Below are positions 1 through 64,000 of a DNA stretch of 64,000 bases, piece after piece. How positions within the stretch are numbered: the stretch's first letter is position 1; the number at the start of each line of letters is the position of its first letter. The notes under the pieces are model-generated. The model saw only the letters and a list, made by a program, of their open reading frames with translations. It ran no database searches and was not told the origin of the DNA. The stretch is from an uncultured Gammaproteobacteria bacterium (GTDB lineage: Bacteria; Patescibacteriota; Microgenomatia; Levybacterales; UBA12049): the NCBI GenBank assembly GCA_964571255.1, contig CAZNAA010000001.1, positions 136,134 through 200,133 of the forward strand, in the 5' to 3' direction. A program made the position numbers and the translations under genes.

Positions 1-1
1 A

Positions 2-700
2 GAAGAAATTAAAAAAGTAGCTAACGAACAAAAAGCAAAATCATCAGCTAGGTTTTTCAAAACCAAAAAAGGACAATATGGAGAAGGAGATACATTTGTT
101 GGAGTAACTGTTCCTGTCTCTCGAGATATTGCAAAACAATTTAGAGATCTACCACTGAATGAGATAAAAGAATTATTGTACTCACCAATTCATGAAGAAC
201 GTCTTATCTCACTTATTATTCTTACGCTTCAAATGAAAAAAGCTTCGGAAAAAAAGAAAAAAGAGCTAGTAGAATTTTATCTATCTCACACGAAACAAAT
301 CAATAACTGGGATTTAGTCGACACTTCAGCACATAAAATAGTAGGGGAGTATCTCTGTACTCATCCTGAAGAAAAAAAGATATTAAAAGTCCTTGCGACA
401 TCCTCTCTTCTTTGGGAGCGGAGAATTGCGATGGTTGCAACTTTTGCTTTTATTTACAAGAAAGAATATAAAGAGGCATTTGAAATTGCGCAAATGCTTC
501 TGGGAGATACAGAAGACCTGATGCACAAAGCAGTTGGATGGATGCTTCGAGAAGTGGGAAAAAGGTGTGGGAAAGAGGTACTAGTTGGATTTTTACATAC
601 TCACTATAAAAGTATGCCACGAACGGCTTTGCGATATGCCATTGAGCATTTTCCAGAAGAGGAAAGAAAAGCGTATTTACTAGGAAAAGTAGAGAACTAA
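2..700 (+). CDS. DNA alkylation repair enzyme (AlkC/AlkD-like HEAT-repeat glycosylase), 5'-partial
   Basis: The frame is open from the window edge. Upstream translation reads ...SARFFKTKKGQYGEGDTFVGVTVPVSRDIAK..., matching the conserved DNA_alkylation family signature. The listed ORF only begins at an in-frame TTG. Confidence 0.7.
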   Translation, partial: EEIKKVANEQKAKSSARFFKTKKGQYGEGDTFVGVTVPVSRDIAKQFRDLPLNEIKELLYSPIHEERLISLIILTLQMKKASEKKKKELVEFYLSHTKQINNWDLVDTSAHKIVGEYLCTHPEEKKILKVLATSSLLWERRIAMVATFAFIYKKEYKEAFEIAQMLLGDTEDLMHKAVGWMLREVGKRCGKEVLVGFLHTHYKSMPRTALRYAIEHFPEEERKAYLLGKVEN

Positions 701-703
701 GAT

Positions 704-1201
704 TTAGGCAATGTCGCTAAAAAGGGAGGCGGGAAAAGATTTCTCTACTGCTTCAATATGATGAGCAAGGGTGTGTGGTTCGAGATAGGTTTCAAAATCT
801 TTTAAATCAACGAGTGCATATTTATCACTCTCTGGATTAAGAACAATTGTTCCTTCAATTTTCACAGGATAGTATCGTGTTTGGTGAATTGCATCTCCAA
901 GACCATAGGTAAACGATACTTCAGTATAGTCTCCCATAGCTACTGTTTTTACCCCTAGTTCTTCCTGAAGTTCTCGATGCATAGTTTCGATATCAGATTC
1001 ACCAGCATCCACTGTTCCATCAGGAATATGCCACACACCAGGTGCAACACGTTTGGTCATACTTCTTTGACATAAAAGGATTTTATGATCAGGAGTGATG
1101 ATAACTCCTGCTACTTCATGTCTTGTTACGGGAGGATGATTGCCTCTTTCATAGGGAACTACTTGCATAGAGAAATTATTATAGCAAAAGAAATTACTCA
1201 A
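704..1201 (-). CDS. NUDIX hydrolase
   Basis: Nudix box GTVDAGESDIETMHRELQEELGV (GX5EX7REUXEEXGU). Confidence 0.8.
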   Translation of the reverse strand: MSNFFCYNNFSMQVVPYERGNHPPVTRHEVAGVIITPDHKILLCQRSMTKRVAPGVWHIPDGTVDAGESDIETMHRELQEELGVKTVAMGDYTEVSFTYGLGDAIHQTRYYPVKIEGTIVLNPESDKYALVDLKDFETYLEPHTLAHHIEAVEKSFPASLFSDIA

Positions 1202-1235
1202 AACAATATTATAGGGTTAGAAGAAGAGAAAGGCT

Positions 1236-1323
1236 TGGCGGAGGGGGGGGGATTCGAACCCCCGGATTCTTGCGAATCGATTGTTTAGTAAACAATTGCA
1301 CTCGACCACTATGCGACCCCTCC
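1236..1323 (-). tRNA. Type-II (long variable arm) tRNA, Ser-like with discriminator G73 and encoded CCA. The apparent anticodon is ACU.
   Basis: Hand-folded cloverleaf: acceptor GGAGGGG/CCCCTCC, D-arm with GG, anticodon stem ATTGT/ACAAT with loop TTACTAA, 16-nt variable arm GATTC/GAATC, T-arm GGGGG-TTCGAAT-CCCCC, then G-CCA. Confidence 0.7.
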
Positions 1324-1369
1324 GTGCTACAATACCTATTATAACTTTTTGTAGCTAAAAAGACCAGAT

Positions 1370-1774
1370 ATGAGTGAGAATAATACTATCTTTACGGTAG
1401 GGCTCAAAGCCTTTATAGAACATGAAGGAAAACTTCTCGTTTTATGGAGTAATGAGTATGGGATTGATTTTCCAGGAGGACGAATAAAAGATGGGGAGGA
1501 TAATTTAGAGAAGTCGTTGCAAAGAGAAGTAAAAGAAGAAACAGGATTGTTAGTTGAAGTTGGAGAACCTCTCATTAGTTGGATATTTACCCAACCTTCA
1601 GGACATAAGATTTTTAGCGTAGGGTATAAATGTAGCGCAACATCGCAAAAGGTAATACTTAGTCAGGAACATGAAAAATATTATTGGGTAGATAGGAAAA
1701 GTTATAAAAAGCTTTTAAAAAAAATTCTATTTGATATTGATACAGTAGTACTGAAAAAATATTTTAATGAGTAA
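1370..1774 (+). CDS. NUDIX hydrolase
   Basis: Nudix box GGRIKDGEDNLEKSLQREVKEETGL. Confidence 0.75.
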   Translation: MSENNTIFTVGLKAFIEHEGKLLVLWSNEYGIDFPGGRIKDGEDNLEKSLQREVKEETGLLVEVGEPLISWIFTQPSGHKIFSVGYKCSATSQKVILSQEHEKYYWVDRKSYKKLLKKILFDIDTVVLKKYFNE

Positions 1775-2105
1775 ATCAGGTTTTGTCACGTATATTCTTG
1801 AAGAAGTCCTGGGAGAGCTTCCGGGAATTACATCCCGTGCTATGTTTGGAGGATATGGAATCTATAAGGACGGAGTAATTACTGGACTTATTGCCGATGA
1901 TAGGTTTTATCTTAAGGTAGGGGAGAGAAATAAAATGGATTATGAGGAGAAGGGAAGTACTCCTTTTACTTACTCAGGAAAGAATGGAAAGGTATATACA
2001 ATGAGTTACTGGGAAGTTCCCTATGATATAATTGAGGACAAGAGAGAATTAAAAGAGTGGGTTGAGAAGGCATACAGAGTCAATATTGACTCGAAGAAAA
2101 AGTAA
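1767..2105 (+). CDS. TfoX N-terminal domain protein
   Basis: The N-terminus LEEVLGELPGITSRAMFGGYGIYKDGVITGLIADDRFYLKV resembles the TfoX/Sxy N-domain. Confidence 0.55.
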   Translation: MSKSGFVTYILEEVLGELPGITSRAMFGGYGIYKDGVITGLIADDRFYLKVGERNKMDYEEKGSTPFTYSGKNGKVYTMSYWEVPYDIIEDKRELKEWVEKAYRVNIDSKKK

Positions 2106-2121
2106 GGATCATACTATACCT

Positions 2122-2754
2122 ATGACTGAGGAATTATTACGCTATATCTCCCAAGCCAAAGCAAAAGGAGTAAAAGAGGAAGAAATTAAAAACAAGCTTG
2201 TAGCTCTAGGGTGGGAAGAAAAAATAGTAACAAATATTCTTAACGCATCAGAGAATGATCTTACTCCACCAGCTCCTCCATTAAATGGGAAAGCAATTTG
2301 GGATGCTTTTGAACATATCTTACTTTTTATCTCACTCATTTTAGTTTGTGTCTCATTTATGAACCTTTTCCATGCTTTTGTTGATGGAATTTTCCCTGCA
2401 GTCCAGACAGATCGATTTATTAGAAGCGATTCCTGGAACCATACCCGTCTTACGATTTTTGGAGCAATTTTAATTGTTTCTTTCCCTTTATTTATTGGTC
2501 TTTTTATCGATATCAAAAGACGCACTCTGAGACTTCCTTTTCTTGCAGAGCTTAAAGCAAGAAGAGTATTGACCTATCTCACTCTCATTATTGCCTTTAT
2601 TGTCATGATGTATAACGCCATTTATCTTGTGTATAACTTCTTAGATGGAAATGTAACTACGAACTTTTTGATTAACTTTGCCATAACGATAGGTATTTTT
2701 GGAACTGTATTCTTTTACTATTTGTCCCAAGTCAAATCAGATAGAGTGAAATAA
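2122..2754 (+). CDS. Hypothetical membrane protein (soluble N-terminal domain plus 4 TM helices)
   Basis: The ATG at 2122 avoids overlap with the upstream gene. Hydrophobic segments are present. No recognisable catalytic motif. Confidence 0.5.
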   Translation: MTEELLRYISQAKAKGVKEEEIKNKLVALGWEEKIVTNILNASENDLTPPAPPLNGKAIWDAFEHILLFISLILVCVSFMNLFHAFVDGIFPAVQTDRFIRSDSWNHTRLTIFGAILIVSFPLFIGLFIDIKRRTLRLPFLAELKARRVLTYLTLIIAFIVMMYNAIYLVYNFLDGNVTTNFLINFAITIGIFGTVFFYYLSQVKSDRVK

Positions 2755-2758
2755 ATCT

Positions 2759-3598
2759 ATGCGAAATACTTATCTTGCACTCCTTTTACTGACTCTTATT
2801 GCTATTGCCACTATTTGTGGAGTATTTATCAAAAACGGACTTCCAATCTCCAGACAAGCTTTGGCGCTGGATAATACGCGAATTCAAGACTTTAGCACAA
2901 TTTCTTATGCAATTGAATCGTACTACTCACAAAATGGAAAGTTACCTGAAAAGTTAAGTGAGGTAAGTTTAACTGGTCCGTATAATGACATTAAAGATCC
3001 TCAATCAAAAGAACCATATGGCTATATTGTCAGAGGAGAGAAGGAATATCAACTTTGTACGACCTTTTCTACAAGCTATGAAGAAGCAAAGAAATATGAC
3101 TCAACTATAAGTTATTCTTTTCCTTCTTCCCAATCACAGAAAGATTTTAAGTATAAAAAAGGGTATTCCTGTATTACCTATATGATCCCATCAACTGTTT
3201 ATCCTTATAACTCGACTCCTGTCTGGACTTCCCCAGCTAGTACGCCAACTCCTACAAAACCTCTCTCAAAAATTACTTCCCCAGCCAAAAACGACGTATT
3301 GTGTGTTGAAGACAATAGGAGATTAATGTGGTTTGCAACAGGAAAGGGGGATCACAAGATAAATATCACGCTTCTTTCTCCATCAAATGTCGCTTACGCA
3401 ATAGCTGAAGTAAATATTCCCCATGAGAACGAGGAAGAAATGATGGATGAGTATACTTGGCAACTTCCGGATACGATGAACAAGTTAAAACTGAATCCTG
3501 AAAAAGGATTTAAAATAACTATTGCCGGAACAAATAATGGGAAAACTTATGCCTATACAAGTGAACCTTTTGAAATTAAAGATTGTTATACCTATTAA
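2759..3598 (+). CDS. Hypothetical secreted or membrane-anchored protein
   Basis: N-terminal hydrophobic anchor LALLLLTLIAIATICGVF. The remainder is Ser/Thr/Pro-rich. Confidence 0.45.
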   Translation: MRNTYLALLLLTLIAIATICGVFIKNGLPISRQALALDNTRIQDFSTISYAIESYYSQNGKLPEKLSEVSLTGPYNDIKDPQSKEPYGYIVRGEKEYQLCTTFSTSYEEAKKYDSTISYSFPSSQSQKDFKYKKGYSCITYMIPSTVYPYNSTPVWTSPASTPTPTKPLSKITSPAKNDVLCVEDNRRLMWFATGKGDHKINITLLSPSNVAYAIAEVNIPHENEEEMMDEYTWQLPDTMNKLKLNPEKGFKITIAGTNNGKTYAYTSEPFEIKDCYTY

Positions 3599-3637
3599 TT
3601 TTTCCTTTCTCTCTACTTTTTGGTAAAATAAGCTACG

Positions 3638-4594
3638 ATGAAACCTGAATACACTATTATTCTTTTTTATAACTATATATCAATTGAGAATCCTGAAAGA
3701 TTCTGTAAAGATCAAAAAACTCTCGCACAGAAGCTAAACCTTACGGGAAGAGTTATTATTGCCTCAGAAGGAATCAATGCAACCTTTGAAGGAAAAACAG
3801 CAGATATTGAAATATATGTAAAATCCCTTCTCTCTCTTCCTGGATTTGAAAAAGTTCATATCAAAAGAAGTAAGGGGGTAGGAAATGCCTTTCCAAAACT
3901 TTCCATAAAAGTCAGATCTGAAATTGTCTCAACTCATTTATCAGAGGATGAGAATATAAATCCAACCAAAGTAACAGGAAAATATATTACTGCAGAGGAG
4001 CTTCACTCCTGGCTCCATCCCCGAAAAGGTGAGAGTAAAGAATTCTATATTATCGATATGAGAAATGACTATGAGCAAGAAGTAGGACATTTTGAAGGAT
4101 CAGTGTTTTCAGGAATGAAGAATTTTTATGATATCAAAGATACTCCTAAGCAAGTAGCACACCTAAAAGACAAGACAGTCGTTACTGTTTGTACTGGAGG
4201 AATTCGTTGTGAGAAAGCTTCAGGATTTTTAGTAAAACATGGATTTTCTGATGTCTATCAGCTGTATGGAGGAATTGTTACGTATATGGAAAAATATCCA
4301 GGGGAAGATTTTTTAGGAGCCTTATATGTATTTGATAATAGACTGGTTATGGGTTTTAACATGGATGATCCTAAAAGAAAGATTATTGGAAAATGTGCTC
4401 AGTGTTTAACTCCTTGTGAGAACTTTATTAACTGCTCAGATAACTTTTGTCACAGACATTTTATTGTATGTAAAGACTGCTTAGAGGAAAAAGAAAGTAT
4501 GCTTTGTCCTATGGGGTGTTTAGATTATTCTCAAGATGTACCGTATCTAAGATGGAAAGAGTCTCAAGAAAAAAAACAAATTCTTTCTTTATAA
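3638..4594 (+). CDS. trhO: Rhodanese-domain protein of the TrhO/YceA (UPF0176) family (tRNA U34 hydroxylase)
   Basis: The N-terminus ILFYNYISIENPERF...GRVIIASEGINATFEG, a central rhodanese Cys loop (VCTGGIRCEKAS) and a C-terminal Cys-rich tail are typical of YceA/TrhO. Confidence 0.75.
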   Translation: MKPEYTIILFYNYISIENPERFCKDQKTLAQKLNLTGRVIIASEGINATFEGKTADIEIYVKSLLSLPGFEKVHIKRSKGVGNAFPKLSIKVRSEIVSTHLSEDENINPTKVTGKYITAEELHSWLHPRKGESKEFYIIDMRNDYEQEVGHFEGSVFSGMKNFYDIKDTPKQVAHLKDKTVVTVCTGGIRCEKASGFLVKHGFSDVYQLYGGIVTYMEKYPGEDFLGALYVFDNRLVMGFNMDDPKRKIIGKCAQCLTPCENFINCSDNFCHRHFIVCKDCLEEKESMLCPMGCLDYSQDVPYLRWKESQEKKQILSL

Positions 4595-4972
4595 GGTAGA
4601 GAGTAGTTGATCTAACTCCTTAAAATCTTCATTTAACTGTTCTGCCTCAACAATCACAGGTACTGAGGTTGAACTGACCTCATTGGCAGTTGCTACCGTT
4701 TGGGCACTAGCTCCTGCTGTTGGAGTGACATTAGTTTGCAGAGTAACTGGAGTAGTACTAGTTGGCTTCATTTGTGTTGAGAGATAATACCATGCTCCTC
4801 CTCCTGTGAGGCTTAGAACAAGCATAGTGACAAAGAAAATCCCAAAGATAGTTCCAAGATGACTTTTTGGTTCCGGAGGAAAGATAGGGGCTTGTTGTTC
4901 AACTGGAGCTTCAGTTACTGGTGTAGCTGGTTGTAGTTGTTCTGTTGGTGTTTGTTGTGTGTTTGGATCCAT
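4589..4972 (-). CDS. Hypothetical Thr/Pro-rich single-TM protein
   Basis: Low-complexity N-terminus with one TM (IFGIFFVTMLVLSL). Only weakly supported. Confidence 0.35.
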   Translation of the reverse strand: MDPNTQQTPTEQLQPATPVTEAPVEQQAPIFPPEPKSHLGTIFGIFFVTMLVLSLTGGGAWYYLSTQMKPTSTTPVTLQTNVTPTAGASAQTVATANEVSSTSVPVIVEAEQLNEDFKELDQLLSTL

Positions 4973-4977
4973 ATTAT

Positions 4978-5775
4978 TTATTGTGCACTTTCAGATGCAG
5001 TTGGAACTTCTCGTGATTCTCTTAATTTTTCTAATTCCTGTGCAGCTAGTTTTATACTGTCACGTGCTGCTTTTACTTTTTCTTGTGTAGATTTAAGATC
5101 TGTTTGTAACTGTTTTACAACAGTACTAAAGGAAGATTTTAGCCTGGCTTCGGTAGTAACTGTTGCTACATATTCTTTTCCAGCTTGGGTAGTAATTGCA
5201 GCCTCAGCACTAGCTAGAGCAGTCTGAGCATTTTGAATAGCGGTATCAAGAACAGTCGTATCTTGTCCTGCTGCTTCTGCTTTATCTGCAAGCTCAATAA
5301 TTTTTGTTAAAAAAGTGCTTAGTTTCTCTATAGATTCAGACATTCTGTCTGTTTGATTTTTATTGATGGCTGCTAAGCGTGTATCTAAATTTTCTGCAGC
5401 CATTTTTTTCTTTTCATCCTTTACTAGTTCTAATTTGTTTTTTAATTCTTCTCGTTTCTTATCCATTTCCTCTTTAATTTCTTCTCTTTTTTCCTCAATC
5501 ATTTCCTTCAATTCTTTTCTTCGTGTTTCTATATTTGTTTTTATCTCTTCTCTTTTTTCTAGTCGTTCTTTGATAATTGTAGGTCTGAGAAGCTTACTGG
5601 TTGGTTTCTCAATTGGTTTTAATTCTCGAAGTTCATCCTCATATACAGGATCAGTTGTGGTTGTATTAGTCTCTAGTGCAGAAACAGGAGAATAGGAGAG
5701 GAGAAAGACAACAAGAAGAGCAATACCGGTTTGTTTCATCTCTTTTAGAGTAGAATCATTTTTTTGTATTGTCAA
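4978..5775 (-). CDS. Secreted coiled-coil protein
   Basis: Signal peptide (MKQTGIALLVVFLLSYSPVSA) followed by a K/E-rich heptad-like repeat region. Confidence 0.45.
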   Translation of the reverse strand: MTIQKNDSTLKEMKQTGIALLVVFLLSYSPVSALETNTTTTDPVYEDELRELKPIEKPTSKLLRPTIIKERLEKREEIKTNIETRRKELKEMIEEKREEIKEEMDKKREELKNKLELVKDEKKKMAAENLDTRLAAINKNQTDRMSESIEKLSTFLTKIIELADKAEAAGQDTTVLDTAIQNAQTALASAEAAITTQAGKEYVATVTTEARLKSSFSTVVKQLQTDLKSTQEKVKAARDSIKLAAQELEKLRESREVPTASESAQ

Positions 5776-6200
5776 GTATAGGGGAGTATAATAGGAGTAT
5801 GTCTGATGCTAAAAACAAACCTCAGGATTATTGGAAAGAAAAATTAGATGAAGAGCAATTTCGAGTTCTCAGATGTAGTGCAACCGAGGCTCCGTTTAGT
5901 GGGAAATATTGGAATAATCACGAGACAGGAATGTATCAATGTGCTGCATGTGGACAAGAATTATTTTCATCAGATGCAAAGTTTGAATCCGGAACAGGCT
6001 GGCCAAGTTTTGATGATACCGTGAACAAATCCCACATTGAACTAAAAGAAGACGATGCGTATGGTATGAATAGAACTGAAGTGGTATGTAGTAACTGTGG
6101 ATCTCACCTAGGTCATTTATTTACTGATGGTCCAGCTCATACCACAGGACTTCGCTATTGTATTAATTCTGCCTCATTGGACTTTAAAAAGAAAGAATAA
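5769..6200 (+). CDS. msrB: Peptide-methionine (R)-S-oxide reductase MsrB
   Basis: Two CxxC zinc motifs (CAACGQ...CSNCG), the GWPSF motif, and the catalytic RYCINS Cys. An alternative start is at 5799. Confidence 0.85.
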   Translation: MSSIGEYNRSMSDAKNKPQDYWKEKLDEEQFRVLRCSATEAPFSGKYWNNHETGMYQCAACGQELFSSDAKFESGTGWPSFDDTVNKSHIELKEDDAYGMNRTEVVCSNCGSHLGHLFTDGPAHTTGLRYCINSASLDFKKKE

Positions 6201-6247
6201 TTTCCTCTACTCTACATTTTTCCAAGAAGTTGTTATAGTACAAATAT

Positions 6248-7123
6248 ATGGATATTTCTCAAGCGTCAACATATGCGCATCTTTCAGCTAAATGGGTTGA
6301 TAAGCATAGAAAAAGATCTGAAAGAGTTCTTAGAAAACATAAAGAGACTATTGATAAAGTTTCTCATCAGGCAAAAAAAACATTGGTAGGAAGTGGTGCA
6401 GGACTTCTTCTTTTGGCAACTCCTGCTCAACCTCTTACTTTCCCTGATCTTCCTAAAATAGAAAAAGAAGTGTTTGTCGAAAGGAAAAGTTTTTTTATCA
6501 ATGATTTGAGAAGTGTATTGCCTGAGCAGATGCGTCCTTTGACCTCTGAGGAAGAGGAAAAGATTGAAGGAATTTTAAAACAATATACAGGAGTAAGTGT
6601 AAAAACAGAATTGGAAGGGAAGAAATTGAATAGAACGTACGGGCTCATTGGAGCAGAGCAACATCTGGCTAGATACCCAGGAGATACTATGGCAAGTCAT
6701 TTTGATTCAGCAGAAGATTCACAAAAATACTACAGTTCAGGAATGGCACCAGGGCTTGGAGCGTATGGATACTTTGCGTATAGTAAATATGAGTTTACGC
6801 AGGAGGATAACCTACGGGAAAAATATTATATTGCTGTACAAACTTTTTTATCAGAAGACTTTTCTACTCGATTCAGAGAATATATGGAGTTTTATAAGTA
6901 TCGAAAAATGCTTTTGGTAAACCCTGATAATGGAAAATCTATGGTTGTTGATATTGCTGATTCTGGTCCTGCTGCTTGGACTGGAAAGCATCTAGGAGGT
7001 GCTCCTGAAGTAATGAAGTATCTGGAGCGAGTAGATGGGAAGCAAAGAGGAGCAGTACTGTATTTTTTTATCTCTCCAGAAAATGAAACAATTCCTTTAG
7101 GACCACTGGAGTTGGTAGAATAA
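6248..7123 (+). CDS. Hypothetical protein
   Basis: Long ORF with a hydrophobic N-proximal segment. No motif recognised. Confidence 0.45.
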   Translation: MDISQASTYAHLSAKWVDKHRKRSERVLRKHKETIDKVSHQAKKTLVGSGAGLLLLATPAQPLTFPDLPKIEKEVFVERKSFFINDLRSVLPEQMRPLTSEEEEKIEGILKQYTGVSVKTELEGKKLNRTYGLIGAEQHLARYPGDTMASHFDSAEDSQKYYSSGMAPGLGAYGYFAYSKYEFTQEDNLREKYYIAVQTFLSEDFSTRFREYMEFYKYRKMLLVNPDNGKSMVVDIADSGPAAWTGKHLGGAPEVMKYLERVDGKQRGAVLYFFISPENETIPLGPLELVE

Positions 7124-7127
7124 TTAT

Positions 7128-7460
7128 ATGAAAAGGAAACAAAAACATTTTTATAGTCACATTGTAGAAACGGATACACTTATTTTTGAGTTGAACAAGC
7201 TTGATTTATCACAAAGTGAAAAGCATCATTTGATTGAGTTGATTGATTCAAATCTTCACCATGCTATCTTAGAAGAAATTCTAACCCATTTAGATGATGA
7301 GGAAAAAATAACCTTTCTTGAGCATATTGCAGAGGGAAAATATAATGATATTTGGCAGCTTCTTGAGAAACGAATTGATGGAGTAGAGTCAAAAATTGAA
7401 ATGATTGCTGAGGAAGTAAAGAAAGAACTACAAGAAGATATTGATGAGATAAAGAAATAA
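7128..7460 (+). CDS. Hypothetical acidic protein
   Basis: ORF tightly packed after the upstream gene. Acidic and helical. Confidence 0.4.
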   Translation: MKRKQKHFYSHIVETDTLIFELNKLDLSQSEKHHLIELIDSNLHHAILEEILTHLDDEEKITFLEHIAEGKYNDIWQLLEKRIDGVESKIEMIAEEVKKELQEDIDEIKK

Positions 7461-7523
7461 CTTCGTACGTGGAAATAAGAAAGAGATAGCTCACTAAGCG
7501 AAGGATAGTTATCCGCTATACTA

Positions 7524-8645
7524 ATGAGTATGGATAAAAATCTCCCCGAAACACCTTCTGAATCTTCATCAATATCTCTTTTAGAGAGAAAGAAAAGAAG
7601 AGTACTGATTATTTCTCTTTGTATTCTCGTTGGTATTCTAGGAATATTGTTTCTGAGAAATAATAACTCTTATCTTTCACCTTCGCAAACGACTCAAGTA
7701 AGTCAAGAAGGTAGTCTTTTATCTACTCCTTTTCTTTTTCAAGAAATGACGATTCCGTATTTAAGAACTAAAATATATGAGAGTTCTTTAGGAGAGGTAA
7801 CTCCTGTAGATACTCTTGGAGAGTATACCTCCTATCTTACCTCATACGTTTCTGATAGATTTAAAATAAATGGATTACTAACAAAACCTAGTGGAGAGAA
7901 ACCAAATGGGGGCTGGCCAGCAGTTATTTTTGTTCATGGATACCTTCCTCCAAGTAGCTATCAAACAATAGGGCAAGCATACTCTGCATACGTGGATTAC
8001 TTAGCGAGAAATGGATTTGTTATTTTTAAAATTGACTTGAGAGGACATGGAGACTCTGAAGGAGAACCTGGGGGATCTTATTATTCAGGAGACTATATTG
8101 TTGATGTATTGAATGCGTACAGTGCTTTGCAGAATACTGAGTTTGTGAAAAAAGATGGAATTGGAGTATGGGGACATAGTATGGCTGGGAATGTACTTCT
8201 TAGAACAGTAGTTACTAAACCTGAAATCCCAGCTGTGGTTGTCTGGGGAGGTGCTGTATATACCTATACTGATATGAGAGAGTATGGAATTCAAGATTCT
8301 AGTTATCAGCCACTACCAACTAACTCAAGCAGAACGAATAGAAGGCAGCAACTTTTCAATACCTATGGACAAGTAGATCCTGAAAGTGAATTCTGGAAAC
8401 AGGTTATTCCTATCAACTATTTATCAGATTACAAAGGAGCAATTCAGCTGCACCACGCCGTTGATGATAATGTCGTAAGTGTTGAGTACAGTAGGGGGTT
8501 AGTGAAGTATCTTGAGAAGAATAATGTGGTGCATGAATTATTTGTGTATCCTACTGGAGGACATAATATTAGTGGAGATAGTTTTACTCAGGCAATGGAG
8601 CGCACTGTGACATTTTTTAGAGAAAAACTACTTGCAAAGGAGTAA
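7524..8645 (+). CDS. Alpha/beta hydrolase, S9 prolyl-oligopeptidase or dienelactone-hydrolase-like
   Basis: Nucleophile elbow GHSMAG, a downstream His (PTGGHN), and an N-terminal TM anchor. Confidence 0.65.
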   Translation: MSMDKNLPETPSESSSISLLERKKRRVLIISLCILVGILGILFLRNNNSYLSPSQTTQVSQEGSLLSTPFLFQEMTIPYLRTKIYESSLGEVTPVDTLGEYTSYLTSYVSDRFKINGLLTKPSGEKPNGGWPAVIFVHGYLPPSSYQTIGQAYSAYVDYLARNGFVIFKIDLRGHGDSEGEPGGSYYSGDYIVDVLNAYSALQNTEFVKKDGIGVWGHSMAGNVLLRTVVTKPEIPAVVVWGGAVYTYTDMREYGIQDSSYQPLPTNSSRTNRRQQLFNTYGQVDPESEFWKQVIPINYLSDYKGAIQLHHAVDDNVVSVEYSRGLVKYLEKNNVVHELFVYPTGGHNISGDSFTQAMERTVTFFREKLLAKE

Positions 8646-8666
8646 TAAGGGGGTATAATACAGGAA

Positions 8667-9296
8667 ATGAATAGAAACCTTCTTATTGCACTAGCTGTTC
8701 TTATTCTTCTCATTATTGGAGGAGGATATCTTTTCTTGAGTTCTAATAAACAACCCTCCTCTATTGGAGAAGCTCAAGACAAAATGATGGGAAAAAGTGG
8801 GGAAGTGACATCTTTAAAGAACCTTTTGAACTCAAAAAATAATCAACAGTGTACCTTTAGTGATTCTGAGGCACAAACGAGTGGAACTATGTATATCTCA
8901 GGAGGAAAAGCTCGAGGAGATTTCTCATCTGTTGTTGATGGTAAAACAGTTGCTTCTTCCATGCTTTCAACGGGACAAGAGATATACATCTGGATGGACA
9001 ATTCTCCCACAGGATTTAAAACATCCCTAGATGCTATTGAACAAGCACAATCTCAAATGCCCCAGTCTGTAGATATTAATAAAGAATCTTCTTATACTTG
9101 TTCTCCCTGGTCTCCAGTGGATTCATACTTTACTCCTCCTAGCTCAATTACCTTTACAGACTATTCAAGTATGTTTAAAAATGCAGGAAATGCCTCAGGT
9201 GCTCCAGTGATTGATAAAGCTACTATGTGTGCTGGATGTGATAACCTTACTGATGATGCTCGAACAGAATGTCGTACTACGCTTCAGTGTAACTAA
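8667..9296 (+). CDS. Hypothetical secreted Cys-containing protein
   Basis: Signal anchor LLIALAVLILLIIGGGYLFL and multiple Cys residues in the C-terminus. Confidence 0.45.
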   Translation: MNRNLLIALAVLILLIIGGGYLFLSSNKQPSSIGEAQDKMMGKSGEVTSLKNLLNSKNNQQCTFSDSEAQTSGTMYISGGKARGDFSSVVDGKTVASSMLSTGQEIYIWMDNSPTGFKTSLDAIEQAQSQMPQSVDINKESSYTCSPWSPVDSYFTPPSSITFTDYSSMFKNAGNASGAPVIDKATMCAGCDNLTDDARTECRTTLQCN

Positions 9297-9469
9297 CCTT
9301 TTTTATCTGCATATTTCATAAACTTTTTTAGTTTTTCTTCTCTTGTATTTAAGAATACTAACCTTATTATGCGAGAATAAAAGAGCCTATCTTTGGCTAA
9401 GTATATATAAAAAGTGAGTATGATTACCTTGGTAGAATTCTACTATTCTAATATGTAATACTAAATGAT

Positions 9470-10513
9470 ATGGATGTTTCTGTACAAATTAATTCGGAAC
9501 TACATCCTCAACCAGTTTCTGAAAGAATGCTCCATCTATCTGCTACTGATCAGGAAGGAGTGAAGCAATCTATTGATAGTTTGACAGCCGAGTTTGAAGC
9601 AAGTCAAGGAAGGAGAATAGGAGAGGCTCTTTCGGGGTCATTAGACGTAGCATCAAACGCACATGAATTCTTATTTCTTGATGCATTACAGACAGAAGAT
9701 CCTACACAACGTCGTATCTCTCATTTAGCCCATCTTCAACTAGATCTTACACATAATACAGCATCGCATAGAATAAAATCTGTATATAGTGAACAGCTTG
9801 GAAAGACAGGTATCCCATTAGCTCAGCTCTATCCAGGTCTTTTTTTTCATGAGGGAAATATTCGATCAGGAAGTGAGCTTCCTAAGGGGCATCAAGGGCA
9901 GACTTTGATAGTTGAAAAAGGGGATTTATCAGAAGAATATATAAACTATGCAGAAAGTTATGAAGATTTTTATCGAAAATTCGAATCAGTACAAATACCT
10001 GATGGGAAAAGTCGTGAAGAAGCTGCTTTACTTGTTGCAGCTCAACAGACAATATTGACCTATTTTGGTATACCCGACGAACATACGGGTAGAGAAAATA
10101 AGAGAAAATATGATACTAAACAGAAAAGATCTCTTGATGAGTTCAAAGGAGATCGAACTGCTACCTGTACAGAAATGGGAGTACTTGCTCAAGAACTTCT
10201 TTCGTTTTCAGGTATGAAGTCAGTACTCATTTCAGGAGGGCCATTATTAGTTGCTAATTCGCACGGAGAATATGATGCTGCAGAAATAGGTGGACATGTT
10301 TTTAATATTATTTTTCTTGGTGAAGGTAAAGATCGTCCCTATTTATTTGATCCATCAAATTACTTGTCAGTCCCAAGTAGTTCTGATGCTACTCAGATGC
10401 AGATACGTCCGTACTGTGCTCCATTATCAGCTGAGCAATTTGGAGCCTTACAAAAGGGAGGAAATATGGAACTAGAGTATGGAGGAGAAAAAAGACTCTA
10501 TAGCGTAGTCTAA
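9470..10513 (+). CDS. Transglutaminase-like (papain-fold) domain protein
   Basis: Ordered Cys...His...Asp triad context: TATCTEMGV ... EIGGHVFNIIF ... LFDPSN. Confidence 0.4.
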   Translation: MDVSVQINSELHPQPVSERMLHLSATDQEGVKQSIDSLTAEFEASQGRRIGEALSGSLDVASNAHEFLFLDALQTEDPTQRRISHLAHLQLDLTHNTASHRIKSVYSEQLGKTGIPLAQLYPGLFFHEGNIRSGSELPKGHQGQTLIVEKGDLSEEYINYAESYEDFYRKFESVQIPDGKSREEAALLVAAQQTILTYFGIPDEHTGRENKRKYDTKQKRSLDEFKGDRTATCTEMGVLAQELLSFSGMKSVLISGGPLLVANSHGEYDAAEIGGHVFNIIFLGEGKDRPYLFDPSNYLSVPSSSDATQMQIRPYCAPLSAEQFGALQKGGNMELEYGGEKRLYSVV

Positions 10514-10524
10514 GAAGCAAAAAG

Positions 10525-11223
10525 TTACTCGGTTAAATGTTCTTTCTTTAGTGTCTCTTTAATCTCTGTATAACTTGTTTGTTCCGTTTTTACTGTTCTT
10601 TTCTCTAGCTTGTGTTTAACAAACTCAATTCCTACTGGGACAAGAGAGAAGAAAACGATACCCAACACTGCATATTCGAAGTTTTCTTGAATAAAAGGAA
10701 GACCTCCAAAGAAGTATCCTAAAAACATAAGACTTGTTACCCAAATGAACCCTCCCAGGACGTTATAGAGTAAAAAAGTATTGTAATGCATTCTTCCAAC
10801 TCCTGCTACGAAAGGGGCAAAGGTTCTGATAATAGGGAGGAAACGGGCAAGAATAATCGTTTTTCCACCATACTTATCATAAAACTCACGAGTTTTTTCA
10901 AGATACGCTTTGTTAAATAGTTTAGAATTCTCTTTAGAAAAGACTCTTGCTCCTAAATGATGCCCAACCCAGTAATTAACAGTATCTCCAACAATAGCTG
11001 CTGCTAAAAGGGTAAAGTACGAGATCCAGATATTTAAGAAACCACTTCCTGCTAGAGTTCCAACGACAAATAGGAGTGAGTCCCCTGGGAGGAAGGGAAT
11101 AATAACCAGTCCTGTTTCTGCAAAAACTATTAAAAACAGAATAACGTAGGTGAGAGGACCGAAAAGATTAATAATATTTGCAAGGTGTTCGTCGAAATGA
11201 AGAATAAAGTCAAATAACTCCAT
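10525..11223 (-). CDS. DedA family membrane protein
   Basis: Conserved DedA motifs: LPGDSLLFVVG and GKTIILARFLPIIRTFAPFVAGV. Confidence 0.8.
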   Translation of the reverse strand: MELFDFILHFDEHLANIINLFGPLTYVILFLIVFAETGLVIIPFLPGDSLLFVVGTLAGSGFLNIWISYFTLLAAAIVGDTVNYWVGHHLGARVFSKENSKLFNKAYLEKTREFYDKYGGKTIILARFLPIIRTFAPFVAGVGRMHYNTFLLYNVLGGFIWVTSLMFLGYFFGGLPFIQENFEYAVLGIVFFSLVPVGIEFVKHKLEKRTVKTEQTSYTEIKETLKKEHLTE

Positions 11224-11268
11224 AAGAAAAGTATATCAGAAATTTTTGTATAATAGACAATACGAAAT

Positions 11269-11847
11269 ATGAATGAGAAAAAAGAGTATAGTATTAAGCT
11301 TTTTTCAACCTCCACAGAATGGGAAGAGTGGTTAGAGAAAAACGGAGAGACAACACGTGGTCTTTGGGTAAAATTTGCTAGAAAAGGGAGTGGAGGGGTA
11401 TCAGTGAGTTTTGATGAAACGCTAGAATGTGCACTTTGTTATGGGTGGATTGATGGCCAAGGAAAAAGTCTTGATGGGACATTCTATTTAAACAAGTTTA
11501 CTCCTCGAGGAATAAGAAGTACCTGGTCAAAGAGAAATTGTGATATTGTTGAAAGACTGATAAAAGAAAAGAGAATGTGTCCATCTGGTCTAGCAGCAGT
11601 TGAGGCTGCAAAAAAAGATGGGAGATGGGACCGGGCATATGACTCTCCGAAAAACATGGTAGTTCCGGATGACTTTTTACATGAAGTAAAAAAGAGTGAA
11701 AAGACCTACGCCTTTTATCAGACACTGAATAAAACCAATACGTATGCAATTGCTTGGAGGCTACAAACTGCGATAAAGCCTGAAACACGAGAAAGAAGAA
11801 TGAAGATTCTTTTAGAAATGTTAGAAAAAGGAGAAAAAATACACTAG
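11269..11847 (+). CDS. YdeI/OmpD-associated family protein
   Basis: Matches the family across its length: LWVKFARKGSG...ECALCYGWIDGQ...RWDRAYD. Confidence 0.6.
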   Translation: MNEKKEYSIKLFSTSTEWEEWLEKNGETTRGLWVKFARKGSGGVSVSFDETLECALCYGWIDGQGKSLDGTFYLNKFTPRGIRSTWSKRNCDIVERLIKEKRMCPSGLAAVEAAKKDGRWDRAYDSPKNMVVPDDFLHEVKKSEKTYAFYQTLNKTNTYAIAWRLQTAIKPETRERRMKILLEMLEKGEKIH

Positions 11848-11849
11848 AT

Positions 11850-12035
11850 ATGATACTTGATACAAAACGAAAAAAATGGGTTCTTCTTACTGTTCTTTCT
11901 GCCCTCCTTATTGGCATAAGTATCTATATGATTCGCTCTCTTCCCCCTGCGGAGAAAGGAAGTAGGGCCGTTATCCCTCCTACACTTACCATTTCTCCAG
12001 ATAGTATCCAAAAAGTAAGTCTTGAAAGAGAGTGA
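11850..12035 (+). CDS. Small single-TM protein (putative)
   Basis: A 61-aa ORF starting 3 nt after the upstream stop. Contains a TM helix LLTVLSALLIGISIYMI. Confidence 0.25.
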   Translation: MILDTKRKKWVLLTVLSALLIGISIYMIRSLPPAEKGSRAVIPPTLTISPDSIQKVSLERE

Positions 12036-12137
12036 TTTATTACTCCAATTGAGAAATTAAGTAGTGGCTAGTGGCAAAAATATCAGGTAAAATGGACAGT
12101 TTCTCTAACAGATCGTCTTCAAATGCTTCAGTAACAT

Positions 12138-12548
12138 TTATAGTGCAAAAGGGTTAATAAAGGTCAAAATATCCGGACTAAAAAAGTAGACAAGTACTGC
12201 TACGAGAATAAGAATCAAAAAGAGAAAGAGGATAATCCCAAATGACGAACGGGAAGAGGTAGGAGTTGAGGTTGGAGAAGAAGTGGGTAAAGGAGTTGAG
12301 TAGGTATCAGAATGGATTCTTGCTTCATATCCTCCGGGCGGTGGATATTTCGATTGACTCATAGTTGCATACATCTGATTACTCTCAATTTGCTCACCCT
12401 CATCAAATTCATATTCCTTGTGATCCTCGTTATATTCAATTAAATGCTGTTTAATCGAGTGATACAGAGTACGAGATGCCTGTTCTCGGTTTTGGTTATA
12501 TACAAAATAGACCCTCCCACAATAGGGACATTTATACGTGTAATACAT
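12138..12548 (-). CDS. Zinc-ribbon protein with a C-terminal TM anchor
   Basis: CPYCGRVYF zinc-ribbon half-site, Ser/Thr/Pro-rich linker, C-terminal TM. The start was chosen at MYYTYKCPYCG to avoid overlapping the facing gene. Confidence 0.4.
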   Translation of the reverse strand: MYYTYKCPYCGRVYFVYNQNREQASRTLYHSIKQHLIEYNEDHKEYEFDEGEQIESNQMYATMSQSKYPPPGGYEARIHSDTYSTPLPTSSPTSTPTSSRSSFGIILFLFLILILVAVLVYFFSPDILTFINPFAL

Positions 12549-12587
12549 AGGTAAATGTAGCTGTAGTGTAGTGAGTTTAATCAAAGA

Positions 12588-13052
12588 ATGCAATTCAATA
12601 GTAAAATTGATAACATGTTTATAATAACTGCTTTTATGAACGAAGATAAAATCCAAGTGACTACATTGATACATGCTCCGATAGAAAAAGTATGGGAATA
12701 CTATATTTCTCCAGAACATATTACAAAATGGGCATTTGCCTCTGATGATTGGGAAGCTCCATATGCGGAAAACGACGTACGAGTTGGAGGAAAATTTCTT
12801 ACCCGTATGTCATCAAAAGATAAAACAGAAGGTTTTGATTTTAATGGAGTATATACACAAGTCAAAGAATTTGAACTCATAGAATATGAGATGGAGGGGG
12901 GACGGAAAGTCTCAGTAATTTTTACTCCTAAAGAAAATTCAGTAGAGGTTGTAACTATATTTGAAATGGAGCATGAAAATTCTCGTGAACTCCAACAAGA
13001 TGGTTGGCAAGCAATTCTTGATAACTTTAAAAAACACGTTGAAGCTGAATAA
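12588..13052 (+). CDS. SRPBCC-superfamily protein (Aha1/AHSA1-like)
   Basis: VTTLIHAPIEKVWEYYISPEHITKW...GGKF..RM is characteristic of the AHSA1/SRPBCC fold. Confidence 0.55.
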   Translation: MQFNSKIDNMFIITAFMNEDKIQVTTLIHAPIEKVWEYYISPEHITKWAFASDDWEAPYAENDVRVGGKFLTRMSSKDKTEGFDFNGVYTQVKEFELIEYEMEGGRKVSVIFTPKENSVEVVTIFEMEHENSRELQQDGWQAILDNFKKHVEAE

Positions 13053-13234
13053 TTCTTTCCCACTTTATTCTCTGGTATAATTATCTCCAAATGAATTTAT
13101 ATGTCGGAACGGTGAGATTGGGAGTCAACTTAATTGTTTGAGCTCAGAAGTATATTATCGAATACCTCTTGAGCAAATTATAGATTTGCCAATTTCTAAG
13201 TTTATGCTTATATTTTTTTTTATAATAAAAAGTT

Positions 13235-14371
13235 ATGAGAGGAAGAGAACAGTTACGTCGAGATTACAGCCAAGAAAGAGAGAATAACGAACTATTACGT
13301 TGCTACCAAGCAACACTTTTAGGTGGAGCAATTGGTGATACATTAGGAATGCCTGTAGAAGGTTGGGATAGAGATCAAATTAGACGACATATTGGTCAAA
13401 TTACTAAACCAATAGATCCAGTAGTTGTAAAAGATGAATTAGGACGGGTAGTCCATAGAGATGAAATTGGACGAATTCCTTATGTTTCTCCCTATTTACT
13501 ACAAGGGCAAATTACCGATGATACCTGGCTTAGTATTGCAACTGCGAGGTCAATTGTTGACGCTAGGGGGTTAGACTTAAGTAATCTTGCAAATCATAGT
13601 TTAGTGGTATATCAGCAGCAAGTAGCACGCCAGGTGGATGTAACTCCAGAAGGTACTCCAATTGCAGCATTTTTGCATCCTGACAGTGAGATACCTCAAG
13701 CGTTTGGTAGTACTACTATTGCTGCATTTGAAAATTTAAAAAGAGGTGTATCCCCCACAGAGTCTGGTGTACTATCAAGAAACCCAGGAAATGCACCTGC
13801 AATTAAAGTTGCGCCCGTAGGTATGCATATGCACGCAACGGGACAATATGATGATGGACTCGAATTTGCAGAACAAGTGGGGAGAATGACCCATTTAGAT
13901 CCACGATCTATTGTGAGTGGTGTTGTCCAAGCGCATGCAATTCATGCGTTATTAAATGGTTCTTCAAGAAATGAATTTGTAGATAGTATAGTTAGAGTAG
14001 CGCAGGAACGAGAAAAATCAAGAGAAGAAGGGAAAAAAGTCACCTTATTAGAAAGACTAAAGTGGGTTGCTGATAATAGAGACGCAGCTGACGAGATAGC
14101 ATTTCTAGAGTTAGGAACTGGATGGGCTGTAACCAGAAATTATCCATTCACTATTTTTATGTTTCAAAAATATTGGGATAATCCAGTGGAAGGTTTACTG
14201 AAAACGGTAAATTCTGGAGGGGATTGTGATAGTACTGGAGCAATGTATGGTGCGTTAGCGGGAGCAAGGAACGGTATGATATTCCCTGAAATATGGACGA
14301 AATTGGTTGAAGGCAGAGAAGAATTAACTTATTTAGCAGCTGGAATTTATAATTTGAGAAAGGTAGCATAA
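13235..14371 (+). CDS. ADP-ribosylglycohydrolase family protein
   Basis: N-terminal LLGGAIGDTLGMPVEGW and C-terminal GGDCDSTGAMYGALAGA metal-site motifs of the ARH/DraG family. Confidence 0.75.
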   Translation: MRGREQLRRDYSQERENNELLRCYQATLLGGAIGDTLGMPVEGWDRDQIRRHIGQITKPIDPVVVKDELGRVVHRDEIGRIPYVSPYLLQGQITDDTWLSIATARSIVDARGLDLSNLANHSLVVYQQQVARQVDVTPEGTPIAAFLHPDSEIPQAFGSTTIAAFENLKRGVSPTESGVLSRNPGNAPAIKVAPVGMHMHATGQYDDGLEFAEQVGRMTHLDPRSIVSGVVQAHAIHALLNGSSRNEFVDSIVRVAQEREKSREEGKKVTLLERLKWVADNRDAADEIAFLELGTGWAVTRNYPFTIFMFQKYWDNPVEGLLKTVNSGGDCDSTGAMYGALAGARNGMIFPEIWTKLVEGREELTYLAAGIYNLRKVA

Positions 14372-14395
14372 TATCAGTATGAAAGGATGTAGAAT

Positions 14396-15493
14396 ATGAA
14401 CCTGAGCGTAGGTATTGTCGGTCTTCCAAATGTTGGAAAGAGTACTCTTTTTAACGCACTTCTTAAAAAGCAGCAAGCACTTGCTGCTAACTATCCTTTT
14501 GCAACCATTGAACCCAATGTAGGTGTTGTTCCAGTTCCTGATGAAAGACTTCTGGCACTTGCTGAAATTACCAAAGAAGAAGAAAAAATGAGTGAGCTTC
14601 CTCCTATTCGCTCTGCCACAGTTGAATTTGTCGATATTGCAGGACTTGTAAAAGGAGCTGCAGAAGGAGCAGGACTTGGAAATAAGTTTTTGTCACATAT
14701 TCGAGAGGTTGCAGTTATTGCTCATGTGGTCAGAGCTTTTGAAGATTCTGATGTCTTAAGAGAGGGAAGTACCGATCCTAGATCTGATTATGAAACTATT
14801 CAAACAGAGCTACTTCTGGCTGATTTGCAAACAGTTCAAAAATCCCTTGAGAATAGAAAGATTGAGCCATATAAAAAAGATGTGTTGGTAAAAATTGAAA
14901 TGGGGATTAATGATGGAAAAAGAGTCATTGATGTACTGGTAACTGCTGAGGAGAAAGAAGCAGTACGTGATTTGTTCCTTTTAACAAACAAACCAGAGAT
15001 TGTGGTATTAAATCTTTCTGAAGAGCAGTATTCAGAAGAAGGCATACAAGAGAAAATGAGTGAGTTTGCTACGCTTCTTAATATAGACTCAAATAATTTC
15101 GTCGCAATTTGTGCCAAGGTTGAATCAGACCTCATCTCTTTATCACCTGATGAACAAAAAGAATATTTGAAAGAGTTAGGAGTTTCTGTTTCAGGTCTTG
15201 AAAGGCTTATTCAAAAAGCATATGAAAAGCTTGGACTTATTTCCTTTCTCACGTGTGGAGAAAAAGAAGTACGGGCATGGACTATTAGAAGAGGAGATAC
15301 CTCTTTAGTTGCAGCTGGAGAAATTCATACTGATTTTATGAAACGTTTTATTAAAGCAGAAGTAGTTGGGTATATGGATTTTATCGAGAATCGGGGATGG
15401 AAGGGTAGTCGGGAAAAAGGAAAAGCAGGATTACAAGGAAAAGAGTATGTGATGAGAGATGGAGATGTTGTGGAGTTTAAGATCGGAAGCTAA
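14396..15493 (+). CDS. ychF: Ribosome-binding ATPase YchF
   Basis: G1 motif GIVGLPNVGKSTLFNAL and a C-terminal TGS domain. Confidence 0.9.
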   Translation: MNLSVGIVGLPNVGKSTLFNALLKKQQALAANYPFATIEPNVGVVPVPDERLLALAEITKEEEKMSELPPIRSATVEFVDIAGLVKGAAEGAGLGNKFLSHIREVAVIAHVVRAFEDSDVLREGSTDPRSDYETIQTELLLADLQTVQKSLENRKIEPYKKDVLVKIEMGINDGKRVIDVLVTAEEKEAVRDLFLLTNKPEIVVLNLSEEQYSEEGIQEKMSEFATLLNIDSNNFVAICAKVESDLISLSPDEQKEYLKELGVSVSGLERLIQKAYEKLGLISFLTCGEKEVRAWTIRRGDTSLVAAGEIHTDFMKRFIKAEVVGYMDFIENRGWKGSREKGKAGLQGKEYVMRDGDVVEFKIGS

Positions 15494-15997
15494 CTACTTT
15501 CCTTCCTGATCCTCGTTGATTAGTGGGGCTTTTACTTCAGGATCAATTCGTATGAATCTCTGTGCTTTTATTGCATTTCTGTAAGCTACTGTTTCAAGTC
15601 CTCTTGATCTAATTGGTTGTTCCTTTTCTACAATCAATCTTAATGGTCTTTCTCTTTTGTCTGTAGGAGGGAGTTTAGAGGTATCCGTAACAGGAATCTT
15701 ATCTTGGGTATCCCATTCTAGTTCGTCAAACCGTTCTCCACAGGTAAGTAAAACCCTATCGATTCGTTCATCTGCATCTTCAAAGGAAATGCCTAGTAGT
15801 TGAGCAATTCTTGCTACTTGAGTATATCCATTCGCAACTCGATTAAAAATGAGTAAATCGACTGCTTCTTCATCAGTAATATCTCCTCTGTTTATGATTG
15901 CCTGAATGATCTTCTCATCACCTGGGTACATTTTTAGAAATGCGTCAAGAGGAGAAGATGGAGTGGAGTCTGCTGGAGCTTGGCGTTCTAGAGCCAT
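15494..15997 (-). CDS. Hypothetical protein
   Basis: A 167-aa ORF with no recognisable motif. Confidence 0.4.
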   Translation of the reverse strand: MALERQAPADSTPSSPLDAFLKMYPGDEKIIQAIINRGDITDEEAVDLLIFNRVANGYTQVARIAQLLGISFEDADERIDRVLLTCGERFDELEWDTQDKIPVTDTSKLPPTDKRERPLRLIVEKEQPIRSRGLETVAYRNAIKAQRFIRIDPEVKAPLINEDQEGK

Positions 15998-16082
15998 TTA
16001 GACAGATTATACGGTATCTGTCTTTCTCTTGCAATATCCTCACTATTGCTTTTCTAAGCCTGTTTGGATAAAATAGGACAAT

Positions 16083-16364
16083 ATGCGAAAGTATGAATTA
16101 GTAATTGTTGCTAAACCTTCTTTAGGAGACGCAGATCGTAAGAAACTTCTAGAACAAGTAAAAGGTCTTTTAGGAAAAGAGATATCTGTTGTGAAAGAGG
16201 AAGAATGGGGACAGAAACCTCTTGCTTATCCTATTAAAAGAGAAGTTGCTGGTGTATACTACAGATTAGATCTTGAGACTGAAACATCTGTTCCGACTAA
16301 TGCAGAACATGAGTTTATCAGAAACGTTAATATCTTGAGACATTTGTTAGTTAGAACAAAATAA
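16083..16364 (+). CDS. rpsF: 30S ribosomal protein S6
   Basis: MRKYELVIVAKP...; sits in the conserved rpsF-ssb-rpsR arrangement. Confidence 0.9.
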   Translation: MRKYELVIVAKPSLGDADRKKLLEQVKGLLGKEISVVKEEEWGQKPLAYPIKREVAGVYYRLDLETETSVPTNAEHEFIRNVNILRHLLVRTK

Positions 16365-16365
16365 T

Positions 16366-16836
16366 ATGGCAAGAAGTCTAAATAGAGTACAGCTAATTGG
16401 GAATTTAACTCGTGATCCAGAATTGAGATATACTCCTACTGGAACAGCTGTTTGCACTTTTAGTCTTGCTACGAATAGATCTTGGACAACAGATAATGGA
16501 GAGAAGCATGAAGAAACTGATTTTCATCGCATTGTTGCCTGGAATAAATTAGGAGAACTTTGTAACCAATTTTTGGTTAAAGGACGAAAAGTATATGTAG
16601 AAGGTCGTCTTTCAACGAGAAACTGGACTGCACAAGATGGAGCTCAAAAATCAATTACAGAAATTGTCATTGATGACATGATCCTTCTTGATAGTGCAAA
16701 AGGAAGTAGCGAAAAATCTGAGGAGTTTGAAAAGTCACCAGTAAGTGAGAAAAAAGCTCCAAAAGCAGAAAAAGAAGAGGTACCAGTTGAGGAACCATCA
16801 CAGGATGAAGTAATGCCTGATGATATTCCTTTCTAA
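16366..16836 (+). CDS. ssb: Single-stranded DNA-binding protein
   Basis: OB-fold N-terminus NRVQLIGNLTRDPELRYTP.G, and an acidic C-terminal tail DDIPF. Confidence 0.9.
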   Translation: MARSLNRVQLIGNLTRDPELRYTPTGTAVCTFSLATNRSWTTDNGEKHEETDFHRIVAWNKLGELCNQFLVKGRKVYVEGRLSTRNWTAQDGAQKSITEIVIDDMILLDSAKGSSEKSEEFEKSPVSEKKAPKAEKEEVPVEEPSQDEVMPDDIPF

Positions 16837-16842
16837 AATACT

Positions 16843-17088
16843 ATGGCTAAAAAAACACGAAGAATTGCTAGACAAAAACCAACAGCACCACAAAAGGATT
16901 ATTTTGTGGAGAATAAGCTAGATCCACATTTTTCAAATGTGTCTGTCCTTTCTCGTTTCTTAACAGATCGAGGGAAGATTCAACCACGCTCTCGAAGTGG
17001 ACTAACTGCGTCTAGTCAGAGAAAATTAGAAAAGGCAGTAAAATACGCTCGTCATTTAGCTCTTTTACCTTTTGTAAATAGAGACTAA
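16843..17088 (+). CDS. rpsR: 30S ribosomal protein S18
   Basis: LSRFLTDRGKIQPRSRSGLTASSQRKLEKAVKYARHLALLPF. Confidence 0.9.
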   Translation: MAKKTRRIARQKPTAPQKDYFVENKLDPHFSNVSVLSRFLTDRGKIQPRSRSGLTASSQRKLEKAVKYARHLALLPFVNRD

Positions 17089-17106
17089 GCGTAGATTCGC
17101 TCAGCT

Positions 17107-17877
17107 ATGACAGTACTGCCCGTAGTCCTGCCACAAGGATTCACCTCCACTGTAAGCCTTCAGACTTCTGTTAAACCAGGAGAAATTATCGCCACAAAAA
17201 CTCAATCTCTTCCTCTTGAGAAAAAAATTCCTATTGCGAGTTTTCTGGCGGTTCCGTCACGTACGGCTGGGAAGTATTTAAAGAAAAATCCAGGAGACAG
17301 CATTTCTATAGGAGATGTAGTTGCACAAAAAAAAAGTCTTTTTGGCTTATCAAAAACTGATGTGAAAAGTCAAATTGCAGGAGTAGTTTCTCGATACGAA
17401 AGAGATACAGGTACTTTGATTCTCTCAGCCTTAAATACTTCAACCGAAGGAAATGCAGAAACGATAACAGCACCAGTTGAAGGAGTAGTAACAGATATAA
17501 CAGAGCAAAAAATTCTTATCAAAACAAATCAGTCTGTTCTTCAAGCAACGGCGGGAATTGGAGAAAGTGCCCAGGCAGAATTAGTGTGTACAGATCCGAG
17601 TATAGAAGATGTATTTTATCAGCTCGATAGTAAAACGAGTGGAAAACTTGTACTACTTCCGGTAGTGACTAAAGACATTGTCATGAAAGCAATTGGAATT
17701 GGAGTAAAGGGACTTATCACCCAAGACATAACTCATGCAGACTACGCCTATATTATGGATAAAACGCCAGACTATCCTCTTGTGAAAGTAGAAAAGAGTG
17801 TCTATGATATATTGAACGCTCAAAAAGGGAGAACCATTTTTTTACACGGAAAAGAAAAAGTTCTCATTCTTATTTAA
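17107..17877 (+). CDS. Hypothetical protein
   Basis: 256-aa ORF with no recognisable motif. Confidence 0.4.
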   Translation: MTVLPVVLPQGFTSTVSLQTSVKPGEIIATKTQSLPLEKKIPIASFLAVPSRTAGKYLKKNPGDSISIGDVVAQKKSLFGLSKTDVKSQIAGVVSRYERDTGTLILSALNTSTEGNAETITAPVEGVVTDITEQKILIKTNQSVLQATAGIGESAQAELVCTDPSIEDVFYQLDSKTSGKLVLLPVVTKDIVMKAIGIGVKGLITQDITHADYAYIMDKTPDYPLVKVEKSVYDILNAQKGRTIFLHGKEKVLILI

Positions 17878-19137
17878 ATGAAATCTCAAGCTTTTCGATT
17901 CATTATTAGTCTTCTTATTGCTGGGTTTTTAGGGTACTACCTGGGCATTACCAAGGTTTCATTTCAAGTAGCAAACTTTAGACCTCAACTATCAGTTCAA
18001 AGTAAAGAACCCCCAGCATCTGCAACGAACTTAGACATGCAAAAATTTTGGAGTGCTTTGGAAAAAGTCCAAACCCTTTATTATGACAAATCAGCCATTG
18101 ATGGAGATAAGCTGTTGAATGGAGCCATATCAGGAATGGTTGAGAGTTTAGATGATCCGTATACAGTCTATCTTCCACCAGTTCAGAATGACGATTTTAA
18201 AGATAATTTAGCTGGAAAGTTTGAAGGAATTGGTGCAGAGCTTGGAATGAAGGAGAAACAGATCATTGTTGTTTCTCCTCTTGATGGAAGTCCAGCAAAA
18301 TCAGCCGGAATTAAATCAGGGGATGGTATTTTAAAAGTGGATGATAAATCTGCCTCAGGATGGACTCTGGCTGAAGCGGTTGAGCAAATTAGAGGACCAA
18401 AAGGAACCCAAGTTACGTTGACTATTGCCAGAATAGGAGATACAAAACCACGGGAGATAAAAATCACAAGGGATGAAATTACCATTAAAAGTGTCACTGC
18501 TTGGGTAAAGCAAGTAAAAGATGTTGAAGGAGTCGACAAAAAAGCACTTTCTGCTCATAGTACTGACAAAGTGGCCTATATTCGTCTGTCTCAATTTGGG
18601 GATAATACTAACCAAGAATGGGTGGGTCTTGCCAACACTATTGCGATGGAGAAGCAAAAAGGAGGACTCAAGGGAGTTGTTATTGATGTTCGGAACAATC
18701 CTGGAGGGTATTTAACCGATGCTGTGTTTATTGCCTCTGAATTTATTAAAAGTGGAACGATTGTTATTCAAGAAGCAGGAGATGGATCAAAAACTCCATT
18801 AACTGTAACCAGGCAAGGAAACTTAACTGACGTTCCAGTTATTGTCCTTATTAATAAAGGCTCAGCCAGTGCTAGTGAAATCTTATCAGGTGCGCTGCGA
18901 GACTATAAAAGAGCAAAGCTTCTTGGAGAAACCTCTTTTGGAAAGGGAACTATTCAACAAGCAGTTGAGATGGGTGAAGGAGCTGGAATTCACGTAACAA
19001 TTGCTAAATGGTTGACTCCAAATGGAACATGGGTGCATAAGAAAGGACTTGAGCCAGATATAAAGGTTGAAGTGGATACGAAGGATCAATCCCACGATGT
19101 ACAACTTGAAAAAGCAATCTTAGAATTAGTAAAGTAA
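17878..19137 (+). CDS. ctpA: S41 carboxyl-terminal processing protease with PDZ domain
   Basis: PDZ domain (GIKSGDGILKVDD), catalytic Ser region LINKGSASASEILSGAL, and catalytic Lys (TSFGKGTIQ). Confidence 0.85.
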   Translation: MKSQAFRFIISLLIAGFLGYYLGITKVSFQVANFRPQLSVQSKEPPASATNLDMQKFWSALEKVQTLYYDKSAIDGDKLLNGAISGMVESLDDPYTVYLPPVQNDDFKDNLAGKFEGIGAELGMKEKQIIVVSPLDGSPAKSAGIKSGDGILKVDDKSASGWTLAEAVEQIRGPKGTQVTLTIARIGDTKPREIKITRDEITIKSVTAWVKQVKDVEGVDKKALSAHSTDKVAYIRLSQFGDNTNQEWVGLANTIAMEKQKGGLKGVVIDVRNNPGGYLTDAVFIASEFIKSGTIVIQEAGDGSKTPLTVTRQGNLTDVPVIVLINKGSASASEILSGALRDYKRAKLLGETSFGKGTIQQAVEMGEGAGIHVTIAKWLTPNGTWVHKKGLEPDIKVEVDTKDQSHDVQLEKAILELVK

Positions 19138-19141
19138 CTAT

Positions 19142-19687
19142 ATGGAACCAAATAATAGAGACGAGCGAGATTTCAAGAGAACAATAAATTCTGCAAGAAG
19201 AACAGGTGTTTTGTCTACCTTACGAGATATTCACCAAAAAAGACAAGATGCAGCAGCGCGTGTTGCTCATGAAGCCTATATGAAACAAACTGCAAGGCTT
19301 TCAGAACAAAATGCAGCTTCAGATGAAGCACAACAAGCAAGATTACGCTCTTTAAGGGAACAAGGAATAAAACCAGCTAATGTTCAAAAGATTGATACTG
19401 GAAAATCAGTAAATCTTTTGGATGAGCAAGAGGATGATGGGTTAAAAAACTTACGAAGTAAGGAACCAGTCACACAAGTGCCCACAAAAAATGTAGTGCA
19501 TATGGTAGATTCTGCTGCTTGGAAGAAGAGAATAGAGGAAGGAAGAGCCCAAGCTCTTCAAAGTGCTCAAGCATCTGAACAGAAAATTGCTCAATATACT
19601 ACTGCACTTACTCCTGCTGCTGAAAAACCTCGCGGTATTATTCAGCGAATTTTCAGCAAATTCGGGTTTAATAAGCAAGCTGCATAA
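19142..19687 (+). CDS. Hypothetical protein
   Basis: Charged and Gln-rich. No motif. Confidence 0.4.
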   Translation: MEPNNRDERDFKRTINSARRTGVLSTLRDIHQKRQDAAARVAHEAYMKQTARLSEQNAASDEAQQARLRSLREQGIKPANVQKIDTGKSVNLLDEQEDDGLKNLRSKEPVTQVPTKNVVHMVDSAAWKKRIEEGRAQALQSAQASEQKIAQYTTALTPAAEKPRGIIQRIFSKFGFNKQAA

Positions 19688-19693
19688 ACAAGT

Positions 19694-20848
19694 ATGAAAA
19701 AATTATTTCTTGCTGTATTACTTCTTGTTCTTCTGTTGGTTGGAATCACTGCTTTCCAATGGTATCTTCCAGTACTTACTCATCAAGGGACTGTTATTGA
19801 TCAATTTACTACGGAAAACGGGGAAAAGGTACGAATTATTTCTGAAGAATCAGTCGTTATTGATGTCTATAAGAAGGCAACTCCTTCCGTTGTTACTGTT
19901 TCAGCTAAAGCAAATGAGACTAAAGACGATTTGTCTAGTGATATTGACCCTTTTTTCTTTTTTGATATTCCAACGCCTCAAAAAGTAATTCCTTCTGAAC
20001 CACAAAATATCGGTTCGGGATTTATCGTTGATAAAAATGGATTAATTGTTACGAATAAACACGTCGTTGATGATCGGGACGTAACGTATACCGTACTAAC
20101 GAGTGATGGGAAACAATATGAAGTTGAGAAGATTTATAGAGATCCACTAAATGATATTGCTCTTGTTAAAATAAAAGTAAATGGAGCCAATCTCACTCCA
20201 GTTACTTTAGGTGACTCAGAAGCGCTCCAAGTTGGACAATTGGCTATTGCGATTGGAACTCCATTAGGTGAATTTACAAATACTATCACAACAGGGGTTA
20301 TCTCAGGAGTTGGAAGAGGAATTACTGCAGGATCGGTGTTTCAGGGATTTGTTGAAGAGTTAGATAATGTGATTCAAACAGATGCAGCGATTAATCCAGG
20401 AAATAGTGGAGGACCTCTTCTTAATTCAAAAGCCGAAGTGATTGGTGTAAATACAGCAGTCTCACAAAGTGGACAAAATATTGGCTTTGCACTGCCTATC
20501 AATACGATTAAAGAAGCTATTAATACCTTTAATAAAACGGGAAGCTTCAATAGACCATATCTTGGAGTTTCTTATAAAATTCTCTCAGCAGAACTTGCCA
20601 AGCAAAATGAACTTGTTCAAGGAGCATATGTACAAACGGTGATTGCAGGATCAGCTGCTCAAAAGGCAGGAGTGAAAGACGGAGATGTGATTACCAAAAT
20701 TGATGGACAAGCAATCCAACCAAATAGAGGAGAACTTTCAAACTATATTGCCAAAAGAAAAGTTGGAGATAGCATTACCCTTACTCTTTTTCGGGATGGA
20801 AAGACACTTGAGGTTAAAGCTATTCTTGAAGCTGCATCTGAAGAATAA
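19694..20848 (+). CDS. htrA: HtrA/DegP-family trypsin-like serine protease with PDZ domain
   Basis: His (TNKHVV), Asp (DIALVKI) and Ser (GNSGGPLLN) triad motifs, plus a C-terminal PDZ domain. Confidence 0.85.
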   Translation: MKKLFLAVLLLVLLLVGITAFQWYLPVLTHQGTVIDQFTTENGEKVRIISEESVVIDVYKKATPSVVTVSAKANETKDDLSSDIDPFFFFDIPTPQKVIPSEPQNIGSGFIVDKNGLIVTNKHVVDDRDVTYTVLTSDGKQYEVEKIYRDPLNDIALVKIKVNGANLTPVTLGDSEALQVGQLAIAIGTPLGEFTNTITTGVISGVGRGITAGSVFQGFVEELDNVIQTDAAINPGNSGGPLLNSKAEVIGVNTAVSQSGQNIGFALPINTIKEAINTFNKTGSFNRPYLGVSYKILSAELAKQNELVQGAYVQTVIAGSAAQKAGVKDGDVITKIDGQAIQPNRGELSNYIAKRKVGDSITLTLFRDGKTLEVKAILEAASEE

Positions 20849-20897
20849 GAGGATAATTCCTGCTTGTATTTATCATTCTGCTGTGTATAATTAACTA

Positions 20898-21641
20898 ATG
20901 CCTCGAGCAAAGACAACAAGTACAAAAATTACTCCTGCAAAACGAACTATTCGCAAGAAAACTCTGGTATCTGATGCAGTACTTAATGAAACAATGTCTG
21001 CATCCATTGAAGAATCTCCTGTAGTGTCTAGAAGAACTCTTCCAAAACTTCCTATTAAAAAATCCTATGTAATTGCATTCGGAGCCATTCTTCTTCTTGT
21101 AGCTGGTGGATATCTTTTGAAAGGGTGGTTTGTTGCAGCAGTTGTAAATGGAGAACCAATTAGTCGAATAAATATTATTCGACAACTGGAAAGAACTCCT
21201 CAGGCCAAAGAAATAATGACAGCTGAAGTACAAAGAAAACTGATTCATCAAGAAGCACGAAAGAGAAGAATTTATGTTACCAAAGACGAAATTGATAAAG
21301 CAGTAAAAGAGTATCAGGATAATTATGCAAAGGAAGGACGAAATTTAGATGAGCAATTGAAAGCAGCCAAATTATCGAAAGATGATTTTATTGAACTCTA
21401 TGTACGGCTTCCAAAACTTCTTGAGAAAATGGTTGAGAAAGAGGTAAAACAACCAACAGAGAAAGAGATTACTGCATTTATCGAACAAAATAAAGAATCT
21501 CTTCCTAAAGGACAATCAGATGCAGCAAATAAGAAATGGGCAAAAGATAATTTAGTCCAAACTCAAATGTATCAAAAGGTACAAGCTTTGATTGAATCAG
21601 TTCAAAAGAGTGCTAAAGTTACTTATTGGGTGAGTTATTAA
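20898..21641 (+). CDS. Membrane-anchored SurA N-terminal-domain-like protein (putative periplasmic chaperone)
   Basis: TM anchor followed by VVNGEPISRINIIRQLER...IYVTKDEIDKAVKEY, typical of SurA_N. Confidence 0.45.
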   Translation: MPRAKTTSTKITPAKRTIRKKTLVSDAVLNETMSASIEESPVVSRRTLPKLPIKKSYVIAFGAILLLVAGGYLLKGWFVAAVVNGEPISRINIIRQLERTPQAKEIMTAEVQRKLIHQEARKRRIYVTKDEIDKAVKEYQDNYAKEGRNLDEQLKAAKLSKDDFIELYVRLPKLLEKMVEKEVKQPTEKEITAFIEQNKESLPKGQSDAANKKWAKDNLVQTQMYQKVQALIESVQKSAKVTYWVSY

Positions 21642-21800
21642 TTTTTGTTGTTGACAAAAGATCGGGATTGTTTTGTAATATACATATGCCTAAGAAAAAA
21701 GTGTCCTCTAAAGGAGTGTCCACAAAATCTGCTCGACGAGTTTCCTTGGCAGACGATACCATTCTTATCATTTTAGGGGGAAGTGCTCTCCTAATGATCC

Positions 21801-23324
21801 TCACCATTGCTCTTCTAAAATAAGCTTGTCTTGACTATATTCCTCTAAATCCATTTCGTTTCCTAGTATTTTCACTTTATCTAGAGTAGTGGGAGAGCGA
21901 AAATATTGGAGAAGGATTTGATAGATATCCAAATCAAAAAAAATATCTTGACTAAACTCACGATTTTTTTCTTCTCCATTTTGTATTCGAATACTTCCTA
22001 GATACGACCATTTATCAAAGAGTAAGAATTCCTTCTCGCCAGTTGGATCCCACTCTTCACAAATAGCAATGGGACTTTTAAATGGCCACTCTTTAATCCG
22101 AGTATGAGCAAAAGCAGTAAGAAAGCGAAGATTATAAAGAATAGCATCTTCCTTTTTGATACAGGCTCCAGTACACGTTCCTAGTCGATAAGAAAAACAA
22201 CTTCCCTCTGTTTTCTCAAGGCCTAATCTTTTCTGGCAAAGAGAGTGTTTTTTTGCAAGTGTTGTGAGAAATTCTTTGGCTTGTTTTTTTGATCTAAAAA
22301 ATCCCAAGTAACTTGAAAGAGTTTTATGATCAATTTTAGAAATTGGAGAAAAAGTGACAGTGTGATAGCCATCCGTATCAACTTGTTGAATACAGGCAAT
22401 AAGTTCTTGCTTCACCCGAAGCTTTCGATTGTAGATAGGGAGAAGGGATTTAACATATTGAGATTCCAAAAATAACGCTCCTAACTCTCCAGCAGTTGGA
22501 AGTGCTTCAATATGTGCTACTTGTTGTGATATAGCAAGTTCTTTTTCCGATCTGATATCACTTGAAAAATGGGAAAGAACACGAGTATAAATATTCTTAC
22601 TTTTCCCAACATACAAGGGAGTTTGATTTTGGTCATAAAAGATATAGACTCCAGGACGTTTTGGAAGGTTTTTCACTCCTTCTTTTGAAAGAAGAGGAGG
22701 GAGAGTAGGGGATTTAAGAAGAGTAGTAATTGTTGAAACAAGTAATTCCATAGGGAGTATTTGTTGGAGTTTTTGGTAAAACTGATAGAGCATATGTGCA
22801 TCATCAAAAGCTCTATGTCTATTCTCACAAATAAGGTTGTATCGCTGAATAATGGCATCTAAGTTGTGACGAGGAAATTGAGGGAAAAGGATTCGGGAGA
22901 GTTTCACTGTACAAAAATGTTTCATAGAGAATGAGTAACCTAATCTTTCAAATTCATGGAGTAAAAAACTGTAATCAAATCGAACGTTATGAGCTACAAA
23001 GACACAATCAGAAAGAGATTCCAAAATAGTCTCTGAAACATCTTTAAATGAGGGAGCACCCTCAAGCATCGATGATTGTATCCCTGTTAATAACTCAATT
23101 TCTGGGGGGATATATCGGTCAGGATTAATGAGAGATTGGTAGGTATGAGTTATCTTATTATCTTCAACTCGGACAATACCTATTTCAATAACACGGTCCC
23201 GTTCAGCACGTCCTCCGGTTGTCTCTATATCAACGAAGGCTATTTTTGAGGGCAGCATAGTAGTAGGTAGTATAGGAATAAACAAGAGAAAAATCAAATA
23301 GAGATCCGTCTCTACTTGATTCAT
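21801..23324 (-). CDS. DnaQ-like DEDDh 3'-5' exonuclease fused to a GIY-YIG (UvrC/Cho-like) nuclease domain
   Basis: Exo I FVDIETTGG, Exo III H...D (HRAFDDAHMLYQ), and GIY-YIG GVYIFYDQNQTPLYVGKS. An SD (GAGGA) precedes the first ATG. Confidence 0.7.
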   Translation of the reverse strand: MNQVETDLYLIFLLFIPILPTTMLPSKIAFVDIETTGGRAERDRVIEIGIVRVEDNKITHTYQSLINPDRYIPPEIELLTGIQSSMLEGAPSFKDVSETILESLSDCVFVAHNVRFDYSFLLHEFERLGYSFSMKHFCTVKLSRILFPQFPRHNLDAIIQRYNLICENRHRAFDDAHMLYQFYQKLQQILPMELLVSTITTLLKSPTLPPLLSKEGVKNLPKRPGVYIFYDQNQTPLYVGKSKNIYTRVLSHFSSDIRSEKELAISQQVAHIEALPTAGELGALFLESQYVKSLLPIYNRKLRVKQELIACIQQVDTDGYHTVTFSPISKIDHKTLSSYLGFFRSKKQAKEFLTTLAKKHSLCQKRLGLEKTEGSCFSYRLGTCTGACIKKEDAILYNLRFLTAFAHTRIKEWPFKSPIAICEEWDPTGEKEFLLFDKWSYLGSIRIQNGEEKNREFSQDIFFDLDIYQILLQYFRSPTTLDKVKILGNEMDLEEYSQDKLILEEQW

Positions 23325-23350
23325 TTTTCCTCATCAGAGATACTAGATAT

Positions 23351-25039
23351 ATGGAAGGTATTTTTTCAGAAATTGCTGTAGTGATTGTAACTGCAGCTGT
23401 TCTTGCTATTACATTTCGTTTTCTCAAACAACCTGCCCTTTTGGCCTATATGCTAACTGGGATTTTACTTGGGCCTCTCAATATTTTTAACTTCGCTCAC
23501 TTTGATTCGTTAAAAACGTTAGGTCAATTAGGCATTACTTTACTTCTTTTTATGCTGGGACTGGAGTTGAAGCTGAAGGAGCTAAAAACCATTGGAAAAA
23601 CAGCAATCATTGCAGGTACAGCCCAAATGGGAATTACGTTCTTTCTAGCCTTTCTCATAAGCCAAGGGATAGGGTTTGACTTGATAACCTGTGTGTATTT
23701 AGCCATTGCCTTATCTTTCTCTAGTACCATTGCTATCGTGAAATTGCTTTCTGATAAAAAAGATCTTAATTCACTGCATGGAAAGTTAGCGATTGGTATT
23801 CTTCTTATTCAGGATTTCTTCGCGGTGATTGCCATTATTTTTCTTAATAATCCTTTGTCTGGTGGAGGAGTGATGGTTCTTTCTCAAATTTTTCTCTTAC
23901 TTCTCAAAATTATTGTGATAGGAGGATGGGTTGTTGTTATTAGTGAGTATATTTTCCCCAGAGTTCTTCCAAAAATCTCAAAGTCCTCAGAGTCTCTTTT
24001 TCTTTTTAGTTTAGGGTGGTTATTTGCTATTACTGCTTTTGTCGCATCTCCTTTTATTGGATTCTCTTTAGAGATTGGAGGATTTTTAGCAGGGTTGGCA
24101 CTAGCAAATACCCATGAGAATTACCAAATCGTTGCTCGAATGCGAGCTCTTCGAGACTTTTTTATCACGATCTTCTTTGTTTCTTTAGGATTTGAAATGA
24201 CGTTTGACAATATCGGAGTGTATCTTATTCCTATTCTTATTTTTAGTGTCTTTATTCTTTTGGTGAAACCATACCTTGTTGCTTGGATCATTGGACTGAT
24301 GGGTTTTAAGAAGAGAACATCTTTTTTCGTAGGAGTTAGCTTAGGGCAAATTTCTGAATTCAGTTTACTTCTTCTTTTTATTGGAAAAGAAAAAGGTCTC
24401 TTTTCAGAAGGATTGGTGAGTGCCATGATTCTTACCTCTATGATTACTTTTGTCTTCTCAACCTATTTGATCCAAAAAACGCACTTTCTCTATGAAGAAG
24501 GAGGAAAGTTCTTCTTTATTCCTCAGCGAAAGAGAAAAAATGGAGTCGATATCACTGTTGAGGGGGAATTTGACCATTTGAAAAACCATGTGATTCTGGT
24601 TGGAGGACATCAAATGGGACAAAGTATTATCCATGCGTTAAAAAATACTAAAGAGCAAGTTCTAGTGGTGGATTTTGATCCAGATATTGTCAAAAAACTA
24701 AAAGAAAAAGAGATCCCTGTTTTTTTTGGAGATATCGCAGACCCTGAGATTCAAGAGAGAGCTGGGTTTGATAGGGCAAAACTCGTTATCTCTACTGTGC
24801 CTGATTTAGAGGATAATTTACTTCTTCTTGAAGGCTTACAGCATGAAAACAAAAAAGCAACTATTGTTGTTGTAGCACTGGACGGGGAAGATGCAAAAAC
24901 GTTATATAAAGCAGGAGCAGATTACGTAGTCTTACCTCATCTGGTTGGAGGACATCACTTGGCAAAGATATTAGTTGATAAGAATCATTTGGAAATTATT
25001 GAGAAATTTAAGTTAAAAGATATGGAGTATCTTAGTTAG
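23351..25039 (+). CDS. CPA2 cation:proton antiporter (Kef-type) with C-terminal RCK/TrkA-N domain
   Basis: About 12 TM helices, followed by the Rossmann motif HVILVGGHQMG and an RCK fold. Confidence 0.8.
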   Translation: MEGIFSEIAVVIVTAAVLAITFRFLKQPALLAYMLTGILLGPLNIFNFAHFDSLKTLGQLGITLLLFMLGLELKLKELKTIGKTAIIAGTAQMGITFFLAFLISQGIGFDLITCVYLAIALSFSSTIAIVKLLSDKKDLNSLHGKLAIGILLIQDFFAVIAIIFLNNPLSGGGVMVLSQIFLLLLKIIVIGGWVVVISEYIFPRVLPKISKSSESLFLFSLGWLFAITAFVASPFIGFSLEIGGFLAGLALANTHENYQIVARMRALRDFFITIFFVSLGFEMTFDNIGVYLIPILIFSVFILLVKPYLVAWIIGLMGFKKRTSFFVGVSLGQISEFSLLLLFIGKEKGLFSEGLVSAMILTSMITFVFSTYLIQKTHFLYEEGGKFFFIPQRKRKNGVDITVEGEFDHLKNHVILVGGHQMGQSIIHALKNTKEQVLVVDFDPDIVKKLKEKEIPVFFGDIADPEIQERAGFDRAKLVISTVPDLEDNLLLLEGLQHENKKATIVVVALDGEDAKTLYKAGADYVVLPHLVGGHHLAKILVDKNHLEIIEKFKLKDMEYLS

Positions 25040-25940
25040 AATCGTTGCTATCACTCACGAGTGTTTCTGTATCATCAAGTTGTGAATAGTCTACTTCAGG
25101 AAGATACCCATCCATAATAACAGGGAGGTTCCCCCAGGATTTTCCCAATCTATGATCAGTTAATCGATCTTGAGGGAAGTTATAGGTTTTAATTTTCTCA
25201 GATCGTGTGCCTCTTCCTACTTGAGTAGACTTTAATGAAGCAAATTCTGCTTGTCTTTTTTCTACTTCTTGCTCCCAGAGTCGTGCTCTAAGGAGTTTTT
25301 CAGCAATCTCTCGATTTTGAATTTGAGATCGTTCTGTTTGACAGGTAACAACGAGTCCAGATGGAATGTGAACAAGACGGACTGCAGTAGATACTTTATT
25401 GACGTTTTGTCCACCATGTCCGCCTGATCTGAATGACTCGAAATGAATATCATCAGGACTAATGTGTAAATCAATGTCGTCAAGTTCAGGAAGCACAGAG
25501 ACGATTACGGTTGAAGTATGGACTCTCCCTCTCTTTTCTGTTTTTGGAACTCTCTGGACTCTGTGAACGCCAGATTCGTACTTAAACGCACCGAATGGAT
25601 AGTTTCCACTAATTCGAAGGACACTATCTTCAATCTGTTCTGCTTTGAAATTATTTAATTCACAAAATCTCTGATACATTCGAAGTAGTTCTGAAGCAAA
25701 AAGAGTAGCTTCGTCTCCTCCTGCTGCTCCTTTGACTTCAAGAAGAATATTTCGCTCATCCAGGGTATCTTCTGTTTGGGTAGGTTTTACAAAGGTATCT
25801 TGAATAGCCTGTTTTTGTTTTTCTAACTCTTCAATCTCTTGTTGAGCCAAAAGTGTTAGGGAAGGATCAGCCAGAAGCTCCGTTGCTTCTTCAATTTTTT
25901 TTTCTAGTTCTGCAATTTGGACGAGGCGATAGTCATTCAT
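25032..25940 (-). CDS. prfA: Peptide chain release factor 1
   Basis: GGQ motif (SGGHGGQNVNK) and the RF1-type tripeptide region RVQRVPKTE (PxT). Confidence 0.8.
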   Translation of the reverse strand: MNDYRLVQIAELEKKIEEATELLADPSLTLLAQQEIEELEKQKQAIQDTFVKPTQTEDTLDERNILLEVKGAAGGDEATLFASELLRMYQRFCELNNFKAEQIEDSVLRISGNYPFGAFKYESGVHRVQRVPKTEKRGRVHTSTVIVSVLPELDDIDLHISPDDIHFESFRSGGHGGQNVNKVSTAVRLVHIPSGLVVTCQTERSQIQNREIAEKLLRARLWEQEVEKRQAEFASLKSTQVGRGTRSEKIKTYNFPQDRLTDHRLGKSWGNLPVIMDGYLPEVDYSQLDDTETLVSDSNDSN

Positions 25941-25976
25941 ACAAATATATTGATATTATAACGCAAGAAAGACCAC

Positions 25977-26276
25977 TTATTTAAAGTTACTAAGGAGTTC
26001 TCGGAGGGACTTTGGACCTTCAGAAGCTTTTTTCTTTTCATCAACCTTTTTCTTAGCAGTTACTTGATATAAAGAAGCTTTTTCTTGAGCCTTTTTAAAC
26101 TTATCAATTTTTGAGTCGGTATCAACGAATCGTTGTTCACCGGTAAAGAAAGGGTGACATTTGTTACATAATTCAATCTGGATCATATCTTGGGTAGATC
26201 CAACAGTGAATTTGTTTCCACAAACACAAACTACCTGGGCTTGAGGATTATATTTTGGGTGAATACTTGCTTTCAT
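25977..26276 (-). CDS. rpmE: 50S ribosomal protein L31 (zinc-binding type A)
   Basis: MKASIHPKY...CVCGNKF...CNKCHPFFTG. The start was taken at the internal Met matching the L31 N-terminus. Confidence 0.85.
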   Translation of the reverse strand: MKASIHPKYNPQAQVVCVCGNKFTVGSTQDMIQIELCNKCHPFFTGEQRFVDTDSKIDKFKKAQEKASLYQVTAKKKVDEKKKASEGPKSLRELLSNFK

Positions 26277-26368
26277 ATGGAATATTATACTGGAAAAAGT
26301 GAGATTAGACAAGTCTAGGAACTTTTCTCTTTGACAAGAAGGTTGAGCCTAAGATAGAATCTCATTAG

Positions 26369-27070
26369 ATGTCCGCACAAGAGATTGAATTGAGAAGAAA
26401 CAAACAGCGTTTTAAAGCTGTTTCTAAGCCTGCTGGGGAGTTTGAAGTATATGACGTAGATATATTGCCTTTAAACCCAGATGGAACAGTAGATCTCATG
26501 GTACTAGAATCTAGGATAAATCTCTTAGTTAGAACTATAGCCTACCGTAAAGGAGTTGGTGATGAATCTGATGAAGTTATGCAAGAAGTACTCTTGAGAA
26601 TAGATAGGAATTATAAGAAGTATCAAGGAAAAGGACTCCTAGCGTGGGTTAATACGATTACCACAAATATCTGTTTCTCTATACTTAGAAAAAGAAGAAG
26701 ACTTAAGAACAACTTGGGGTTTCAGTATCATAATAGCCTAGATTCTCGAGATATACTTGAAATACCAGAAGTAGTAGCAATGACTAACAGAGAAGACTTA
26801 CAAGAAGAATATTTGTTAAAAGAAAGAGATAAACAGATACGGAGGGTTCTTGCTCTGCTTTCTTTAGAAGATAGAAAATTGTTGGAGCTATATTATTTAC
26901 ACGAAGGAGTAGAATTATCGTATTCCCAAATAGCTGATATGCTCTCGGTATCATATGCTACTGTAAAAAGAAGGATACAAAGAGCTAAAGTTAAAGCTAA
27001 AAAGCTTTTTATTCAACAAGGGTTTTCTTCCATAGGTGAAGTGGATGCCAGTGAACCCTCCCTTCAGTAA
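26369..27070 (+). CDS. RNA polymerase sigma factor, sigma-70 family (ECF-like)
   Basis: Region 2 (EVLLRIDRNYKKY) and region 4 HTH (LSYSQIADMLSVSYATVKRRI). Confidence 0.7.
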   Translation: MSAQEIELRRNKQRFKAVSKPAGEFEVYDVDILPLNPDGTVDLMVLESRINLLVRTIAYRKGVGDESDEVMQEVLLRIDRNYKKYQGKGLLAWVNTITTNICFSILRKRRRLKNNLGFQYHNSLDSRDILEIPEVVAMTNREDLQEEYLLKERDKQIRRVLALLSLEDRKLLELYYLHEGVELSYSQIADMLSVSYATVKRRIQRAKVKAKKLFIQQGFSSIGEVDASEPSLQ

Positions 27071-27920
27071 CATAAATCCCAAGTAATATAAGGCCTGCAC
27101 CAATGAGGTAGGTTAATGTGATTTGTTCTCCAAGAAGAGGAATAGCAATGACTGCTGTTGCAATAGGATCCATATATCCAAAAACGCCAATTTCTGATGT
27201 CTGCATGTTTTTTACTGCAAAAGCATTAAACAAATGGGCTAAAGCACTGGCCAGAACGCACCCGTAGACAAGCCCTATGGTTCCAGAAAGAGTGAAAATA
27301 CTACTAAGAGTGTGAGAGGACAGTTCATATAAAACTAAAGGAAAAAGTGGCAGTGAGCCAATTACAAATGTCCAAAAGTTAATAATAAGTGGGGAGTAGC
27401 GCGGAAGGATTCGTTTAATGACTATCAAATACCACAGTCCACATAAAGAGGCGAGCAGCAAAAAGACATTTCCTAGTAATGATCCATCAAATCCTTCCTC
27501 AAAAATCGGTTTTAACACGATAAAAAGAACTCCAAATAAGCCAATTCCTGTTCCAATCATCGCTTTTCGTGAGACTTTTTGATGGGTAAGCATTAAGTAG
27601 AGCAGAATAAAAACTGGTCCTGCTGATAGTACCAAGGGTGCATTTAAACTTGAGGTATATGAAAGACCTAAAAAGAGAAAAGAAATAGAAAAAGTGACAC
27701 CAGTAAGACTTAAAATCAAAAAATCTTTCCAGTCTTTTCTGGGGATTGCTAAATCTTTATACACAAAAGGTAAAAAAAGGTAGGCAGCAAAGAAGAAACG
27801 AAAGAAAACAAAGGTGTAGGGAGGGACATCTCCTAATGCCCATTTGTAAATAGGAAAAGAAGCTCCCCAAATGATATGAGCCAGAATAATAGCGATAATG
27901 CCTTTTTTGTGGGCAGACAT
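27009..27920 (-). CDS. EamA/DMT-family transporter
   Basis: Ten TM helices in two EamA repeats; IWGASFPIYKWAL. Confidence 0.75.
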   Translation of the reverse strand: MSAHKKGIIAIILAHIIWGASFPIYKWALGDVPPYTFVFFRFFFAAYLFLPFVYKDLAIPRKDWKDFLILSLTGVTFSISFLFLGLSYTSSLNAPLVLSAGPVFILLYLMLTHQKVSRKAMIGTGIGLFGVLFIVLKPIFEEGFDGSLLGNVFLLLASLCGLWYLIVIKRILPRYSPLIINFWTFVIGSLPLFPLVLYELSSHTLSSIFTLSGTIGLVYGCVLASALAHLFNAFAVKNMQTSEIGVFGYMDPIATAVIAIPLLGEQITLTYLIGAGLILLGIYVTEGRVHWHPLHLWKKTLVE

Positions 27921-27938
27921 ATTTTTAGTATAGAGAAT

Positions 27939-29177
27939 TTATTTGTTAGGAGAAAGCAGGGAGATTACTTCAGATAGTGGAAGTTGTTGTTGTGTTCCTG
28001 ATTGTAAGTTTTTGATAGTTACTATTTCTTTGTTTTTTTCTTCATCTCCAATAATAATGACATAGGGAATTTGCTTCTGATCAGCATACTTCATTTGCTT
28101 ATCAAGTTTTGCCGTATAGTCTTCATAGATATCTGTGTTGATTCCCTTCTCACGGAGTTCTCTAGTAATAGAAAGAGAAGAATCCAGTAGTTCAGGAGAA
28201 AAGACAGTTACTAGAACCTTGGTTGTTGTTCCCGTAAGTTCTGGCCAGAGGTTTAGCTCTTCAATTACATCACAAATACGCTCCATTCCAATGGTTGTTC
28301 CCACTGCTGGAACATCTGGTCCTCCTAAAGACTTAATTAACTTGTCATATCTTCCTCCTCCTGTGATAGAGCCAATCTTAGGCTCAGAAACAATGGTTTC
28401 AAAAATACTGCCAGTATAGTAATCAAGTCCTCGTACCATGGTTGGATCAAATTGGATATTTTTTGCCCCTAACTCTTTGGAAAGAGCCATGACTTGTTTA
28501 AGTGACTCATCTGGTTCAACCATAGAAAGTGCGGTGAAAAGGGAGTCAATTTGTGATTTTTGAATTGATTTTTCAAGGAGTTCTGCTTCCACTTCTTCTC
28601 GAGTTTTCTTATCCAGTTTATCAATAGATTGCAAAACAGTAAGAGATTTCTCCTGAGGGATACCGGATTTTTCAATAAGGCTAAAAAGAATTTGTCGAGA
28701 GTTAATTCTAATCGTAAAACCAGTGAGCTTGAGACGAGTAAGAGATTCAGAAATAACGGCAAGAATCTGTGCATCAGCAAGGGGGGAGGAGGATCCTAAA
28801 ATATCGACATCACACTGAGTAAATTGACGATATCTGCCTTTTTGGGTGTTTTCTGCTCTGTATGATGGTTGAATTTGATATCTTTTGAAAGGTTTTGGAA
28901 GATCTTGATACTGACTCATGACCCGAGCTGTTGGAACGGTGAGATCATAATTGAGTCCTACCTTTCTTCCTCCTGAATCATCAAAAATATACATAAGCTT
29001 TTCTGCTTCTTCACCGTATTTCCCAAGGAGGACATCTGCATACTCAAGTGTTGGAGTTTGGAGGGGCTCAAAGCCATAGAGCTCAAACACTTCCTTAAGA
29101 ATACTCATTACTTTATCTCGAATAAGCATTTGTTTTGGTAGAAAATCTCTAAATCCTTTTAATGTTTGTGCTGGCAT
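27939..29177 (-). CDS. hisS: Histidine--tRNA ligase
   Basis: MPAQTLKGFRDFLP N-terminus and class-II motifs. The start was chosen at the Met preceded by SD TAGGAGTGA, not the upstream in-frame ATG at 29198. Confidence 0.85.
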   Translation of the reverse strand: MPAQTLKGFRDFLPKQMLIRDKVMSILKEVFELYGFEPLQTPTLEYADVLLGKYGEEAEKLMYIFDDSGGRKVGLNYDLTVPTARVMSQYQDLPKPFKRYQIQPSYRAENTQKGRYRQFTQCDVDILGSSSPLADAQILAVISESLTRLKLTGFTIRINSRQILFSLIEKSGIPQEKSLTVLQSIDKLDKKTREEVEAELLEKSIQKSQIDSLFTALSMVEPDESLKQVMALSKELGAKNIQFDPTMVRGLDYYTGSIFETIVSEPKIGSITGGGRYDKLIKSLGGPDVPAVGTTIGMERICDVIEELNLWPELTGTTTKVLVTVFSPELLDSSLSITRELREKGINTDIYEDYTAKLDKQMKYADQKQIPYVIIIGDEEKNKEIVTIKNLQSGTQQQLPLSEVISLLSPNK

Positions 29178-29211
29178 AATCACTCCTATTATACACATCC
29201 TCTAGTGGTAA

Positions 29212-30546
29212 TTAATAGAGGCTTGTACTCCTTCCGTATGGATATAAAATAGGGAGAGGGTTTCTACTGTTACTAGCTTGAAGCATACGACTGCGAATTT
29301 GGAGAGGGAATTCGTTTTGTAATAGTAAAGCCTCAGGAAAAAGAGTACTGAGAATATATCCTTGCTTTGCATATACTTGTGCTTTCAAGTTAGTCATCTC
29401 AACTAATTGTTGCTGGGTGGGGGCAGAGAGTCCATCATAATAACTATTCACACCAAAAAAGTCCCTCATTCTTTCAGCTTCTGAACAAACGTCTTCCTCA
29501 ACAACACCTGTATATGTAAAATGAGATAAATCTACCAGCTTCTCCAACTCACTAATACGATAAATGGAAAGAGCAAGGTCAGAGTATTTTCTTTTCATAT
29601 CTCTTTCAAACTCTTCCTTGTAGGTTTTTTTTCTTTTCTCAATGAGTGATTCATTAAGAGGAGGGAAGCCTATGATAGGAAAGATATACTCTGGTTCATC
29701 ATTGTCTCCAATGATAAGTGAAACCTTGGCAGCTATCCCAACTTGTTTTAATTGGCGTATTAAAGATTGTAGTCTTCCTGCCGTTCCTTCAAAATTATTT
29801 CCTTTAGGATTGGTTAATAAATAGTCTTCAGGTGTATCAGAAGTCAAAATTTTGGCATCTACAGGAGGGCAAGTAAACTGGACAAACTCAAAAACTCCCT
29901 TAGCAACAGCTTTCTCAACCTTTTCTCTCACTTCAGGCGTAAGTGTTCCGGGGATAACAGAATAACTTTCAAATAGAGCGAGAACTTTGGTAACTAAGTT
30001 GGTAGGTAATCGTTCTCCAGTCTCAACGAGTTTTTTAACTGCCCTTTGTTCCTGCTTCCTTTTTACTTCCTCTCTTTTTATAGCAGCTACACTCTCTTTT
30101 GCAGTAAAGACTACTTTTGTATTTAGTATTTGATTAATTCCTACCCGTCCGTTAATTCTGACTCTTGTTGGTTTGCCTTTCGCATTAGCATCAGCTAAGT
30201 GAAATCTTCGTTGATATCTTTGTCCTTCTCCTAAAATAAGAGCAGCTGTTTCTTGATAGTAACGAGAATTTTGCGGTGTTCTAATTTGCCTAACAATTTG
30301 ATCAGCACTTCTTTGGGTATCGACGGTTTTAACTTTAGCCTGGAACCCTCTAGGGAGTTGTACTCCTCCATCTAAAATACAATTCAAAATATCGGTTGGA
30401 GAAATGCCCGTACTTCTAGCTAGTTCTTTTATAGTCATTGGAGGATAAGGCATATCCGATTTCTCCCACTTATTGAAAGTGGAGCGAATACTCCTTTGAA
30501 TAATTTGTGCTATGTCTGTTGTTTTTTCCATAAAAAAACCTCCCAT
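29212..30546 (-). CDS. Hypothetical 444-aa protein, the first gene of the T-box-led operon with hisS
   Basis: Long intact ORF with no family motif recognised. A 14-nt gap separates it from hisS, implying co-transcription. Confidence 0.5.
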   Translation of the reverse strand: MGGFFMEKTTDIAQIIQRSIRSTFNKWEKSDMPYPPMTIKELARSTGISPTDILNCILDGGVQLPRGFQAKVKTVDTQRSADQIVRQIRTPQNSRYYQETAALILGEGQRYQRRFHLADANAKGKPTRVRINGRVGINQILNTKVVFTAKESVAAIKREEVKRKQEQRAVKKLVETGERLPTNLVTKVLALFESYSVIPGTLTPEVREKVEKAVAKGVFEFVQFTCPPVDAKILTSDTPEDYLLTNPKGNNFEGTAGRLQSLIRQLKQVGIAAKVSLIIGDNDEPEYIFPIIGFPPLNESLIEKRKKTYKEEFERDMKRKYSDLALSIYRISELEKLVDLSHFTYTGVVEEDVCSEAERMRDFFGVNSYYDGLSAPTQQQLVEMTNLKAQVYAKQGYILSTLFPEALLLQNEFPLQIRSRMLQASNSRNPLPILYPYGRSTSLY

Positions 30547-30798
30547 TCTTTTCCCACCACAAACGTGTGATGAAAAAGGAACGAAAGGTACAAAAAAAGG
30601 ACCTCCCGCGGTCCCATCCTTTATTTCTTTTTCTATTGCTAGAAAAAGACTCTTAGTGGCGACTCCGCGATTGCGACATCGTCTTTTCCCTTTAACGGTT
30701 GAAAATCCGTAGCGTATTTTGACGCTCAGCTCCTGGATCGTGACTCCAGTCAGATGCTTTATGTCCTATATACTATCGAATTAGTGAGAATTTGTCAA
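30547..30798 (-). promoter_or_regulatory. T-box-like riboswitch leader (putative His-responsive) with sigma70-like promoter
   Basis: Minus-strand promoter TTGACA-N17-TAGTAT. The roughly 215-nt leader contains a GNUGA element (GCUGA), the F-box CCGUUA, and the T-box sequence AAAGGAUGGGACCGCGGGAGG, which overlaps the terminator. The bulge UGGG would pair with the C73 discriminator of tRNA-His. Confidence 0.5.
30591..30615 (-). terminator. Intrinsic terminator inside the leader (attenuator)
   Basis: Minus-strand hairpin GGACC-GCGGGA-GGUCC followed by UUUUUUU (plus-strand A-run 30592-30598). Confidence 0.55.
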
Positions 30799-30800
30799 AT

Positions 30801-31562
30801 TTAGCGAAGAGGAGTGAGTTTTTTTCCACTCCCTGTGGAGACGACGACTTCTTCATCTTCCTTGAGTTGAGCTGAAGGAATAATGACTTTTGGGTTTTTG
30901 GGAAGATCAGGAAAAAGGATAATACGAGTTGCTACCATTCGGAATTTTTCCTTCTTATCAAGAAAACCAGTCACAAATACTCTTTGTCCAACTTCAATTC
31001 TGCTAAACCCTGCTTTTTCCATTTCCGTTTTTTTGGTATAGACACTCGTTTTAGTCACATTTTCTACATCAACAGTTGTTTGTGATCCATCTTCTGATGC
31101 GACTTTGAAGGTAAACTCTTTGGCATCAAATGAGCTTACTTGTCCTGAAAGGGTAGTGGGGAATGTATCAACAGCAATAAATCTAGCTGTAATTCGTCTG
31201 GATTGTTTGTTATAAAGCCCTAACACACTGATTTTTGTTCCTTTGGTCAAGTCGGAAATCCCAAATGTCCCACTGGCTGAGGGGGAGGAAAACTTGGTAA
31301 TCTCGTCAACATCCACAAACCTAGTATTTTTATTAATATCCTCCATTGTAATCTGGGTAGAGGAAGTACTCTGAACTATTCCCACAATACCTCTTTTATC
31401 TACTAGTTTAAGTTGAGCTACTCGGGAAGCAATGCGATCTTTTAAATCAGTAATTTGATCAACCATGGTTGGTTGAGAACTAGTAGGAGAAGGAGTAGCT
31501 GTTTGAGCAACTGCTGGGCTAACGAGAAGAAAGAACAGGATAAAAGGAAGAAGGTAGTTCAT
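30801..31562 (-). CDS. Hypothetical secreted protein
   Basis: Signal peptide MNYLLPFILFFLLVSPAVAQ. Confidence 0.45.
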   Translation of the reverse strand: MNYLLPFILFFLLVSPAVAQTATPSPTSSQPTMVDQITDLKDRIASRVAQLKLVDKRGIVGIVQSTSSTQITMEDINKNTRFVDVDEITKFSSPSASGTFGISDLTKGTKISVLGLYNKQSRRITARFIAVDTFPTTLSGQVSSFDAKEFTFKVASEDGSQTTVDVENVTKTSVYTKKTEMEKAGFSRIEVGQRVFVTGFLDKKEKFRMVATRIILFPDLPKNPKVIIPSAQLKEDEEVVVSTGSGKKLTPLR

Positions 31563-31564
31563 AG

Positions 31565-31993
31565 TTAAAAGCTTTCCGTAGAAAAGGTGATAGTTCGAGT
31601 GAGTCTTTTTTCTGTACCGTCAGGATAGATTGCCCGTACTTCGATCAGATTGGATCCTGTATCGATGGTTTGAGTAAGAGTAAAGGTACCGGTAGTTGTG
31701 GGTTTGATGACTTGATCATTTCCTGCAGTTGTTACGATTAAAAGTGCATCAGGTGTTGTTCGACCTGAGATGGTAATGAGTTTTTTTTCAGTAACACTTT
31801 CGTCGGCTGGATTTTCAAGTATGAGAAGGTTTCCGCTCTCATCAGGCGTTGGGGTAGGAATATTGGCACTCGGAGTCTTTAGTTGAGAGTCTGGGATTAC
31901 TTTGGTCATTTGAAAAAGATAAAATACTCCTCCAGCTACCAACAGACCCAGGGCAATAAAGACAATTGACAGAATAAGACGCTCTGCTTTCAT
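31565..31993 (-). CDS. Hypothetical secreted or membrane-anchored protein
   Basis: The start was taken at MKAERLILSIVFIALG (TM anchor). Confidence 0.4.
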   Translation of the reverse strand: MKAERLILSIVFIALGLLVAGGVFYLFQMTKVIPDSQLKTPSANIPTPTPDESGNLLILENPADESVTEKKLITISGRTTPDALLIVTTAGNDQVIKPTTTGTFTLTQTIDTGSNLIEVRAIYPDGTEKRLTRTITFSTESF

Positions 31994-32069
31994 GTAAATT
32001 GTGTGTTGATGATAGTTGAAACTTCCCCTCCTTGTCAAGAAAAGCCAGGTTTGCTACGATACATAGCAG

Positions 32070-32567
32070 ATGGAAATTGCAGTTATTAGCGGAGGAGTTC
32101 GGATTAAAGGAAAGATGGCAACTCTCTCTGTTGCTTCTTTTCAAGAGAAAACAGCTCAGGCGGTTTTGGCTTTGAAAAAGGCAGTAACAATTCCTGCTAA
32201 TACGTTAGTATTTGATGGAGCGGGGGAGTATGAAATAGGAGGAGTAAAGATCTCAACCCTTCGAGTCGAGACTGATTTGATTCATAGTGTGACCGTTGAT
32301 GGAGTAACGGTTTTAGTTGGAGAAATAGGATCAATGGAGAAGGTTCATACAAAATTTGCAGAACACGATATTGTTTTACTTATCTGTAATACGGAAGTAA
32401 ATCCTTCCTTTACCTCATCTTTAACTACACACGCAACCATTTTTATGGGAGAAAAAGCCAAGGAAACGTGTGATAAATTAGGGAAAGCAAATACGATTGA
32501 AGCCAACAAATACAGCGCTATAAGTGGAAAGTTTCCTGAGGAATCTCAGACTATTGTTCTCATCTAA
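32070..32567 (+). CDS. Hypothetical protein
   Basis: 165-aa ORF with no motif. Confidence 0.4.
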   Translation: MEIAVISGGVRIKGKMATLSVASFQEKTAQAVLALKKAVTIPANTLVFDGAGEYEIGGVKISTLRVETDLIHSVTVDGVTVLVGEIGSMEKVHTKFAEHDIVLLICNTEVNPSFTSSLTTHATIFMGEKAKETCDKLGKANTIEANKYSAISGKFPEESQTIVLI

Positions 32568-32616
32568 CTTTCCCTCTTGAAACAATCCTAAAAACCCTTT
32601 ACGCTACTTACTACCA

Positions 32617-33942
32617 ATGGCAAGAGTTCTCCCACATAATGATGAAGCAGAGCAAAGTGTGCTAGGTGCAATCATGATTGATAAGGAAGCAATCACGGTT
32701 GTTTCTGGAATTTTGCGTCCTGAGCATTTTTATAACGATACGAATCTTCTTATTTATGATGTTATGCTCACACTTTTTGACGAGAGAAAGCCCATTGACG
32801 TTTTAACTATTTCTTCTCAACTCAAAAAACACAGAGGAGGAGATAAAATCCCCAGTGCATACATTACTGATCTAGTTAGTGCTGTCCCAACAGCCTCAAA
32901 TGTAGAATATTATGCCCAAATTGTCAAAGACGTTGCCCTCAAACGTTCACTTATCAGAATTAGTGGGGAAATTACGGATATGTCTTTTGAGGAAGATAAT
33001 GAAACTAAAGACATCCTGGATAAAGCAGAGTCCTCAATTTTTGCTGTGGCTCAAGGAAATATTATTCGGGATTTTGTTCTCCTTAGAGAAACCCTTTCTG
33101 ATACTTTTGACAGAATTGATGAGTTGCATCAAAAAGGAGATGGGCTACGAGGGGTTCGAACAGGATTTAAAGATTTAGATAATACGCTATCAGGAATGCA
33201 AAAGGCAAACCTTCTCATCCTTGCAGCGCGTCCTGGAACGGGTAAAACAGCCATTGTGTTGAATATGGCCCAATACGCTGCTCAACACGAGAAAAAGCCT
33301 GTGGCTATCTTTTCTCTTGAAATGAGTAAAGAAGAACTCGTAGATCGTTTGGTCGTTTCTCAATCAGAAGTAGATGCATGGAAAATAAAAACAGGAAGAC
33401 TGAATGAGGAAGATTGGGATAAAGTCTCCTCTGCCATGGGACAGCTTGGAGATATTCCCCTGTATATTGATGACACCCCAGGCATTACGATGGCTGAGAT
33501 GAGAAGTAAAGCCAGAAGACTTCATTTAGAACATGGACTCGGTCTTATCGTAGTAGATTACTTGCAACTGGTTAATCCTGGAAAGCAATATGAAAGTCGA
33601 ACTGTTGAAGTCTCCGCAATCTCGCAAGGCTTAAAAAATCTTGCCCGTGAGTTAAATGTTCCGGTTTTAGCTTGTTCTCAACTTTCTCGTGCAGTGGAGC
33701 AACGAGGAGAGAAGAGACCACAGCTGGCTGATTTGAGAGAATCCGGAGCCATTGAACAGGATGCAGACGTTGTTATGTTTATCTATAGACCAGATTCTGA
33801 AGTAACTGGAAATACTATTCCCACGAAGCTGCTTATCTCAAAACATAGAAATGGTGCAACAGGAGAGATTGATCTTCTCTTTAGAGGAGACAGAATGAAA
33901 TTCTTTAATATTGAAAAAGGAATTGAGGAAGAAGTACACTAA
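32617..33942 (+). CDS. dnaB: Replicative DNA helicase DnaB
   Basis: N-terminus EAEQSVLGAIM, Walker A GTGKTA, Walker B, and RecA-like C-terminal domain. No intein. Confidence 0.9.
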   Translation: MARVLPHNDEAEQSVLGAIMIDKEAITVVSGILRPEHFYNDTNLLIYDVMLTLFDERKPIDVLTISSQLKKHRGGDKIPSAYITDLVSAVPTASNVEYYAQIVKDVALKRSLIRISGEITDMSFEEDNETKDILDKAESSIFAVAQGNIIRDFVLLRETLSDTFDRIDELHQKGDGLRGVRTGFKDLDNTLSGMQKANLLILAARPGTGKTAIVLNMAQYAAQHEKKPVAIFSLEMSKEELVDRLVVSQSEVDAWKIKTGRLNEEDWDKVSSAMGQLGDIPLYIDDTPGITMAEMRSKARRLHLEHGLGLIVVDYLQLVNPGKQYESRTVEVSAISQGLKNLARELNVPVLACSQLSRAVEQRGEKRPQLADLRESGAIEQDADVVMFIYRPDSEVTGNTIPTKLLISKHRNGATGEIDLLFRGDRMKFFNIEKGIEEEVH

Positions 33943-33946
33943 GAAT

Positions 33947-34504
33947 ATGCAACCCTATCTTATTGGTGCTCTTCTTGGAACAATTTCCTCAGGAAGTTTT
34001 ATTGCTATCTCTCTTTTTTTCCCAGAAGTAAACTTTGAAGGCTTTGTTCCAGGAATTACTTTTGGAGCTGTATTTGCTCTCTATACTCTTTTTACCAATA
34101 AAACTACGCTTTTTAAAGCACTTCTGTTTGTCATTGCTTCAACTGCCTCCTATTATGTTGCCTATTCTGCCTTTATTATTGCTGCAAGTTTTTCACAATA
34201 TACTGCATGGACGTACCCTCCCCCTGATCCTAATTATTTTTTCTACTATGTAGGTGGGATTGTTGCAGGAGGAATAGGTGGATTTCTTCTTTCTCTAAGT
34301 AGTCACTGGTTGCTAATTAAAAAAGATTCAGATAAATGGATTCGCCTTATTTGCTTGAGTATCCTTCTTGCTTTATATTTATCAGGAATTACCCATTGGA
34401 TTGATAAAACAGATAATGACTTTGACTATTTATATTTGAGTTTCTTCTTTGTCTGGCAAGTAGGAATAGGAAGTTTATTAGCACGTTACCTAGAGAAAAA
34501 ATAG
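33947..34504 (+). CDS. Hypothetical polytopic membrane protein
   Basis: Several TM helices. The start was taken at the Met just after the dnaB stop. Confidence 0.4.
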   Translation: MQPYLIGALLGTISSGSFIAISLFFPEVNFEGFVPGITFGAVFALYTLFTNKTTLFKALLFVIASTASYYVAYSAFIIAASFSQYTAWTYPPPDPNYFFYYVGGIVAGGIGGFLLSLSSHWLLIKKDSDKWIRLICLSILLALYLSGITHWIDKTDNDFDYLYLSFFFVWQVGIGSLLARYLEKK

Positions 34505-34509
34505 AGAAA

Positions 34510-35115
34510 TTAGGATTTCTTAGCAGATAATTCTTTGTATACTTTTGCCTTTGCAATTTCGACTACTGGTACAGCTACTAAAACTCCAACAAAGAAAGCG
34601 ATAAGTCCTAGAATAACTACTCCCATTCTAGCTAGTGCAAACAAAAATAGGTCAAAGGTGTGTCCACGAGTTAATTCCCAACTTGCTTTGAGAGAATCAA
34701 TGGCACTCATGTTTTTTTCAATGATGTAGTACTTAAACATACTAAGTCTGATTCCAACGATAATTCCTGGAATAACGAGTGCGAGAAAAGAAATGGCTAC
34801 GGCAAGTGAATTTAGTACTGTTCCTAAAAGAAGAGGAAGATAGTGTTTGTGTTCTGTCCAGAGAAGAGAAGCTTGAATAGGTTTATTCTCAACAATATTT
34901 AAAACCATTCGAGTAACTCCTGCAGTGAGAAGAATTCCAACTAAGAAAGAAAGAAGCATGAAGAGAGTGTTTGGATCTCCATTTTCTCCTTGTCCAATGT
35001 TTTGAATCAGAGTAGGGATAGCAATACTTGCAACAGTAATTCCAACAATTAGCCAGAACTGTTTCTTTGTTTGTTCCCAGCCGTATACAATGGATTCTTT
35101 AATTCGTACGTTCAT
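34510..35115 (-). CDS. Integral membrane protein (DUF975-like)
   Basis: Four to five TM helices. The start was taken at MNVRIKESIVYGW. The longer ORF extension runs into the high-GC segment. Confidence 0.4.
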   Translation of the reverse strand: MNVRIKESIVYGWEQTKKQFWLIVGITVASIAIPTLIQNIGQGENGDPNTLFMLLSFLVGILLTAGVTRMVLNIVENKPIQASLLWTEHKHYLPLLLGTVLNSLAVAISFLALVIPGIIVGIRLSMFKYYIIEKNMSAIDSLKASWELTRGHTFDLFLFALARMGVVILGLIAFFVGVLVAVPVVEIAKAKVYKELSAKKS

Positions 35116-35179
35116 AGTGTAAGTGTAAGAAGGATGGATAAAATAGTCAAGAAGGAATTTGAGATATACGTGATATTGG

Positions 35180-35915
35180 GTTTGAGCAGGCCTGAACATT
35201 GCTGTCAGACCTGCTCGAGATGGTAAGTGAGAGTGGGGCTCACTTTCCATCAGGAATGAACTTACTTGGTTAGATAGTTGCGATACGAACCTTCAACGCT
35301 GAAACCTAATCGCTTGGCGACACCATAGGCTGTCCAGAAGCGTTTCTTCGCCTCTAACACGGCCATCCGGATTTCAGCCATTTTCTCACGCCGTGTCATG
35401 ACTTTCCTGGCGCTGACTTCGTTGTCAAACGCCGTTTGCATTGCCCGCGCTTTCATGGCCAGATAAGAATTGACTCGGAGCTGGTCGTTTTGGCGATCAC
35501 TTGTTGGTTTCCAACCGTACTGCTCGAGGAAGATTCCCAGATCTCGCTGCCTCTTCAGCCACCGCCATCCTCGGAAGGGGAGACAGACAGCCTCGAGAAA
35601 GACGAGCAGAGGGAATCCCACGCTCCGTTCCCACCAGAGAATAGCGGTTTCCAGCCTGAAAAAGCTGAAAAACCAGAAACTCCCGAGGGCGAGTGTAACG
35701 TAGGCAGCGATGCTCACAATGTAAAGGTTCATTCCGATTCTCCTGCGGGTTCTTCCCGCCAATTGCCAGTTCTGCTGGCTTCGGATTGTTCTCACGGAGC
35801 TTCCGTGAGCGAGTGCGATCCGCGCACTCTTCCTTGAGAGGTCCCACTCCCTCAAAAAGTAGGTAAAGTGTAGCAAAAAGAGGATGAAAAGTCAAGTACT
35901 ATAGGTTTACTAATT
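35180..35915. other. Compositionally foreign high-GC segment (about 50-55% GC versus about 36% in flanks) abutting the 3' end of tRNA-Leu
   Basis: Visible GC shift. Multiple overlapping six-frame ORFs are typical of GC-rich DNA. A perfect 8-bp hairpin CTCACGGA-AGC-TCCGTGAG lies at about 35795-35813. Confidence 0.6.
35262..35732 (-). CDS. Hypothetical protein with an N-terminal TM helix, encoded in the high-GC segment
   Basis: This is the longest frame in the segment. The likely start is MNLYIVSIAAYVTLALGSFWFF. The in-frame upstream extension reaches 35876. Confidence 0.3.
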   Translation of the reverse strand: MNLYIVSIAAYVTLALGSFWFFSFFRLETAILWWERSVGFPLLVFLEAVCLPFRGWRWLKRQRDLGIFLEQYGWKPTSDRQNDQLRVNSYLAMKARAMQTAFDNEVSARKVMTRREKMAEIRMAVLEAKKRFWTAYGVAKRLGFSVEGSYRNYLTK

Positions 35916-35923
35916 GGTATTAG

Positions 35924-36006
35924 TACCGGGGGAGGGACTCGAACCCTCAAGGCCTTGCGACCAGTAGTTTTTGAGACTACCGCGTATACCATTCCGCCAC
36001 CTCGGC
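35924..36006 (-). tRNA. tRNA-Leu (anticodon CAA), type II, CCA not encoded
   Basis: Acceptor GCCGAGG, D-loop with GG, anticodon stem GUAGU/ACUAC with loop CUCAAAA, variable arm GGUC-GCAA-GGCC, T-arm GAGGG-UUCGAGU-CCCUC, discriminator A73. The acceptor 3' strand CCCCGGU leaves an A5-C68 mismatch. Confidence 0.8.
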
Positions 36007-36061
36007 ATTTGAATTGTCATTATTGTCAATTCGTGCTTCCTATTATATACTTCTCAGTATG

Positions 36062-37027
36062 ACGATACAAGAAATTTATGAATTAGGACTTGAAATGGCA
36101 ATTGATGCTGATCCTCGGGGAAAGTCCGAAGTAGCACGAGTTTTAAAAAGAGCCAAGAAAAAATACGATGAACTGTCAGCTAAAAAGAAAGCTGTATTTG
36201 ATACAGAAGATTTGAACAACCCCTATACTGACTCTCGAATTCTCGCTGGAGACCCAAAACAAAAAGTTACAAAAATTATGAGTGGTATTGATCTGAATGC
36301 ATCGGAAGTACTTCTTGCAGACAGATTAAATCAAAAAGGAGAGGGAATTGACCTTCTGATTGCTCATCATCCTGAAGGACATGCGTTAATGAGCTTGTAT
36401 GAGGTGATGGATGTGCAAATTGATATGGCAGAACGCGTTGGAGTTCCTGTTACTATGGCACATGGCTTAATGGAGGACAGAAAAGGAATTGTGAGACGAA
36501 GATTTTCTCCTCTCAATACCAATCAAGCAGTTGATGCAGCACGTCTTTTAGAACTTCCTCTTATGACCATGCACACCTTCTGGGACAATATGGGAAATAA
36601 GTTTGTTGAGGATTATTTGAAAAAACAGCAATTTGATACAGCAGGAGAAGTACTGGAAGCAATTAATGACATTCCTGAATTTGCTGGGGCAATTAAGCTA
36701 AAAAATCCTCCAATGCTTGTTTCAGGGAATGAAAACAGACGAGTAGGAAAGATTGCCGTTGCTTTTACTGGAGGAACAAATGGATCAAAAGAGTCATACA
36801 TTGAACTTGCCAAAGCAGGAGTTGGAACTATTGTTGAAATGCATGTAGCAGAAGATGCCTTAGTCGAGCTGAGAAAACTAAATGTGAATGTGATTGATTG
36901 TGGACATATGGCTGCTGATTCTATTGGAGCTAATCTCTTTTTTGATGCGGTTGAGAAAAAAGGAGTAGAGGTTTTGGCCTGTTCTGGGTTAATTCGAGTA
37001 AAACGGGGAGGAAAGAAAAATAAATGA
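36062..37027 (+). CDS. Nif3-family (YqfO/GTP cyclohydrolase-1 type 2 homologue) protein
   Basis: GIDLLIAHHPEGH metal-binding motif and conserved C-terminal His/Glu region. The start was taken after the tRNA. The TGA stop overlaps the efp ATG (ATGA). Confidence 0.5.
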   Translation, partial: TIQEIYELGLEMAIDADPRGKSEVARVLKRAKKKYDELSAKKKAVFDTEDLNNPYTDSRILAGDPKQKVTKIMSGIDLNASEVLLADRLNQKGEGIDLLIAHHPEGHALMSLYEVMDVQIDMAERVGVPVTMAHGLMEDRKGIVRRRFSPLNTNQAVDAARLLELPLMTMHTFWDNMGNKFVEDYLKKQQFDTAGEVLEAINDIPEFAGAIKLKNPPMLVSGNENRRVGKIAVAFTGGTNGSKESYIELAKAGVGTIVEMHVAEDALVELRKLNVNVIDCGHMAADSIGANLFFDAVEKKGVEVLACSGLIRVKRGGKKNK

Positions 37028-37581
37028 TTTCCGTAACTGAGCTTCGAGCAGGAGTAACGTATCAGGAAGATGGAGTTCTTCTTCAAGTAATTTCTTACGA
37101 ACACGTAAAAACGGGGAGGGGAAGTGCAAATATTAAAGTAAAGGTAAAAAACCTTTCTAATGGCTCAACTGTTGAAAAGGGATACATCAACGGAGCACGG
37201 GTTCAAGACGTGATGGTTGTTAAAAAAGACGTGCAATTTCTTTATAAAGATGAAACGAGTGCGTATTTCATGGATCCTTCAACGTATGAACAAATTAGCA
37301 TGAGCCTCTCTAAAATCCCAGAACACCTGTATCTAAAAGAAGGGGAGACATTTAATATTAGTTTTTTAGATTCTACGCCACTTTCTCTTCTTCTCCCTCC
37401 GAAAATGGTATTTACTGTAGTGGAAACTCCCGTTGGAGTAAAAGGGAACTCAGCTACCAATGTCTTTAAAGATGCAGAGCTTGATAACGGGATGCATGTA
37501 AAAGTTCCTCTTTTTGTTGACGCAGGGGATAAGATCCGCGTTGATACTCGTACAGGTGAGTATAGTGAGAAGGCATCTTAG
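37024..37581 (+). CDS. efp: Elongation factor P
   Basis: KOW-like N-domain ELRAGVTY...VKTGRGSA and three OB domains, 185 aa. Confidence 0.9.
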   Translation: MISVTELRAGVTYQEDGVLLQVISYEHVKTGRGSANIKVKVKNLSNGSTVEKGYINGARVQDVMVVKKDVQFLYKDETSAYFMDPSTYEQISMSLSKIPEHLYLKEGETFNISFLDSTPLSLLLPPKMVFTVVETPVGVKGNSATNVFKDAELDNGMHVKVPLFVDAGDKIRVDTRTGEYSEKAS

Positions 37582-37586
37582 CTTGT

Positions 37587-38855
37587 ATGAATACCAATTT
37601 TTTTCAAGCGTTTAAGTCCAAACCATTTCTTAATCTGTGGCTTGGGGAAGTCTTTACTCAAATTGCAGTTAATCTTTTTAACTTCTACCTTATCGTTTTT
37701 GTTTTTAACCTTACCCAATCTAGTACAGCAGTATCAGCAATTGTTGTTTCTTTTACCGTTCCAGCTATTCTTTTTGGAATTCTCGCCGGGGCGTATGTAG
37801 ATAGGTGGGATAAGAAGAAGGTGCTTCTTTTCACCAATATATCAAGGGCTCTTATTATTTTTATTTTGGCTTTTTTCCATATGAATATTTGGATGCTTTT
37901 TCTCGCGTCTTTTCTCGTCTCACTCATTACCCAATTTTTTATTCCAGCAGAATCTCCCATGATTCCTCAACTTGTTCGAAAAGATCATTTGCTCTCTGCT
38001 AATGCACTTTTTGGATTGGGAATTTTTGGATCCGTTCTTTTTGCCTACGTCATCTCAGGTCCATTACTTTTGCAATTTAAAGCTATGGGAAGCCTGCTTA
38101 TCTTAGCTGGACTTTTAGTGGTAGGAGCTATCTGTATTTCCTTTATTAAGGAGAAGTATAGTGACGAAGAACACGATGTTCGTCATACACACCAACTCAC
38201 CTTTCACAACGAAGTACGTCATGCGTTTAATATTATTGCGCGTACCAAGGCTATTTATGAATCATTAGTTATTCTGGCCATGACGCAAGTGTTAACTCTT
38301 GTTATTGCTACTCTTATTCCAGGGTATGCAGAAAAAGTTTTGGGGATGGCAGTTGAAGAGTTTTCTTTTCTCTTTATCACCCCAGCTGCACTCGGAACAG
38401 TGATTGGTGCTGTTGTGATTGTAAATATGCTTTCTCGGTTTATGAAGGAAAAACTCGTTACCTTTGGTATTTTTCTTTTCGGAGTTAGTATGCTCATTTT
38501 GCCCTATGGATCACGAATTGCATCTCGAGACATTGTTTCAACGCTTAATTCTTTTCTTCCGCCCTATATGGATATTACCAATTTACATATCTTAGTTTTC
38601 TTGGCATTTTTCATGGGACTTGCTAATGCTTTAGTCTTTGTTCCGTCAAATACGCTACTGCAAGAGAGAACGAGTGATGAAGTGAGAGGCAAAGCCTATG
38701 GAGTACTGAATACCTTGGTAGGTATTTTATCGTTTGGACCAATTCTTCTAGCAGGTGGACTGGCTGACCAATTTGGCGTTGCAGCTGTTATTATAGGAAT
38801 AGGAGTAACTGTGCTTCTTTCAGGACTCTATCGAGTTGTGATGGGACATAATTAA
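37587..38855 (+). CDS. MFS transporter
   Basis: 12 TM helices, and the motif GAYVDRWDKKKV between TM2 and TM3. Confidence 0.75.
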   Translation: MNTNFFQAFKSKPFLNLWLGEVFTQIAVNLFNFYLIVFVFNLTQSSTAVSAIVVSFTVPAILFGILAGAYVDRWDKKKVLLFTNISRALIIFILAFFHMNIWMLFLASFLVSLITQFFIPAESPMIPQLVRKDHLLSANALFGLGIFGSVLFAYVISGPLLLQFKAMGSLLILAGLLVVGAICISFIKEKYSDEEHDVRHTHQLTFHNEVRHAFNIIARTKAIYESLVILAMTQVLTLVIATLIPGYAEKVLGMAVEEFSFLFITPAALGTVIGAVVIVNMLSRFMKEKLVTFGIFLFGVSMLILPYGSRIASRDIVSTLNSFLPPYMDITNLHILVFLAFFMGLANALVFVPSNTLLQERTSDEVRGKAYGVLNTLVGILSFGPILLAGGLADQFGVAAVIIGIGVTVLLSGLYRVVMGHN

Positions 38856-38861
38856 TTCACT

Positions 38862-39542
38862 ATGGAACTTTTCCTGCTTTTCTTACTGCTTGGGTTATTC
38901 ATGTTTCTTTTTGTTCTTCATAGTTTAACGAGAGAAGATTATGGTCTGTTGAGACGAAATATCTCCATGGACCAATTGTTTAACGTTACCTTTCTCTCTC
39001 TTCTTGGAGGACTTCTTCTTTCTCGAGCAATCTATGCTTTATTTCATTTGAATCCATTTTTTCTTAACCCATTAGTCTTTTTTGCTATTCCTTATTATTC
39101 AGGTCTTTCTCTTTTTGGTGGAGCAGTGGGAGTTTTTGGGAGTTTGTATCTTTTGTGTGTAAAAAAGAAATATCCTTGGAAAAAGTTTTTTGACTTTTTT
39201 TCAATTGCAGCATCATGTGCTTTGCCATTGGTTGGAATAGGAACGATCTTTCTTCATCAAGGAAATTTACTTTTTCCTATCCTTGTTTCTTCCTTCTTAT
39301 ATGGAGTAATTGGGGTTGTGAGTGTGACTGTTTTGTATAAACGCATCGTTCATGCTACACTCCCAGATGGTATTACTGGGGTATTGTTTCTTTTCTCACT
39401 CGCTTTTATTTATTTAATTGAGCGACTCTTTTTAAGAAGTGGGAAAGACTCACTGTTTTTTCCAGAGTCTATCGCCTGGTTTATAACGGCTGTTATTACC
39501 TTTGGAATTTTAATTTACCTCTCATTTATCAAAAAAAAATAA
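38862..39542 (+). CDS. Polytopic membrane protein, possibly prolipoprotein diacylglyceryl transferase-like
   Basis: YYSGLSLFGGAVGVFGS resembles the Lgt signature, but the protein is short (226 aa). Confidence 0.35.
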   Translation: MELFLLFLLLGLFMFLFVLHSLTREDYGLLRRNISMDQLFNVTFLSLLGGLLLSRAIYALFHLNPFFLNPLVFFAIPYYSGLSLFGGAVGVFGSLYLLCVKKKYPWKKFFDFFSIAASCALPLVGIGTIFLHQGNLLFPILVSSFLYGVIGVVSVTVLYKRIVHATLPDGITGVLFLFSLAFIYLIERLFLRSGKDSLFFPESIAWFITAVITFGILIYLSFIKKK

Positions 39543-39543
39543 T

Positions 39544-40311
39544 ATGACTATTCTTTTTGAAGATCAGAACTTTTTAGCTATTAATAAGCCCAGTGGGGTT
39601 GTTGTTAATAATGCTGATACTGTCCATACTCAAACGGTTCAATCATGGGCAAAAAAGCATTTGGGTCTTGCCGACTATACGGGTGAAGTGAGTGGAGAAG
39701 TAGCAGATGAAGAGGGAGAGTATGATTATGAGCGAATGTTTCTTGAAAGGAGTGGGGTAGTACACCGACTTGATAAAGAAACCTCAGGAGTACTTCTTAT
39801 TGGGAAAACAGTTGAGTCATTTAAACTGCTTCAGCAGCAATTCAAAAATAGAGAGACAAAAAAAGAATATCGGGCTCTAGTTCATGATATTGTCCATCCA
39901 CCTGATGGGGAAATCAGCGTACCAGTTGGGAGACTTACCTGGAATAGAAAACAATTTGGCGTAGTTGCAGGAGGAAGAGAAGCAGTGACAACGTACAAAA
40001 CAGAAGCAATTTATGAGAGAAAAGAAGGAAAACTCAAGCTTCACTATACGTATTTACACCTTTTTCCACTAACGGGAAGAACCCATCAAATTCGAGTTCA
40101 TATGAAACATATCCATCATCCCGTAGTCTCTGATACGTTGTATGCAGGTAGAAAAACAGCCTTAATCGATCGCAAAGTCCTTCCACGCCTCTTCCTTCAT
40201 GCCTATTCTCTTACTTTCTTTCACCCCACTACTAGAAAAGAACAAACAGTGATTGCTCCTCTTCCTTCTGATTTAACAAACTTCCTTGATACCTGTTTAA
40301 GAATTCAGTAG
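39544..40311 (+). CDS. RluA-family pseudouridine synthase
   Basis: Catalytic motif VHRLDKETSGVLLIGKT. Confidence 0.8.
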   Translation: MTILFEDQNFLAINKPSGVVVNNADTVHTQTVQSWAKKHLGLADYTGEVSGEVADEEGEYDYERMFLERSGVVHRLDKETSGVLLIGKTVESFKLLQQQFKNRETKKEYRALVHDIVHPPDGEISVPVGRLTWNRKQFGVVAGGREAVTTYKTEAIYERKEGKLKLHYTYLHLFPLTGRTHQIRVHMKHIHHPVVSDTLYAGRKTALIDRKVLPRLFLHAYSLTFFHPTTRKEQTVIAPLPSDLTNFLDTCLRIQ

Positions 40312-40332
40312 AATAGAACAGGAGGTGATCGT

Positions 40333-40470
40333 ATGGGAAAAGACTTTTATAAAGGTGACAAGAAAAAAGCAAAAAAATCACAACAGCCAACTAACCAATC
40401 ATTTACATCAAGTGCACCGATTTTTGTTCTTCCAAAAGTTATAGAGAAGAAAAAACCGGGCAATGCTTAA
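40333..40470 (+). CDS. Putative small basic protein (45 aa)
   Basis: Strong SD ACAGGAGGTGATCGT-ATG. Below the ORF-track cutoff. Lys-rich. Confidence 0.2.
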   Translation: MGKDFYKGDKKKAKKSQQPTNQSFTSSAPIFVLPKVIEKKKPGNA

Positions 40471-41281
40471 TCTGCCCATGAAAAAAAATCAACAGAGCCT
40501 ACGACTGGCCTTATTCTTTTGTTTGGTAGTATTTTTTGCTGTAGGTATCTCACTAACGGCAAAATTTGTGAGTCTTCTCAAACAAAGTTCCTATGACTCT
40601 TCTCATAGATATACTGTCTATATTGAGAAAACACCACTTGTTGGAAAAGTGATTTCTGTTGATCCTGTCAATAAGACAGTAAGTGAGATACAGATTTCCA
40701 GTAAAACACTTCTTTCCTCTCCCAGTACTCTTTTAGGAATTCCAACGGATGTCAAAATTACTCTTGAAGGAAATACAGATACGAGTGAAAAGTCGGGGGA
40801 TTCTGAGTTCTTTTCTCTTCTTACCAAGAGGTATAAAAAAGACAATCCGTTTACTCTAATTGATACGATCAGGCTTGGGATATTTCTCAAATCAGTCAAG
40901 AAAGACTCTGTGGAAAAATCAGAAATTATGATTCCTATCTCGATGGAGAATGCGGATTCACTTCTTGAAAACGTACTCACTGATCAATCTATTGTAAAAG
41001 AGGACAAGACTGTTGCGATTGTAAATGCGTCAGGTATCTCTGGAATTGGGAAAAGGGCGGAGAGAATTCTTCTCTCAATGGGTGCAACCGTTATTTCCGT
41101 AACGACTGCAACACAAGATAAGGCTGGGTCCTACGTGAGTTATGCGCAAAATCCTCCTTCCTATACAGCAGAGAAGATTGGGAAAATTTTTCGCCTGTCT
41201 CTAAAAGAAGGGAAGGAAACTCCTACTGCTGATATTACACTTGTTATTGGGAAAGATAGTAAAGAGACAAGCGCATTTTAA
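40463..41281 (+). CDS. LytR_C-domain protein with N-terminal TM anchor
   Basis: C-terminal VAIVNASGISGIGKRAERILLSMGATV...TLVIGKD, typical of the LytR C-terminal domain. Confidence 0.55.
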   Translation: MLNLPMKKNQQSLRLALFFCLVVFFAVGISLTAKFVSLLKQSSYDSSHRYTVYIEKTPLVGKVISVDPVNKTVSEIQISSKTLLSSPSTLLGIPTDVKITLEGNTDTSEKSGDSEFFSLLTKRYKKDNPFTLIDTIRLGIFLKSVKKDSVEKSEIMIPISMENADSLLENVLTDQSIVKEDKTVAIVNASGISGIGKRAERILLSMGATVISVTTATQDKAGSYVSYAQNPPSYTAEKIGKIFRLSLKEGKETPTADITLVIGKDSKETSAF

Positions 41282-41432
41282 CTATGAATATCTATATAAT
41301 GATTGGAGTTCTTCTTGTTATCTCTTTTATCTGGAGTGTTGTGTCTTTACGGGGATTTAATGGACGGAAAATGAAGCAGGTAAAACAGGCTCAAAAAACG
41401 TTAGCAAAAGGAAAAATTATCTTTCAGAAAGG

Positions 41433-42260
41433 TCATTCTAGGTAAAAATCTTTTACTCCTTCTTCTTTTTCTGCATCTTCCTCTGATTCCTCTGGTGGGT
41501 CTTCTTTTAGCTCTTCTTTCTCCTCATCAGCTTCGTTTCTGGCTTTTTGATGTTCTACTGTAAGTTTATGTTTTTCAATAGGATTTACAAATGACTGATG
41601 ATTTTGGAATTGGGGTGCACGAACGGTTTCGATGATAAAAATGATCACTTTATGATTATCAACTGTTTTGATATACGCTTCATACTTATTTCCACCCTCC
41701 ATGAAATTAATGAGTCGTCTGCTCAAATCATCGGCAAGCATGCCAATATATTGTTTGTTGTGGTCTAGTACGAAAATTTTCATTCGTTTGACAGAAAGAG
41801 AAACTTGTTCACCAGAACGAAGAGGGATAAGAATTTTTTGATCTGCAATATTGGTGAGTTCAACTACTTTTGTCTTTCCAGGTTCTTCAATAAAGATATT
41901 ATTCATCAGCGCTTGTCCTGGAGTCGCAGAAAGACTAGATAGTCGTTTGATATTGCGAGTAGCAATAGGATTTTTGGTATCTAGTTGCAATACTTTATGA
42001 TATAAAGCTTTAGCTTCTTTTGTTTGGCCTAGACTTGCCTTGGCAAACGCAAGACGATTAAGTGTATCTATATCATCTGGGTTCTCTTCAAGAAGGGCTT
42101 CGTTTAGTTGGACAGCAAGTTTCCAGTCTCCTTTAAGTGCTGCTTGGATGGCGTCTGTGTGTGGTATTATCATGGTTCGTATTACCGATTCAAAAATTGT
42201 AGTTAGTTTTATTGCAAAAGTCAACATATCCGAGGTATAATATGAGCGTAGAGTAAGCAT
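41433..42260 (-). CDS. TPR-containing hypothetical protein with acidic C-terminus
   Basis: TPR-like segment AKALYHKVLQLDTKNPIATRN, and a highly acidic tail. Confidence 0.4.
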   Translation of the reverse strand: MLTLRSYYTSDMLTFAIKLTTIFESVIRTMIIPHTDAIQAALKGDWKLAVQLNEALLEENPDDIDTLNRLAFAKASLGQTKEAKALYHKVLQLDTKNPIATRNIKRLSSLSATPGQALMNNIFIEEPGKTKVVELTNIADQKILIPLRSGEQVSLSVKRMKIFVLDHNKQYIGMLADDLSRRLINFMEGGNKYEAYIKTVDNHKVIIFIIETVRAPQFQNHQSFVNPIEKHKLTVEHQKARNEADEEKEELKEDPPEESEEDAEKEEGVKDFYLE

Positions 42261-42280
42261 CCTGCTTACTTTTTTATCCT

Positions 42281-43024
42281 ATGAGTGGACATTCTAAGTG
42301 GGCAACAATTAAACGGGCAAAAGGAGTTAATGACGCAAAGCGTGGACAAACCTTTACCAAACTCTCCAATGCTATTACTCTTGCTGTTCGAGAAGGCGGA
42401 GGAGTAGCGGATCCTGCTTTTAACTTTAAACTTCGTTTGGCTATTGATGCAGCACGCAGTGCAAATATGCCAAAAGACAATATTGATAGAGCGATAACTC
42501 GAGCGAGTGGGAAAGGGGAAGCTGCTCTTGAAGAGGCTGTGTATGAAGGCTTTGCTCCTCATGGAGTCAGTCTGATTATCGAAACGGCAACCGATAATAA
42601 ACAGAGAACTGTAAGTGAAGTGAAAAGCACGCTGGATAAAGGGGGAGGAACATTAGGTGTTCAGGGAGCGGTTTCTTACCAGTTTGAACAAAAGGGACTC
42701 ATTACGGTTGAGAAAGAAGGGAAAAGTTTTGATGAACTCTTTCTTATGGCTATTGATTCTGGAGCAGAAGATGTAGAGGATGGTGAGGAGGAGATCATTA
42801 TCTATACTAAACCTGAGGATTTAAATAAAGTTAGAGAGAATCTTTTGAGTCAAAGTCTGAAAATAACAACAGCTGAGTTTACTAGACAACCAACTCTTCT
42901 TGTCAAAATTGACGATGCGGAGAAAGCACAAAAAATCCTCTCTCTTTTAGATAAGTTAGAATCTCTCTCAGACGTTCAGAAAGTCTATGCAAATTTTGAT
43001 ATTCCAGAAGAACTGATATCATAA
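42281..43024 (+). CDS. yebC: YebC/PmpR-family transcriptional regulator
   Basis: MSGHSKWATIKRAKGVNDAKRGQ. Confidence 0.9.
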   Translation: MSGHSKWATIKRAKGVNDAKRGQTFTKLSNAITLAVREGGGVADPAFNFKLRLAIDAARSANMPKDNIDRAITRASGKGEAALEEAVYEGFAPHGVSLIIETATDNKQRTVSEVKSTLDKGGGTLGVQGAVSYQFEQKGLITVEKEGKSFDELFLMAIDSGAEDVEDGEEEIIIYTKPEDLNKVRENLLSQSLKITTAEFTRQPTLLVKIDDAEKAQKILSLLDKLESLSDVQKVYANFDIPEELIS

Positions 43025-43028
43025 AATC

Positions 43029-43904
43029 ATGCCTTCTTATACACCCACCCAACTTCTCTCATTTACTAAATGGATAAAACCATATCTCAAAGTAAATAGA
43101 GAAGGGAAGAAAGTTATTACCGTTGTTATTCCAAAGAGACAAAAATTTATTATCTCTGTTAGTATTTTGTCACTTCTTCTTCTGTTGAGTGAAGTGTTTT
43201 TAGGACAACTTGGAGCCTATGCACTAACAGGAGTAGTAGGGGTTGCTATTCTCACAGATATCTTTCTCTACTGGGCACTTAAGCAAGATTTAGATGAGAA
43301 AAGTGAATACGGCGTATTTATCTTACCATTTTTCTATACCTTGTCCTTTGCTCTTTTTTACTCTCTTGTTCCAGAACGTCTCATTTATCGTTTAGGATTA
43401 ACGCTTCTGTACTCTTTTGGGTTGTACTCATTGTATTTAAGTCAGAATATTTTTGTTGTCAGTGCTATTCGAACCATTCAGCTGCTATCTGGAGCACGAA
43501 TTGTCTCTTATATCATTACGCTTCTGGCTTTTTTCTTTATGACGGCAACTGTTTTTTCATTTCACATCTATGTGTTATATGAAGGAATTCTTGTTTTTAT
43601 CTATACGTATCTTTTGATGTATCATACCCTTTGGACATATTCACTCTCAGAAAAGACCTATAATATTTCATTGTGGGTTTTGGGACTCACCATTTGTATT
43701 TGGGAATTGGCTATGGTTTTGTGGTTCTGGCCAAGTTCCTCAACAGTAATTGCGCTTTTCTTAACAGGAATTTTTTATGCCTTAGGGGGGATGTCACATG
43801 TCTGGCTTGAGCGAAAGCTATTTAAAGGAGTACTCCTAGAATATTTATGGGTAATTGTAGCTGTTTTTCTTTTTCTTCTGCTATTTAGTACTTGGGGGAA
43901 GTAG
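43029..43904 (+). CDS. Hypothetical polytopic membrane protein
   Basis: About 8 TM helices. Confidence 0.45.
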   Translation: MPSYTPTQLLSFTKWIKPYLKVNREGKKVITVVIPKRQKFIISVSILSLLLLLSEVFLGQLGAYALTGVVGVAILTDIFLYWALKQDLDEKSEYGVFILPFFYTLSFALFYSLVPERLIYRLGLTLLYSFGLYSLYLSQNIFVVSAIRTIQLLSGARIVSYIITLLAFFFMTATVFSFHIYVLYEGILVFIYTYLLMYHTLWTYSLSEKTYNISLWVLGLTICIWELAMVLWFWPSSSTVIALFLTGIFYALGGMSHVWLERKLFKGVLLEYLWVIVAVFLFLLLFSTWGK

Positions 43905-45325
43905 TCTTAATAGAATCCTATAGTATACTATCTGTTTTTTTTTCTTTCCATAAGAACATAATTTAGATTATTGATAAAAAGATATTGTTGTGAGTGTAGC
44001 GTTCACATACGAGAAAAGAGAAGAAGGAGAGTGATGAATGGGAAAATAAATAGGAAAGTGGGAGAGTAGAAGATGAGTAGGTCCTGTAGTACTGATACAG
44101 ATTGATATAGTCAGAAATAATCCTATAAGACATAAATGATATAGTTTGATACATAATGTGGATAACTATTTTTAGCTTCAATTCGTGCCTAAAAAAGATG
44201 GTTAGGGCGTATTCTTCTCGGAGGAGGACTGCCAGGTGTCGCTTTGTTCTCTTCGGGAATAGTAGCTCACAGATTTAAAAAATACGAAATGTGTTCATTT
44301 TTTTAGGGAAAAGAGATCAGTTTTCACGAACCTAAACAGGCTCAAGTTCTTAGTAGAGCAGGGTATAGGAAAAGCTCCACTTTTCACAGAATCTAGAAGT
44401 AGTATGAAGCCTCTCCAGAGGAGAGTGCTACAGATGCCTAGTTATAAACAATTAGTTTCTACTCAAAGAGTGTAGATAACACGCATATAAAGAAAGATTT
44501 AGAGCGTATTCTCTCTTAGTAGTAATTGTTTCTTCTTTAAAGAAGAAAATGTGTTGTTTTGTCAGGACGGGGCTTATATATGCTTATGTCGTATAATAAT
44601 ACTTTTACGACATGACGCATGGTTGGTTCTGGGGAGGACCTAGGTTTGGGACAGATTTGATTTTATTCATTTTTCTTCTTGTATAGCCTTGATTTTCTCA
44701 AATGCTATTCTGCTCCATTCGTGCTCCGAATACTCGATTTCTTGCTTTCAATAACTATGAGCTTTAAATTCTTTTTCACACAGCCTCCTTCCCTGTATTC
44801 AGGCATAATCTGTGAAAACAGTGTTCTCCCTGGTACCTTTTCCCATAGGGAGGATCTTTTTACCCTAAAAAGATTGTTTTTAGTTGCCTGACAAAAAACA
44901 GAGGTCCAAGTATTCATCTTGCCCTCATTCAACGCGTCCTAGGGCATTTGGTGACGTTGTAGGATCAGGCTCAGGGACGTGATTCAGGGTGGTTGTTCCA
45001 AATAGAAGAGAAATTAGATCCAAGACCCATTTCTTCTGGATCTATTGGAGTTAACCCATTAGTAAGTACTTGATTATATCTAGCTACTGCGTGTTCGAAG
45101 ACGTGTTTTGAATCTGCATTAGTCATAACTCTCTGTAGCTTTTTAATGATTAATAGACATTCGATCTTTATATAGGAGGTTCAGTTGGAAGGCCAATAGC
45201 AACTATATGTTTTTTGGTAAGTGTTCCTGAAGTTATTTCCGCATATGGTAATCTACAAAGAGATTAAGAGTTGTGAGTCATGAAGAGAATTATATAAGCT
45301 TGACTGGGGGAGTTACAAGCTGTCT

Positions 45326-46078
45326 TTACTTTTTGGGTTTAGCATAAATCATTGAAACAGTACACACCGTGCCTTTTGGGATTGGTGTTTCTTCTACTTT
45401 TGTTATTCCAGCTTTATTACAATCAAACGCAGTCCACTTCCCTGCTTTTGCTTCTATTCCTATTGTGTATGGATCGTCTCCTTCAACAACGATATTATCT
45501 ACGTTCAGAACAGTGCCTACAGGAAGTCTTGTTACAACTTGTGAATCGAGTTGAGGCTCCTTACGTACATTTACAAAGGAAGCTCTATCTAAATCTGTTG
45601 CACCATCTGTAATCTCAATAGAACGATAGAGTCTTCCGTCAGGATTCCGTCGTGATTGCTCAAGCTCTTTAGAAAGGGCAGCATTTATTGCGGCTAGGTG
45701 TCTTTTTCGAGGGGGTAGGGTAGCTGTTGGTGGTGCTGAAAGCGTTGGTTGTTGTGGATTGTTAATAAATTCTCTTGCGACTCCAATCCCTCCTAATACA
45801 AATAATGCTGATAATGAAGTGACGATAAAACCAAGTAATATTTGAGAAAATGTGTTAAATGGATCAACTCTTCTCTTTTCTGTTGATGAATATGTTTGTC
45901 GAGGATTCGCTTGTCGTTTTTTTTGTGCTTCAAGAAGAAGATAAGCTTGAATGAATATAAACACTGTTTCTAATTGTCTTTGCCTAATCTCCTCTTCTGC
46001 TTTATCTACTTCATCTCCGTTTTGGATTTGGCGTTCACGTGACTCTTCATAGGCTGTTCGATTAATGTATTGTTCCAT
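45326..46078 (-). CDS. Hypothetical single-TM protein
   Basis: Internal TM helix LLGFIVTSLSALFVLGGIGV with a C-terminal beta-rich domain. Confidence 0.45.
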   Translation of the reverse strand: MEQYINRTAYEESRERQIQNGDEVDKAEEEIRQRQLETVFIFIQAYLLLEAQKKRQANPRQTYSSTEKRRVDPFNTFSQILLGFIVTSLSALFVLGGIGVAREFINNPQQPTLSAPPTATLPPRKRHLAAINAALSKELEQSRRNPDGRLYRSIEITDGATDLDRASFVNVRKEPQLDSQVVTRLPVGTVLNVDNIVVEGDDPYTIGIEAKAGKWTAFDCNKAGITKVEETPIPKGTVCTVSMIYAKPKK

Positions 46079-46151
46079 ACCGCATATACTACTATAGGTT
46101 GATTAATCTTGTCAAGTGTAGCTAAAGAGTGAATTTGGTATACTAAAAAGT

Positions 46152-46769
46152 ATGAACTTACCTTCTCTATTCAAATCAGTTCGTCTTATTGGGTTTGTTG
46201 CTGTTTTGGGAATAGTATTACTCATTGCAGTTTTCTTTGTCGTAAAGCAATTTAAACCTGATTATGTATTTAATACTTCATCTCAAACAGTAATTAAACA
46301 ACTAGAGTCTTTAAATAGGCTCGAAACGGCTTCATTCACTATTGAAAAAGTGATTGATGCAAAATCTGAAGGGGGACAAATTAAACAGTTTTTCTTTGGG
46401 GATAGGCTTCTTCTTATTGCTCAAGGACAAGTAATTGCAGGAATTGACCTCTCAAAAGTGCAAAAAGGAGATATTACGGTTGATGGCACTTCCCTCTACC
46501 TTACTCTCCCCTCACCTGAAATATTTGTGGTGAATCTCTATTCTGATCAAACCCGAGTCTATGACAGGCGTCAGAGTCTTCTAACGAAAGGTGATCCACA
46601 ACTTGAGTCTCAGGCACGATCAGTGGCTGAAAAAACGATTAGACAGGCTGCATGTGAAGGGAAAATACTTGAGGAAGCAAATAAGAATGCAATGACTCAA
46701 TTAGAGTCATTATTTAAAACTGCAGGATTTAGCTCGGTCGTTATTCGAACATCTATCGGATCTTGTTAA
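46152..46769 (+). CDS. Hypothetical membrane-anchored protein (DUF4230-like)
   Basis: N-terminal TM helix and a conserved GIDL core. Confidence 0.4.
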   Translation: MNLPSLFKSVRLIGFVAVLGIVLLIAVFFVVKQFKPDYVFNTSSQTVIKQLESLNRLETASFTIEKVIDAKSEGGQIKQFFFGDRLLLIAQGQVIAGIDLSKVQKGDITVDGTSLYLTLPSPEIFVVNLYSDQTRVYDRRQSLLTKGDPQLESQARSVAEKTIRQAACEGKILEEANKNAMTQLESLFKTAGFSSVVIRTSIGSC

Positions 46770-46805
46770 CTTGACGCTTTATTTACCTCCTTATACAATC
46801 CCATT

Positions 46806-47669
46806 ATGTTAATAGAAACAATGATTTCACTTCCTTTTTTGAGAAAAGATAAACAAATAATAACAGCTCAACTTATGGCTGGACTCTTTCCGGTATATAG
46901 AGATTTTGAGAAACTAGAAAAAATCTCTAGTGACAATAAGGAAGCTAGAGAAAGAGTGCGTCAATCTCTTGATAAATTTGCTGAGAGAGTTAACCCTGCA
47001 AGAGTAAGTGAATTAGTTCATAGGCACAAGACAAAAGAAGGAAAAATAGAAGAGGCAAACTTCTCTATTCAACCGTTTGCAGGAACTGGAACTATTTATC
47101 CATCAAGGGAGATAAATAAAAAGAGTACTAATACTCAAACACAATTTTCTGATGGAGATTATGGTTTCTTCTTAGGTGTAAAGAAAAATCCTGATACCCG
47201 TTGGCTTGCGATGTTAAGTTTTTACTCACGAGAGGATGCTTTTACTGATTATGATGAGAACACGAATATATTTGGAGATCTGCCTATATCTGTTGATGCA
47301 CTCACAGTTGTTCAACTTCAAGGAGTAGAAAGGAAAAGTTCTGATGGGTTTGAAACTACTTTATTAAGGCAATTTCAATGGGGTCATGTCATGCTCACTC
47401 TTTTTTTACAGTGGGCTCAAGCTGTAAGAGTAAGTGCTGTGGATTTAGTTCCTGCTGAATACAACTCTTGGATAGATACTACCAGTCAAGAGAAGCAACT
47501 GCGTTTTGAAAAAAGATATGATAAACCAGCACAGAATATGGGATTTAGAAGAGTAAAAAATGAGAGAGGTGAATTAACAGGACTTTATACGCTTCCTCTC
47601 TCCTACCCTTCTTTCAGAGTTGGAAAATCTGGTAAGATAAATACCAATGGAGCTAGCCAAACTTATTGA
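46806..47669 (+). CDS. Hypothetical protein
   Basis: 287-aa ORF. Its 3' end overlaps the recombinase start by 23 nt. Confidence 0.4.
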   Translation: MLIETMISLPFLRKDKQIITAQLMAGLFPVYRDFEKLEKISSDNKEARERVRQSLDKFAERVNPARVSELVHRHKTKEGKIEEANFSIQPFAGTGTIYPSREINKKSTNTQTQFSDGDYGFFLGVKKNPDTRWLAMLSFYSREDAFTDYDENTNIFGDLPISVDALTVVQLQGVERKSSDGFETTLLRQFQWGHVMLTLFLQWAQAVRVSAVDLVPAEYNSWIDTTSQEKQLRFEKRYDKPAQNMGFRRVKNERGELTGLYTLPLSYPSFRVGKSGKINTNGASQTY

Positions 47670-48582
47670 CCAGTATCTTGAATATCTAAGTATTGAGCGC
47701 AATGTCTCAAAACTTACGATTAGAGACTATAAACAATATCTTCGAGTCTTTTATAACTGGTTTTTGGTTCATATGGACGGAAAAACGGTAGCAGATCTCA
47801 ACCTCTCTGTTATTCGAAAATACCGAGTCTTTCTCTCTCAAAAGACTGATGAGCGAGGTAAGCCTCTTCAGAAAGTAACTCAAAATTACTACGTAATCTG
47901 TCTTCGTTCTTTTCTTAAGTATTTACTCAAAAATGATATTGCAACGCTTGAGCCAACTAAAATTGAACTTCCTCGTACTGAGAGTCGAAGTTTGAAGTTT
48001 TTGGAACGAGGTCAGATTGAGCAGTTAACCCATGCTGTGGATATAGCGTGTGAAGAAGGACTAAGAGACCGAGCTATTTTAGAGCTTCTCTTCTCAACAG
48101 GGCTTCGGGTTTCAGAACTAGTGAAGCTAAATCATCATCAAATTAACTTTGACAGGCGTGAGTTTGGAGTGATTGGTAAAGGAGGAAAAGGGCGAATCGT
48201 TTTTATCTCAGATGATGCAGCCACCTGGGTACAAAAATATTTAGCTGAGAGAAAGGATGCATATAAACCTCTATTTATTCGCTACTCTCGGGACATTAAT
48301 GAAGAAGATGGGGGTGAGAAGATGCGTTTAACTGCACGAAGCGTTGAGCGCATTGTAAAAAAGTATGTCCAGAAATCACGTCTTCCAGTGGATGCGACTG
48401 TTCATACGCTTCGTCACTCATTTGCAACAGACTTACTCACGAATGGAGCCGACTTGCGCTCTGTTCAGGAGATGTTGGGCCATAAAAATATTGCCACGAC
48501 TCAAATCTATACCCATATTACGAATAAGCAACTTCGAGAAGTACATAAGAGCTTTCATAGTGGAAATAAGGACAAAGAGTAA
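47647..48582 (+). CDS. xerC: Tyrosine recombinase, XerC/XerD family
   Basis: Box I ELLFSTGLRVSEL, box II HTLRHSFATDLL...GHKNIATTQIYTHI, with catalytic R, H, R and Y. Confidence 0.8.
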   Translation: MELAKLIDQYLEYLSIERNVSKLTIRDYKQYLRVFYNWFLVHMDGKTVADLNLSVIRKYRVFLSQKTDERGKPLQKVTQNYYVICLRSFLKYLLKNDIATLEPTKIELPRTESRSLKFLERGQIEQLTHAVDIACEEGLRDRAILELLFSTGLRVSELVKLNHHQINFDRREFGVIGKGGKGRIVFISDDAATWVQKYLAERKDAYKPLFIRYSRDINEEDGGEKMRLTARSVERIVKKYVQKSRLPVDATVHTLRHSFATDLLTNGADLRSVQEMLGHKNIATTQIYTHITNKQLREVHKSFHSGNKDKE

Positions 48583-48584
48583 GC

Positions 48585-49373
48585 TTAGCGAATTTCGTAA
48601 ATTAGAGAAACATTTACTTTAATCGTAGATTCTCCAGGATTTAAATCAGTTCGAGCTGGCTCCCCATTTCCCATTGTTGATTTCGCCTCGTATTGAAAGT
48701 TATCTTGTGCCCCAACTGGATATTCATAGATGTTAATAACTTTTCCTAATTTTAATCCAGCTGCTTTAGCGATTCGTTGTGCCTTCTCTTTGGCTTTATT
48801 AATCGCGTCGTTTCGAGCTTTATCTGTGAGTTTTTCTCTTGTTTCATCAGAAATAACAAATTGAACTCCTCCAATTTGGTTAATCCCAAGCTTTGTTGCA
48901 CTATCAATTGCTTTGTTTGCTTTTTCAATCGTATCTGCTGTTACATCAAGCGTGATATTAGCTGTGTAGCCAGAAATTCCATTTTCTGGGGTAGAGGAAG
49001 AATCCATGGCTATAGGAAAAAGTGTTGGACGAATAATATCTTGTGTATATTCAGGATAGATATTGTATGAGGATGTTTTAATTCTTTTTTCCTCAATCCC
49101 AAGCTTTTTAAGTTCTTCAGTTAGTCTGTTACTCACTGTATTTGTTTGATTTCTTACTTCTTCAACTGTTTTTCCTTTAGCAGTTATTCCTAAAGAAATT
49201 CGTGCTTCTTCAGGAACACCTTGGGATTCCCCTACTCCATCAGCAGTAAAGACATCATTTTTTGCAACACTGGTTACGGTAAATGGAATTGGACCAAATA
49301 ATTTAGAGATAATAAAGAAAAGAAGAATACCTGAGGCAATAAGAATAAGGGGTTTTTTTAACTCTTCAATCAC
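48585..49373 (-). CDS. SIMPL-domain (DUF541) periplasmic protein
   Basis: TM anchor followed by an ITAKGKTVEEVRNQTN...NPGESTIKVNVSLIYEI pattern. Confidence 0.6.
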   Translation of the reverse strand: MIEELKKPLILIASGILLFFIISKLFGPIPFTVTSVAKNDVFTADGVGESQGVPEEARISLGITAKGKTVEEVRNQTNTVSNRLTEELKKLGIEEKRIKTSSYNIYPEYTQDIIRPTLFPIAMDSSSTPENGISGYTANITLDVTADTIEKANKAIDSATKLGINQIGGVQFVISDETREKLTDKARNDAINKAKEKAQRIAKAAGLKLGKVINIYEYPVGAQDNFQYEAKSTMGNGEPARTDLNPGESTIKVNVSLIYEIR

Positions 49374-49470
49374 TTCTTATTTGTATCAATTTTAGCCTTT
49401 CTCGTCAATACACCTTTTCTGTTTCCCATCGTAATGTGGATACTCTTTTCGAGGATATAATTCTCCTATA

Positions 49471-50292
49471 CTATTCATTTTTACTTGCTTCAACAAGATT
49501 TGACAAAAGACAGGCTACATTTACCGGTCCGACTCCTCCAGGAGTTGGAGTATAGTAAGCAGCTTTTTCTTTTATTTCCTCTACTTCATAATCTCCTTTT
49601 AATCCCTCTTCTTCTGTATGGATTCCAACTCCAAGTAAAATAACTCCCTGTTTAATCGAGTCAGCAGTTACTATTTGTCTTTTCCCAACACAGGACAGGA
49701 GAATGTCTGCTTCTCGCATAAGATCTTGTGGGTTTGGGGTATCATGATGAATTACATTAACGGATACTCCCTGCTCTCGTAGAAAGGTAATGATTGGTTC
49801 TCCTGCAGTTTTACCCTCCCCTATTACAACAACCTGTTGAGATCTAATCCACTCCAGAGTTTCTTCTGGATGAATTACTTCCAAAATAAATAAAATAGCT
49901 TGGGCAATAGGAACTGCAAAGGGAGAATCTTTTTTAAATCCATCAATATCTTTTTTTGTAACTACCGCTTGAGTTAGGGTTTGTTCTGGTAAATGAGGTG
50001 GAAGTGGGAGTTGGATGATAATCCCATGAACTGTCGGATCGTTATTTAACTCTTCGATTTTTCTGAGTAACAGCCTATCTGAAACGGTATCATCATAGGG
50101 AAGAATGGTAAGTTTTGCTCCAATATACTCAGCCCATTTCTTTTTCTGGCGAATATAAGAAAGTGAGGAGGGATTCTCTCCTATTAAAAGAACAACCATA
50201 TGTGGAATTACTTTTTGGAGTGCAAGATGTGCTACCTCTTGTTGTAATTGATCATAAATTGCTTGAGCAATCTCTCTTCCGTTTATTTCCAT
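49471..50292 (-). CDS. folD: Bifunctional methylenetetrahydrofolate dehydrogenase/cyclohydrolase FolD
   Basis: EINGREIAQ N-terminus and PGGVGPVNVACLL. Confidence 0.85.
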   Translation of the reverse strand: MEINGREIAQAIYDQLQQEVAHLALQKVIPHMVVLLIGENPSSLSYIRQKKKWAEYIGAKLTILPYDDTVSDRLLLRKIEELNNDPTVHGIIIQLPLPPHLPEQTLTQAVVTKKDIDGFKKDSPFAVPIAQAILFILEVIHPEETLEWIRSQQVVVIGEGKTAGEPIITFLREQGVSVNVIHHDTPNPQDLMREADILLSCVGKRQIVTADSIKQGVILLGVGIHTEEEGLKGDYEVEEIKEKAAYYTPTPGGVGPVNVACLLSNLVEASKNE

Positions 50293-50374
50293 CTTTTCAT
50301 TATACCAAAATCCTATAATTATTTTGTTAGGAGTATGTAATCAATATTTTTCTCTGCTATGGTAGTATCAAAAT

Positions 50375-52195
50375 ATGAAAGAATATTTTTCACTTGAGTC
50401 AATAAAAAAGATAAAAACGTGCGTTATTGTTTCTTTCCGCTTGTTGAAAATTGCTTGGAAAGTGGATCCTAAAACGGTTACGGTGTATTTTCTTACTTCT
50501 TTGGTTCCAGCAGTTATTCCTTTTTTAAACGCCTACATTTTCAAACTTGTTATTGATGCAGTTGTTGCAGCTATTTCTGGACAGCCGATTGAAATGACAA
50601 CACTGTATATTCTGATTGGAAGTGGTATGTCTCTTCAATTTGTCCAAGACGTAGTGTATCGAGTTCAAAGTTATAACGAAATTGTTTTGTACACCAAACT
50701 ACCTATTCATCTCAATCAGCTTGTCTTGTCAAAAATCATTTCACTTGATCCAGCCTATTTTGAAGATAGTGATTTCAAAAACACCCTTGAAAAGGTAAGA
50801 GATACTATGAATCATCGGCCTCAAAACTTACTCACAGAATTATTGTATATTTCTCAAAATATTATTCAAGTGGGTATTGGACTAGTTGCCATTTGGCAGT
50901 TAAATAGTTTCCTTATTTTTTTTATCTTGTTTGTTGTTTTGCCTGAGTTTTATTTAAGTATTTCTCAATCACATATTTCTTGGGGTATTTGGTCTGCCAA
51001 TAGTCAAACAAGAAAGAGGTTTTGGTATTTGAGCGGTTTACTACAAGATCAGCAACAAATTAAAGAAATTAAGTTATATTCTCTAGGAAAAAGATTTCTT
51101 AAGGAGATAAAAGAAGTTCAAGAGGCCTTTTTCTATGAAAATCTAAAGGCTGCTAAGAAAACGCATTTGATTGGAGTTATCTATAATCTATTCTCAACTA
51201 TTATCTATGTAGGAGTCCAAGTGTATGTGCTGCTTCTTGTTCTTAGTAGAAAAGCAACGGTTGGAGATATCCAGTTTTACCAAAGTGTTGTGAATCAATT
51301 TTCAGGAGGCATGCGAGGTATGCTTCGAGGAGTAACGAGTATTTTTGAACATGCTTTGTATGTGCAAAGTATTTTTGAAGTATTGGATGCTCCTTCTCTT
51401 CTTCCGTATAAAACACCAGGAACTCTCGTAACAGGTTCAACTCCTCCTCTTATTGAACTTAGAGAAGTTACTTTTTCCTATCCTGGAAGTAAAAAACCAA
51501 TTTTGAAACACGTCTCTCTCAGTATTAACCCAGGAGACAAAATTGCATTTGTTGGAGAAAACGGAGCTGGGAAATCGACTATTATTCGTCTTCTAGCGAG
51601 ATTTTATGATGTAGACAGTGGAGAGATTTTGATTAATGGGGTAAATATCAAAGAAATAGATTTACAAAGTTGGTATGACAGATTAGGAGTTCTTTTTCAA
51701 GATTTTGCTCGGTATGAGCATACGGTGAAGGATAATATTTACTTTGGAAATATTACCAAATCCCCTACTCTTCCTCTTATTGAATTAGCTGCCAAAGAAG
51801 GAGGATCTCAAGAATTTGTTGAAGAACTTCCGAATACATATGAGCAAATGCTTGGACGGACATTTGAAGGAGGAGAAGAATTATCCACAGGCCAATGGCA
51901 AAAAATCGCCCTTTCTCGTGCTTTTTTTAGAAATGCACCTGTTTTAGTACTAGATGAACCAACTGCCTCAATTGATGCGAAAGCCGAAAGCGAGATATTC
52001 AAACGAGTCGATAAGCTAGCGAATGATAAAACCGTTATTATTATTTCCCACCGCTTCTCAACAGTAAGGCATGCAGATCAAATTTATGTACTGCACAATG
52101 GCGCAATTCAGGAACAAGGCAATCATCAAGAGTTGATGAAGCTTGAGGGACGATATGCCAAATTATTTACACTTCAAGCTAAAGGATATCAATAA
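50375..52195 (+). CDS. ABC transporter, fused permease and ATP-binding protein (type I exporter)
   Basis: Six TM helices, Walker A GENGAGKST, signature LSTGQWQ, and Walker B VLVLDEPT. Confidence 0.85.
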   Translation: MKEYFSLESIKKIKTCVIVSFRLLKIAWKVDPKTVTVYFLTSLVPAVIPFLNAYIFKLVIDAVVAAISGQPIEMTTLYILIGSGMSLQFVQDVVYRVQSYNEIVLYTKLPIHLNQLVLSKIISLDPAYFEDSDFKNTLEKVRDTMNHRPQNLLTELLYISQNIIQVGIGLVAIWQLNSFLIFFILFVVLPEFYLSISQSHISWGIWSANSQTRKRFWYLSGLLQDQQQIKEIKLYSLGKRFLKEIKEVQEAFFYENLKAAKKTHLIGVIYNLFSTIIYVGVQVYVLLLVLSRKATVGDIQFYQSVVNQFSGGMRGMLRGVTSIFEHALYVQSIFEVLDAPSLLPYKTPGTLVTGSTPPLIELREVTFSYPGSKKPILKHVSLSINPGDKIAFVGENGAGKSTIIRLLARFYDVDSGEILINGVNIKEIDLQSWYDRLGVLFQDFARYEHTVKDNIYFGNITKSPTLPLIELAAKEGGSQEFVEELPNTYEQMLGRTFEGGEELSTGQWQKIALSRAFFRNAPVLVLDEPTASIDAKAESEIFKRVDKLANDKTVIIISHRFSTVRHADQIYVLHNGAIQEQGNHQELMKLEGRYAKLFTLQAKGYQ

Positions 52196-52243
52196 CACCC
52201 ATTGACTAGCAGAAAAGAATTGAACTACGATAAATAGGTAACT

Positions 52244-53089
52244 ATGCAACTAAATCGTCGTGCGTTTGTCATTATTCTTATAGTCTTACTCTTTGTTTCC
52301 TTCCCTCTGTTACTCTTTGTTCTCAGACAAAATCAAGATGTCAGACAGCGGGCTGATACGTCTACTTTGGCTGCTTCTTTTGGAGATCAGGTAGTTACTA
52401 AAGGAGAGCTAGAAGACTATGTTAGACAAGCTATCCCTCTCCAAGCTGATGAAGTTCTCTCTAGTCCTGATGGAAGAAAATATTTTTTGAATTTACTGCT
52501 TGAGAAGAAATTGGTAGAGAGTGAGGCCCAAAAGAAAAATATAACGGTAACAAGTAGTACTCTTTCCGAGGAAAAAGAAGAGCTATCTACGAAAAAAATG
52601 TTTAGTAACGAAAAAATTCAAAGCTTACTATCCAACCAGACAGCTCTTTCTGAGTATGTTCTCAAAAAACAAGTGATGGAAGATGTAGAGGCTTGGAAAG
52701 AAGTAGACATGGTTTCCGTTTATATTAGTCCAGAAGTAAAAGAGTTTGAAGCCAATAAAAGACAAGCACAAACTATTCTTGAAGAGATGAGAAATCTCGT
52801 TTCCTCAAGTGTTACTCTTTCTCAAGCCTTTGAAAGACTCAAATCCAAATATGCTCGTCAAATCTCGCAGATGAGACTTCAGGAAGGAATAAGAGTGACA
52901 AAAGGAAATACCATGGATGCTCAGTTAAAAGCTCCGCTTTTTCAAGTAAAAAAAGGAGAAGTCTCCCCGGTTATTATCTCAACTGGAGGAGCAATGATGA
53001 TTGTGAAAGTGCTTGATGAGAATGTTACGTCTTTTGATTCATATGACAGTTGGCTTACTCAGCAAATGAAAGGAGTCACATACTACTAA
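52244..53089 (+). CDS. Membrane-anchored parvulin-like PPIase (PrsA/SurA-like foldase)
   Basis: TM anchor followed by the C-terminal PpiC-like motif GEVSPVIISTGGAMMIVKVLDE. Confidence 0.5.
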   Translation: MQLNRRAFVIILIVLLFVSFPLLLFVLRQNQDVRQRADTSTLAASFGDQVVTKGELEDYVRQAIPLQADEVLSSPDGRKYFLNLLLEKKLVESEAQKKNITVTSSTLSEEKEELSTKKMFSNEKIQSLLSNQTALSEYVLKKQVMEDVEAWKEVDMVSVYISPEVKEFEANKRQAQTILEEMRNLVSSSVTLSQAFERLKSKYARQISQMRLQEGIRVTKGNTMDAQLKAPLFQVKKGEVSPVIISTGGAMMIVKVLDENVTSFDSYDSWLTQQMKGVTYY

Positions 53090-54048
53090 TGGAGCGATTG
53101 TTTGTTAAATCATTCTTACTTCTTTGTCTGTTCTTTATTGGATCATATATTTATGCTTATTCTACTCCGCAATATTTTTCAAAAGCTTGTGCAGCACAAT
53201 TTAACTGTGCTGGAGCGCCTGCTTGTCCTAATCCTAACTATGGTGGTCAATATGGCTCTGCTTGTATCGACTCAGTAAACTTAAGTGGAAAGATTCGAGT
53301 TCGTGGGTTAGGAAGTGCTGGAGAGGTATCTGTTGCAGCTAATGTGCGGGGATTTGAATTAGATAATAACTATCAATGTAGTGACGTTATTTGTTTGCTG
53401 AGAGAAGCTCAATCCAGTGCCATACCAGTCTATCCAGGCAACTTTTCAGGAAATCAAGCGAATGGAGTTACATTTGATTCAAGTGATGGATCCTACCTTG
53501 TTCCTTGGACAGTAAATACCATAGGTTGTTCGGGAGATCCAAATTGTAACGACTGGTTCTCTTTAACTGCAGTTGTCAAAAATCAAGGGAACTATACGTG
53601 TACTCGGGCAGATGATCAGACATTGATTCTTAAAGGCTTAAATGGGCAAAGTCCACCTCTTGGTGAAGTAAGTGTCAATTGTGTCCCTAAAAACGTTCCA
53701 ACTCCTGTTTGTGTTACTTATTGTGAAGGATCTCAAAAATGCGATGCTACTCACTACAAAACTATTGAGAAGTGTTCCACTGAAGGAAACCCAGCTGATC
53801 CTAATGTTCCAGGAACATTTAGAGAACTTCCTTGTGGAACTCAAGCTCAATATCATGATGGACTAACTAATACGTGCCAAGCTCTCCCAACACCTTCTCC
53901 TACCAAGACGCCAACGCCTTCGCCAACAAAAACACCAACCCCCACCCCTACGAAAACACCAACTCCAACTCCAACTCCATCGCCATCAGCGTGTCCTGTA
54001 CCGTCAGTTGTACCAAATGTCAGAATAGATTGTCCAACGTGTCAATAG
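53089..54048 (+). CDS. Secreted Cys-rich protein with C-terminal PT-linker repeat
   Basis: Signal peptide [23 protein letters not shown], more than 20 Cys, and [11 protein letters not shown] repeats. Confidence 0.45.
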
Positions 54049-54049
54049 T

Positions 54050-54898
54050 ATGTACTTACAAGTTAAATTACGATCATTAATAATTGGCCTATTTATCTTT
54101 GCTTTGCTGTTGTTAGGAGGATACTTGCTTATTACACAAACGCAGCAGAATCAAGATGTCAGGCAGCGTGCTGCAGTTCCTGCGTGTTCTACTGTTCAAG
54201 CTGTATGTAAATGGGATAGTGTGCCAGGTGCTGCTTCATACATTGTTAAAGTAACCGATATTTCAACTAACCAGACAGTGGTGACGCAAAGTGTTACTAC
54301 AACTTCTATTCCTTTTAATTTTGTCGTTGGGAGAGCCTATCGATGTGAAGTGAGTGCTGTGAATACTTGTGGGACAGGCTCACAAGCTCAAGGTGTGAGT
54401 ACCTGTGAAGCAAATGTTACACCAACGCCTACACCTTCGCCAACTGCTACTCCAACACCTACTATCACTCCAACTATTACAGTTACTCCAACGGCTACGC
54501 CCACGGTTACTCCAACAAAAACACCAACCCCTTCCCCTACGAAAACCCCAACTCCAACAGCTACCCCTAGTCCTACAAATACACCTAGTCCAACTCCAAC
54601 AGCTACGCCTCGACCAACCAATACACCAACTCCAACTCCAACAGCTACACCTATTCCAACAAATACGCCCATCCCTACAGCAACACCAGTTCCACCAACG
54701 AATACTCCAACTCCTACGCAAACTATTATTGCTCAGGTTCCAACCAGCACACCTACTCCTGTTCCTTTGATTCCCACTCCAACACTTGCACCAATTGTAA
54801 CAATTGCTCCTACGGGAAACACCACACTTCCAACACTGTTGGGAGTTGGAGGAGTAGTTCTTGGTATTTTGGGCGCAGCAGTCTTTTTCCTCCTCTAA
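54050..54898 (+). CDS. Cell-surface protein with a FN3-like domain, long Thr/Pro repeat and C-terminal TM anchor
   Basis: N-terminal TM plus QNQDVRQRA motif, about 100 aa of (T/P) repeats, and C-terminal [20 protein letters not shown]. Confidence 0.45.
54415..54730 (+). repeat. Tandem PT-linker codon repeats (ACNCC(A/T) units). A roughly 45-bp near-identical copy lies at 53925-53975.
   Basis: ccaacaaaaacaccaacccc..cccctacgaaaac.ccaactccaac is shared between the two genes. It spawns spurious antisense ORFs. Confidence 0.7.
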
Positions 54899-54997
54899 GC
54901 TAGGATAGTTTGTCTTCTGGATATATTTCCCTTTATATATAAGAAATACAGTTATACTGTTTTACGTGGAATGAAAGAGGAGCGAAGGAGAGAAAGC

Positions 54998-57900
54998 TTA
55001 TTCAGCGCCTTCTGTTTTTTCAAGACAGGTGGCTGCTGAGACTTTATCAGAGGTATCAGAAAATCTCATGAGAATAACCCCCTGCGTGTCACGTCCGAGG
55101 TGTGGAATGGTTTTGAGACTGAGTCGTACTACTTGCCCATTTTTAGAGGTAATAATGACTTCCTCAGCGTCTGGTGGCACAATTTGGCCTGCAACTACTC
55201 CTCCTGTCTTATCTGTTACTTTTGCTACCTTTACTCCAAGTCCTCCTCTTCCTTGCAGAGGAAATTGATTAACTGTCGTGATTTTTCCGAGTCCATTTTC
55301 CATAATGACAAAAAGAGATTGATTGGCATCATTTTTAATAAGATCCATTCCTACTACTCGATCAGTTGAGGATGTTTTGATTCCCCGTACTCCCATTGTT
55401 GCTCTTCCCATAGGGCGAACTTCTGCTTCGTTAAACTTAATCGCTTTGCCTTCTTTTGTAACTATGAGAACGTGGTTATCTCCGCTTGAGAGATGACTCC
55501 AGACAAGTTCGTCTTTCTCCTCAAGCTTAATAGCAATCATGCCGTTTTTTCGAATATTTTCAAATTCAGATAAAGCACTCTTTTTAACTGTTCCGTTTCT
55601 AGTTGTTAAGAAAATAAAGCCTTTCGCAGTTTTCTTATAGACAATAAATGACTCGACTTGCTCTCCTGCTTCAATATTTAAAAGATTAACCATTGCTGTT
55701 CCCTTAGCAACACGAGAACTTTCAGCGATTTCATACGCTTTGGTTTGATATGCTTTGCCTTTATTGGTGAAGAAAAGAATATTGTCATGAGTCTCTGCAT
55801 ATCTGATGTGTGAGATAGTATCTTCATCCTTCATCTTCATCCCTGATACTCCCTTGCCTCCTCTGTGTTGAACGTGGAATGAGTTAAGGCTTTGGCGCTT
55901 GATATATCCAGTTTCTGTCATACTAATAACCGTTGGTTCGTTTGGAATTAAGTCTTCCTCTGAGAATTCATCCACTTTATTTTTGAATACTTTTGTACGT
56001 CGAGGGTCTGCATACTTAGTCTTGATATGAAGAAGTTCATCTTTAATAACGCTTAAAATCTTTTCAGGATGTCCAAGTAAGTCTTCTAAATAGGCAATCG
56101 TTTCTTGAACGAGTTTTAACTCATCTTCAATTTTTTGTCTCTCAAGTGCAGCAAGACGACGGAGTTGCATGTCCAGAATAGCCACTGATTGAATCTCAGA
56201 AAGTTTAAATCTTTCCATCAAATTTTTCTTTGCTTCTTCTTGATCTTTTGATTCTCGAATAGTTTTAATTACTTCATCAATATGATCAACAGCAATTTTA
56301 AGTCCTTCTAAAATATGCAGTCGGGCTTTGGCTTGTCTTAGTTCAAATTCAGAACGGCGGCGAATTACGATATATCGGTGTTTAAGGTATTCTTCTAAGA
56401 TCAGTTTGAGATTAACTGTTTGTGGAGTTCCATCAACAAGTGCGACCATATTGACAGGAAAGCTGGTTTGGAGAGAGGTCAGCTTATATAGATTATTGAG
56501 TACCTTTTTTGGAACTGCGTCTCGTTTGAGTTCAACATATACCCGAAGTCCCCGTCTATCTGACTCGTCTCGTAAATCTGAAATTCCTTCAATCTTTTTC
56601 TCTTTTACTAAATCAGCAATTTTTGCAACCAAAAGGGCTTTATTCACTTGGTATGGAAGCTCAGTAATGATGATGGCTGATTTGCCCTGCCCTACTTCCT
56701 CAACTTCTGCTTTTCCACGAATCAGTACCTTTCCGCGCCCGGTGTAGTATGCCTGCTTAATTTCATTAATATCAAAAATAGTTCCAGCAGTTGGGAAATC
56801 TGGTCCCTGAACGTATACTAATAAGTCATCAATAGACACCTCATTGGTAACAGTTACATCTGACCCCTTCATACTTCCTCCATCAGACATCTCACTGGTG
56901 TGAGAAAGAGTTGATTTACTAATTAAATGGATAATTGCATCCACTACCTCAGTTAAATTGTGAGGAGGAATTTTGGTTGCCATACCAACAGCAATTCCTT
57001 CAGATCCCATGAGAAGAAGGTTAGGCAAACGAGCTGGGAGATATTGGGGTTCTTTTTCACTTCCATCAAAATTTGGATTAAAAGAAACTGTCTCTTTATC
57101 CAAATCAGCTAGCATCTCAGCTGTGATGGCTGCCATCTTTGCTTCGGTATTATGATTAATAAATCCATTTGCAACGAATGAATGGCAGCTACTATCAACC
57201 TTTATTGAGTAGACAGTCTTCTCATCCCCTTTTGTTATTGATTCTATTTTGTCAAAGATATAGTGATTTTTAAGAAGAGTGGTAAAAAGTTCAATAGTAT
57301 CAGGTTGGAGTTGAGAAAGAATAGATGATTCTATTGCTTGATGATGTTGAATCATACCTCCATAACGATCGAAATTGTGTTTATATACAAAGGACCTTAC
57401 GTTGTCGTAAGAAAGTGTTTTATCAAGAATTTGATAGATATAGTCTTTAAGGAAAGGGACAAAGTCAAAAAGACTTTGATCTTTCTGCATGGTACTAATG
57501 ACCTGTTTTAATGCTGTTATTTTTCTTTGTGAAATAAATCCAATAGTTTCACTGAACAGGATATAATTTTTTCTTCCTCTCAGATATAGCTTATGTATAT
57601 TTCGATATTTATCAAAACGTTTGGTTGCTAAGATTCCAAAGCGTAACAGAAGAATTTGAATTTCATCAATCAATTCTTCACTCATGGAGACACATGAGAG
57701 CTCAATCATTTTTCGACTACTGCTTATTGACCCATCTCCTTCAAAGTAGGCTTTAAGAAATGTTGCTACAACAGGTTTTGGGGATTGTAAAATAAAAGGA
57801 GGAATTCTTCTTAGAGCAGATTTTTTTGATAAAAGACCAATATTTCTCAGAAATGCAATGACATATAACGAATGAATTTCAATACGATAATATGTCTTTT

Positions 57901-58855
57901 TCCCATATGAGGAAGGTGCTTTCTTAAAAAGGTGTAGCCGTGTATCTGGAAAAACCTGTTTCCACTCTGAAATGAATTGCGTGATCCATTCCTCATCACT
58001 ATTACAAAATTCTAGTTTTTCTTTTTGTGATAGTGTTCCTTCAGCAGTTAAACTTCCAAGAATGAATGCAAGGCTAGTAGTAAGGGTTTTTGGAAGTTGC
58101 TTGGTTTGTGTTCGAGAATGAGGGTTTTTGGGTATAAATTTCTTCAGGGAGACTTCATTCTCTGGCCAAAGTGTATCTGTAGTACGATCTAATACTACAA
58201 TATCTGTTTTCTTTATATCTTGAAGCAATTTCCACTCAAACTGTGGTTTTCCTGTTTCTTCATGTTTAGTCCATATAAGAACAGGGTGATTATATGATCC
58301 TTCAATATGAAACCCATGATGTGTTGTAATACGGATTGTTGGATGAGTACCGCTATTGAACCATTTCGAAGCTGTATGTATTTCCGCATTTAGTGATAAC
58401 ACTTTGATATTTGTAGATTCATCCTTTGAGTGTGTAAGTTTTTGAATTTGTTCTAATCCATTATTGGTTATAACAAGAGTGTCTCCAGTAATACAGTATC
58501 GCATGGCAGCTGGTGGATCTCCGTCAACTGAGCCAAAGTTTCCTTGACCATGAATAAGAGGATACCGCATGGAAAAGTCTTGAGCCATACGAACAAGGGA
58601 ATCATAAATTGGAACGTCTCCGTGAGGATGGTATTTTCCCATGACTTCTCCAATAATCTTCGCACTTTTTACAAACTTTGCACTGTGGTACAAGTTCATC
58701 TCATGCATAGCAAAAAGAATACGACGATGAACTGGCTTAAGTCCATCTCTGATATCAGGAAGTGCACGTTCCACGATGACAGACATCGCATAGTTAAGAT
58801 ACGACTTCTTCATCTCTTGCGTAATATTTGTTTGTTGTAATCTACCGATATCCAT
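54998..58855 (-). CDS. gyrA: DNA gyrase subunit A, interrupted by an in-frame intein
   Basis: 1285 aa. The N-terminus is classic GyrA up to AAMRY, then CITGDTLV..., resuming as [13 protein letters not shown]. The extein totals 836 aa. Confidence 0.9.
57149..58495 (-). other. GyrA intein (449 aa) with LAGLIDADG homing-endonuclease domain
   Basis: Starts Cys121 (codon aca at 58493-58495) and ends ...NGFINHN with +1 Thr. Two LAGLIDADG-like motifs: [12 protein letters not shown] and [12 protein letters not shown]. Confidence 0.8.
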
Positions 58856-58920
58856 ATTTCTAAAATCTTCAACGACAATAATACTAACAGTTATTACTAG
58901 TAAAAGTAACTATGTAATAA

Positions 58921-59241
58921 TTATATATTAGCCATTCTTTTTCTTTTTGCTTCTTCAAGATCATTTCCTGCTTGTAAGGTTCTTCGTAATATTGAAAGTC
59001 TCTCACGATCAACTACGTTAAGTGCTAGTCCTAATCCTACTGCTTGAATATCAAGGCTTCTTCTTTCTGCTTCAGCATAACTGCCTTGCCAATTAGCAAT
59101 ATCGTTATGCGTACCTCTTAAAGTTTTATCCCATCCCACAGTAGTTAACGCTTCGTGAACCGCAGGTAAACGCCCTAAGAATTCCTCATCAATATAAGGC
59201 TGTTCTTCATCTCTTCCATCTTCTTTTAATGCTTCTGCCAT
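58921..59241 (-). CDS. Hypothetical small protein
   Basis: 106-aa ORF between gyrA and ppa. Confidence 0.35.
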   Translation of the reverse strand: MAEALKEDGRDEEQPYIDEEFLGRLPAVHEALTTVGWDKTLRGTHNDIANWQGSYAEAERRSLDIQAVGLGLALNVVDRERLSILRRTLQAGNDLEEAKRKRMANI

Positions 59242-59262
59242 GTGTCACCTCCTTTCTTTGTT

Positions 59263-59778
59263 TCATTTCATAGATTTTGTCAGTGCATCGATTGCTGCTG
59301 ATTTATTCTTCCATTCTTTCACTTTTACCCATTTTTCTGGCTCAAGTGTCTTATAATTTTCAAAGAAGTGCTTTACTTTGTTTGTAATAGCTTCAGGAAC
59401 ATCTGTGATATCTTGAAATACTCCGTAGAGTGGATCAATCTTTTTAGTAGGAACTGCAAGTACTTTTGTATCAATTCCTGCCTCATCCTCCATCTCAAGC
59501 ATCCCAATGATTTGACACGGCATGACTGTTCCAGGAAGGACTGCTCGATCACTTAATACAAGAATATCAAGTGGATCTCCATCTTCTGCAAGAGTGCCTG
59601 GAACAAATCCATAATTGAAAGGATACGTCATGGCTGTATGCAAAAATCTATCAACCATAATAATACCGGAATCCTTGTCTAGTTCATACTTAATGTCCCC
59701 ATCTTTTAGGATTTCAATAAAAACATTAACAAGTCCCTCTTGTGGGTTTTTTCCTGTTTGTAATTTAGTTATATCCAT
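59263..59778 (-). CDS. ppa: Inorganic pyrophosphatase (family I)
   Basis: DGDPLDILVL and the YPFNYGFVP.T motifs. Confidence 0.85.
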   Translation of the reverse strand: MDITKLQTGKNPQEGLVNVFIEILKDGDIKYELDKDSGIIMVDRFLHTAMTYPFNYGFVPGTLAEDGDPLDILVLSDRAVLPGTVMPCQIIGMLEMEDEAGIDTKVLAVPTKKIDPLYGVFQDITDVPEAITNKVKHFFENYKTLEPEKWVKVKEWKNKSAAIDALTKSMK

Positions 59779-59851
59779 TACTCTTCACCTCCATTCTGTA
59801 AGCTAAAGCCTACACGTATTTTATTTAATAGTTTACTATCAGGTTTGATCA

Positions 59852-60361
59852 TCAAAAGACGAAGTTCATCTTTTTTTCTGGGTCTTCTTGATAACAGGGA
59901 GTCCCTTCAATAACAGTATATCCTGGAGGATACTCATCAATATCAGAAACTCCAAAATGTGTTTGATAATCATTGACAGGCGTGTCTTTTACTTGAAACA
60001 TCCCTATTAATCTTTGTGCCATTGCTACTCTGTTTCCTTCAGAAATACCACCTACTCTTACACTTAGACTAAAAAATCCTGCTTCTCTTAAATCTTTCTC
60101 ATTCCCTAGTATAATGGTTCCATCAGTATTTAAACCAGCAACTGGCTCAACTGAGTCTGTACGGTCTAATTCTTCATTTGCTTCTATAATTCGATATAAA
60201 GTTATCTCTACTGGGCCTACTCCAGCTATGTTTCTCCATCCACTATGAATTTCTGAAAAATTCTCATTTTCCGTAATTTCTAAAGGTGTATCTTCATCAA
60301 AAAAAGAAACTTCTCGAGACGGTTCTTGTAATTTATCTTGTACTGGTTCTTGGTCACTCAT
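59852..60361 (-). CDS. Hypothetical acidic protein
   Basis: 169-aa ORF immediately downstream of gyrB. Confidence 0.4.
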   Translation of the reverse strand: MSDQEPVQDKLQEPSREVSFFDEDTPLEITENENFSEIHSGWRNIAGVGPVEITLYRIIEANEELDRTDSVEPVAGLNTDGTIILGNEKDLREAGFFSLSVRVGGISEGNRVAMAQRLIGMFQVKDTPVNDYQTHFGVSDIDEYPPGYTVIEGTPCYQEDPEKKMNFVF

Positions 60362-60363
60362 AT

Positions 60364-62325
<1,962 letters not shown>

Positions 62326-62375
62326 CTAATTATACACAGGGTGTCAAGTAAGAGCAAGCGACCTAGTTGGAGGAG

Positions 62376-63464
62376 CTAAAACTCTTCAATAATTTGATGA
62401 TAGTAGTGTACGCATGTGTCAATTTTCTCTATAAGACAATATTCATTTGCTTTATGAATAGTCTCTCTTTCTCCTGGCCCTAGAACTACTGCTGGAATAT
62501 TTTTTTCTGTAAAGAAACACATATCATTTGACCAGCTTGAGGCAACGATATTCGCATTTGTTACCTGTTTTGTTATTTCTACAATTTTTTCTTTTCCTTC
62601 TGTATATCCATACGAGACGGGAGTATATGTATATTCAATCTTGGCAGGTGTTACGATTGTCTGGACTTCTTTTTTTACCCGGCTATGAAGAGGAGGTGTT
62701 GTTCTGACGTCAAATGTTGCTTTGCACGTATCAGGAAATTTATTCGGACTAGTACTGTCTCCTGCTGAGATTGACGTGAGTAATCCAATAGTTGGATCTC
62801 CAAGTACAGGATCTGAGTACTTTTCTTTCCAGGTTCTTTCTAGCCTTTTTAACTTATTTACTATTTCGATCATTTCCAAAACAGCATGGGTTTTTATCTT
62901 AGACGGTGCAGATCCATGACCACTTTGTCCTTTAGTTGTAATAGTGAGAAAGATATTCCCTTTATGAGCTATCTCAATTTCGCTAAGTCCAGTTGGTTCA
63001 CCTAGAATTCCAGCAACTTCTTTGTACTGTGTCCTTTCGTATTTTTCAAACCACTCCAAAACTTCTTTTGTTCCTGATCCATCTATTTCTTCACGAGCAA
63101 CAAAGGTTAAGAATACATCACAAGAAGGCTTTCTTATTGATAGAGTTTTGGCTAGATATAAAAGAGTCGCAATGGTTGCTTTCTCATCGCTTGCTCCAAT
63201 CCCATACATTTTGCCATTTTTCACTACTCCTTCAAGAGGAGGTGTTTTCCAACTTGTTCTATCTCCAATTGCAACCGTGTCAACATGAGCGTTAAAAATA
63301 AGCGCTTTATTCTGACTTTCTCCTTTAATCTTCACCAGAAGATTGTCTCCGATAGTAATAGGCGTGAATGAAAGATTTTGTAAGTACTTTTTTATGTACG
63401 CTACAATTTCTTCCTCACTACCGGAGATTGAGTTGATCCCAATTAGGCTACGCAGAATATCCAT
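62376..63464 (-). CDS. M20-family metallopeptidase (ArgE/DapE-like deacylase)
   Basis: Metal ligands AHVDTV...GASDEK...EE and a dimerisation-domain insert. Confidence 0.75.
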   Translation of the reverse strand: MDILRSLIGINSISGSEEEIVAYIKKYLQNLSFTPITIGDNLLVKIKGESQNKALIFNAHVDTVAIGDRTSWKTPPLEGVVKNGKMYGIGASDEKATIATLLYLAKTLSIRKPSCDVFLTFVAREEIDGSGTKEVLEWFEKYERTQYKEVAGILGEPTGLSEIEIAHKGNIFLTITTKGQSGHGSAPSKIKTHAVLEMIEIVNKLKRLERTWKEKYSDPVLGDPTIGLLTSISAGDSTSPNKFPDTCKATFDVRTTPPLHSRVKKEVQTIVTPAKIEYTYTPVSYGYTEGKEKIVEITKQVTNANIVASSWSNDMCFFTEKNIPAVVLGPGERETIHKANEYCLIEKIDTCVHYYHQIIEEF

Positions 63465-63465
63465 A

Positions 63466-63969
63466 TTACTTCTCTATATGAGTCAGATTATATGGTGTAT
63501 CACAGCACTTAAATTCAGTACAAGTTCCCAGTAACTGAGGATTTCTTGGACATTGGGCACAAGGTTCCCATACTTCCTGATCTAGCTCTGCACACTGCAT
63601 TTCTGTTGCACCCAGTTTTTCAAATATAGGAGCACTTGCTTCATTTGCTAAAGCAAAAATAATTTTTCCTGGATATTTCTTTTTTGCTAACGCAATGGTC
63701 TCTTTGATTACCCGTGTTCCTCCCCCTTGTCCTCTCAGTTCTGAGTCTGTATATACTCCTCCAACCTCAACTGATCCATCTGGATATGTGTAGGTAATTG
63801 CTCCGTGACTCATCTCCCTTCCATCGTTATTCATAACGACTACTGAATTTCCAGCCTGAAAGAGTTTTAATATATCCTCAGGTGTCTTAGGAATCATACT
63901 CCCTGCACTGGCTGTCCAGGCGGCAATTTTTCCCGCAAGAGCAGTATCCGCTTCATTAGGATTTCTCAC
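63466..63969 (-). CDS. GNAT-family N-acetyltransferase with Cys-rich C-terminal tail
   Basis: Motif A LRGQGGGTRVI, and a C-terminal CxxC...C...CC cluster. Confidence 0.55.
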   Translation of the reverse strand: MRNPNEADTALAGKIAAWTASAGSMIPKTPEDILKLFQAGNSVVVMNNDGREMSHGAITYTYPDGSVEVGGVYTDSELRGQGGGTRVIKETIALAKKKYPGKIIFALANEASAPIFEKLGATEMQCAELDQEVWEPCAQCPRNPQLLGTCTEFKCCDTPYNLTHIEK

Positions 63970-64000
63970 ACTAAACTGAGCGTGTTTTTCATTTCCGTTT

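Follow-up and report, generated by a model that had tools for sequence, protein, structure and literature searches.

A candidate histidine-specific T-box riboswitch with an ultrashort Stem I upstream of hisS in a Patescibacteria/CPR genome

T-box riboswitches are textbook regulators of Gram-positive bacteria. Transcriptional T-boxes are considered unable to work without a long Stem I, and the bulge of the T-box is thought to pair with the tRNA NCCA end before the 3' strands of the antiterminator helices A1 and A2 anneal (PMC7583486). Ultrashort-Stem-I ('class II') translational T-boxes have been described in Actinobacteria, at Mycobacterium ileS (Sherwood et al. 2015, reviewed in PMC7583486). 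Lineage-specific additions to the decision domain are also on record: 'stem Sa' of the staphylococcal glyS leader is an insertion in the terminator/antiterminator domain (PMC4574755, PMC9177973). Here we analyze a leader on the minus strand of the window, by which we mean the whole 64,000-nucleotide stretch of DNA under study. We conclude, with a probability of roughly 85%, that it is a histidine-specific T-box riboswitch of a streamlined class found widely across Patescibacteria/CPR.

Recognition of the leader and its 5' half

Positions 30763-30532 of the minus strand, the strand of every feature given below, match the Rfam model RF00230 end to end, and the alignment takes in the F-box, the 14-nt T-box sequence and the bulge. 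The match scores 42.5 bits, with an E-value of 3.4e-8 in the 451 nt searched and 4.8e-6 over the whole 64-kb window. What lowers the score is the lack of about 75 Stem I positions, and at the gathering score of 93 bits no match to RF00230 is returned in the window. Thus the T-box assignment made in the initial annotation is supported by E-value but not by gathering score; the elements it had named are all present where it had placed them. A related leader, L001, scores 38 bits against the same model, and none of 18 related loci reaches the gathering score. A promoter-like site, known from its consensus match alone, is located at 30770-30798 (TTGACA at 30798-30793, a 17-nt spacer and TAGTAT at 30775-30770; 10 of 12 consensus matches). 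It lies 2 nt past the stop codon of the upstream gene, and the Rfam match begins at 30763.

A single pattern scan identified 79 homologous leaders, nearly all of them in Patescibacteria/CPR MAGs. By our estimate about four chance matches were expected and two are apparent; a custom covariance model recovered all homologous leaders at 95-167 bits and rejected both chance matches. Because UGGG and CAC were fixed in the search pattern, their invariance in the His set is no evidence. The F-box and T-box blocks are conserved, being kept in the 79 other leaders. In a covariation alignment of 55 sequences, the ON-state structure is 87% paired, with both-side changes in 36 of 55 pairs and a covariation score of 0.367, compared with 0.133 for shuffled alignments (0/500 reach 0.367) and at most 0.17 with slid partners. 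The OFF-state structure (an early hairpin termed T1 and the main terminator T2) is 90% paired and scores 0.345 versus 0.167 (0/500). These results indicate that a well-conserved T-box family of the CPR falls below the Rfam threshold, and since the threshold misses this family, annotation understates the distribution of T-boxes.

Stem I (30728-30758), defined by Rfam alignment and covariation, is made of a putative K-turn C-stem, a 5-bp helix and a specifier loop. CUGGA (30749-30745) pairs with UCCAG (30737-30733), closing the 7-nt loop GUCACGA (30744-30738) in which the His codon CAC lies at 30742-30740. This is the short hairpin that the initial annotation had noted, at 30749-30733, in place of a long Stem I, and a 5-bp Stem I with a 7-nt terminal loop is found in 82 of 82 leaders. 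The distal part of Stem I, comprising the AG bulge, the distal loop and the tRNA-elbow platform, is absent: in place of 75 model positions there are 6 nt. At the base of the stem, the sequence fits a K-turn (GA motif) of the order AGC, 3-nt bulge, UGA ... GA, GCU, with AGC (30758-30756) paired to GCU (30730-30728) and UGA facing GA in what would be tandem G.A pairs. The C-stem covaries (AGC/GCU versus UCC/GGA). Helices 1 and 2 of Stem I are 89% and 99% paired, and both partners are replaced at pair 23/39 in 29 and at pair 24/38 in 24 of the 55 sequences. GCUGA (30729-30725), previously taken for the GNUGA element of a Stem I distal loop, belongs instead to the putative K-turn helix, whose 3' strand it forms before leading into Stem II.

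Stem II (30711-30726; AGCGU-CAAAAU-ACGCU) aligns to the Rfam Stem II and has a conserved A-rich loop; all five pairs of this helix (helix 3) change on both sides, and it is 94.5% paired. An AGUA/GAA S-turn is not evident in Stem II, the corresponding Rfam positions being deleted in the alignment; the CAAAAU loop and the G.A internal loop of the extra hairpin described below might stand in for it. The Stem IIA/B pseudoknot with the F-box follows at 30684-30710. In IIA, ACGG (30710-30707) pairs with CCGU (30698-30695), the F-box CCGUUA being present at 30698-30693 as annotated, and in IIB, UUUUC (30705-30701) pairs with GAAAA (30688-30684). Helices 4 to 6 covary: the three central pairs of the pseudoknot show replacement of both partners in 15, 6 and 19 sequences, and these pairs are 92.7% paired. 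Next is an extra long hairpin (30658-30683; GACGAUGUCGC-AAUC-GCGGAGUCGCC), an insertion relative to the Rfam T-box model. Its internal GAUGU/GGAGU is conserved, including an invariant G.A mismatch, 8 of its 11 pairs (helix 7) change on both sides, and its apical length varies among the 55 sequences. Stem III (30626-30649; UCUUUUUCUA-GCAA-UAGAAAAAGA) is supported by both Rfam alignment and covariation, with both-side changes in 8 of 8 pairs (helix 8) and a poor alignment near the loop.

Downstream genes and histidine specificity

The first gene behind the leader (29212-30531) encodes a protein of 439 residues. The mechanical reading frame, followed by the initial annotation, starts at ATG 30546 and gives 444 residues; the likely start is AUG 30531 (MEKTT...), which is the start in both homologues, and ATG 30546 falls within the 3' arm of T2. 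The histidyl-tRNA synthetase gene hisS (27939-29198; Pfam tRNA-synt_His 3.7e-44, HGTP_anticodon 2.7e-18) begins 13 nt past the stop of the first gene, in agreement with the operon proposed earlier. A gene for an EamA-family transporter (27009-27920; EamA 1.8e-41) lies 18 nt after hisS and is possibly the third gene of the transcription unit; an EamA homologue is found after hisS in 25 leader loci (cluster C3).

Across the homologous loci, the leader is followed by hisS in 42 and by hisG/hisD in 32, and also by HisC and HisB. In about 31 loci a tRNA-His(GUG) gene is downstream, and in 9 of these its G-1 directly follows the U-run. This gene content agrees with the specifier CAC, and the bulge UGGG (N = G) agrees with C73 of tRNA-His, as the initial annotation had supposed; the tRNA-His(GUG) genes adjoining leaders encode both G-1 and C73 in 30 of 30 cases. 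In tRNA-His, C73 is normally paired with G-1, so that pairing with the G of the bulge needs the G-1:C73 pair to be opened. We infer that the tRNA gene is controlled by the leader. If this is true, tRNA-His would be induced by uncharged tRNA-His in a feed-forward loop, and T-box control of the gene for its own ligand, if confirmed, would be a new regulatory circuit. No published case came to light in which a T-box immediately precedes the gene for the tRNA that it senses.

Could the leader be some other conserved leader or small RNA, such as a protein- or metabolite-binding attenuator, that resembles a T-box and senses no tRNA? The score below the Rfam gathering score, the absence of the Stem I platform and a degenerate bulge in one relative (L087) would be compatible with such an element. 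However, the model is matched from end to end, F-box, 14-nt T-box sequence and bulge included, and the specifier and the N of the bulge agree with the adjacent tRNA-His genes and the His regulon. There is also evidence from paralogous leaders of the same architecture, in which specifier, bulge N and target genes shift together: L054 combines CGC with UGGC, and L067 is an Arg-type leader with the bulge UGGU upstream of argH-argG. We therefore regard a non-sensing leader as very improbable.

The 439-residue protein belongs to an uncharacterized family that recurs in eight leader loci. Its N-terminal module is helical/HTH-like, and the C-terminal domain, some 260 residues long, has a class-I aaRS-like Rossmann fold (PvcA/TyrRS/CDPS-like), the Rossmann-type fold of TyrRS, TrpRS and CDPS. 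Sequence identity to cyclodipeptide synthases, the TyrRS catalytic domain and the PvcA/IsnA isonitrile synthases is 7-11%, and searches of Pfam, NCBIfam and PDB sequences with the protein returned no match. No HIGH or KMSKS motif is readable in its sequence. The family has motifs of its own, FTCPxxDAK with an invariant Cys, GDxDE, YAxQG and LLQxExP, and its N-terminal module is an addition relative to CDPS, TyrRS and PvcA. The invariant Cys226 lies at the end of the first strand, and we note it as a lead only in respect of CDPS catalytic residues. The His regulon flags several uncharacterized CPR genes, this TyrRS/CDPS-like family among them, and so provides a functional lead for 'hypothetical' proteins of organisms that are hard to culture.

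Antiterminator, terminator and an early hairpin

The antiterminator (30576-30621), placed by the Rfam antiterminator alignment, consists of A1, a 7-nt bulge and A2. AAGGA (30621-30617) pairs with UCCUU (30580-30576) in A1, the bulge UGGGACC occupies 30616-30610, and GCGGGAGG (30609-30602) pairs with CCUUUCGU (30588-30581) in A2; the 13-nt loop has a U7 run inside it. The T-box sequence AAAGGAUGGGACCGCGGGAGG reported in the initial annotation is present at 30622-30602, and the conserved T-box sequence AAGGAUGGGACCGCG, at 30621-30607, aligns to RF00230 positions 196 onward. Helices 10 to 12, the antiterminator, are 97-99% paired with compensated indels, and A2 pairs change on both sides in 5, 4 and 3 sequences. 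An antiterminator alternative to the terminator thus exists by Rfam alignment, by covariation and by a computed energy of -11.2 kcal/mol.

The predicted canonical terminator, T2, which would double as a Shine-Dalgarno sequestrator, spans 30532-30588: CCUUUCGUUCCUUUUUCAUCACA-CGUU-UGUGGUGGGAAAAGAAUGGGAGG forms 23 bp with one mismatch (30588-30539; -29.0 kcal/mol), followed by U7 at 30538-30532. T2 had been overlooked in the initial annotation. Its 5' arm (30588-30566) holds the 3' strands of A2 and A1, and the shared strand CCUUUCGUUCCUU makes T2 and the antiterminator mutually exclusive. Its 3' arm holds the Shine-Dalgarno sequence GGGAGG, 7 nt before AUG 30531. Of 22 pairs compared, 12 change on both sides, and T2 is 89.9% paired versus at most 52% in slid controls; both differences in L001 preserve pairing. 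Nearly all leaders have a run of 5 to 8 U after T2.

The position of GGGAGG within T2, together with the fact that the known ultrashort-Stem-I forms are translational T-boxes (PMC7583486), raises the question whether the leader acts purely by Shine-Dalgarno sequestration, as in the actinobacterial ileS type, with the U-runs being incidental. This is very improbable given the U-run after T2 and the loci in which the next gene is tRNA-His: where G-1 abuts the U-run, there is no Shine-Dalgarno sequence or start codon to control, and GGGAGG is kept at tRNA-first loci too, as the partner of CCUCUCG.

A second terminator-like hairpin, T1 (30592-30615; -10.2 kcal/mol), has the form GGGACC-GCGGGA-GGUCCU with U7 at 30598-30592. 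The initial annotation had taken it for the terminator of the T-box; the hairpin (GGACC-GCGGGA-GGUCC) and U7 are indeed there, 45 nt before ATG 30546, but T1 is not the canonical T-box terminator. It sits inside the antiterminator loop, upstream of the antiterminator 3' strand, and its 5' arm is the predicted tRNA-acceptor-binding bulge. T1, scored as a hairpin of at least 4 bp ending no more than 2 nt from at least five U, is kept in 75 of 82 leaders and missing from seven (L036, L039, L040, L057, L064, L071 and L073). Alternative registers occur (GACCGC/GCGGUC), the stem of L046 survives a loop insertion, and the U-run is retained despite 100-136 nt inserted after it. No both-side changes are seen in T1, as its 5' arm was fixed by the search pattern. 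We propose that T1 serves as an early checkpoint, at which transcription would either pause or meet a first terminator. Efficient termination at T1 would preclude synthesis of the antiterminator 3' strand, so T1 could play a regulated role only if it is overcome, either by the 4-bp tRNA contact or by the polymerase itself.

The simpler alternative is an ordinary single-terminator T-box, in which only the choice between antiterminator and T2 matters and T1 is a by-product, a local hairpin with a U-rich loop that does no more than stabilize the OFF fold or the large A2 loop. The antiterminator together with T2 already amounts to a complete canonical switch, seven leaders do without T1, and the Arg leader L067 has a compact antiterminator without it. 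On the other hand, the U-run directly abuts the T1 hairpin wherever T1 is kept and survives both the long insertions after it and 26 nt inserted into the T1 loop; differing 3' arms (GGUCC, GCGGUC and GGUCUC) all restore pairing with the bulge; and two other CPR T-box types have a hairpin and U-run elsewhere upstream of the antiterminator 3' strand. On balance we consider a single-terminator switch rather unlikely.

Our reading of the leader as a histidine-specific T-box suggests the following mechanism. It is well supported that the nascent leader displays CAC in a 7-nt loop capping the 5-bp Stem I on its putative K-turn, that this specifier loop has Stem II, the IIA/B pseudoknot and the extra conserved hairpin as its backing, and that the bulge UGGGACC is complementary to the tRNA-His 3' end, C73-C-C-A. 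By analogy with known T-boxes, uncharged tRNA-His bound at both sites would stabilize A1 and A2 and hold CCUUUCGUUCCUU away from the 23-bp T2. RNA polymerase would then pass U7, the GGGAGG of the T2 3' arm would be released, and the 439-residue protein, hisS and perhaps the EamA transporter would be expressed. With charged tRNA-His, T2 would form, end transcription and also hide the Shine-Dalgarno sequence. We propose in addition that T1 forms first and occludes the tRNA-binding bulge, and that it is prevented or resolved once the uncharged NCCA end grips UGGG and the antiterminator 3' strand invades via the T1 loop. In transcriptional T-boxes the Stem I platform normally makes tRNA capture faster, and a checkpoint of this kind could make up for its absence; the conserved T1 offers a concrete, testable idea of how the loss of the platform is compensated.

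A more far-reaching reading is a transcriptional T-box class of the CPR's own, which lacks the platform and decides in two steps: T1 would be able to form only while the bulge is free of the tRNA 3' end, and the antiterminator/terminator choice would follow. In many genomes it would directly govern tRNA-His itself, hisS, the his operon and a new TyrRS/CDPS-like family acting on histidine or His-tRNA. We put this full reading forward tentatively, at somewhat less than even odds.

Comparison with known systems

The leader shares much with canonical transcriptional T-boxes (RF00230; for example the Bacillus tyrS, glyQS and hisS leaders): a sequence fitting a K-turn at the Stem I base, a specifier followed by a purine, the F-box, the IIA/B pseudoknot, Stem III, the 14-nt T-box sequence, the 7-nt bulge UGGNACC, an antiterminator strand shared with an intrinsic terminator, and aaRS and amino-acid biosynthesis targets. 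In contrast to these, its Stem I is 5 bp with a terminal-loop specifier and has no AG bulge, distal loop or elbow-binding platform, Stem II has no recognizable S-turn, and an extra hairpin separates the pseudoknot from Stem III. Its A2 loop is large and accommodates T1, a further hairpin with a U-run, which pairs with the bulge. The leader occurs in CPR bacteria, scores less than half of what the Rfam gathering score demands, and often has a tRNA gene as the first one downstream. An ultrashort Stem I combined with apparent intrinsic terminators would run counter to the idea that transcriptional T-boxes cannot do without the long Stem I platform.

The likeness to actinobacterial ileS T-boxes pointed out in the initial annotation holds for the terminal-loop specifier, the short Stem I without an elbow-binding platform, the reliance on Stem II and the pseudoknot region, and the same discriminator bulge; for the leader in the window, the Shine-Dalgarno sequence likewise falls within the alternative helix. 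It does not extend to that helix as a whole, which in the CPR leader is a long hairpin with a U-run, often before a tRNA gene, rather than sequestration alone, and the output would therefore, judging from these sequence features, have to be transcriptional. The nested T1, the extra hairpin and the phylum all differ as well. With tandem and insertion-bearing T-boxes the leader has in common lineage-specific additions in the decision domain and potentially more than one termination opportunity per leader. However, T1 is neither a second complete T-box nor a neutral insertion; it is a short hairpin with a U-run whose 5' arm is the predicted tRNA-acceptor-binding bulge itself.

Layout of the leader and its two hairpins

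On the minus strand, a spacer of 269 nt separates the 253-aa gene upstream (stop at 30801) from the first hisS-operon gene. The spacer begins with a promoter-like TTGACA-17-TAGTAT (30798-30770). The initial annotation had read this region as a His T-box leader, and every element it quoted was located on the minus strand where it had been placed: the hairpin CUGGA-GUCACGA-UCCAG at 30749-30733, CCGUUA at 30698-30693, AAAGGAUGGGACCGCGGGAGG at 30622-30602, and GGACC-GCGGGA-GGUCC followed by U7 at 30614-30592. The downstream gene is indeed hisS (Pfam tRNA-synt_His, 3.7e-44). An attenuator with a His-rich leader peptide was rejected as an alternative: when the leader was read by eye, no ORF of that kind was seen.

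The position of the terminator differs from the one first proposed. Downstream of the antiterminator 3' strand, CCUUUCGUUCCUUUUUCAUCACA-CGUU-UGUGGUGGGAAAAGAAUGGGAGG folds into a 23-bp hairpin that contains one mismatch (T2, 30588-30539), followed by U7 (30538-30532) and then AUG at 30531. T2 had not been noticed in the initial annotation; the hairpin taken there as the terminator is T1 (GGGACC-GCGGGA-GGUCCU plus U7, 30615-30592), which lies inside the loop of the antiterminator helix A2, upstream of the antiterminator 3' strand. The 5' arm of T1 is the tRNA-binding bulge, and the 5' arm of T2 is formed by the 3' strand of the A2 and A1 helices, which flank this bulge. Such strand sharing between T2 and A2/A1 is the canonical T-box arrangement. 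The computed energies are -10.2 kcal/mol for T1, -11.2 for the antiterminator, -29.0 for T2 and -39.2 for T1 and T2 together. The Shine-Dalgarno sequence GGGAGG is within the 3' arm of T2, as is ATG 30546, the start of the mechanically called 444-aa ORF. Both homologues begin at the position of AUG 30531 (MEKT.../MNKE...), so the first gene most likely encodes 439 aa.

Relatives and covariation of the two states

Using the window protein as query, we found two more contigs. L001 is a close relative, with synteny as in the window and a leader identical at 256 of 269 nt. L002 is distant (34% protein identity) and carries the leader, then tRNA-His(GUG), then the homologous protein. A pattern scan with GAGTCACGA-N100-130-GGRTGGGACCGCG over one genome per species, for which we estimate about 4 chance matches, returned 81 loci, 79 of them true leaders; the covariance model confirmed the other two, L006 and L081, as chance matches. 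The leader-bearing genomes are labelled Gottesman-, Davies-, Woese-, Levy-, Blackburn- and Amesbacteria, Microgenomates, Saccharimonadia, Paceibacterota and 'Patescibacteria group'. Approximately 30 binchicken MAGs with the leader are labelled, as deposited, 'uncultured Gammaproteobacteria/Pseudomonadales'.

Covariation was analyzed in the 55 leaders without large insertions. In the ON-state model, the K-turn stem and Stems I and II are followed by IIA and the IIB pseudoknot, an extra hairpin of 11 pairs, Stem III, and helices A1 and A2. This state is 87% paired, and both partners change in 36 of the 55 pairs. It has a covariation score of 0.367, compared with 0.133 for shuffles (reached by 0 of 500, a count that is not a probability, here or for the OFF state, because the leaders are related to one another and the window served as the basis of the structure) and with at most 0.17 for slid partners. 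The OFF state, formed by T1 and T2, is 90% paired and scores 0.345 versus 0.167 (0 of 500), with both-side changes in 12 of the 22 pairs of T2. The double changes in each helix and the slid controls are stronger evidence than the shuffles. The possibility that T1 itself is the A2 helix is ruled out, as A2 (GCGGGAGG/CCUCUCGU) shows compensatory changes of its own. The extra hairpin (30683-30658), with a conserved internal GAUGU/GGAGU and an invariant G.A, has no counterpart in the Rfam T-box model.

T1 is also conserved. In 75 of 82 leaders, the bulge (GGGACC, or GACCGC in the other register) takes part in a hairpin of 4 bp or more, which ends no more than 2 nt from a run of at least 5 U; the median energy is -8.1 kcal/mol. 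The search pattern fixed only the 5' arm of T1, leaving the 3' arm and the U-run free. The 3' arm varies (GGUCC, GCGGUC, GGUCUC) and pairing is restored in every case; the U-run still abuts the hairpin despite 100-136 nt inserted downstream (L017, L027, L028, L033), and the stem is intact in L046 despite a 26-nt loop insertion. The re-paired 3' arms and the retention of the U-run through insertions indicate that T1 is under selection.

Insertions in the antiterminator loop are large and partly shared, and always lie downstream of the T1 U-run. They occur in L017, L027 and L033 (approximately 100-136 nt), in L009, L010, L016 and L065 (approximately 25 nt), and in L032, L039 and L049; examples are GAUGAGACAACGAUCUCAUCAUCCUCC...GGAGGAU and AUGCUCAUGAGUAUGAGCG-type hairpins. 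Downstream of the T2 U-run stand RUUGG and then an A-run (UUUUUUU-AUGG-AAAAAA in the window, 30520-30540, minus strand), an arrangement also seen at L002 1322-1345 and at L020, L023, L035, L037, L069 and L080. This element is kept even where tRNA-His is the next gene, which indicates that the first codons of the window gene overlap a conserved leader element. This element could pair with the T2 U-run.

Genes behind the leader and the 439-aa protein

The gene content behind 82 leaders was analyzed from same-strand ORF chains, BLAST clusters and Pfam matches of representatives. hisS is present at 42 loci, with an EamA transporter after hisS at 25. The his operon, represented by hisG and/or hisD, is present at 32 loci (HisG at 30, HisD at 17); there are 17 HisC-type aminotransferase ORFs in 14 loci, HisB at 6 and GNAT at 4. 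An M20 peptidase is found at six loci (L013, L015, L049, L051, L056, L077) and an M15, dipeptidase-like peptidase at four (L026, L052, L067, L082); weak PRTase-like genes stand behind the leader at L012, L039 and L053. In several genomes, genes of these last three kinds are the first behind the His leader, and they possibly serve histidine salvage. The window-protein family occurs at 7 loci, plus L087. In 7-10 loci (L078, for example), the first gene after the leader belongs to another family, C8 (234-273 aa); hisS follows in most cases. C8 has no Pfam match even at E <= 1 and contains GGEFCGNSTRC, which is reminiscent of DapF-type epimerase/racemase motifs; hmmsearch shows no relation between C8 and the 439-aa family.

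Between the leader and these genes, tRNA-His(GUG) is encoded in at least 31 of 80 loci, including L002 (1364-1435), L005, L029, L044, L050, L056, L058, L064 and L077. The complete genome CP066686.1 likewise has tRNA-His after the leader. A few tRNA-His genes overlooked by ARAGORN were seen by eye (L007, L080). All 30 tRNA-His(GUG) genes found by ARAGORN encode G-1 and C73, the latter complementary to the bulge G. For 9 of these genes, G-1 is immediately 3' of the T2 U-run. A separate promoter outside the leader would have no space there, so a translational mechanism cannot apply at these loci. The leader may control the synthesis of its own ligand, tRNA-His.

Paralogous leaders with the same short-Stem-I build were recovered by R1, a covariance model built here. 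The leader at L054 6320-6560 (+) has the loop GUCGCGA (CGC, Arg) and the bulge UGGC and precedes a 339-aa ORF; that at L067 4495-4700 (+) has the bulge UGGU and precedes argH-argG; and that at L014 5440-5740 (-) has the loop UUUCCCG and the bulge UGGU and precedes a 371-aa ORF. Their loops and bulges back the specificity reading. L087 has, at 2950-3150, a leader of His type whose Stem I loop reads AGUCACG; behind it come tRNA-His and a homologue of the window protein that consists of the C-domain only. This leader has T1-like and T2-like hairpins with U-runs; a UGGNACC bulge is not recognisable. The leader may have degenerated or diverged.

The window protein matched nothing in Pfam, NCBIfam or PDB-sequence searches. 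A word-indexed search with the 444-aa protein gave 3 clusters only; the family became visible in an exhaustive HMM search (147 clusters, 100 at E <= 1e-10). It combines an N-terminal module (1-170) with a C-terminal one that is about 260 aa long and is also seen on its own. The AlphaFold model from a 72-sequence alignment, which replaced an earlier one from 3 sequences (pLDDT 68), has a pLDDT of 85, and of 92-98 in the C-terminal domain. The fold of this domain is TyrRS/cyclodipeptide-synthase/PvcA-like, and Foldseek is in agreement. HIGH and KMSKS motifs are absent from the window protein; Cys226 and Pro414 are invariant in the family. The predicted fold and the neighbours (hisS, tRNA-His and the His T-box) suggest, as a lead, an enzyme acting on histidine or His-tRNA.

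T-box linkage of the family is not universal. One homologue, P0008 (L087), is again behind a His-type leader and tRNA-His; two others, P0004 and P0006, are behind a small Trp-repressor-family gene, without a T-box. At L085 3346-3678 and L086 2756-3031, a small gene of the Trp-repressor family (PF01371) takes the place of the T-box before homologues more distant from the window protein, suggesting that the same enzyme family is under protein-based regulation elsewhere. The 339-aa ORF of L054 (6561-7580) has no Pfam match and aligns weakly with the window-protein family (hhalign probability 21%, E = 1e-3), its motifs GDDD, FAFQG and ANTYP falling on GDxDE, YAxQG and LQxExP. The ORF may encode a distant paralogue controlled by a T-box with a different specificity. 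Comparing the window with L001 shows that neighbouring proteins are 92-98% identical, whereas the window protein (29212-30531) is 61.5% identical and a sigma-70-like 233-aa ORF (26369-27070) 34%. These are two hypervariable genes amid a conserved block.

Relation to known T-boxes

In a search of one literature collection, we found no paper linking T-boxes with Patescibacteria, CPR, Parcubacteria or Saccharibacteria, and nothing relevant on a T-box upstream of a tRNA. At the gathering score, the Rfam T-box model RF00230 finds no T-box in the window. With E-value reporting, it matches 30763-30574 across the whole model at 42.5 bits (E = 3.4e-8 on 451 nt). The T-box assignment is thus upheld by E-value (4.8e-6 on the whole window) but not at the gathering score. 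The score is low because the leader has 6 nt in place of 75 Stem I positions, lacks the S-turn positions of Stem II, and carries an insertion of about 30 nt ahead of Stem III. Aligned to the model are a K-turn-type base (AGC...UGA / GA...GCU), Stems I and II, the F-box-bearing Stem IIA, Stem III, and an antiterminator made of AGGA, the bulge UGGGACC, GCGGG ... UUCGU and UCCU. None of 18 related loci tested reached the gathering score, which indicates that the whole leader class is overlooked by standard annotation. Measured by the curated score and the Stem I platform, the leader falls outside RF00230; at the level of sequence, the defining features of T-box operation are all present. The original observation is real, and its T-box reading is right in substance.

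The function of T1 is inferred by comparison with characterized T-boxes. According to a review of the field (PMC7583486), pairing of the bulge with the NCCA end presumably precedes annealing of the A1 and A2 3' strands; transcriptional T-boxes rely on a long Stem I for fast tRNA capture, and the ultrashort forms are translational. This order of events and this dependence suggest two roles, which are not exclusive. T1 could be an early terminator that would form only when no uncharged 3' end is on UGGG, or a hairpin-stabilised pause that would give a platform-less T-box time. In either role, the 6-nt loop of T1 (GCGGGA) might give the A2 3' strand a toehold for invasion. In two further T-box types from CPR (L054, L014), a hairpin with U5-U8 lies inside Stem III, likewise upstream of the antiterminator 3' strand. 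The leader represents a CPR-wide, streamlined, apparently transcriptional T-box class, and this class is out of the ordinary in its nested early terminator-like element and its frequent direct link to the cognate tRNA gene.

Follow-up and report, generated by a model that had tools for sequence, protein, structure and literature searches.

A predicted accessory cassette with a five-hairpin leader RNA and a membrane-protein gene next to tRNA-Leu(CAA) in a Candidatus Levybacteria genome

The window analyzed here is a 64,000-nucleotide stretch of a Candidatus Levybacteria (CPR) genome with a GC content of 38%, and every feature given with coordinates below lies on its minus strand. A cassette of approximately 760 bp (about 35160-35905) is located between tRNA-Leu(CAA) (35924..36006; CCA not encoded) and a host gene encoding a 201-aa DUF975 membrane protein (34510..35115), both of which lie outside it. 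A 246-aa DUF975 call reaching into the 3' hairpins of the cassette was rejected as an over-extension and the 201-aa form was kept. Measured in 200-nt windows, GC content is 50%–55.5% from 35200 to 35900 vs 31%–39% in both flanks and 37.8% in the entire window, and it amounts to 50%–56% across 35190-35850; the compositional shift noticed in the original prediction is thus genuine. The GC-rich DNA begins about 72 nt from the end of tRNA-Leu and the AT-rich gap is the promoter of the cassette itself, while the left edge of the inserted unit lies no more than about 17 nt from the tRNA. The earlier description of the segment as lying directly against the tRNA 3' end therefore holds for the inserted unit but not for the GC-rich DNA. 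On the other side, an AT-rich tail contains the right junction (35151..35183), which was placed by comparison with the cassette-free locus L054; the final 10 nt or so of this tail (AATTCCTTC) are orthologous to the empty-site DNA of L054.

The cassette encodes one protein of 156 aa, ORF156 (35262..35732), which starts at an ATG and has an AGGAGA Shine-Dalgarno sequence. A 204-aa form with a TTG start was rejected, as that start falls inside the promoter, and the plausible membrane-protein ORF of the original prediction is real in its 156-aa ATG form. ORF156 combines an N-terminal two-helix transmembrane hairpin with a C-terminal helical domain that carries the motif K..FW.AH.LA...GF.V..SY.DYL, and the AF2 model has a pLDDT of 95.4. 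The all-helical domain is probably cytoplasmic. Twenty-six distant homologues with conserved motifs share 25%–34% identity with ORF156 (alignment A1), family proteins range from 156 to 206 aa, and searching proteins by indexed words with the family alignment as query brought in just one more member. Neither ORF156 nor its family gave a profile or fold match in Pfam, PHROG, PADLOC, PDB, or BFVD, and ORF156 had no tblastn match in collections of phages and plasmids. The comparison with phage proteins that had been proposed as a check for this ORF was thus negative in PHROG and by tblastn, and there was no phage, plasmid, or IMG/VR match.

Upstream of ORF156 lies a structured 5' leader of about 134 nt (35733..35866), supported by its minimum free energy (MFE), by covariation, and by a covariance model, R1. 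About 115 of these nucleotides are contained in five hairpins, namely P1 (35831-35858, with the loop AGUGGGAC at 35841-35848), P2 (35811-35829, with a CGGAU loop), P3 (35791-35809), P4 (35765-35779), and P5 (35745-35759), and the AGGAGA Shine-Dalgarno sequence (35739-35744) follows the last of them. The leader has an MFE of -54.1 kcal/mol (z -4.1) and is present upstream of all eight family genes (8/8), which occur in unrelated contexts. R1 was trained on six leaders including that of the window, which scores 121 bits as a training sequence; the untrained leaders of L071 and L072 score 103 and 54 bits, respectively. Pairing covers 90.6% of the cells of the model-fitted alignment vs 33%–46% when the partners are slid, and compensatory double changes occur at 19 of the 31 leader pairs, a number reached in none of 500 shuffles. 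RNAalifold on a raw MAFFT alignment recovered P2-P5 independently, with 15 compensatory pairs. The model gives a poor alignment of P1 (69% paired), although a P1 stem can be seen by eye in each sequence. The evidence base comprises eight leaders and seven complete predicted transcripts, all from metagenomes. A search of Rfam 15 (E<=1) with positions 34000-37000 of the window and with L052, L053, L069, and L070 returned only the tRNA and chance-level matches. On comparative grounds, R1 is predicted to be a new leader-RNA family, consisting of a P1 hairpin with an (A/U)GUGGG loop, three to four hairpins with AAGNN-type loops, a Shine-Dalgarno sequence, and an ORF156-family gene. Pattern searches for further leaders yielded no credible candidates. 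More specifically, the P2 19-mer was not found in IMG/VR, and its 10 matches in JGI metagenomes were all attributed to chance, being located in DNA of 52%–68% GC without an adjacent P3 sequence. A gapped P1/P3 pattern produced 67 IMG/VR matches, which is about the chance expectation, and R1 applied to these matches gave only two 24-bit partial hits; of these, L074 was inspected and falls within a phage coding sequence, and L081 has the same score and span.

The original prediction had also reported a hairpin in this segment, and several are present. Two of them follow the gene. H1 (35219..35251) starts 11 nt past the stop codon and H2 (35184..35216) has the loop CAGCAAUGU on a 12-bp stem that includes one G-U pair. 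L053 and L057 have kept H2, with compensatory changes in the stem, and no U-tract follows H2 in the window; the interpretation of H2 as a dispersed REP-like repeat was rejected, given that it has no second copy in the window and occurs elsewhere only at cassette-bearing loci. Complementarity exists between the H1 loop CCCCACU (35232-35238) and the loop of P1, and it (AGUGGG with CCCACU) extends to all seven predicted transcripts. Each transcript contains a single exact complement of the P1 loop, and in every case (7/7) this complement sits in the first hairpin downstream of the stop codon, with a chance expectation of 1%–6% per sequence. It occupies a predicted hairpin loop in six of the seven; in L071 the stem is weak (3 bp) and was read by eye. 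L053 has UGUGGG/CCCACA in place of AGUGGG/CCCACU, and the loop pair is longer in L069/L072 (UAGUGGG/CCCACUA) and in L071 (AGAGUGGG/CCCACUCU), so that the pattern is mostly one of conservation, with one clean compensatory change and two extensions. The complementarity leaves the Shine-Dalgarno sequence uninvolved. These observations suggest a 5'-3' kissing interaction between the P1 and H1 loops, which would join the ends of the mRNA and could thereby control its stability, its translation, or both. Alternatively, the two loops may act at the DNA level or in protein binding.

Promoter A of the cassette (35867..35905) is AT-rich and consists of a CCTATAG box (35899-35905), a -35 element TTGACT (35890-35895), a 17-nt spacer, and a -10 element TACACT (35867-35872); it is predicted to be of the sigma-70 type. 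The same CCTATAG/-35 arrangement occurs upstream of family genes in L051, L053, L070, and L071. Promoter B (TTGACT-17-TACACT; 35122..35150) belongs to the host flank outside the cassette, and its -10 element is only 6 nt from the DUF975 ATG. With orthologues in L054, L053, L034, L028, L026, and L055, promoter B appears to be the ancestral DUF975 promoter. A and B are the sole TTGAC-N17-19-TAYRCT sites in the 64 kb. It was considered whether they form a target-site duplication, and this was rejected, as B is the orthologue of the only promoter in L054, and in other genomes the cassette is accompanied by promoter A and its CCTATAG box. A consensus scan of the plus strand between 35180 and 35900 revealed no promoter-like sites, although such a scan is weak evidence of absence.

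Comparison with relatives indicates that the segment is accessory DNA 3' of the tRNA, as had been proposed. At the empty site of L054, an identical tRNA is followed by 25 nt, promoter B, and DUF975 with no insert, and DUF975 directly follows tRNA-Leu in L034, L028, and L026 as well. An ORF156-family gene is absent from all 46 of the Levybacteria loci (species representatives) that share the DnaB/tRNA-Leu/NIF3/EF-P synteny, and the insert occupies a part of the DnaB-to-tRNA interval that varies among relatives. L053 and L056, which come from another project, have the architecture of the window. L057 also carries a cassette upstream of DUF975, and its DUF975 protein is only 53% identical. In the Levybacteria lineage of the window, the module sits between tRNA-Leu(CAA) and the DUF975 promoter. 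In other CPR bacteria, remote members of the family appear to come with the same module of promoter, leader, ORF, and H1 at unrelated chromosomal sites; its contexts elsewhere are non-homologous, and in L051 and L052 it occurs away from tRNAs. The GC3 of the window ORF is 63% vs 26.6 +/- 3.6% (maximum 34%) for 39 long window ORFs, and its codon usage is about 10 SD away from that of the host. Family GC3 exceeds host GC3 on every contig with neighbor genes long enough to compare. No recombinase, direct repeats, or target duplication was found for the cassette.

In blastn of the window against L053, homology of 87%–89% ends 16 nt into the ORF and restarts at H2; the flanks are about 88% identical and the two ORF proteins are 25% identical, with the L053 allele sitting between a conserved leader and 3' hairpin. 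L057 has a third allele with the same H1 and H2. We infer that ORF alleles may be swapped by recombination, with breakpoints in the leader or first codons and between H1 and H2, which would explain how 25%-identical proteins can lie between flanks that are about 88% identical. Since the divergence of the leader (about 89% identity) matches that of the flanks, as does that of promoter A and H2 (87%–89%), the cassette appears to predate the split of the window and L053. Such an age weakens the reading of its high GC as a sign of recent arrival. Because tight RNA control is combined here with membrane anchoring and allelic hypervariability, our best guess is that ORF156 has a conflict-type role, either toxic or in defence/exclusion.

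Taken together, the locus is probably best explained as an intact accessory cassette of about 760 bp, with promoter, leader, membrane protein, and H1/H2, and not as the stump of an integrase-borne island. Reading in the direction of transcription, its order would be promoter A, the P1-P5 leader, the two-helix membrane-anchored protein, H1, and H2. The decayed or minimal island remnant of the original prediction gives way to an intact, conserved transcription unit that is found in other contexts in other CPR genomes. A less likely explanation, which we regard as improbable, is that the gene is ancient in this clade and passed down vertically, that L054, L055, and others lost it by clean deletion, and that high GC is an intrinsic trait of the family. 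This would agree with the flank-like divergence of the leader, promoter A, and H2, with the position of the cassette upstream of the divergent DUF975 gene of L057, and with the excess of family GC3 over host GC3 in several different genomes, and the UTR hairpins do supply part of the GC. However, the gene is patchy, being missing in the 46 syntenic species representatives, the module occurs in non-homologous contexts elsewhere, and homology breaks sharply around the ORF, with a 25%-identical replacement. Moreover, a GC3 of 63%–68% is hard to maintain vs a host value of 27% without fresh input, and z values of -2.0 and -3.0 indicate only modest structure in the coding region. The same z values led us to reject structure of the whole mRNA as the source of the high GC; structured RNA, which had been put forward as another way to account for the GC shift, does so for about 230 nt but not for the rest of the approximately 670 nt.

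The explanation favored originally was that an integrative element at the 3' end of tRNA-Leu replaced the acceptor strand with its own attP copy, giving the A5xC68 mismatch, and later lost its integrase along with most of its other genes; we now consider this very improbable. The mismatch itself is real. The acceptor stem GCCGAGG/CCCCGGU contains a true A5xC68 mismatch, flagged as non-canonical by Infernal, and a G1-U72 wobble. The segment does directly follow the 3' end of the tRNA and shares its strand, and the acceptor is hybrid-like, with a 5' strand as in L009/L021/L043 and a 3' strand resembling that of L028/L034. In addition, integrase-type scars do occur at tRNA-Leu in relatives. The 3' end of the tRNA is repeated over 17 nt in both L055 (a perfect copy, AGTCCCTCCCCCGGTAC, some 105 nt downstream) and L028, and L018 has a partial tRNA copy, a 60-nt 3' fragment of a different acceptor class. 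By eye, CTCAAACCCAATATC at the right junction of the window bears a weak, degenerate likeness to the tRNA end CTCCCCCGGTAC. Nevertheless, the tRNA is 100% identical in the window, the filled site L053, the empty site L054, and L055, which has no cassette, and L016 has the identical mismatched tRNA followed by unrelated downstream DNA. This contradicts the mismatch as a scar of the present insertion. The displaced repeat of L055 already has C68/U72, so the mismatch was present in the host copy. Of 41 orthologous tRNAs, five are mismatched in this way, and all five share the same acceptor stem. Because identical mismatched tRNAs stand at the cassette-free sites L054 and L055, A5xC68 appears to be a stable inherited trait of a small clade, independent of the cassette. 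The remaining hallmarks of integration were also sought. On neither side of the segment does the tRNA 3' end recur as a direct repeat (repeat search of 33000-38500; 16-mer with <=3 mismatches across the whole window), and the copy of the tRNA 3' terminus that would mark attL/attR was not present near 35100-35300. Consistent with the original observation that no integrase is carried, Pfam searches covering the ORFs between 26.4 and 40.3 kb detected none within about 9 kb and only housekeeping families. The segment is intact, and the module stands away from tRNAs in L051 and L052. A mismatched acceptor with adjacent GC-deviant DNA is thus insufficient to call an integration scar. We also note that 35170-35185 shows only a weak gapped resemblance to the tRNA end. 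A 20-mer of the tRNA 3' end, used as an attP candidate in IMG/VR, was found only in a single unrelated high-GC contig as part of tRNA-Met and was discarded.

RNA genes often account for GC-rich islands in the AT-rich genomes of CPR bacteria, and the leader and 3' hairpins are real structures; still, a GC-rich stretch that is essentially a non-coding structured RNA gene with a fortuitous ORF is highly improbable in view of the 26 homologues with conserved protein motifs on variable DNA, the AF2 pLDDT of 95, the conserved Shine-Dalgarno sequence and start codon, the lack of an Rfam match, and a coding z of -2. A chimeric assembly, or the fusion of a Levybacteria contig to high-GC contaminant DNA, would fit the abrupt change in composition, but its probability is negligible, given that four other, independent assemblies (SRR8893622-25) are 100% identical over both junctions and that L053 and L056 from another project share the architecture.

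Genomic islands and islets integrated into tRNA genes have been defined in the Islander work (PMC4383910). The cassette is like these islands in that it is accessory DNA of deviant composition just 3' of a tRNA, at a locus that is variable between relatives, some of which show true tRNA-end duplications at tRNA-Leu. It differs in having neither an integrase nor a displaced tRNA fragment, in that empty and filled sites have one and the same tRNA, with no element-supplied 3' end, and in being one gene of 0.76 kb that is also found away from tRNAs. With integron cassettes and CALINs it shares a single-ORF unit, a 3' hairpin whose fold is conserved and whose sequence is variable, and different alleles at one site in related strains. 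Integron cassettes are normally promoterless, whereas the present cassette brings a promoter of its own along with a long leader and is a single unit with no array; no RYYYAAC/GTTRRRY cores were seen by eye in H1 or H2, and intI, attI, and recombinase are absent.

Long-distance 5'-3' interactions are known from type I toxin mRNAs such as hok/Sok and aapA/IsoA (PMC6733600). These resemble the cassette mRNA in encoding a membrane protein and in having a structured 5' UTR, a predicted pairing of the ends, and a fold that is conserved while the sequence varies. In contrast, the family proteins are 156-206 aa and not <60 aa, the cassette pairing is a loop-loop contact of 6-8 bp in which the Shine-Dalgarno sequence has no part, and neither an antisense RNA nor its promoter was found for the cassette (weak consensus scan of the plus strand). 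In plant RNA viruses, 3' translation enhancers kiss 5' hairpins in a contact that serves cap-independent translation. The likeness lies in 5-8 nt of loop complementarity between a 5' hairpin and a 3'-UTR hairpin, with conserved loops on variable stems; unlike the cassette mRNA, these RNAs are eukaryotic and viral, and there is no sign of relationship. Finally, Csr/Rsm-type RNAs consist of multiple hairpins with GGA motifs and an ANGGA loop. The leader is similar in its tandem short hairpins, where a purine motif (GGAAG/GAGAAG) recurs at the stem top and loop, in the Shine-Dalgarno sequence after its last hairpin, and in the CGGAU loop of P2 in the window, yet most leader copies have paired G residues and an AAGNN loop.

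With this, we tentatively propose a design that has not been described, in which an mRNA closed by kissing loops would control a hypervariable, membrane-anchored toxic or defence/exclusion factor of CPR bacteria whose alleles would pass between strains through recombination inside the conserved RNA elements; our confidence in this proposal is rather low. To our knowledge, communication of the 5' end with the 3' end in bacterial mRNAs has so far been known mainly from type I toxins, and we know of very few cis-regulatory RNAs in CPR/Patescibacteria, which cannot be grown alone. An apparent remnant is redefined here as a member of an unannotated protein family that is always preceded by a covarying five-hairpin leader absent from Rfam. 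Model R1 offers a direct route to more examples of this leader, and the loop pair would allow for a simple mutational test.

The tRNA-Leu(CAA) gene (35923/4-36006, minus strand, called by ARAGORN and Infernal) lies in a gene order of DnaB, a variable stretch, tRNA-Leu(CAA), NIF3, and EF-P that is found again in 46 GTDB loci with titles mostly of Levybacteria/Levyibacteriota or Patescibacteria. The overall GC content of the window is 37.8%. A GC-rich stretch beside the tRNA had been noted, and in 200-nt windows GC content is indeed 50-55.5% at 35200-35900 vs. 31-39% in both flanks. An assembly artefact at the junctions can be ruled out, as four Logan assemblies are 100% identical across both of them over 1.5-5.4 kb. 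Further Levybacteria have other patches of high GC content in the same variable interval (52-58%, vs. 39-44% for their genomes), at L016:3980-4790 and at about 1000-1600 nt (L007) and 0-400 nt (L008) downstream of tRNA-Leu; in L016 the patch contains two small ORFs, of 114 and 143 aa, with no relation to the cassette protein. Separately, a 197-aa multi-pass membrane ORF with a host-like GC content of 35% and no Pfam match lies between DnaB and the DUF975 gene (33911-34504, plus strand). It overlaps the dnaB end and is missing in L053 and L055, in which DnaB abuts DUF975, making it a second strain-specific gene of the DnaB-to-tRNA interval. Elsewhere in the window, a tRNA-Ser (1236-1323, minus strand; anticodon loop UUACUAA, CCA encoded) was called with anticodon ACU; A34 is unusual in a bacterial tRNA-Ser, where GCU would be expected.

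The cassette ORF (ORF156; 156 aa, 35262-35732, minus strand) is read from an ATG behind the Shine-Dalgarno sequence AGGAGA, while a 204-aa TTG form was rejected because its start would fall inside a promoter. When 1.8 billion cluster representatives were searched exhaustively with HMMER, 26 proteins were returned at E<=1e-3, query included; the other 25 show 25-34% identity to ORF156 in the family alignment, near full-length for most. Common to the family are two N-terminal hydrophobic helices and the C-terminal motif K..FW.AH.LA...GF.V..SY.DYL, and AlphaFold2 run on the alignment gave a pLDDT of 95.4 with every residue helical. The ORF is thus a real gene, and its product is predicted to be an unannotated membrane-anchored protein. 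Nothing informative was found for the family in Pfam, PHROGs, or PADLOC, and phage and plasmid collections gave no match. Codon usage is far from that of the host, with a GC3 of 63% vs. 26.6 +/- 3.6% (maximum 34%) in 39 long ORFs.

On the far side of the cassette lies the DUF975 gene, which has close relatives and a true start at 35115. Locus L054, whose DUF975 protein is 65% identical, represents the empty site: a tRNA identical to that of the window is followed by 25 nt, a TTGACA-17-TACACT promoter, and the DUF975 start, with no insert. The tRNA is likewise followed by DUF975 in L034, L028, and L026, and a family HMM found no member in the 46 syntenic loci. Because the L054 promoter is orthologous to DUF975 promoter B (35122-35150) and not to cassette promoter A, the insert begins about 17 nt past the tRNA and extends to about 35160, and the AT-rich promoter A is part of it. 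The original prediction of accessory DNA next to the tRNA stands, whereas the mismatch origin, att mechanism, and decay that it proposed do not. In the DUF975 promoter region (35113-35150, minus strand) and its orthologues in L026, L028, L034, L053, L054, and L055, the -10 hexamer lies 6-8 nt from the ATG with no Shine-Dalgarno sequence, implying a leaderless DUF975 mRNA. Public DUF975 gene calls of 241-289 aa are over-extensions into the cassette 3' hairpins or the tRNA.

The acceptor stem GCCGAGG/CCCCGGU was correctly read as mismatched: it contains a G1-U72 wobble and an A5xC68 mismatch that Infernal flags as non-canonical. Of 41 orthologous tRNA-Leu(CAA) genes, only five (the window, L016, L053, L054, and L055) have an acceptor position that is neither Watson-Crick nor G-U, and all five share GCCGAGG/CCCCGGT. 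The mismatch had been attributed to this insertion, yet the same stem occurs at the empty site L054, at cassette-free L055, and in L016, which has unrelated downstream genes and whose tRNA differs from the window's by compensatory anticodon-stem changes with the mismatch kept. The mismatch thus characterizes a small clade as a stable feature and is unrelated to the insert.

A tDNA island by the Islander criteria requires an integrase, a regenerated target, and a displaced fragment (PMC4383910). Contrary to the proposed att mechanism, the cassette is not flanked by a direct repeat of the tRNA end, and the DNA within about 9 kb contains no recombinase, so that by these criteria the cassette is not a tDNA island. 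The tRNA-Leu locus itself is recombinationally active within the phylum, and three relatives bear integrase-type scars at this tRNA. At L055:4790-4915, an att-like, perfect 17-nt repeat of the tRNA end (AGTCCCTCCCCCGGTAC) is found about 105 nt downstream, with C68/U72 already in the copy. Another att-like repeat of 17 nt lies about 100 nt downstream of the tRNA at L028:5680-5830 (minus strand), and at L018:5737-5824 a 3' tRNA fragment of about 60 nt from a different acceptor class follows 46 nt after the intact tRNA. Moreover, the syntenic tRNA-Leu(CAA) genes upstream of NIF3 in related Levybacteria (L005-L050) fall into two unrelated acceptor-stem classes, the GGGCRAG and GCCGRGG types, and are inverted relative to NIF3 in L010, L022, L030, and L041, which suggests repeated replacement or inversion of the whole tRNA.

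The arrangement of promoter, hairpins, and Shine-Dalgarno sequence also precedes distant family members located elsewhere, adjoining NusB/RecG (L051) or GyrB (L052), and in L069-L072. The hairpin series ends at the Shine-Dalgarno sequence in all of these loci, including L052, L069, and L072. In the window, L051, L053, L070, and L071, the -35 hexamer is directly adjoined by a CCTATAG box; it is missing in L052 and L069, and the L072 sequence is truncated on the 5' side. The palindromic C(C/T)TATAG form, present in five of the seven loci that retain the promoter region (window 35899-35905, minus strand; L051:5833-5839; L070:645-651; L071:2317-2323; L053:822-828), may be an operator or UP-like element.

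The leader of the window (35733-35866) folds into five hairpins, P1-P5 (-54.1 kcal/mol, z = -4.1). From a raw MAFFT alignment of six leaders, RNAalifold recovered P2-P5 with compensatory changes in 15 of 25 pairs. After P1 was added in a covariance model (R1) and the leaders were re-aligned to it, 90.6% of cells were paired vs. 33-46% with partners slid by 1-3 columns, and both sides had changed in 19 of 31 pairs (0 of 500 shuffles reached any measure); these values come from only six sequences fitted to R1, while the raw-alignment and untrained-locus results are independent of the fit. R1 found the leader upstream of two untrained family genes (L071, 103 bits; L072, 54 bits). It found no further copies in the window or the 46 Levybacteria loci, and 67 IMG/VR loci gave only two partial matches of 24 bits, of which the one inspected, in L074, lies within phage coding sequence. 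No Rfam 15 match was obtained at E<=1 in five of the loci examined. The leader is thus a new, well-supported RNA, and the segment, once viewed as a decayed remnant, is an intact module whose conserved structured leader recurs in other contexts.

H1 (35219-35251), the hairpin next to the stop codon on its 3' side, carries a CCCCACU loop and, jointly with H2, gives z = -6.5. CCCAC(U/A) occurs in the first post-stop hairpin of every family member with an available 3' end; beyond this, the stem sequences show no relation to one another. The P1 loop reads (A/U)GUGGG. In seven of seven transcripts (690-860 nt), its exact complement occurs a single time, always in this hairpin (chance, 1-6% per 3' UTR; duplex energies, -8.4 to -12.9 kcal/mol). 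The P1/H1 loops are AGUGGG/CCCACU in most members, UGUGGG/CCCACA in L053, UAGUGGG/CCCACUA in L069 and L072, and AGAGUGGG/CCCACUCU in L071. Based on the conserved loops, a single clean covariation, and two extensions, we infer a plausible 5'-3' kissing contact. Among bacterial precedents, the long-distance 5'-3' interaction in type I toxin mRNAs comes closest, although these differ in toxin size and in the involvement of the Shine-Dalgarno sequence in pairing (PMC6733600).

A related strain (L053, with L056) has flanks 87-89% identical to the window, a DUF975 protein 95% identical, an identical tRNA, and a GC-rich cassette at the same site (56% GC, GC3 68%). Its leader is conserved about as well as the flanks, and H2 keeps its loop with compensating stem changes. 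However, homology is lost 16 nt into the ORF and returns at H2, and the cassette proteins share only 25% identity. Such a sharp break in otherwise collinear DNA points to allelic replacement by recombination rather than gradual divergence. A third allele, whose H1 and H2 resemble those of L053, is present in L057 (DUF975 53% identical). As the leader diverged in step with the flanks, the cassette is older than the split from L053, and its high GC content is not simply a sign of recent arrival. On each of the five contigs whose neighbouring genes are of sufficient length for comparison, GC3 is 7 to 38 points higher in the family gene than in the host, and the coding regions are only modestly structured (z = -2.0 and -3.0); high GC is thus a family trait that structure alone is insufficient to explain.

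Our best guess is that ORF156 serves a conflict-type role and is tightly controlled by RNA. The GC-rich segment is a compact, apparently mobile or exchangeable gene module for an unannotated membrane-anchored protein, combining a new leader RNA with a plausible 5'-3' loop-loop contact.

Follow-up and report, generated by a model that had tools for sequence, protein, structure and literature searches.

What occupies the large gap at positions 43905-45325 of the window (the whole 64-kb stretch of DNA analysed here), where no gene is apparent, and what could such a region do? The organisms concerned belong to the candidate phyla radiation. They are uncultured, their genomes measure about 1 Mb, and their cell-cycle machinery is largely inferred. 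In the ORF list of the window, the largest ORF overlapping the gap has 75 aa, exactly the upper limit given in the original prediction, and TAA, TAG and TGA are each present in 6/6 frames. Because all three stop codons interrupt every frame, the gap is not due to recoding, and this explanation was rejected. The next largest inter-ORF gaps of the window measure about 370 bp (15998-16365), 270 bp and 255 bp. Thus, the statement that all other gaps are below 200 bp was slightly too strong, but the gap is indeed outsize, being about four times as long as the next one. Its GC content (0.30-0.42) is close to that of the neighbouring DNA, and the value of 0.30 marks the most AT-rich stretch of the neighbourhood.

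The two flanking genes converge on the gap, as had been noticed. On the left lies a DUF5656 gene (43029-43904, plus strand) whose product is a 9-helix membrane protein matching Pfam PF18900, and on the right a gene for a 250-aa protein (45326-46078, minus strand). The AF2 model of the DUF5656 protein had a pLDDT of 82.7; a Foldseek comparison of this fold with PDB gave no match (best E = 0.8, TM about 0.2), and our literature search found nothing on DUF5656. No tRNA or tmRNA was detected in the gap by ARAGORN.

Conservation of the gap in Patescibacteria

An ORF-free gap of 0.8-1.5 kb was found 3' of DUF5656 in about 140 contigs of Patescibacteria (Levyibacteriota and relatives). A gap of 800-1460 bp occupies the same syntenic place even where the flanking protein is only 43-72% identical, and this recurrence implies that the gap is more than a product of chance. 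The equivalent gap measures 1030-1080 bp in four loci (L004, L006, L008 and L009), and no open frame was present in it in the relatives of the locus. A nhmmer profile built from the four closest relatives matched positions 43881-45018 of the window. On this basis, we delimited a conserved non-coding element at 43905-44960 (plus strand), whose boxes are reported below on the strand shared by DUF5656 and xer. The element is conserved block-wise across the phylum, with indels of arbitrary length between loci (alignment A1 and further loci). Near its right end lies a clade-specific block of 26 nt, ACGCGTCCTAGGGCATTTGGTGACGT (44932-44957), which is 100% kept in the window and in the four loci named above and is rare elsewhere; in relatives this block borders directly on the stop codon of the minus-strand gene for the 250-aa protein.

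When loci were collected with nothing but the DNA core (see below), 148 could be oriented; of these, 113 have DUF5656 upstream in the same orientation as the element, and 83 have a YebC gene upstream. When the loci were pooled, gene orientation converged on the element. The element is also present on a contig of 1.07 Mb (L156).

A 28-bp dif-like core

The most conserved part of the element is a 28-bp core at 44586-44613, ATGTCGTATAA / TAATAC / TTTTACGACAT, in which two inverted arms of 11 bp surround a centre of 6 bp (11-6-11). As an inverted repeat, the arms are identical at 10 of 11 positions in the window and at 9 of 11 in the family consensus. This is the architecture of dif-type sites, which have arms of ~11 bp, partial dyad symmetry and a centre of 6-11 bp. 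Inverted repeats with 11-bp arms and no more than one mismatch are not rare by themselves, as 16 of them occur in the window.

The core is unique within the 64-kb window and single-copy in 149/160 loci, and no second copy was detected at up to 7 mismatches in the 160 loci. When metagenomes were searched with only the core sequence, at least 120 contigs were recovered, with one match each, including contigs of 0.8-1.2 Mb, of which about 15 kb was read. Among the protein-fetched loci with at least 800 nt of downstream sequence, the core was present in all except L032, where the gene coordinates are unconfirmed. Most loci were found via the core, so that its conservation there is partly by construction; in the protein-anchored loci, its inner 24 nt are near-invariant with flanking protein down to 43% identity. 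At core positions 4 and 19, the combinations CA (51), CG (42), TA (30) and TG (16) were observed. Since these two positions do not covary, the core looks like a protein site rather than a helix.

Compared with the dif sites of Escherichia coli and Bacillus subtilis, the core agrees at 13-15 of 28 positions, which is little above chance for AT-rich DNA. An archaeal dif site was accepted at 14/28 positions (PMC2958812). The best match to a canonical dif elsewhere in the window (19/28) falls within gyrB and was taken as chance. We also considered an integrative island or IMEX located between two sites, and rejected it given the lack of a second core (at up to 7 mismatches) and of any viral contig containing the core.

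Linkage to a Xer recombinase gene

The presumed partner of the core is a Xer-family tyrosine recombinase of 311 aa, encoded on the plus strand at 47647-48582. The right edge of the gap is 2.3 kb away, the very distance given in the original prediction. The protein scored 244.7 bits to XerD and 243.7 bits to XerC, both under the equivalog cut-offs, and 216 bits to the XerA model (cut-off 220). Its best PDB match is XerD (1a0p). The catalytic residues (R, K, HxxR, H and Y) can be recognized in its sequence, and the QRAQQ stretch of XerD is missing.

The association between core and recombinase gene extends well beyond this genome. In 54 of the 59 loci that have at least 3.5 kb of downstream sequence, xer is found downstream of the core on the same strand, and such a gene was seen in 86 loci altogether. 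The distance between core and xer ranges from 250 to 5500 bp, the median in these 59 loci being 1.16 kb; three genes are inserted between them in the window. Linkage of dif to the recombinase gene is described as a hallmark of single-recombinase Xer systems (PMC5357621). One of the options raised initially was that the gap serves chromosomal recombination, with the Xer gene nearby and a 28-bp dif-like site to be looked for. The search for such a site led to 44586-44613, and a unique and conserved 11-6-11 site that is xer-linked in about 90% of cases supports this option.

An array of oriented boxes around the core

The remainder of the element is characterized by short boxes that are specific to this locus, with enrichments of 15- to 430-fold. 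Near its left end, the box TCCTATAGTAT (43916-43926, plus strand), which belongs to the CCTATAAT/ATTATAGG family, is invariant in alignment A1 and has copies at 44083-44089 and 44122-44128; CCTATAAT is about 60-fold enriched inside the element relative to the flanks. A block recognized by its composition (75% purine) and containing GGAAAGTGGGAGAG follows on the plus strand at 44000-44095, and a GGAAGAGG-type block occurs in 100/143 loci. Next to it is TGATATAGTTTGATAC (44137-44152, plus strand), the GATATAGT box, with a second copy at 44104-44111. Of 113 loci, 100 contain this box, without exception on this strand, and it is 46-fold enriched; the consensus TGATATAGTTTGATATAGT shows an 11-bp phasing of its repeats.

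The sequence TGTGGATAA at 44157-44165 (plus strand) matches the consensus DnaA box TTATCCACA in reverse complement. In 77/113 loci, the element has exactly one such sequence, never in the other orientation, with an enrichment of about 430-fold over the flanks; a copy with one mismatch, TGTAGATAA, lies at 44471-44479. The adjacent sequence GCTTCAATTCGTGC (44171-44188) includes a GARGCTAA box, read on the minus strand, as well as the 11-mer for which a second occurrence near 36023 had been claimed, and a word is indeed shared, namely the 9-mer AATTCGTGC inside that 11-mer, at 36028 and 44180. An enrichment of GARGCTAA/TTAGCYTC (20-40-fold) is confined to the interval between -800 and +400 of the core. 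Two direct TTTTCAC boxes follow at 44321-44327 and 44381-44387 (plus strand). About two such boxes per element were found in 98 of the 113 loci, always on this strand, and the spacing of the pair is 22-23 bp in 52 cases across lineages and 60 bp in this clade.

A G-rich box, GGGGAGG (44631-44637, plus strand), follows the core at a distance of about 45 nt and takes the form GGAGAAGTGG in most Levyibacteriota. Farther downstream, the plus-strand segment 44773-44854 contains a third TTTTCAC (44773) and an inverted GTGAAAA (44812), as well as a terminator-like hairpin with a T run (44838-44854, plus strand); all of these are kept in the closest relatives only. One box lies at +160 to +168 bp from the core, across unconserved AT-rich DNA, and other lineages have a CCGAA-type box at the same distance of ~165 bp. 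The upstream array, on the other hand, is found at a variable distance from the core (40-820 bp), and the order of the boxes differs between lineages (GDTT, TTGD and TTDG arrangements). Several -10-like boxes (TATAAT, TATAGT and TGnTATAGT) are also kept in the element, and the original statement that the gap is no promoter DNA stays unproven. At least eight locus-specific boxes, including a lone and strictly oriented DnaA box, are unusual for a dif region and point to further DNA-binding factors.

A candidate Xer recombination locus

On a slight balance of probability, we consider the gap to be the Xer recombination locus of the chromosome, that is, a dimer-resolution site with long accessory DNA, which would operate at the level of DNA and not as a gene. 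In such a locus, the core at 44586-44613 would act as a dif-type site. Two molecules of the neighbouring Xer protein would occupy the two 11-bp arms, strand exchange would span the 6-bp centre, and recombination between the two core copies of a chromosome dimer would yield monomers. With the core in single copy, as in the loci surveyed, recombination would be confined to the two copies in the dimer. Site and recombinase gene would form one genetic module, as for XerS/difSL and XerH/difH, here with three genes inserted. The other ~1 kb would serve as accessory or regulatory DNA bearing binding boxes of fixed orientation. By analogy with the accessory sequences of cer and psi, the boxes may build a nucleoprotein complex that controls the timing or direction of recombination. 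The architecture, uniqueness and conservation of the core, its linkage to xer, the box array and the lack of conserved RNA structure are observed; that Xer binds and cleaves the core, that dimers are resolved there and that the boxes take part in this is what we infer for this locus.

The 28-mer, which is phylum-wide and easy to recognize, and its linked recombinase provide a concrete candidate substrate for recombination and a landmark for assembly checks. In our literature search, nothing was found that links bacteria of the candidate phyla radiation to dif, and it appears that a dif site or Xer module in these bacteria has been undescribed so far.

Comparison with known Xer systems

For XerS/difSL and XerH/difH, genetic linkage unites the site and the gene of its recombinase in one module (PMC5357621). 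The situation here is similar in that site and Xer gene are linked and one Xer-family protein is found at the locus. All three sites are imperfect inverted repeats whose arms end in A-runs beside the centre (GTCGTAAAA here, TTTCCGAAAA in difSL and AGTTATGAAAA in difH). XerS is said to lack the residues that contact FtsK (PMC5357621), and the absence of XerD's QRAQQ stretch makes the Xer protein resemble it in this respect. However, this protein is of the XerC/D/XerA type (244 bits) and not of the XerS (130 bits) or XerH (46 bits) type, and the centre comprises 11 bp in difSL versus 6 bp here. Moreover, difSL and difH are directly adjacent to their gene, whereas the core is separated from xer by 0.25-5.5 kb; no conserved box array of ~1 kb has been described for them, and the core sequence is unrelated.

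Archaeal dif is likewise a 28-bp, 11-6-11 site and is about half identical to bacterial dif (14/28 there, 13-15/28 here). It has conserved flanks and forms a xerA/dif module in some species; it need not lie 180 degrees from the origin, and recombination there does not depend on FtsK (PMC5357621, PMC2958812). The score of the Xer protein to the XerA model (216 bits, cut-off 220) adds to this likeness. The differences are that the archaeal flanks are about 23 bp long, in contrast to about 1 kb here, that polar words invert at the archaeal site whereas none were seen to do so here, and that the present lineage is bacterial.

The cer site of ColE1 has 280 bp in all, including about 180 bp of accessory sequence that binds accessory proteins, and this DNA restricts recombination to resolution and frees it from any dependence on chromosomal position or FtsK (PMC5357621). 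Like cer and psi (pSC101), the element combines a putative Xer core with long non-coding DNA of fixed orientation. Here, one box keeps a distance of 160-168 bp from the core, and the site lies away from any skew switch. Unlike them, it is chromosomal and not plasmid-borne, its flanking DNA is 3-5 times longer and two-sided, and its boxes are unrelated to ArgR, PepA and ArcA sites. A functional likeness to cer and psi would follow by analogy only. With canonical XerCD/dif, the core shares the 28-bp length, the 11-6-11 architecture and, in the loci surveyed, the single copy; the inner part of its left arm, CG(T/C)A(T/C)AA, is similar to the XerC arm (CGCATAA). However, a canonical dif sits at the GC-skew switch without linkage to xerC and xerD, and the present site differs on both counts.

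A more specific scenario, which we offer as a possibility with little confidence, is that dimer resolution in the Microgenomates group would use a single Xer protein and a chromosomal cer/psi-like site whose ~1 kb of accessory DNA gives directionality, in a manner independent of FtsK and the terminus and possibly coupled to DnaA or replication. If so, the accessory complex would include the DnaA box, the phased TTTTCAC pair and the box at fixed distance. In a more radical version, the same intergenic region would also hold the origin, with ori and dif as neighbours.

Strand composition around the site

The position of the site relative to replication was assessed by GC skew at third and fourfold codon positions; in most genomes, its sign does not change across the site within about 12 kb. 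On the top strand, the skew is positive to the left (about +0.15-0.2) as well as to the right, and in 20/20 loci the top strand of the left flank is rich in G. In the window, skew is positive over all 44 kb to the left and falls to about zero only 12-20 kb to the right. With gene strand controlled, no polar words clearly invert at the site, in a test that is confounded by gene content; only A/T-rich words shift there, which is confounded in the same way (for example, by the Phe-rich DUF5656 protein). As the skew does not switch, there is no detectable switch of the terminus type, where classical dif lies, and an origin is also unlikely. The right-hand decay to about zero is compatible with a broad terminus zone, within which the site may lie. 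The locus is a possible case of chromosomal dimer resolution away from the skew switch.

Alternative explanations

Could the element be a DnaA-binding locus for replication control instead, either oriC or a titrating or reactivating site of the datA/DARS type, with the palindrome as an accessory? The perfect DnaA box TGTGGATAA, once per element and in one orientation in 77/113 loci, would suit such a role, and it is followed by two weaker inverted relatives, TTTTCAC(G/A), whose 22-23 bp phasing is iteron- or array-like. The many distinct boxes within about 1 kb and the GC content of 0.30, the lowest of the neighbourhood, are origin-like as well; no DnaA-trio pattern was evident by eye. In DARS, one DnaA box is oriented opposite to the next two, and here TGTGGATAA is followed by two TTTTCAC boxes of opposite orientation; datA and DARS1/2 of E. 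coli are also intergenic and non-coding with few DnaA boxes. However, the element has only one consensus DnaA box (besides two or three weak ones) and is tied to a recombinase and a palindromic core, a tight linkage to xer that a replication locus leaves unexplained. An origin in particular was seriously weighed for its DnaA box and phased repeats, but is disfavoured by strand composition: the top strand is G-rich on the left, the opposite of what is seen on the left side of a bidirectional origin, and skew in the window stays positive for all 44 kb there. In addition, genes are directed towards the element and not away from it, and no DnaA homologue was found in the 160 loci (1.2 Mb in total). 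We therefore regard a replication-control locus as unlikely. Equally improbable, in our view, is a compound regulatory region for xer and its neighbours, or a nucleoid-organising site, in which a dimeric DNA-binding protein would use the palindrome as its operator, without any recombination at the site. Palindromes of this kind are typical of operators, the conserved -10-like boxes (TATAAT, TATAGT and TGnTATAGT) and the canonical TTGACA-N-TATAAT promoter found 3' of the element in some loci (for example, L017) would be in keeping with it, and so would the location away from any skew switch. Nevertheless, a consensus promoter scan of the window gave results at chance level (5 found versus 5.2 expected). 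The core would also be an odd operator for xer, because it lies 250-5500 bp away with unrelated genes in between and is nevertheless invariant, and its near-invariant asymmetric 6-bp centre and 11-6-11 architecture fit the core site of a tyrosine recombinase better than a repressor site.

A structured non-coding RNA was another option of the original prediction. A large RNA transcribed with or after DUF5656 would resemble OLE RNA and OapA, where a large conserved non-coding region also lies beside, and co-oriented with, the gene of a multi-pass membrane protein. Nearly all boxes keep the strand of DUF5656, folding was more stable than that of 20 shuffles (z = -3.4 for the plus strand and -2.2 for the minus strand), double changes were seen in 10/89 predicted pairs among the four closest relatives, and the hairpin at 44838-44854 is terminator-like. 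The pair flanking the core (TA 47, TG 43, CG 23 and CA 3) shows an asymmetry that would tolerate wobble, and T-G wobbles at first suggested an RNA hairpin in the core. However, whereas OLE RNA has extensive helices supported by covariation, none are conserved here. RNAalifold recovered the 5-bp palindrome alone from 43 sequences spanning -35 to +195 of the core (-3.7 kcal/mol) and only -3.6 and -0.4 kcal/mol from 25 sequences of the upstream array; among close relatives the covariation term was unfavourable (+0.62). The pair internal to the would-be stem is a C-A mismatch more often than any other combination, without covariation. The hairpin was dropped because covariation was absent, the fold was limited to 5 bp, and the 11-6-11 architecture and xer linkage explain the core better. 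A long-range helix between CYGGGGAGG and CTCCCTGG, predicted in close relatives, failed a family-wide test in which cognate and non-cognate duplexes of the G-box and downstream sequence did not differ (-21.65 versus -21.68, p = 0.82). The Rfam scan that had been proposed (Rfam 15) returned no family in the gap at the gathering threshold and nothing but noise at E<=10. Furthermore, the order of modules is rearranged between lineages, which a single fold would not tolerate; a non-coding RNA is thus quite improbable. The result is a caution not to take large conserved intergenic regions in these genomes for RNA genes before a covariation test.

The last option, a decayed gene or a remnant of a mobile element evolving neutrally, has to be considered separately for the two parts of the gap, and as an account of the region it is extremely unlikely. 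For 43905-44960, it is refuted by conservation: blocks are kept across the phylum between indels of arbitrary length, none of the relatives has an open frame there, the rest of the window contains no repeat copies, and the core has no viral match. Decay is possible only for the 366-bp stretch at 44960-45325, which is specific to this genome; blastn and tblastn searches of the 160 loci gave no match to it apart from contigs of the same organism. The predicted hairpin agatcca...tggatct is present in this stretch, at 45016-45043. The minus-strand ORF given as 56 aa has 51 aa when counted from its ATG (44971-45126) and is an orphan, with no homologue in the 160 loci. It is also in this stretch that assemblies break, as the Logan contigs do at 45054/45057.

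The conserved non-coding element and its flanking genes

The gap at 43905-45325 had been predicted to be free of ORFs and convergently flanked, and both points were borne out. The longest overlapping ORF is 75 aa, GC content (0.30-0.42) is ordinary, and both the DUF5656 gene on the left (43029-43904, plus strand) and a gene for a 250-aa SH3-like protein on the right (45326-46078, minus strand) end into the gap. Each of the six frames is interrupted by TAA, TAG and TGA, so that no gene would be rescued by an alternative genetic code. The claim that other gaps are under 200 bp was slightly too strong, since the next largest in the window measure approximately 370, 270 and 255 bp, although this gap is still exceptional.

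Relatives of the flanking protein were found in Candidatus Levyibacteriota and other Patescibacteria (Microgenomates group). The same two genes enclose 1030-1080 bp without an ORF in the closest relatives, whose DUF5656 is 68-72% identical. In the alignment, fully identical blocks alternate with variable stretches that contain indels of any length. Among 25 species-level genomes retrieved via the flanking protein (43-54% identity), those with enough sequence have a gap of 800-1460 bp following DUF5656, and the gene on its far side varies. The last 366 bp (44960-45325) were matched nowhere among the 160 related loci except in the source organism; most of these loci were retrieved via the core described below or via DUF5656. 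The conserved element is therefore 43905-44960.

No other gene stays as close to the element, or as constantly, as DUF5656. Its product is confidently predicted (pLDDT 82.7, pTM 0.80) to be a membrane protein of nine helices whose N-terminus is basic and disordered, and the model had no structural match in PDB (Foldseek, best E = 0.8). At the other end, the four closest relatives carry an unchanged copy (100% identity) of a 26-nt block, ACGCGTCCTAGGGCATTTGGTGACGT (44932-44957; 11868, 5619 and 1955 in the related loci L004, L006 and L008), which in them directly adjoins the stop of the minus-strand SH3-like gene. It is missing from genomes without that gene and may be its 3' element or terminator.

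Within the organism-specific stretch, the small minus-strand ORF of the original prediction is present at 44971-45126, as an orphan of 51 aa rather than 56 aa, and the predicted hairpin exists at 45016-45043 with a 7-bp stem. Right beside this hairpin, Logan contigs of SRR8893624 stop at 45054 and resume at 45057; a contig of SRR8893621 is continuous across the break.

A dif-like core linked to a recombinase gene

The most conserved piece of the element is GTCG(Y)A(C)AATAATACTTTTACGAC. Together with its flanks it forms a 28-bp core at 44586-44613 (ATGTCGTATAA, TAATAC, TTTTACGACAT), in which a 6-bp centre separates two 11-bp arms that match at 10 of 11 positions as an inverted repeat. Such an 11-6-11 bp arrangement is the geometry of dif (PMC5357621). 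The core shares 13-15 of 28 positions with dif of E. coli and B. subtilis; an archaeal dif has been proposed at 14/28 (PMC2958812). It is unique within the 64-kb window and single-copy in 149/160 loci, and no degenerate second copy was found in the loci searched. A metagenome scan with the core 24-mer alone gave at least 120 contigs with one match apiece, and viral contigs had none.

The core is linked to xer, a gene for a XerC/D-like tyrosine recombinase (47647-48582, plus strand in the window). In 86 loci a homolog follows the core downstream on its strand. Where at least 3.5 kb of downstream sequence is available, this holds for 54 of 59 loci, at a median distance from the core of 1.16 kb (minimum 250 bp); in the window, three genes intervene between element and xer. 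Upstream, DUF5656 occurs on the same strand in 113/148 motif-oriented loci, down to 25-35% identity, and YebC in 83 loci. These counts give the ancestral order yebC, DUF5656, element, xer. The window recombinase contains the catalytic residues, lacks the QRAQQ stretch of XerD and resembles XerC, XerD and XerA to the same extent. For the single-recombinase systems XerS/difSL and XerH/difH, a site linked to the recombinase gene is described as a hallmark (PMC5357621). On balance, we lean toward the gap being a xer-linked, dif-type locus of chromosome-dimer resolution within long accessory or regulatory DNA.

In one related locus (L159), a gene caller placed a 132-aa ORF (11258-11656) across the core; this ORF is almost certainly an artefact. 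Public assemblies call for caution where they annotate this region.

The box array

With the core masked, unbiased 8-mer enrichment against the flanks revealed boxes that are 15-86-fold enriched: GTGGATAA, TTTTCACG, CCTATAAT, GATATAGT, AACCCGAA, AATACGAA, GAGGCTAA and CCCTACTA. GARGCTAA/TTAGCYTC is found only between -800 and +400 of the core; the GATATAGT doublet is phased at 11 bp; TTTTCAC occurs approximately twice per element on a single strand, typically 22-23 bp apart. The order of box modules depends on lineage (GDTT, TTGD or TTDG). In Levyibacteriota, CCCCTACTATAGG lies 160-168 bp past the core across unconserved AT-rich DNA, and other clades have CCGAA-type boxes at that distance. Judged by this enrichment, phasing, strand bias, modular order and fixed distance, the array fits protein-binding DNA. 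By analogy, it may act like the cer/psi accessory sequences, an idea that would account for its size as well as for the missing skew switch (see below).

An 11-mer had been predicted as shared between the gap and another intergenic region; its 9-mer part, AATTCGTGC, is over-represented in the window, with 23 sites carrying at most one mismatch (e.g., 36028, 43494 on the minus strand, 44180 and 49197) against 10.3 expected, a count reached in 0 of 100 shuffles. TCGTGCG-type boxes recur in the element of other genomes, such as those of loci L013, L017 and L022.

Alternative explanations and chromosomal position

The structured ncRNA offered by the original prediction found no Rfam match and no conserved fold or covariation. 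A reading of the core itself as an RNA hairpin was dropped for the covariation, RNAalifold, duplex and Rfam results. The pair inside the would-be stem does not covary, a C-A mismatch being its commonest state, and covariation made an unfavourable contribution to the fold of the four closest relatives. RNAalifold returned only a 5-bp palindrome (-3.7 kcal/mol) for 43 diverse sequences (-35 to +195), and -3.6 and -0.4 kcal/mol for 25 upstream-array sequences. In a candidate long-range helix, also rejected, cognate pairs were no better than non-cognate ones (p = 0.82). A large ncRNA is improbable. Two results still speak for RNA: T-G exceeds C-A at the pair immediately flanking the core, and the fold of the window sequence is modestly more stable than those of 20 shuffles (z = -3.4, plus strand; z = -2.2, minus strand).

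The element could also be read as a DnaA-binding replication-control locus or origin. TGTGGATAA, the consensus DnaA box, is present in exactly one copy in 77/113 elements and never inverted. None of the related loci contains a DnaA gene. When GC skew is computed for third and fourfold-degenerate positions and split by gene strand, G predominates on the top strand for approximately 12 kb to either side, which argues against a bidirectional origin. We consider this reading unlikely, and to the same degree an operator or promoter region in which no recombination takes place; simple decay is highly implausible.

For the preferred dif-type locus, the skew switch classically expected at dif was not seen. 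Gene orientation converges on the element, with 90-100% of genes on the plus strand to its left and 70-90% on the minus strand to its right beyond +2 kb. The replication-associated skew of the window falls from approximately 0.26 (24-40 kb left) to about 0.1 around the element and about 0 at 16-20 kb right, so that a place at the margin of a broad terminus zone is possible but unproven. On the right side of the element, gene orientation and replication-type skew disagree across the related loci, viewed from -14 to +14 kb around the core: for at least 10 kb in many genomes, the strand richer in C at third and fourfold-degenerate positions, by the usual rule the lagging strand, holds 70-90% of the genes.

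Between 1 and 56 kb, top-strand third-position GC skew ranges from +0.09 to +0.26; over 56-64 kb, the gyrA-gyrB region, it drops to approximately zero. This drop (56000-64000) may mark the border of the replication terminus zone in this genome. In the GyrA gene there (54998-58855, minus strand; 1285 aa), the topoisomerase domain is interrupted by an intein that has a LAGLIDADG homing-endonuclease domain, as called from the Pfam list of an identical Logan contig.

Follow-up and report, generated by a model that had tools for sequence, protein, structure and literature searches.

The gyrA locus of the window (the whole 64,000-nucleotide stretch of DNA analysed here) raises the question of how a gene for a gyrase subunit comes to carry 449 extra codons directly beside its catalytic tyrosine, and whether its product can still become a working gyrase. 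The initial annotation read the insertion as a full-size LAGLIDADG intein inserted where the GyrA inteins of mycobacteria sit. We examined this reading through the gene and its junctions, the splicing and endonuclease domains, the relatives that lack the insertion, and the wider family of related inteins.

The interrupted gyrA gene and its insertion site

The gyrA precursor is one uninterrupted open reading frame of 1285 amino acids, in which the N-extein, the intein, and the C-extein are joined in frame. Its features are as follows (all on the reverse strand).

54998..58855, reverse strand: gyrA precursor ORF (DNA_topoisoIV, E = 7e-151; six GyrA_C blades; Intein_splicing; LAGLIDADG_3; PRK05560 equivalog)
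58496..58855, reverse strand: N-extein, GyrA residues 1-120, ending ..GDPPAAMRY (gapless alignment to the gyrA of sibling contig L163)
57149..58495, reverse strand: intein, 449 aa, precursor residues 121-569, Cys1 to Asn449 (domain matches, alignment, model, and absence in siblings)
58181..58495, reverse strand: N-terminal HINT splicing half, intein residues 1-105 (TIGR01445 intein_Nterm, E = 4e-10)
57491..58090, reverse strand: predicted LAGLIDADG (dodecapeptide) homing-endonuclease domain, intein residues about 136-335 (LAGLIDADG_3, E = 1.7e-18)
58037..58072, reverse strand: LAGLIDADG motif 1, ..LTAE152-G, acidic residue Glu152 (sequence motif)
57731..57760, reverse strand: LAGLIDADG motif 2, ..FEGD254-G, acidic residue Asp254 (sequence motif)
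57266..57490, reverse strand: helical stretch joining the endonuclease domain to the C-terminal splicing half, intein residues 336-410 (AF2 helices 349-410)
57149..57265, reverse strand: C-terminal HINT splicing half, intein residues 411-449 (Mxe GyrA intein alignment)
54998..57148, reverse strand: C-extein, mature GyrA residues 121-836, stop codon included (colinear with sibling gyrA)

The precursor matches the PRK05560 gyrA equivalog (NF004043) with 1094.6 bits against a cutoff of 902, and TIGR01063 with 1057.5 against a cutoff of 877; Pfam places six PF03989 blades in the C-terminal beta-pinwheel. Judged by these equivalog scores, the catalytic tyrosine motif, and the pinwheel, the host gene is DNA gyrase subunit A. 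The intein starts with CITGDTLV right after ..GDPPAAMRY and ends with ..NGFINHN right before Thr+1; that is, the insertion point lies between the catalytic tyrosine (Tyr120, codon 58496..58498) and the next threonine (first codon of the C-extein, 57146..57148), AAMRY/TEA. Excision of the 449 residues leaves an 836-aa GyrA with a contiguous AAMRYTEAKM motif, and the boundaries (57149 and 58495) and length first proposed for the insertion proved exact.

The neighbouring genes are undisturbed: gyrB (60364..62319, 651 aa; 1.5 kb upstream of gyrA) and dnaB (32617..33942, 441 aa) are both intein-free by length and domain content, as the initial annotation had held. A tblastn search with the intein found no second intein or endonuclease copy in the window, and no second gyrA or parC was seen within it. 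Two small extra ORFs that adjoin gyrA have no match in Pfam, NCBIfam, or PHROGs. Elsewhere in the window there are a GC-rich 0.6-kb stretch (35260..35900; fold z-score -1.9) and an ORF-poor 1.4-kb stretch (43905..45325), which yielded no Rfam or ARAGORN match beyond tRNA-Leu.

The primers used to delete the M. leprae gyrA intein encode ..PAAMRY and TEARL.., which flank its insertion site (PMC6658535). Since these primers and our alignments agree, the site is, on the evidence of sequence, that of the M. leprae and other mycobacterial GyrA inteins (GyrA-a). Among solved structures, the best sequence match is the Mxe GyrA intein (phmmer against 1am2, E = 3e-17, both splicing halves), with intein residues 2-106 aligned to Mxe residues 3-110 and residues 397-449 to Mxe residues 147-199. 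The mycobacterial inteins (Mxe, 1am2/4oz6; M. leprae, full-length) share the junction ..AAMRY/C...HN/TEA.. and the Cys1 and Thr+1 chemistry with the window intein, and their splicing halves are homologous to it, but the identity is only about 30-40%, their hosts are actinobacterial whereas the host here is Patescibacteria-like, and the Mxe GyrA intein has lost the endonuclease domain that the window intein retains complete.

The NCBIfam GyrA_w_intein model aligns to the precursor as one colinear stretch (precursor residues 5-1277), and the intein alone scores 206 bits on positions 117-537 of the NF038098 profile (E = 7e-61). The precursor as a whole, with 1164 bits, falls below the curated cutoff of 1850 for NF038098 (“intein-containing DNA gyrase subunit A”, an exception-level model), and is therefore not closely related to the sequences from which that model was built. 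By these alignments and scores, it is homologous to and colinear with NF038098, yet falls outside the narrow set of proteins named by the model.

Splicing residues, endonuclease domain, and predicted fold

Every residue expected of a class-1 intein is present: Cys1, S-x-x-H, the block F Asp and His, the terminal His-Asn, and Thr+1. Block A (CITGDTL, 58475..58495) carries the Cys1 nucleophile; block B (GSYNHP, 58283..58300) carries Ser67 and His70 (S67-Y-N-H70-P); and blocks F and G supply Asp434, His438, His448, and Asn449, followed by Thr+1, in a region that aligns to VDTADHAFITNGFVSHN of Mxe GyrA. Blocks A, B, F, and G can thus all be placed from the Mxe alignment and from residues conserved in the family. 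In a comparison of 62 family members (1891 pairs), Cys1, His70, Pro71, His438, His448, and Asn449 are invariant in all 62, as is a second cysteine, Cys437, in block F. The first position of block B is Ser in 32 members and Thr in 30, and Ser67 is best read as a conservative variant of the canonical T-x-x-H threonine. Pfam also detects Intein_splicing in the precursor (E = 1.4e-13); with this match and that to LAGLIDADG_3, both far beyond chance, the identification of a full-size LAGLIDADG intein from Cys1, the terminal His-Asn with Thr+1, and two LAGLIDADG motifs stands.

If established intein chemistry applies, the 1285-aa precursor would first be translated, and Cys121 (intein Cys1) would undergo an N-S acyl shift aided by the block B His70; the hydroxyl of Thr570 (+1) would then attack the thioester to give a branched intermediate; Asn569 (intein Asn449) would cyclise with the help of His448 and release the intein; and an O-N shift would form the Tyr120-Thr peptide bond, giving the 836-aa GyrA with its AAMRYTEAKM active-site motif. 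Because the insertion abuts the catalytic tyrosine and this is the only gyrA seen in the window, gyrase activity should depend on splicing. The intein is real and probably functional, with splicing predicted from its residues.

The position next to the catalytic tyrosine also means that the unspliced precursor must be inactive, which could suit an intein co-opted as a conditional switch, with redox state, temperature, or metals acting through Cys1 and Cys437 to control splicing, gyrase, and supercoiling. The invariance of Cys437 in 62 of 62 members fits such a role, and other inteins of replication and repair proteins have been proposed to splice conditionally (PMC4760082; PMC11377839). We consider this reading very improbable: the closest relatives of the host gene lack the intein (see below), so gyrase control in this group does not depend on it. 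Moreover, selfish inteins as a rule occupy conserved active sites.

The predicted endonuclease domain keeps both acidic residues, Glu152 and Asp254, each of which is retained in 60 of 62 family members, and the glycines that follow them (Gly153 and Gly255) are present in 62 of 62. Mean identity across the 62 members is 49.3% and 59.6% for the two splicing halves and 52.5% for the endonuclease domain; within the intein, conservation is lowest in the helical region (residues 336-410), whose mean identity to family members is 31.8%. An AF2 model of the intein (pLDDT 88.8, pTM 0.91; pLDDT 63-87 in residues 349-410 of the helical region) has a HINT fold as a predicted structure, and the order of its secondary-structure elements fits the pseudo-dimeric alpha-beta-beta-alpha-beta-beta-alpha endonuclease fold. 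Foldseek aligns the model with the TliVMA intein (7qss; E = 1e-23, TM 0.70/0.72), with the Mxe GyrA intein (1am2; target-normalised TM 0.79), and also with PI-TkoII, PI-PfuI, PI-SceI, I-DmoI, and I-Tsp061I. The best structural matches, the archaeal inteins TliVMA/PhoVMA (7qss/7qst), PI-TkoII (2cw7), and PI-PfuI (1dq3), and PI-SceI of yeast (E from 1e-23 to 1e-10), share a HINT domain split by a double LAGLIDADG endonuclease, but they sit in other proteins (V-ATPase, DNA polymerase, ribonucleotide reductase) and at other sites, and their sequence identity to the window intein is only 10-22%.

Empty sites in relatives and the proposed gain of the intein

The initial annotation proposed looking for an empty gyrA-a site in sibling genomes, and such sites are indeed found. 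Two sibling contigs, L163 and L164, are syntenic with the window (84-94% nucleotide identity over aligned blocks; 84-89% outside the gyrA N-extein, and 93.9%, gapless, within the N-extein against L163). Their gyrA genes (2511 nt) are exactly colinear with the spliced extein (2511 nt) and lack exactly the 1347 bp of the intein, with the alignment breaking at window positions 58497/57150; the empty site of L163 reads GATCCACCAGCTGCCATGCGATAT/ACCGAAGCAAAAATGGCAGCT. The sibling GyrA has 836 residues and is 98.7% identical, with 11 amino-acid differences. Beyond the siblings, the best 120 extein homologues (at least 72% identity) are 805-869 aa long and contain no intein domains in any of them, and all 80 of the 80 GTDB-representative loci are uninterrupted at the insertion site.

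Compared with the sibling gene, the exteins have a dN of 0.0125 and a dS of 0.587, and are under strong purifying selection. This bears on the suggestion that the insertion is a HINT/LAGLIDADG domain that does not splice, so that gyrA would be a pseudogene or its product would stay interrupted for good. Among related metagenomic gyrA genes, one (L081) does have an in-frame stop elsewhere in the gene; here, however, the reading frame is intact over 1285 codons, every residue that the four splicing steps need is in place and does not vary across the family, and the window offers no second gyrA or parC to take over the function, so that with the selection on the exteins we regard a non-splicing insertion as extremely improbable.

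From this distribution we infer a lineage-specific gain after the split from the sequenced sibling. It is very probable, in our assessment, that the insertion is a genuine class-1 intein at GyrA-a with an embedded double-motif LAGLIDADG endonuclease, predicted to splice and to home, and gained after the sibling split. The donor appears to be unsampled, given that no related intein comes closer than about 56% identity. When viral contigs were scanned with the intein, the scan found no intein relative that would point to a phage vector, and the PHROG matches of the intein are to generic intein and endonuclease families only.

Relative to the sibling, five substitutions lie within 90 nt upstream of the junction and 10 within 90 nt downstream (mean about 9 per 90 nt); they form no cluster that would mark a co-conversion tract beside the junction. 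The N-extein has a dS of 0.37 and the following 360 nt one of 0.81, both being short segments. Comparison of GC and codon usage with the host, also proposed at the outset, gave a divided answer: the total GC of the intein (33.3%) is indeed the lowest of 60 coding units (host mean 38.1%), but its GC3 (22.9%) is within the host range (11 of 59 host ORFs are lower) and its synonymous-codon distance (0.113) is smaller than the host mean (0.129). The low GC is attributable to amino-acid composition, and since GC3 and synonymous codons are host-like, composition gives no evidence on origin; a foreign-composition reading of the intein was accordingly rejected as a signal. With host-like composition, no co-conversion tract, and no close donor, the gain could be old.

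The wider family and the question of active homing

Relatives of the intein are encoded in at least 499 metagenomic stretches. We kept 80 metagenomic loci, 78 of which include the upstream extein, and in all 78 the intein lies at the same gyrA junction. These environmental GyrA inteins (433-447 aa) have the same junction and architecture, and 36-56% identity including the endonuclease domain; nine of the loci differ from the window gyrA in having a second intein 12 residues upstream. Their hosts, according to database records and metagenomic contigs, include CPR/Patescibacteria, Omnitrophota, Acidobacteriota, Chloroflexota, and DPANN-like archaea, and one related intein, 53% identical, is on an archaeal contig. 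As the closest related intein among the matches listed is only about 56% identical, and the C-exteins of the environmental loci are only 34-55% identical to the window GyrA, the window copy is without a sampled close relative.

The description of the intein as an unusual invasion is too strong: the nearest relatives of the host do lack it, but the family is abundant and already annotated in Patescibacteria and Saccharimonadales records. The literature that we searched did not describe the environmental GyrA inteins that extend from CPR/Patescibacteria to DPANN-like archaea; GyrA inteins were given there only for Actinobacteria, Aquificae, Chloroflexi, Proteobacteria, and some archaea, and no paper was found that treats inteins together with Patescibacteria.

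The family also bears on whether foreign intein DNA was stitched into gyrA by an assembly misjoin. An exact-sequence look-up of the precursor in a large gene collection returned no record, which could fit an assembly chimera, but the insert is in frame to the base, its removal gives a gyrA colinear with the sibling gene (2511 nt each), the same junction is used in the 78 metagenomic loci and in M. leprae, and the synonymous codons are host-like. Chance misassembly would not reproduce all of these, and we give a chimera hardly any credence.

Within the family, the intein identity exceeds the C-extein identity by more than 10 points in 180 of 1891 pairs (for example, 73% versus 48%). This discordance between intein and host similarity, like the related intein on an archaeal contig, suggests horizontal movement within the family; together with the patchy distribution and the empty sites, it is indirect evidence for homing by site-specific cleavage of intein-free alleles. 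Where descent is clearly vertical, divergence is faster in the intein than in the extein. Overall, intein and extein distances correlate (r = 0.67), and vertical inheritance within clades is therefore common.

If the endonuclease is active, the freed 449-aa intein would be predicted to cut an intein-free gyrA across the junction ..GCTGCCATGCGATAT/ACCGAAGCAAA.., and repair from the intein-containing copy would insert the intein (homing). The endonuclease could nonetheless have lost its activity despite its intact motifs: the intein may be a relic late in the homing cycle that still splices, is inherited vertically, and is kept because imprecise loss destroys gyrase. The fully host-like codon usage, the missing co-conversion tract, the distance to the nearest intein (about 56% identity), the overall correlation of intein and extein distances, and an intein-free sibling at a dS of about 0.6 (so that the gain need not be recent) are all compatible with such a relic. 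The domain itself speaks against it, being full length, with both acidic residues and the following glycines intact, as conserved as the splicing halves across the 62 members, and predicted to fold with high confidence; decaying endonuclease domains usually pick up deletions, as in the Mxe GyrA mini-intein. An inactive endonuclease is a serious possibility, although we lean against it. We offer equally tentatively the proposal that an actively homing intein entered the lineage after the sibling split, as part of one GyrA-a pool that passes across the domain boundary between ultra-small organisms of groundwater, namely CPR bacteria and DPANN-type archaea.

For annotation, the gene should be called as gyrA with an intein, its mature product having 836 aa, rather than a novel 1285-aa fusion or a pseudogene. 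The kind of selfish element and its site are both well known, and the understanding of inteins is unchanged; here the element occurs in a lineage whose nearest relatives are without it, and it shows that a homing intein of full size is retained in a genome that has been reduced. The mycobacterial GyrA-a family forms part of a much larger pool in the environment, one that takes in several bacterial phyla and at least one archaeal contig. Wide use is made of the Mxe GyrA intein, and the window intein is a divergent relative of it, from a low-GC, presumably mesophilic host and with a matched natural target site. Window and sibling provide one filled and one empty site, a clean pair whose exteins are almost the same (98.7% identity at the amino-acid level), and if homing is indeed active, the window and L163 would be a natural filled/empty pair for intein homing in uncultivated episymbionts.

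Interrupted gyrA gene and its intein

The window carries an intein-containing gyrA gene, whose coordinates and sequence quotations were exact in the initial annotation:

54998..58855, reverse strand: gyrA precursor, a single unbroken ORF, 1285 aa
57149..58495, reverse strand: intein, 449 aa, precursor residues 121-569, between ..GDPPAAMRY and [13 protein letters not shown].. (sub-feature coordinates verified)
60364..62319: gyrB, 651 aa, just upstream of gyrA
32617..33942: dnaB, 441 aa

Excision of the 449 aa leaves an 836-aa protein in which the AAMRYTEAKM motif is contiguous. Pfam assigns DNA_topoisoIV (E 7e-151) and six GyrA C-terminal blades to the exteins, which score above the NCBIfam gyrA equivalog cutoffs (1094.6 vs 902; 1057.5 vs 877). 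As had been proposed, gyrB and dnaB are intein-free, with normal lengths and no intein domains; no second gyrA, parC, or further intein copy was found within the window.

The insertion matches Intein_splicing (E 1.4e-13) and LAGLIDADG_3 (E 1.7e-18) in Pfam, and the intein N-terminal region in NCBIfam; the whole precursor aligns colinearly, in one stretch, to the NCBIfam model "intein-containing DNA gyrase subunit A", at a score (1164 bits) below the narrow cutoff of that model (1850 bits). Of all sequences with a solved structure, the GyrA intein of Mycobacterium xenopi (Mxe) matches best (E 3e-17), and the alignment spans both splicing halves: NHP (block B) and VD..H.F..NGF..HN (blocks F and G). 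In alignments of full-length relatives (16, later 62), Cys1, His70 and Pro71 (block B), Cys437, His438, His448, and Asn449 are invariant, which together with the Mxe alignment bears out the splicing blocks; at the block-B "Thr" position the window intein has Ser, and the family is split half Ser, half Thr.

Glu152 and Asp254, the acidic ends of the two LAGLIDADG motifs, are retained in 60 of 62 sequences. Identity to the window copy averages 52.5% for the endonuclease domain and 49.3% and 59.6% for the splicing halves; the endonuclease domain is thus conserved to the same degree as the splicing halves, which speaks for selection on the endonuclease throughout the family. The AlphaFold2 model computed from the intein alignment is confident (pLDDT 88.8, pTM 0.91), and among PDB entries it is closest to inteins that carry an endonuclease: TliVMA (7qss; E 1e-23, TM 0.70/0.72), PI-TkoII, PI-PfuI, and PI-SceI. 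The model also matches the mini-intein of Mxe GyrA (target-normalised TM 0.79) and LAGLIDADG enzymes that are free-standing, e.g., I-DmoI.

Following established intein chemistry, the translated precursor would undergo an N-S acyl shift at Cys121, helped by the block-B His; trans-esterification by Thr570 and cyclisation of Asn569, helped by the penultimate His, would follow, and an O-N shift would yield mature GyrA joined at Tyr120-Thr121. The freed intein is predicted to cut an empty gyrA site and to be copied in through recombinational repair. For this homing part only, a realistic alternative is that the intein is resident and its endonuclease dead.

Empty site in relatives and probable gain of the intein

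Sibling genomes with an empty site were found. The top extein homologue (P0043; 836 aa, 99% identical) lies on contigs L163 (95 kb) and L164, from a sample different from that of the window. L163 is syntenic with the window through gyrB, ppa, gyrA, two hypothetical genes, a SurA-like gene, an ABC transporter, folD and onward, with 84-94% nucleotide identity over aligned blocks (84-89% excluding the gyrA N-extein). Its alignment to the window is interrupted exactly at 58497 and 57150 (window positions), which means that L163 lacks precisely the intein's 1347 bases. The gyrA coding sequence is 2511 nt in both the window (spliced) and the sibling, with differences at 252 nucleotides and 11 amino acids (dN 0.0125, dS 0.587). 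The insertion abuts the catalytic tyrosine, so an unspliced precursor cannot be an active gyrase subunit, and the strong purifying selection on the exteins (dN/dS ~0.02) implies, as judged from sequence, that splicing works. A non-splicing insertion, or a gyrA pseudogene, runs counter to the intact residues and to this constraint.

The next extein relatives (87%, 80%, and 78% identity) likewise have no intein. A scan of the spliced extein against GTDB, one genome per species, placed it closest (67-77% identity) to MAGs mostly labelled Patescibacteria or CPR groups, and the ..A-x-RY|TE.. site was uninterrupted in all 80 GTDB loci retrieved. The best 120 extein homologues (at least 72% identity) in a collection of 5.8 billion proteins are 805-869 aa long, none with intein domains. 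A regulatory role through conditional splicing is conceivable but unlikely, and the nearest relatives manage without the intein. The most parsimonious reading of these sequences is that the window's lineage gained the intein once, after its separation from the L163 lineage, since the alternative needs repeated precise losses.

The total GC of the intein (33.3%) is lower than that of every one of 59 host ORFs because of its first-position and amino-acid composition; its GC3 (22.9%) and synonymous codon usage are inside the host range. Substitutions between the window and sibling gyrA do not cluster beside the intein junction, and no related intein was found on the viral contigs searched. Nothing in composition, substitution pattern, or the viral-contig search supports a recent or foreign origin. 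A chimera made by the assembler is very unlikely, because the frame is exact, the colinearity with the sibling is exact, the junction is common to relatives, and the codons are host-like.

Two further ORFs, at 59852..60361 (reverse strand, 169 aa, between gyrB and ppa) and 58921..59241 (reverse strand, 106 aa, between ppa and gyrA), have no counterpart on the syntenic sibling contigs L163 and L165, in which gyrB, ppa, and gyrA are nearly adjacent at these places; neither ORF has a match in Pfam, NCBIfam, or PHROG. With the intein, this makes three lineage-specific insertions in ~4 kb. Sibling synteny stops just upstream of gyrB, where the window has an M20-family peptidase (62320..63464) and L163 has holB-like and MgsA-like genes (5521..7458).

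Elsewhere in the window, 53050..54898 (forward strand) holds adjacent ORFs of 332 and 282 aa, probably secreted or surface proteins, with long Pro/Thr-rich low-complexity tails (PTPTPSPT repeats), strong local GC skew, and no NCBIfam family. A 1.4-kb region (43905..45325) has no credible ORF and no Rfam match at E up to 0.1; within it, ~44555..45001 is still 84% identical to L163. A ~0.6-kb stretch of 52% GC (35260..35900; the window is 38% GC), directly adjoining tRNA-Leu(CAA) at 35923..36006, has long ORFs overlapping on both strands, no Rfam or tmRNA matches, and a fold z-score of only -1.9; it looks more like structured RNA or foreign DNA than a gene. In addition, a 507-aa protein (21801..23324, reverse strand) combines RNase_T/DnaQ-type exonuclease and GIY-YIG nuclease domains.

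Related inteins and signs of horizontal movement

Among the matches listed, the nearest inteins are 52-56% identical to that of the window. A pattern scan of metagenome contigs gave at least 499 confirmed relatives. An upstream extein is present in 78 of the 80 metagenomic loci kept, and all 78 carry the intein in gyrA with abutting extein matches; in the other two, the contig starts within the intein. Named sources include Omnitrophota, Acidobacteria, Ktedonobacteraceae, Saccharimonadales, "Patescibacteria group", and "Nanoarchaeota". L082, a 223-kb archaeal contig (L7Ae, S28e, S6e, aIF2-gamma), has a GyrA-a intein with 53% identity to that of the window; gene calling splits the gyrA of L082 (6001..9805) into ORFs of 622 and 587 aa, suggesting that this assembly contains a frameshift. 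The contig of the closest related intein among the matches listed (L083) carries a bacterial S1 protein.

Intein-bearing relatives are distant from the window in their exteins, with 59-76% (N-extein) and 34-55% (C-extein) identity; for intein-free relatives the values are ~80-85% and ~70%. Intein and C-extein distances are correlated over 62 complete loci (r = 0.67, Mantel p ~0.001), from which inheritance within clades is, on these distances, partly vertical. Among pairs of clearly vertical descent, inteins have diverged more rapidly than exteins (extein 93%, intein 80%). In 180 of 1891 pairs, intein identity is more than 10 points above extein identity (e.g., 73% vs 48%), the footprint that horizontal homing would be expected to leave. 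The window and its nearest intein neighbour among the matches listed (intein 55%, C-extein 50% identical) point the same way.

Nine loci (L100, L104, L112, L118, L129, L131, L133, L137, and L143) have two inteins per gyrA, 12 extein residues apart, with precursors of up to 1490-1790 aa; of the two, the extra intein is the upstream one (..GQGNFG|C...HN|S(x)DGD..), and the other is the AAMRY|C intein. Contig L084, which has one of the closest related GyrA inteins, also carries a gyrB (1782..4181, 799 aa) with a ~150-aa mini-intein in the Toprim region that has no counterpart in the window's gyrB. In L081, an in-frame TAA (6168..6170) at the conserved Ser of ..DLRDES.. cuts an intein-containing gyrA (P0004) into two called genes; sequencing error, polymorphism, or pseudogene formation may lie behind it.

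Place among known GyrA inteins

GyrA inteins have long been known in mycobacteria. In M. leprae, the gyrA intein was deleted with primers that encode ..PAAMRY before it and TEARL.. after it (PMC6658535); this junction is identical to the window's, so the assignment to the gyrA-a site holds. A 2015 survey counted 50 GyrA inteins in Actinobacteria, Aquificae, Chloroflexi, and Proteobacteria (PMC4760082), and a 2022 study set aside 23 archaeal GyrA sequences with an intein (PMC9348778). Our literature search found no paper joining inteins with Patescibacteria; intein-containing GyrA proteins from Patescibacteria are already in database records. Both the site and the architecture are known, and the find is ordinary for specialists; the invasion is not "unusual", as the initial annotation had worded it, and the rest of that interpretation is supported. 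What is added is a clean pair of filled and empty sites, and evidence for a wide distribution of this GyrA-a intein family among environmental bacteria, with at least one archaeal contig carrying it too.
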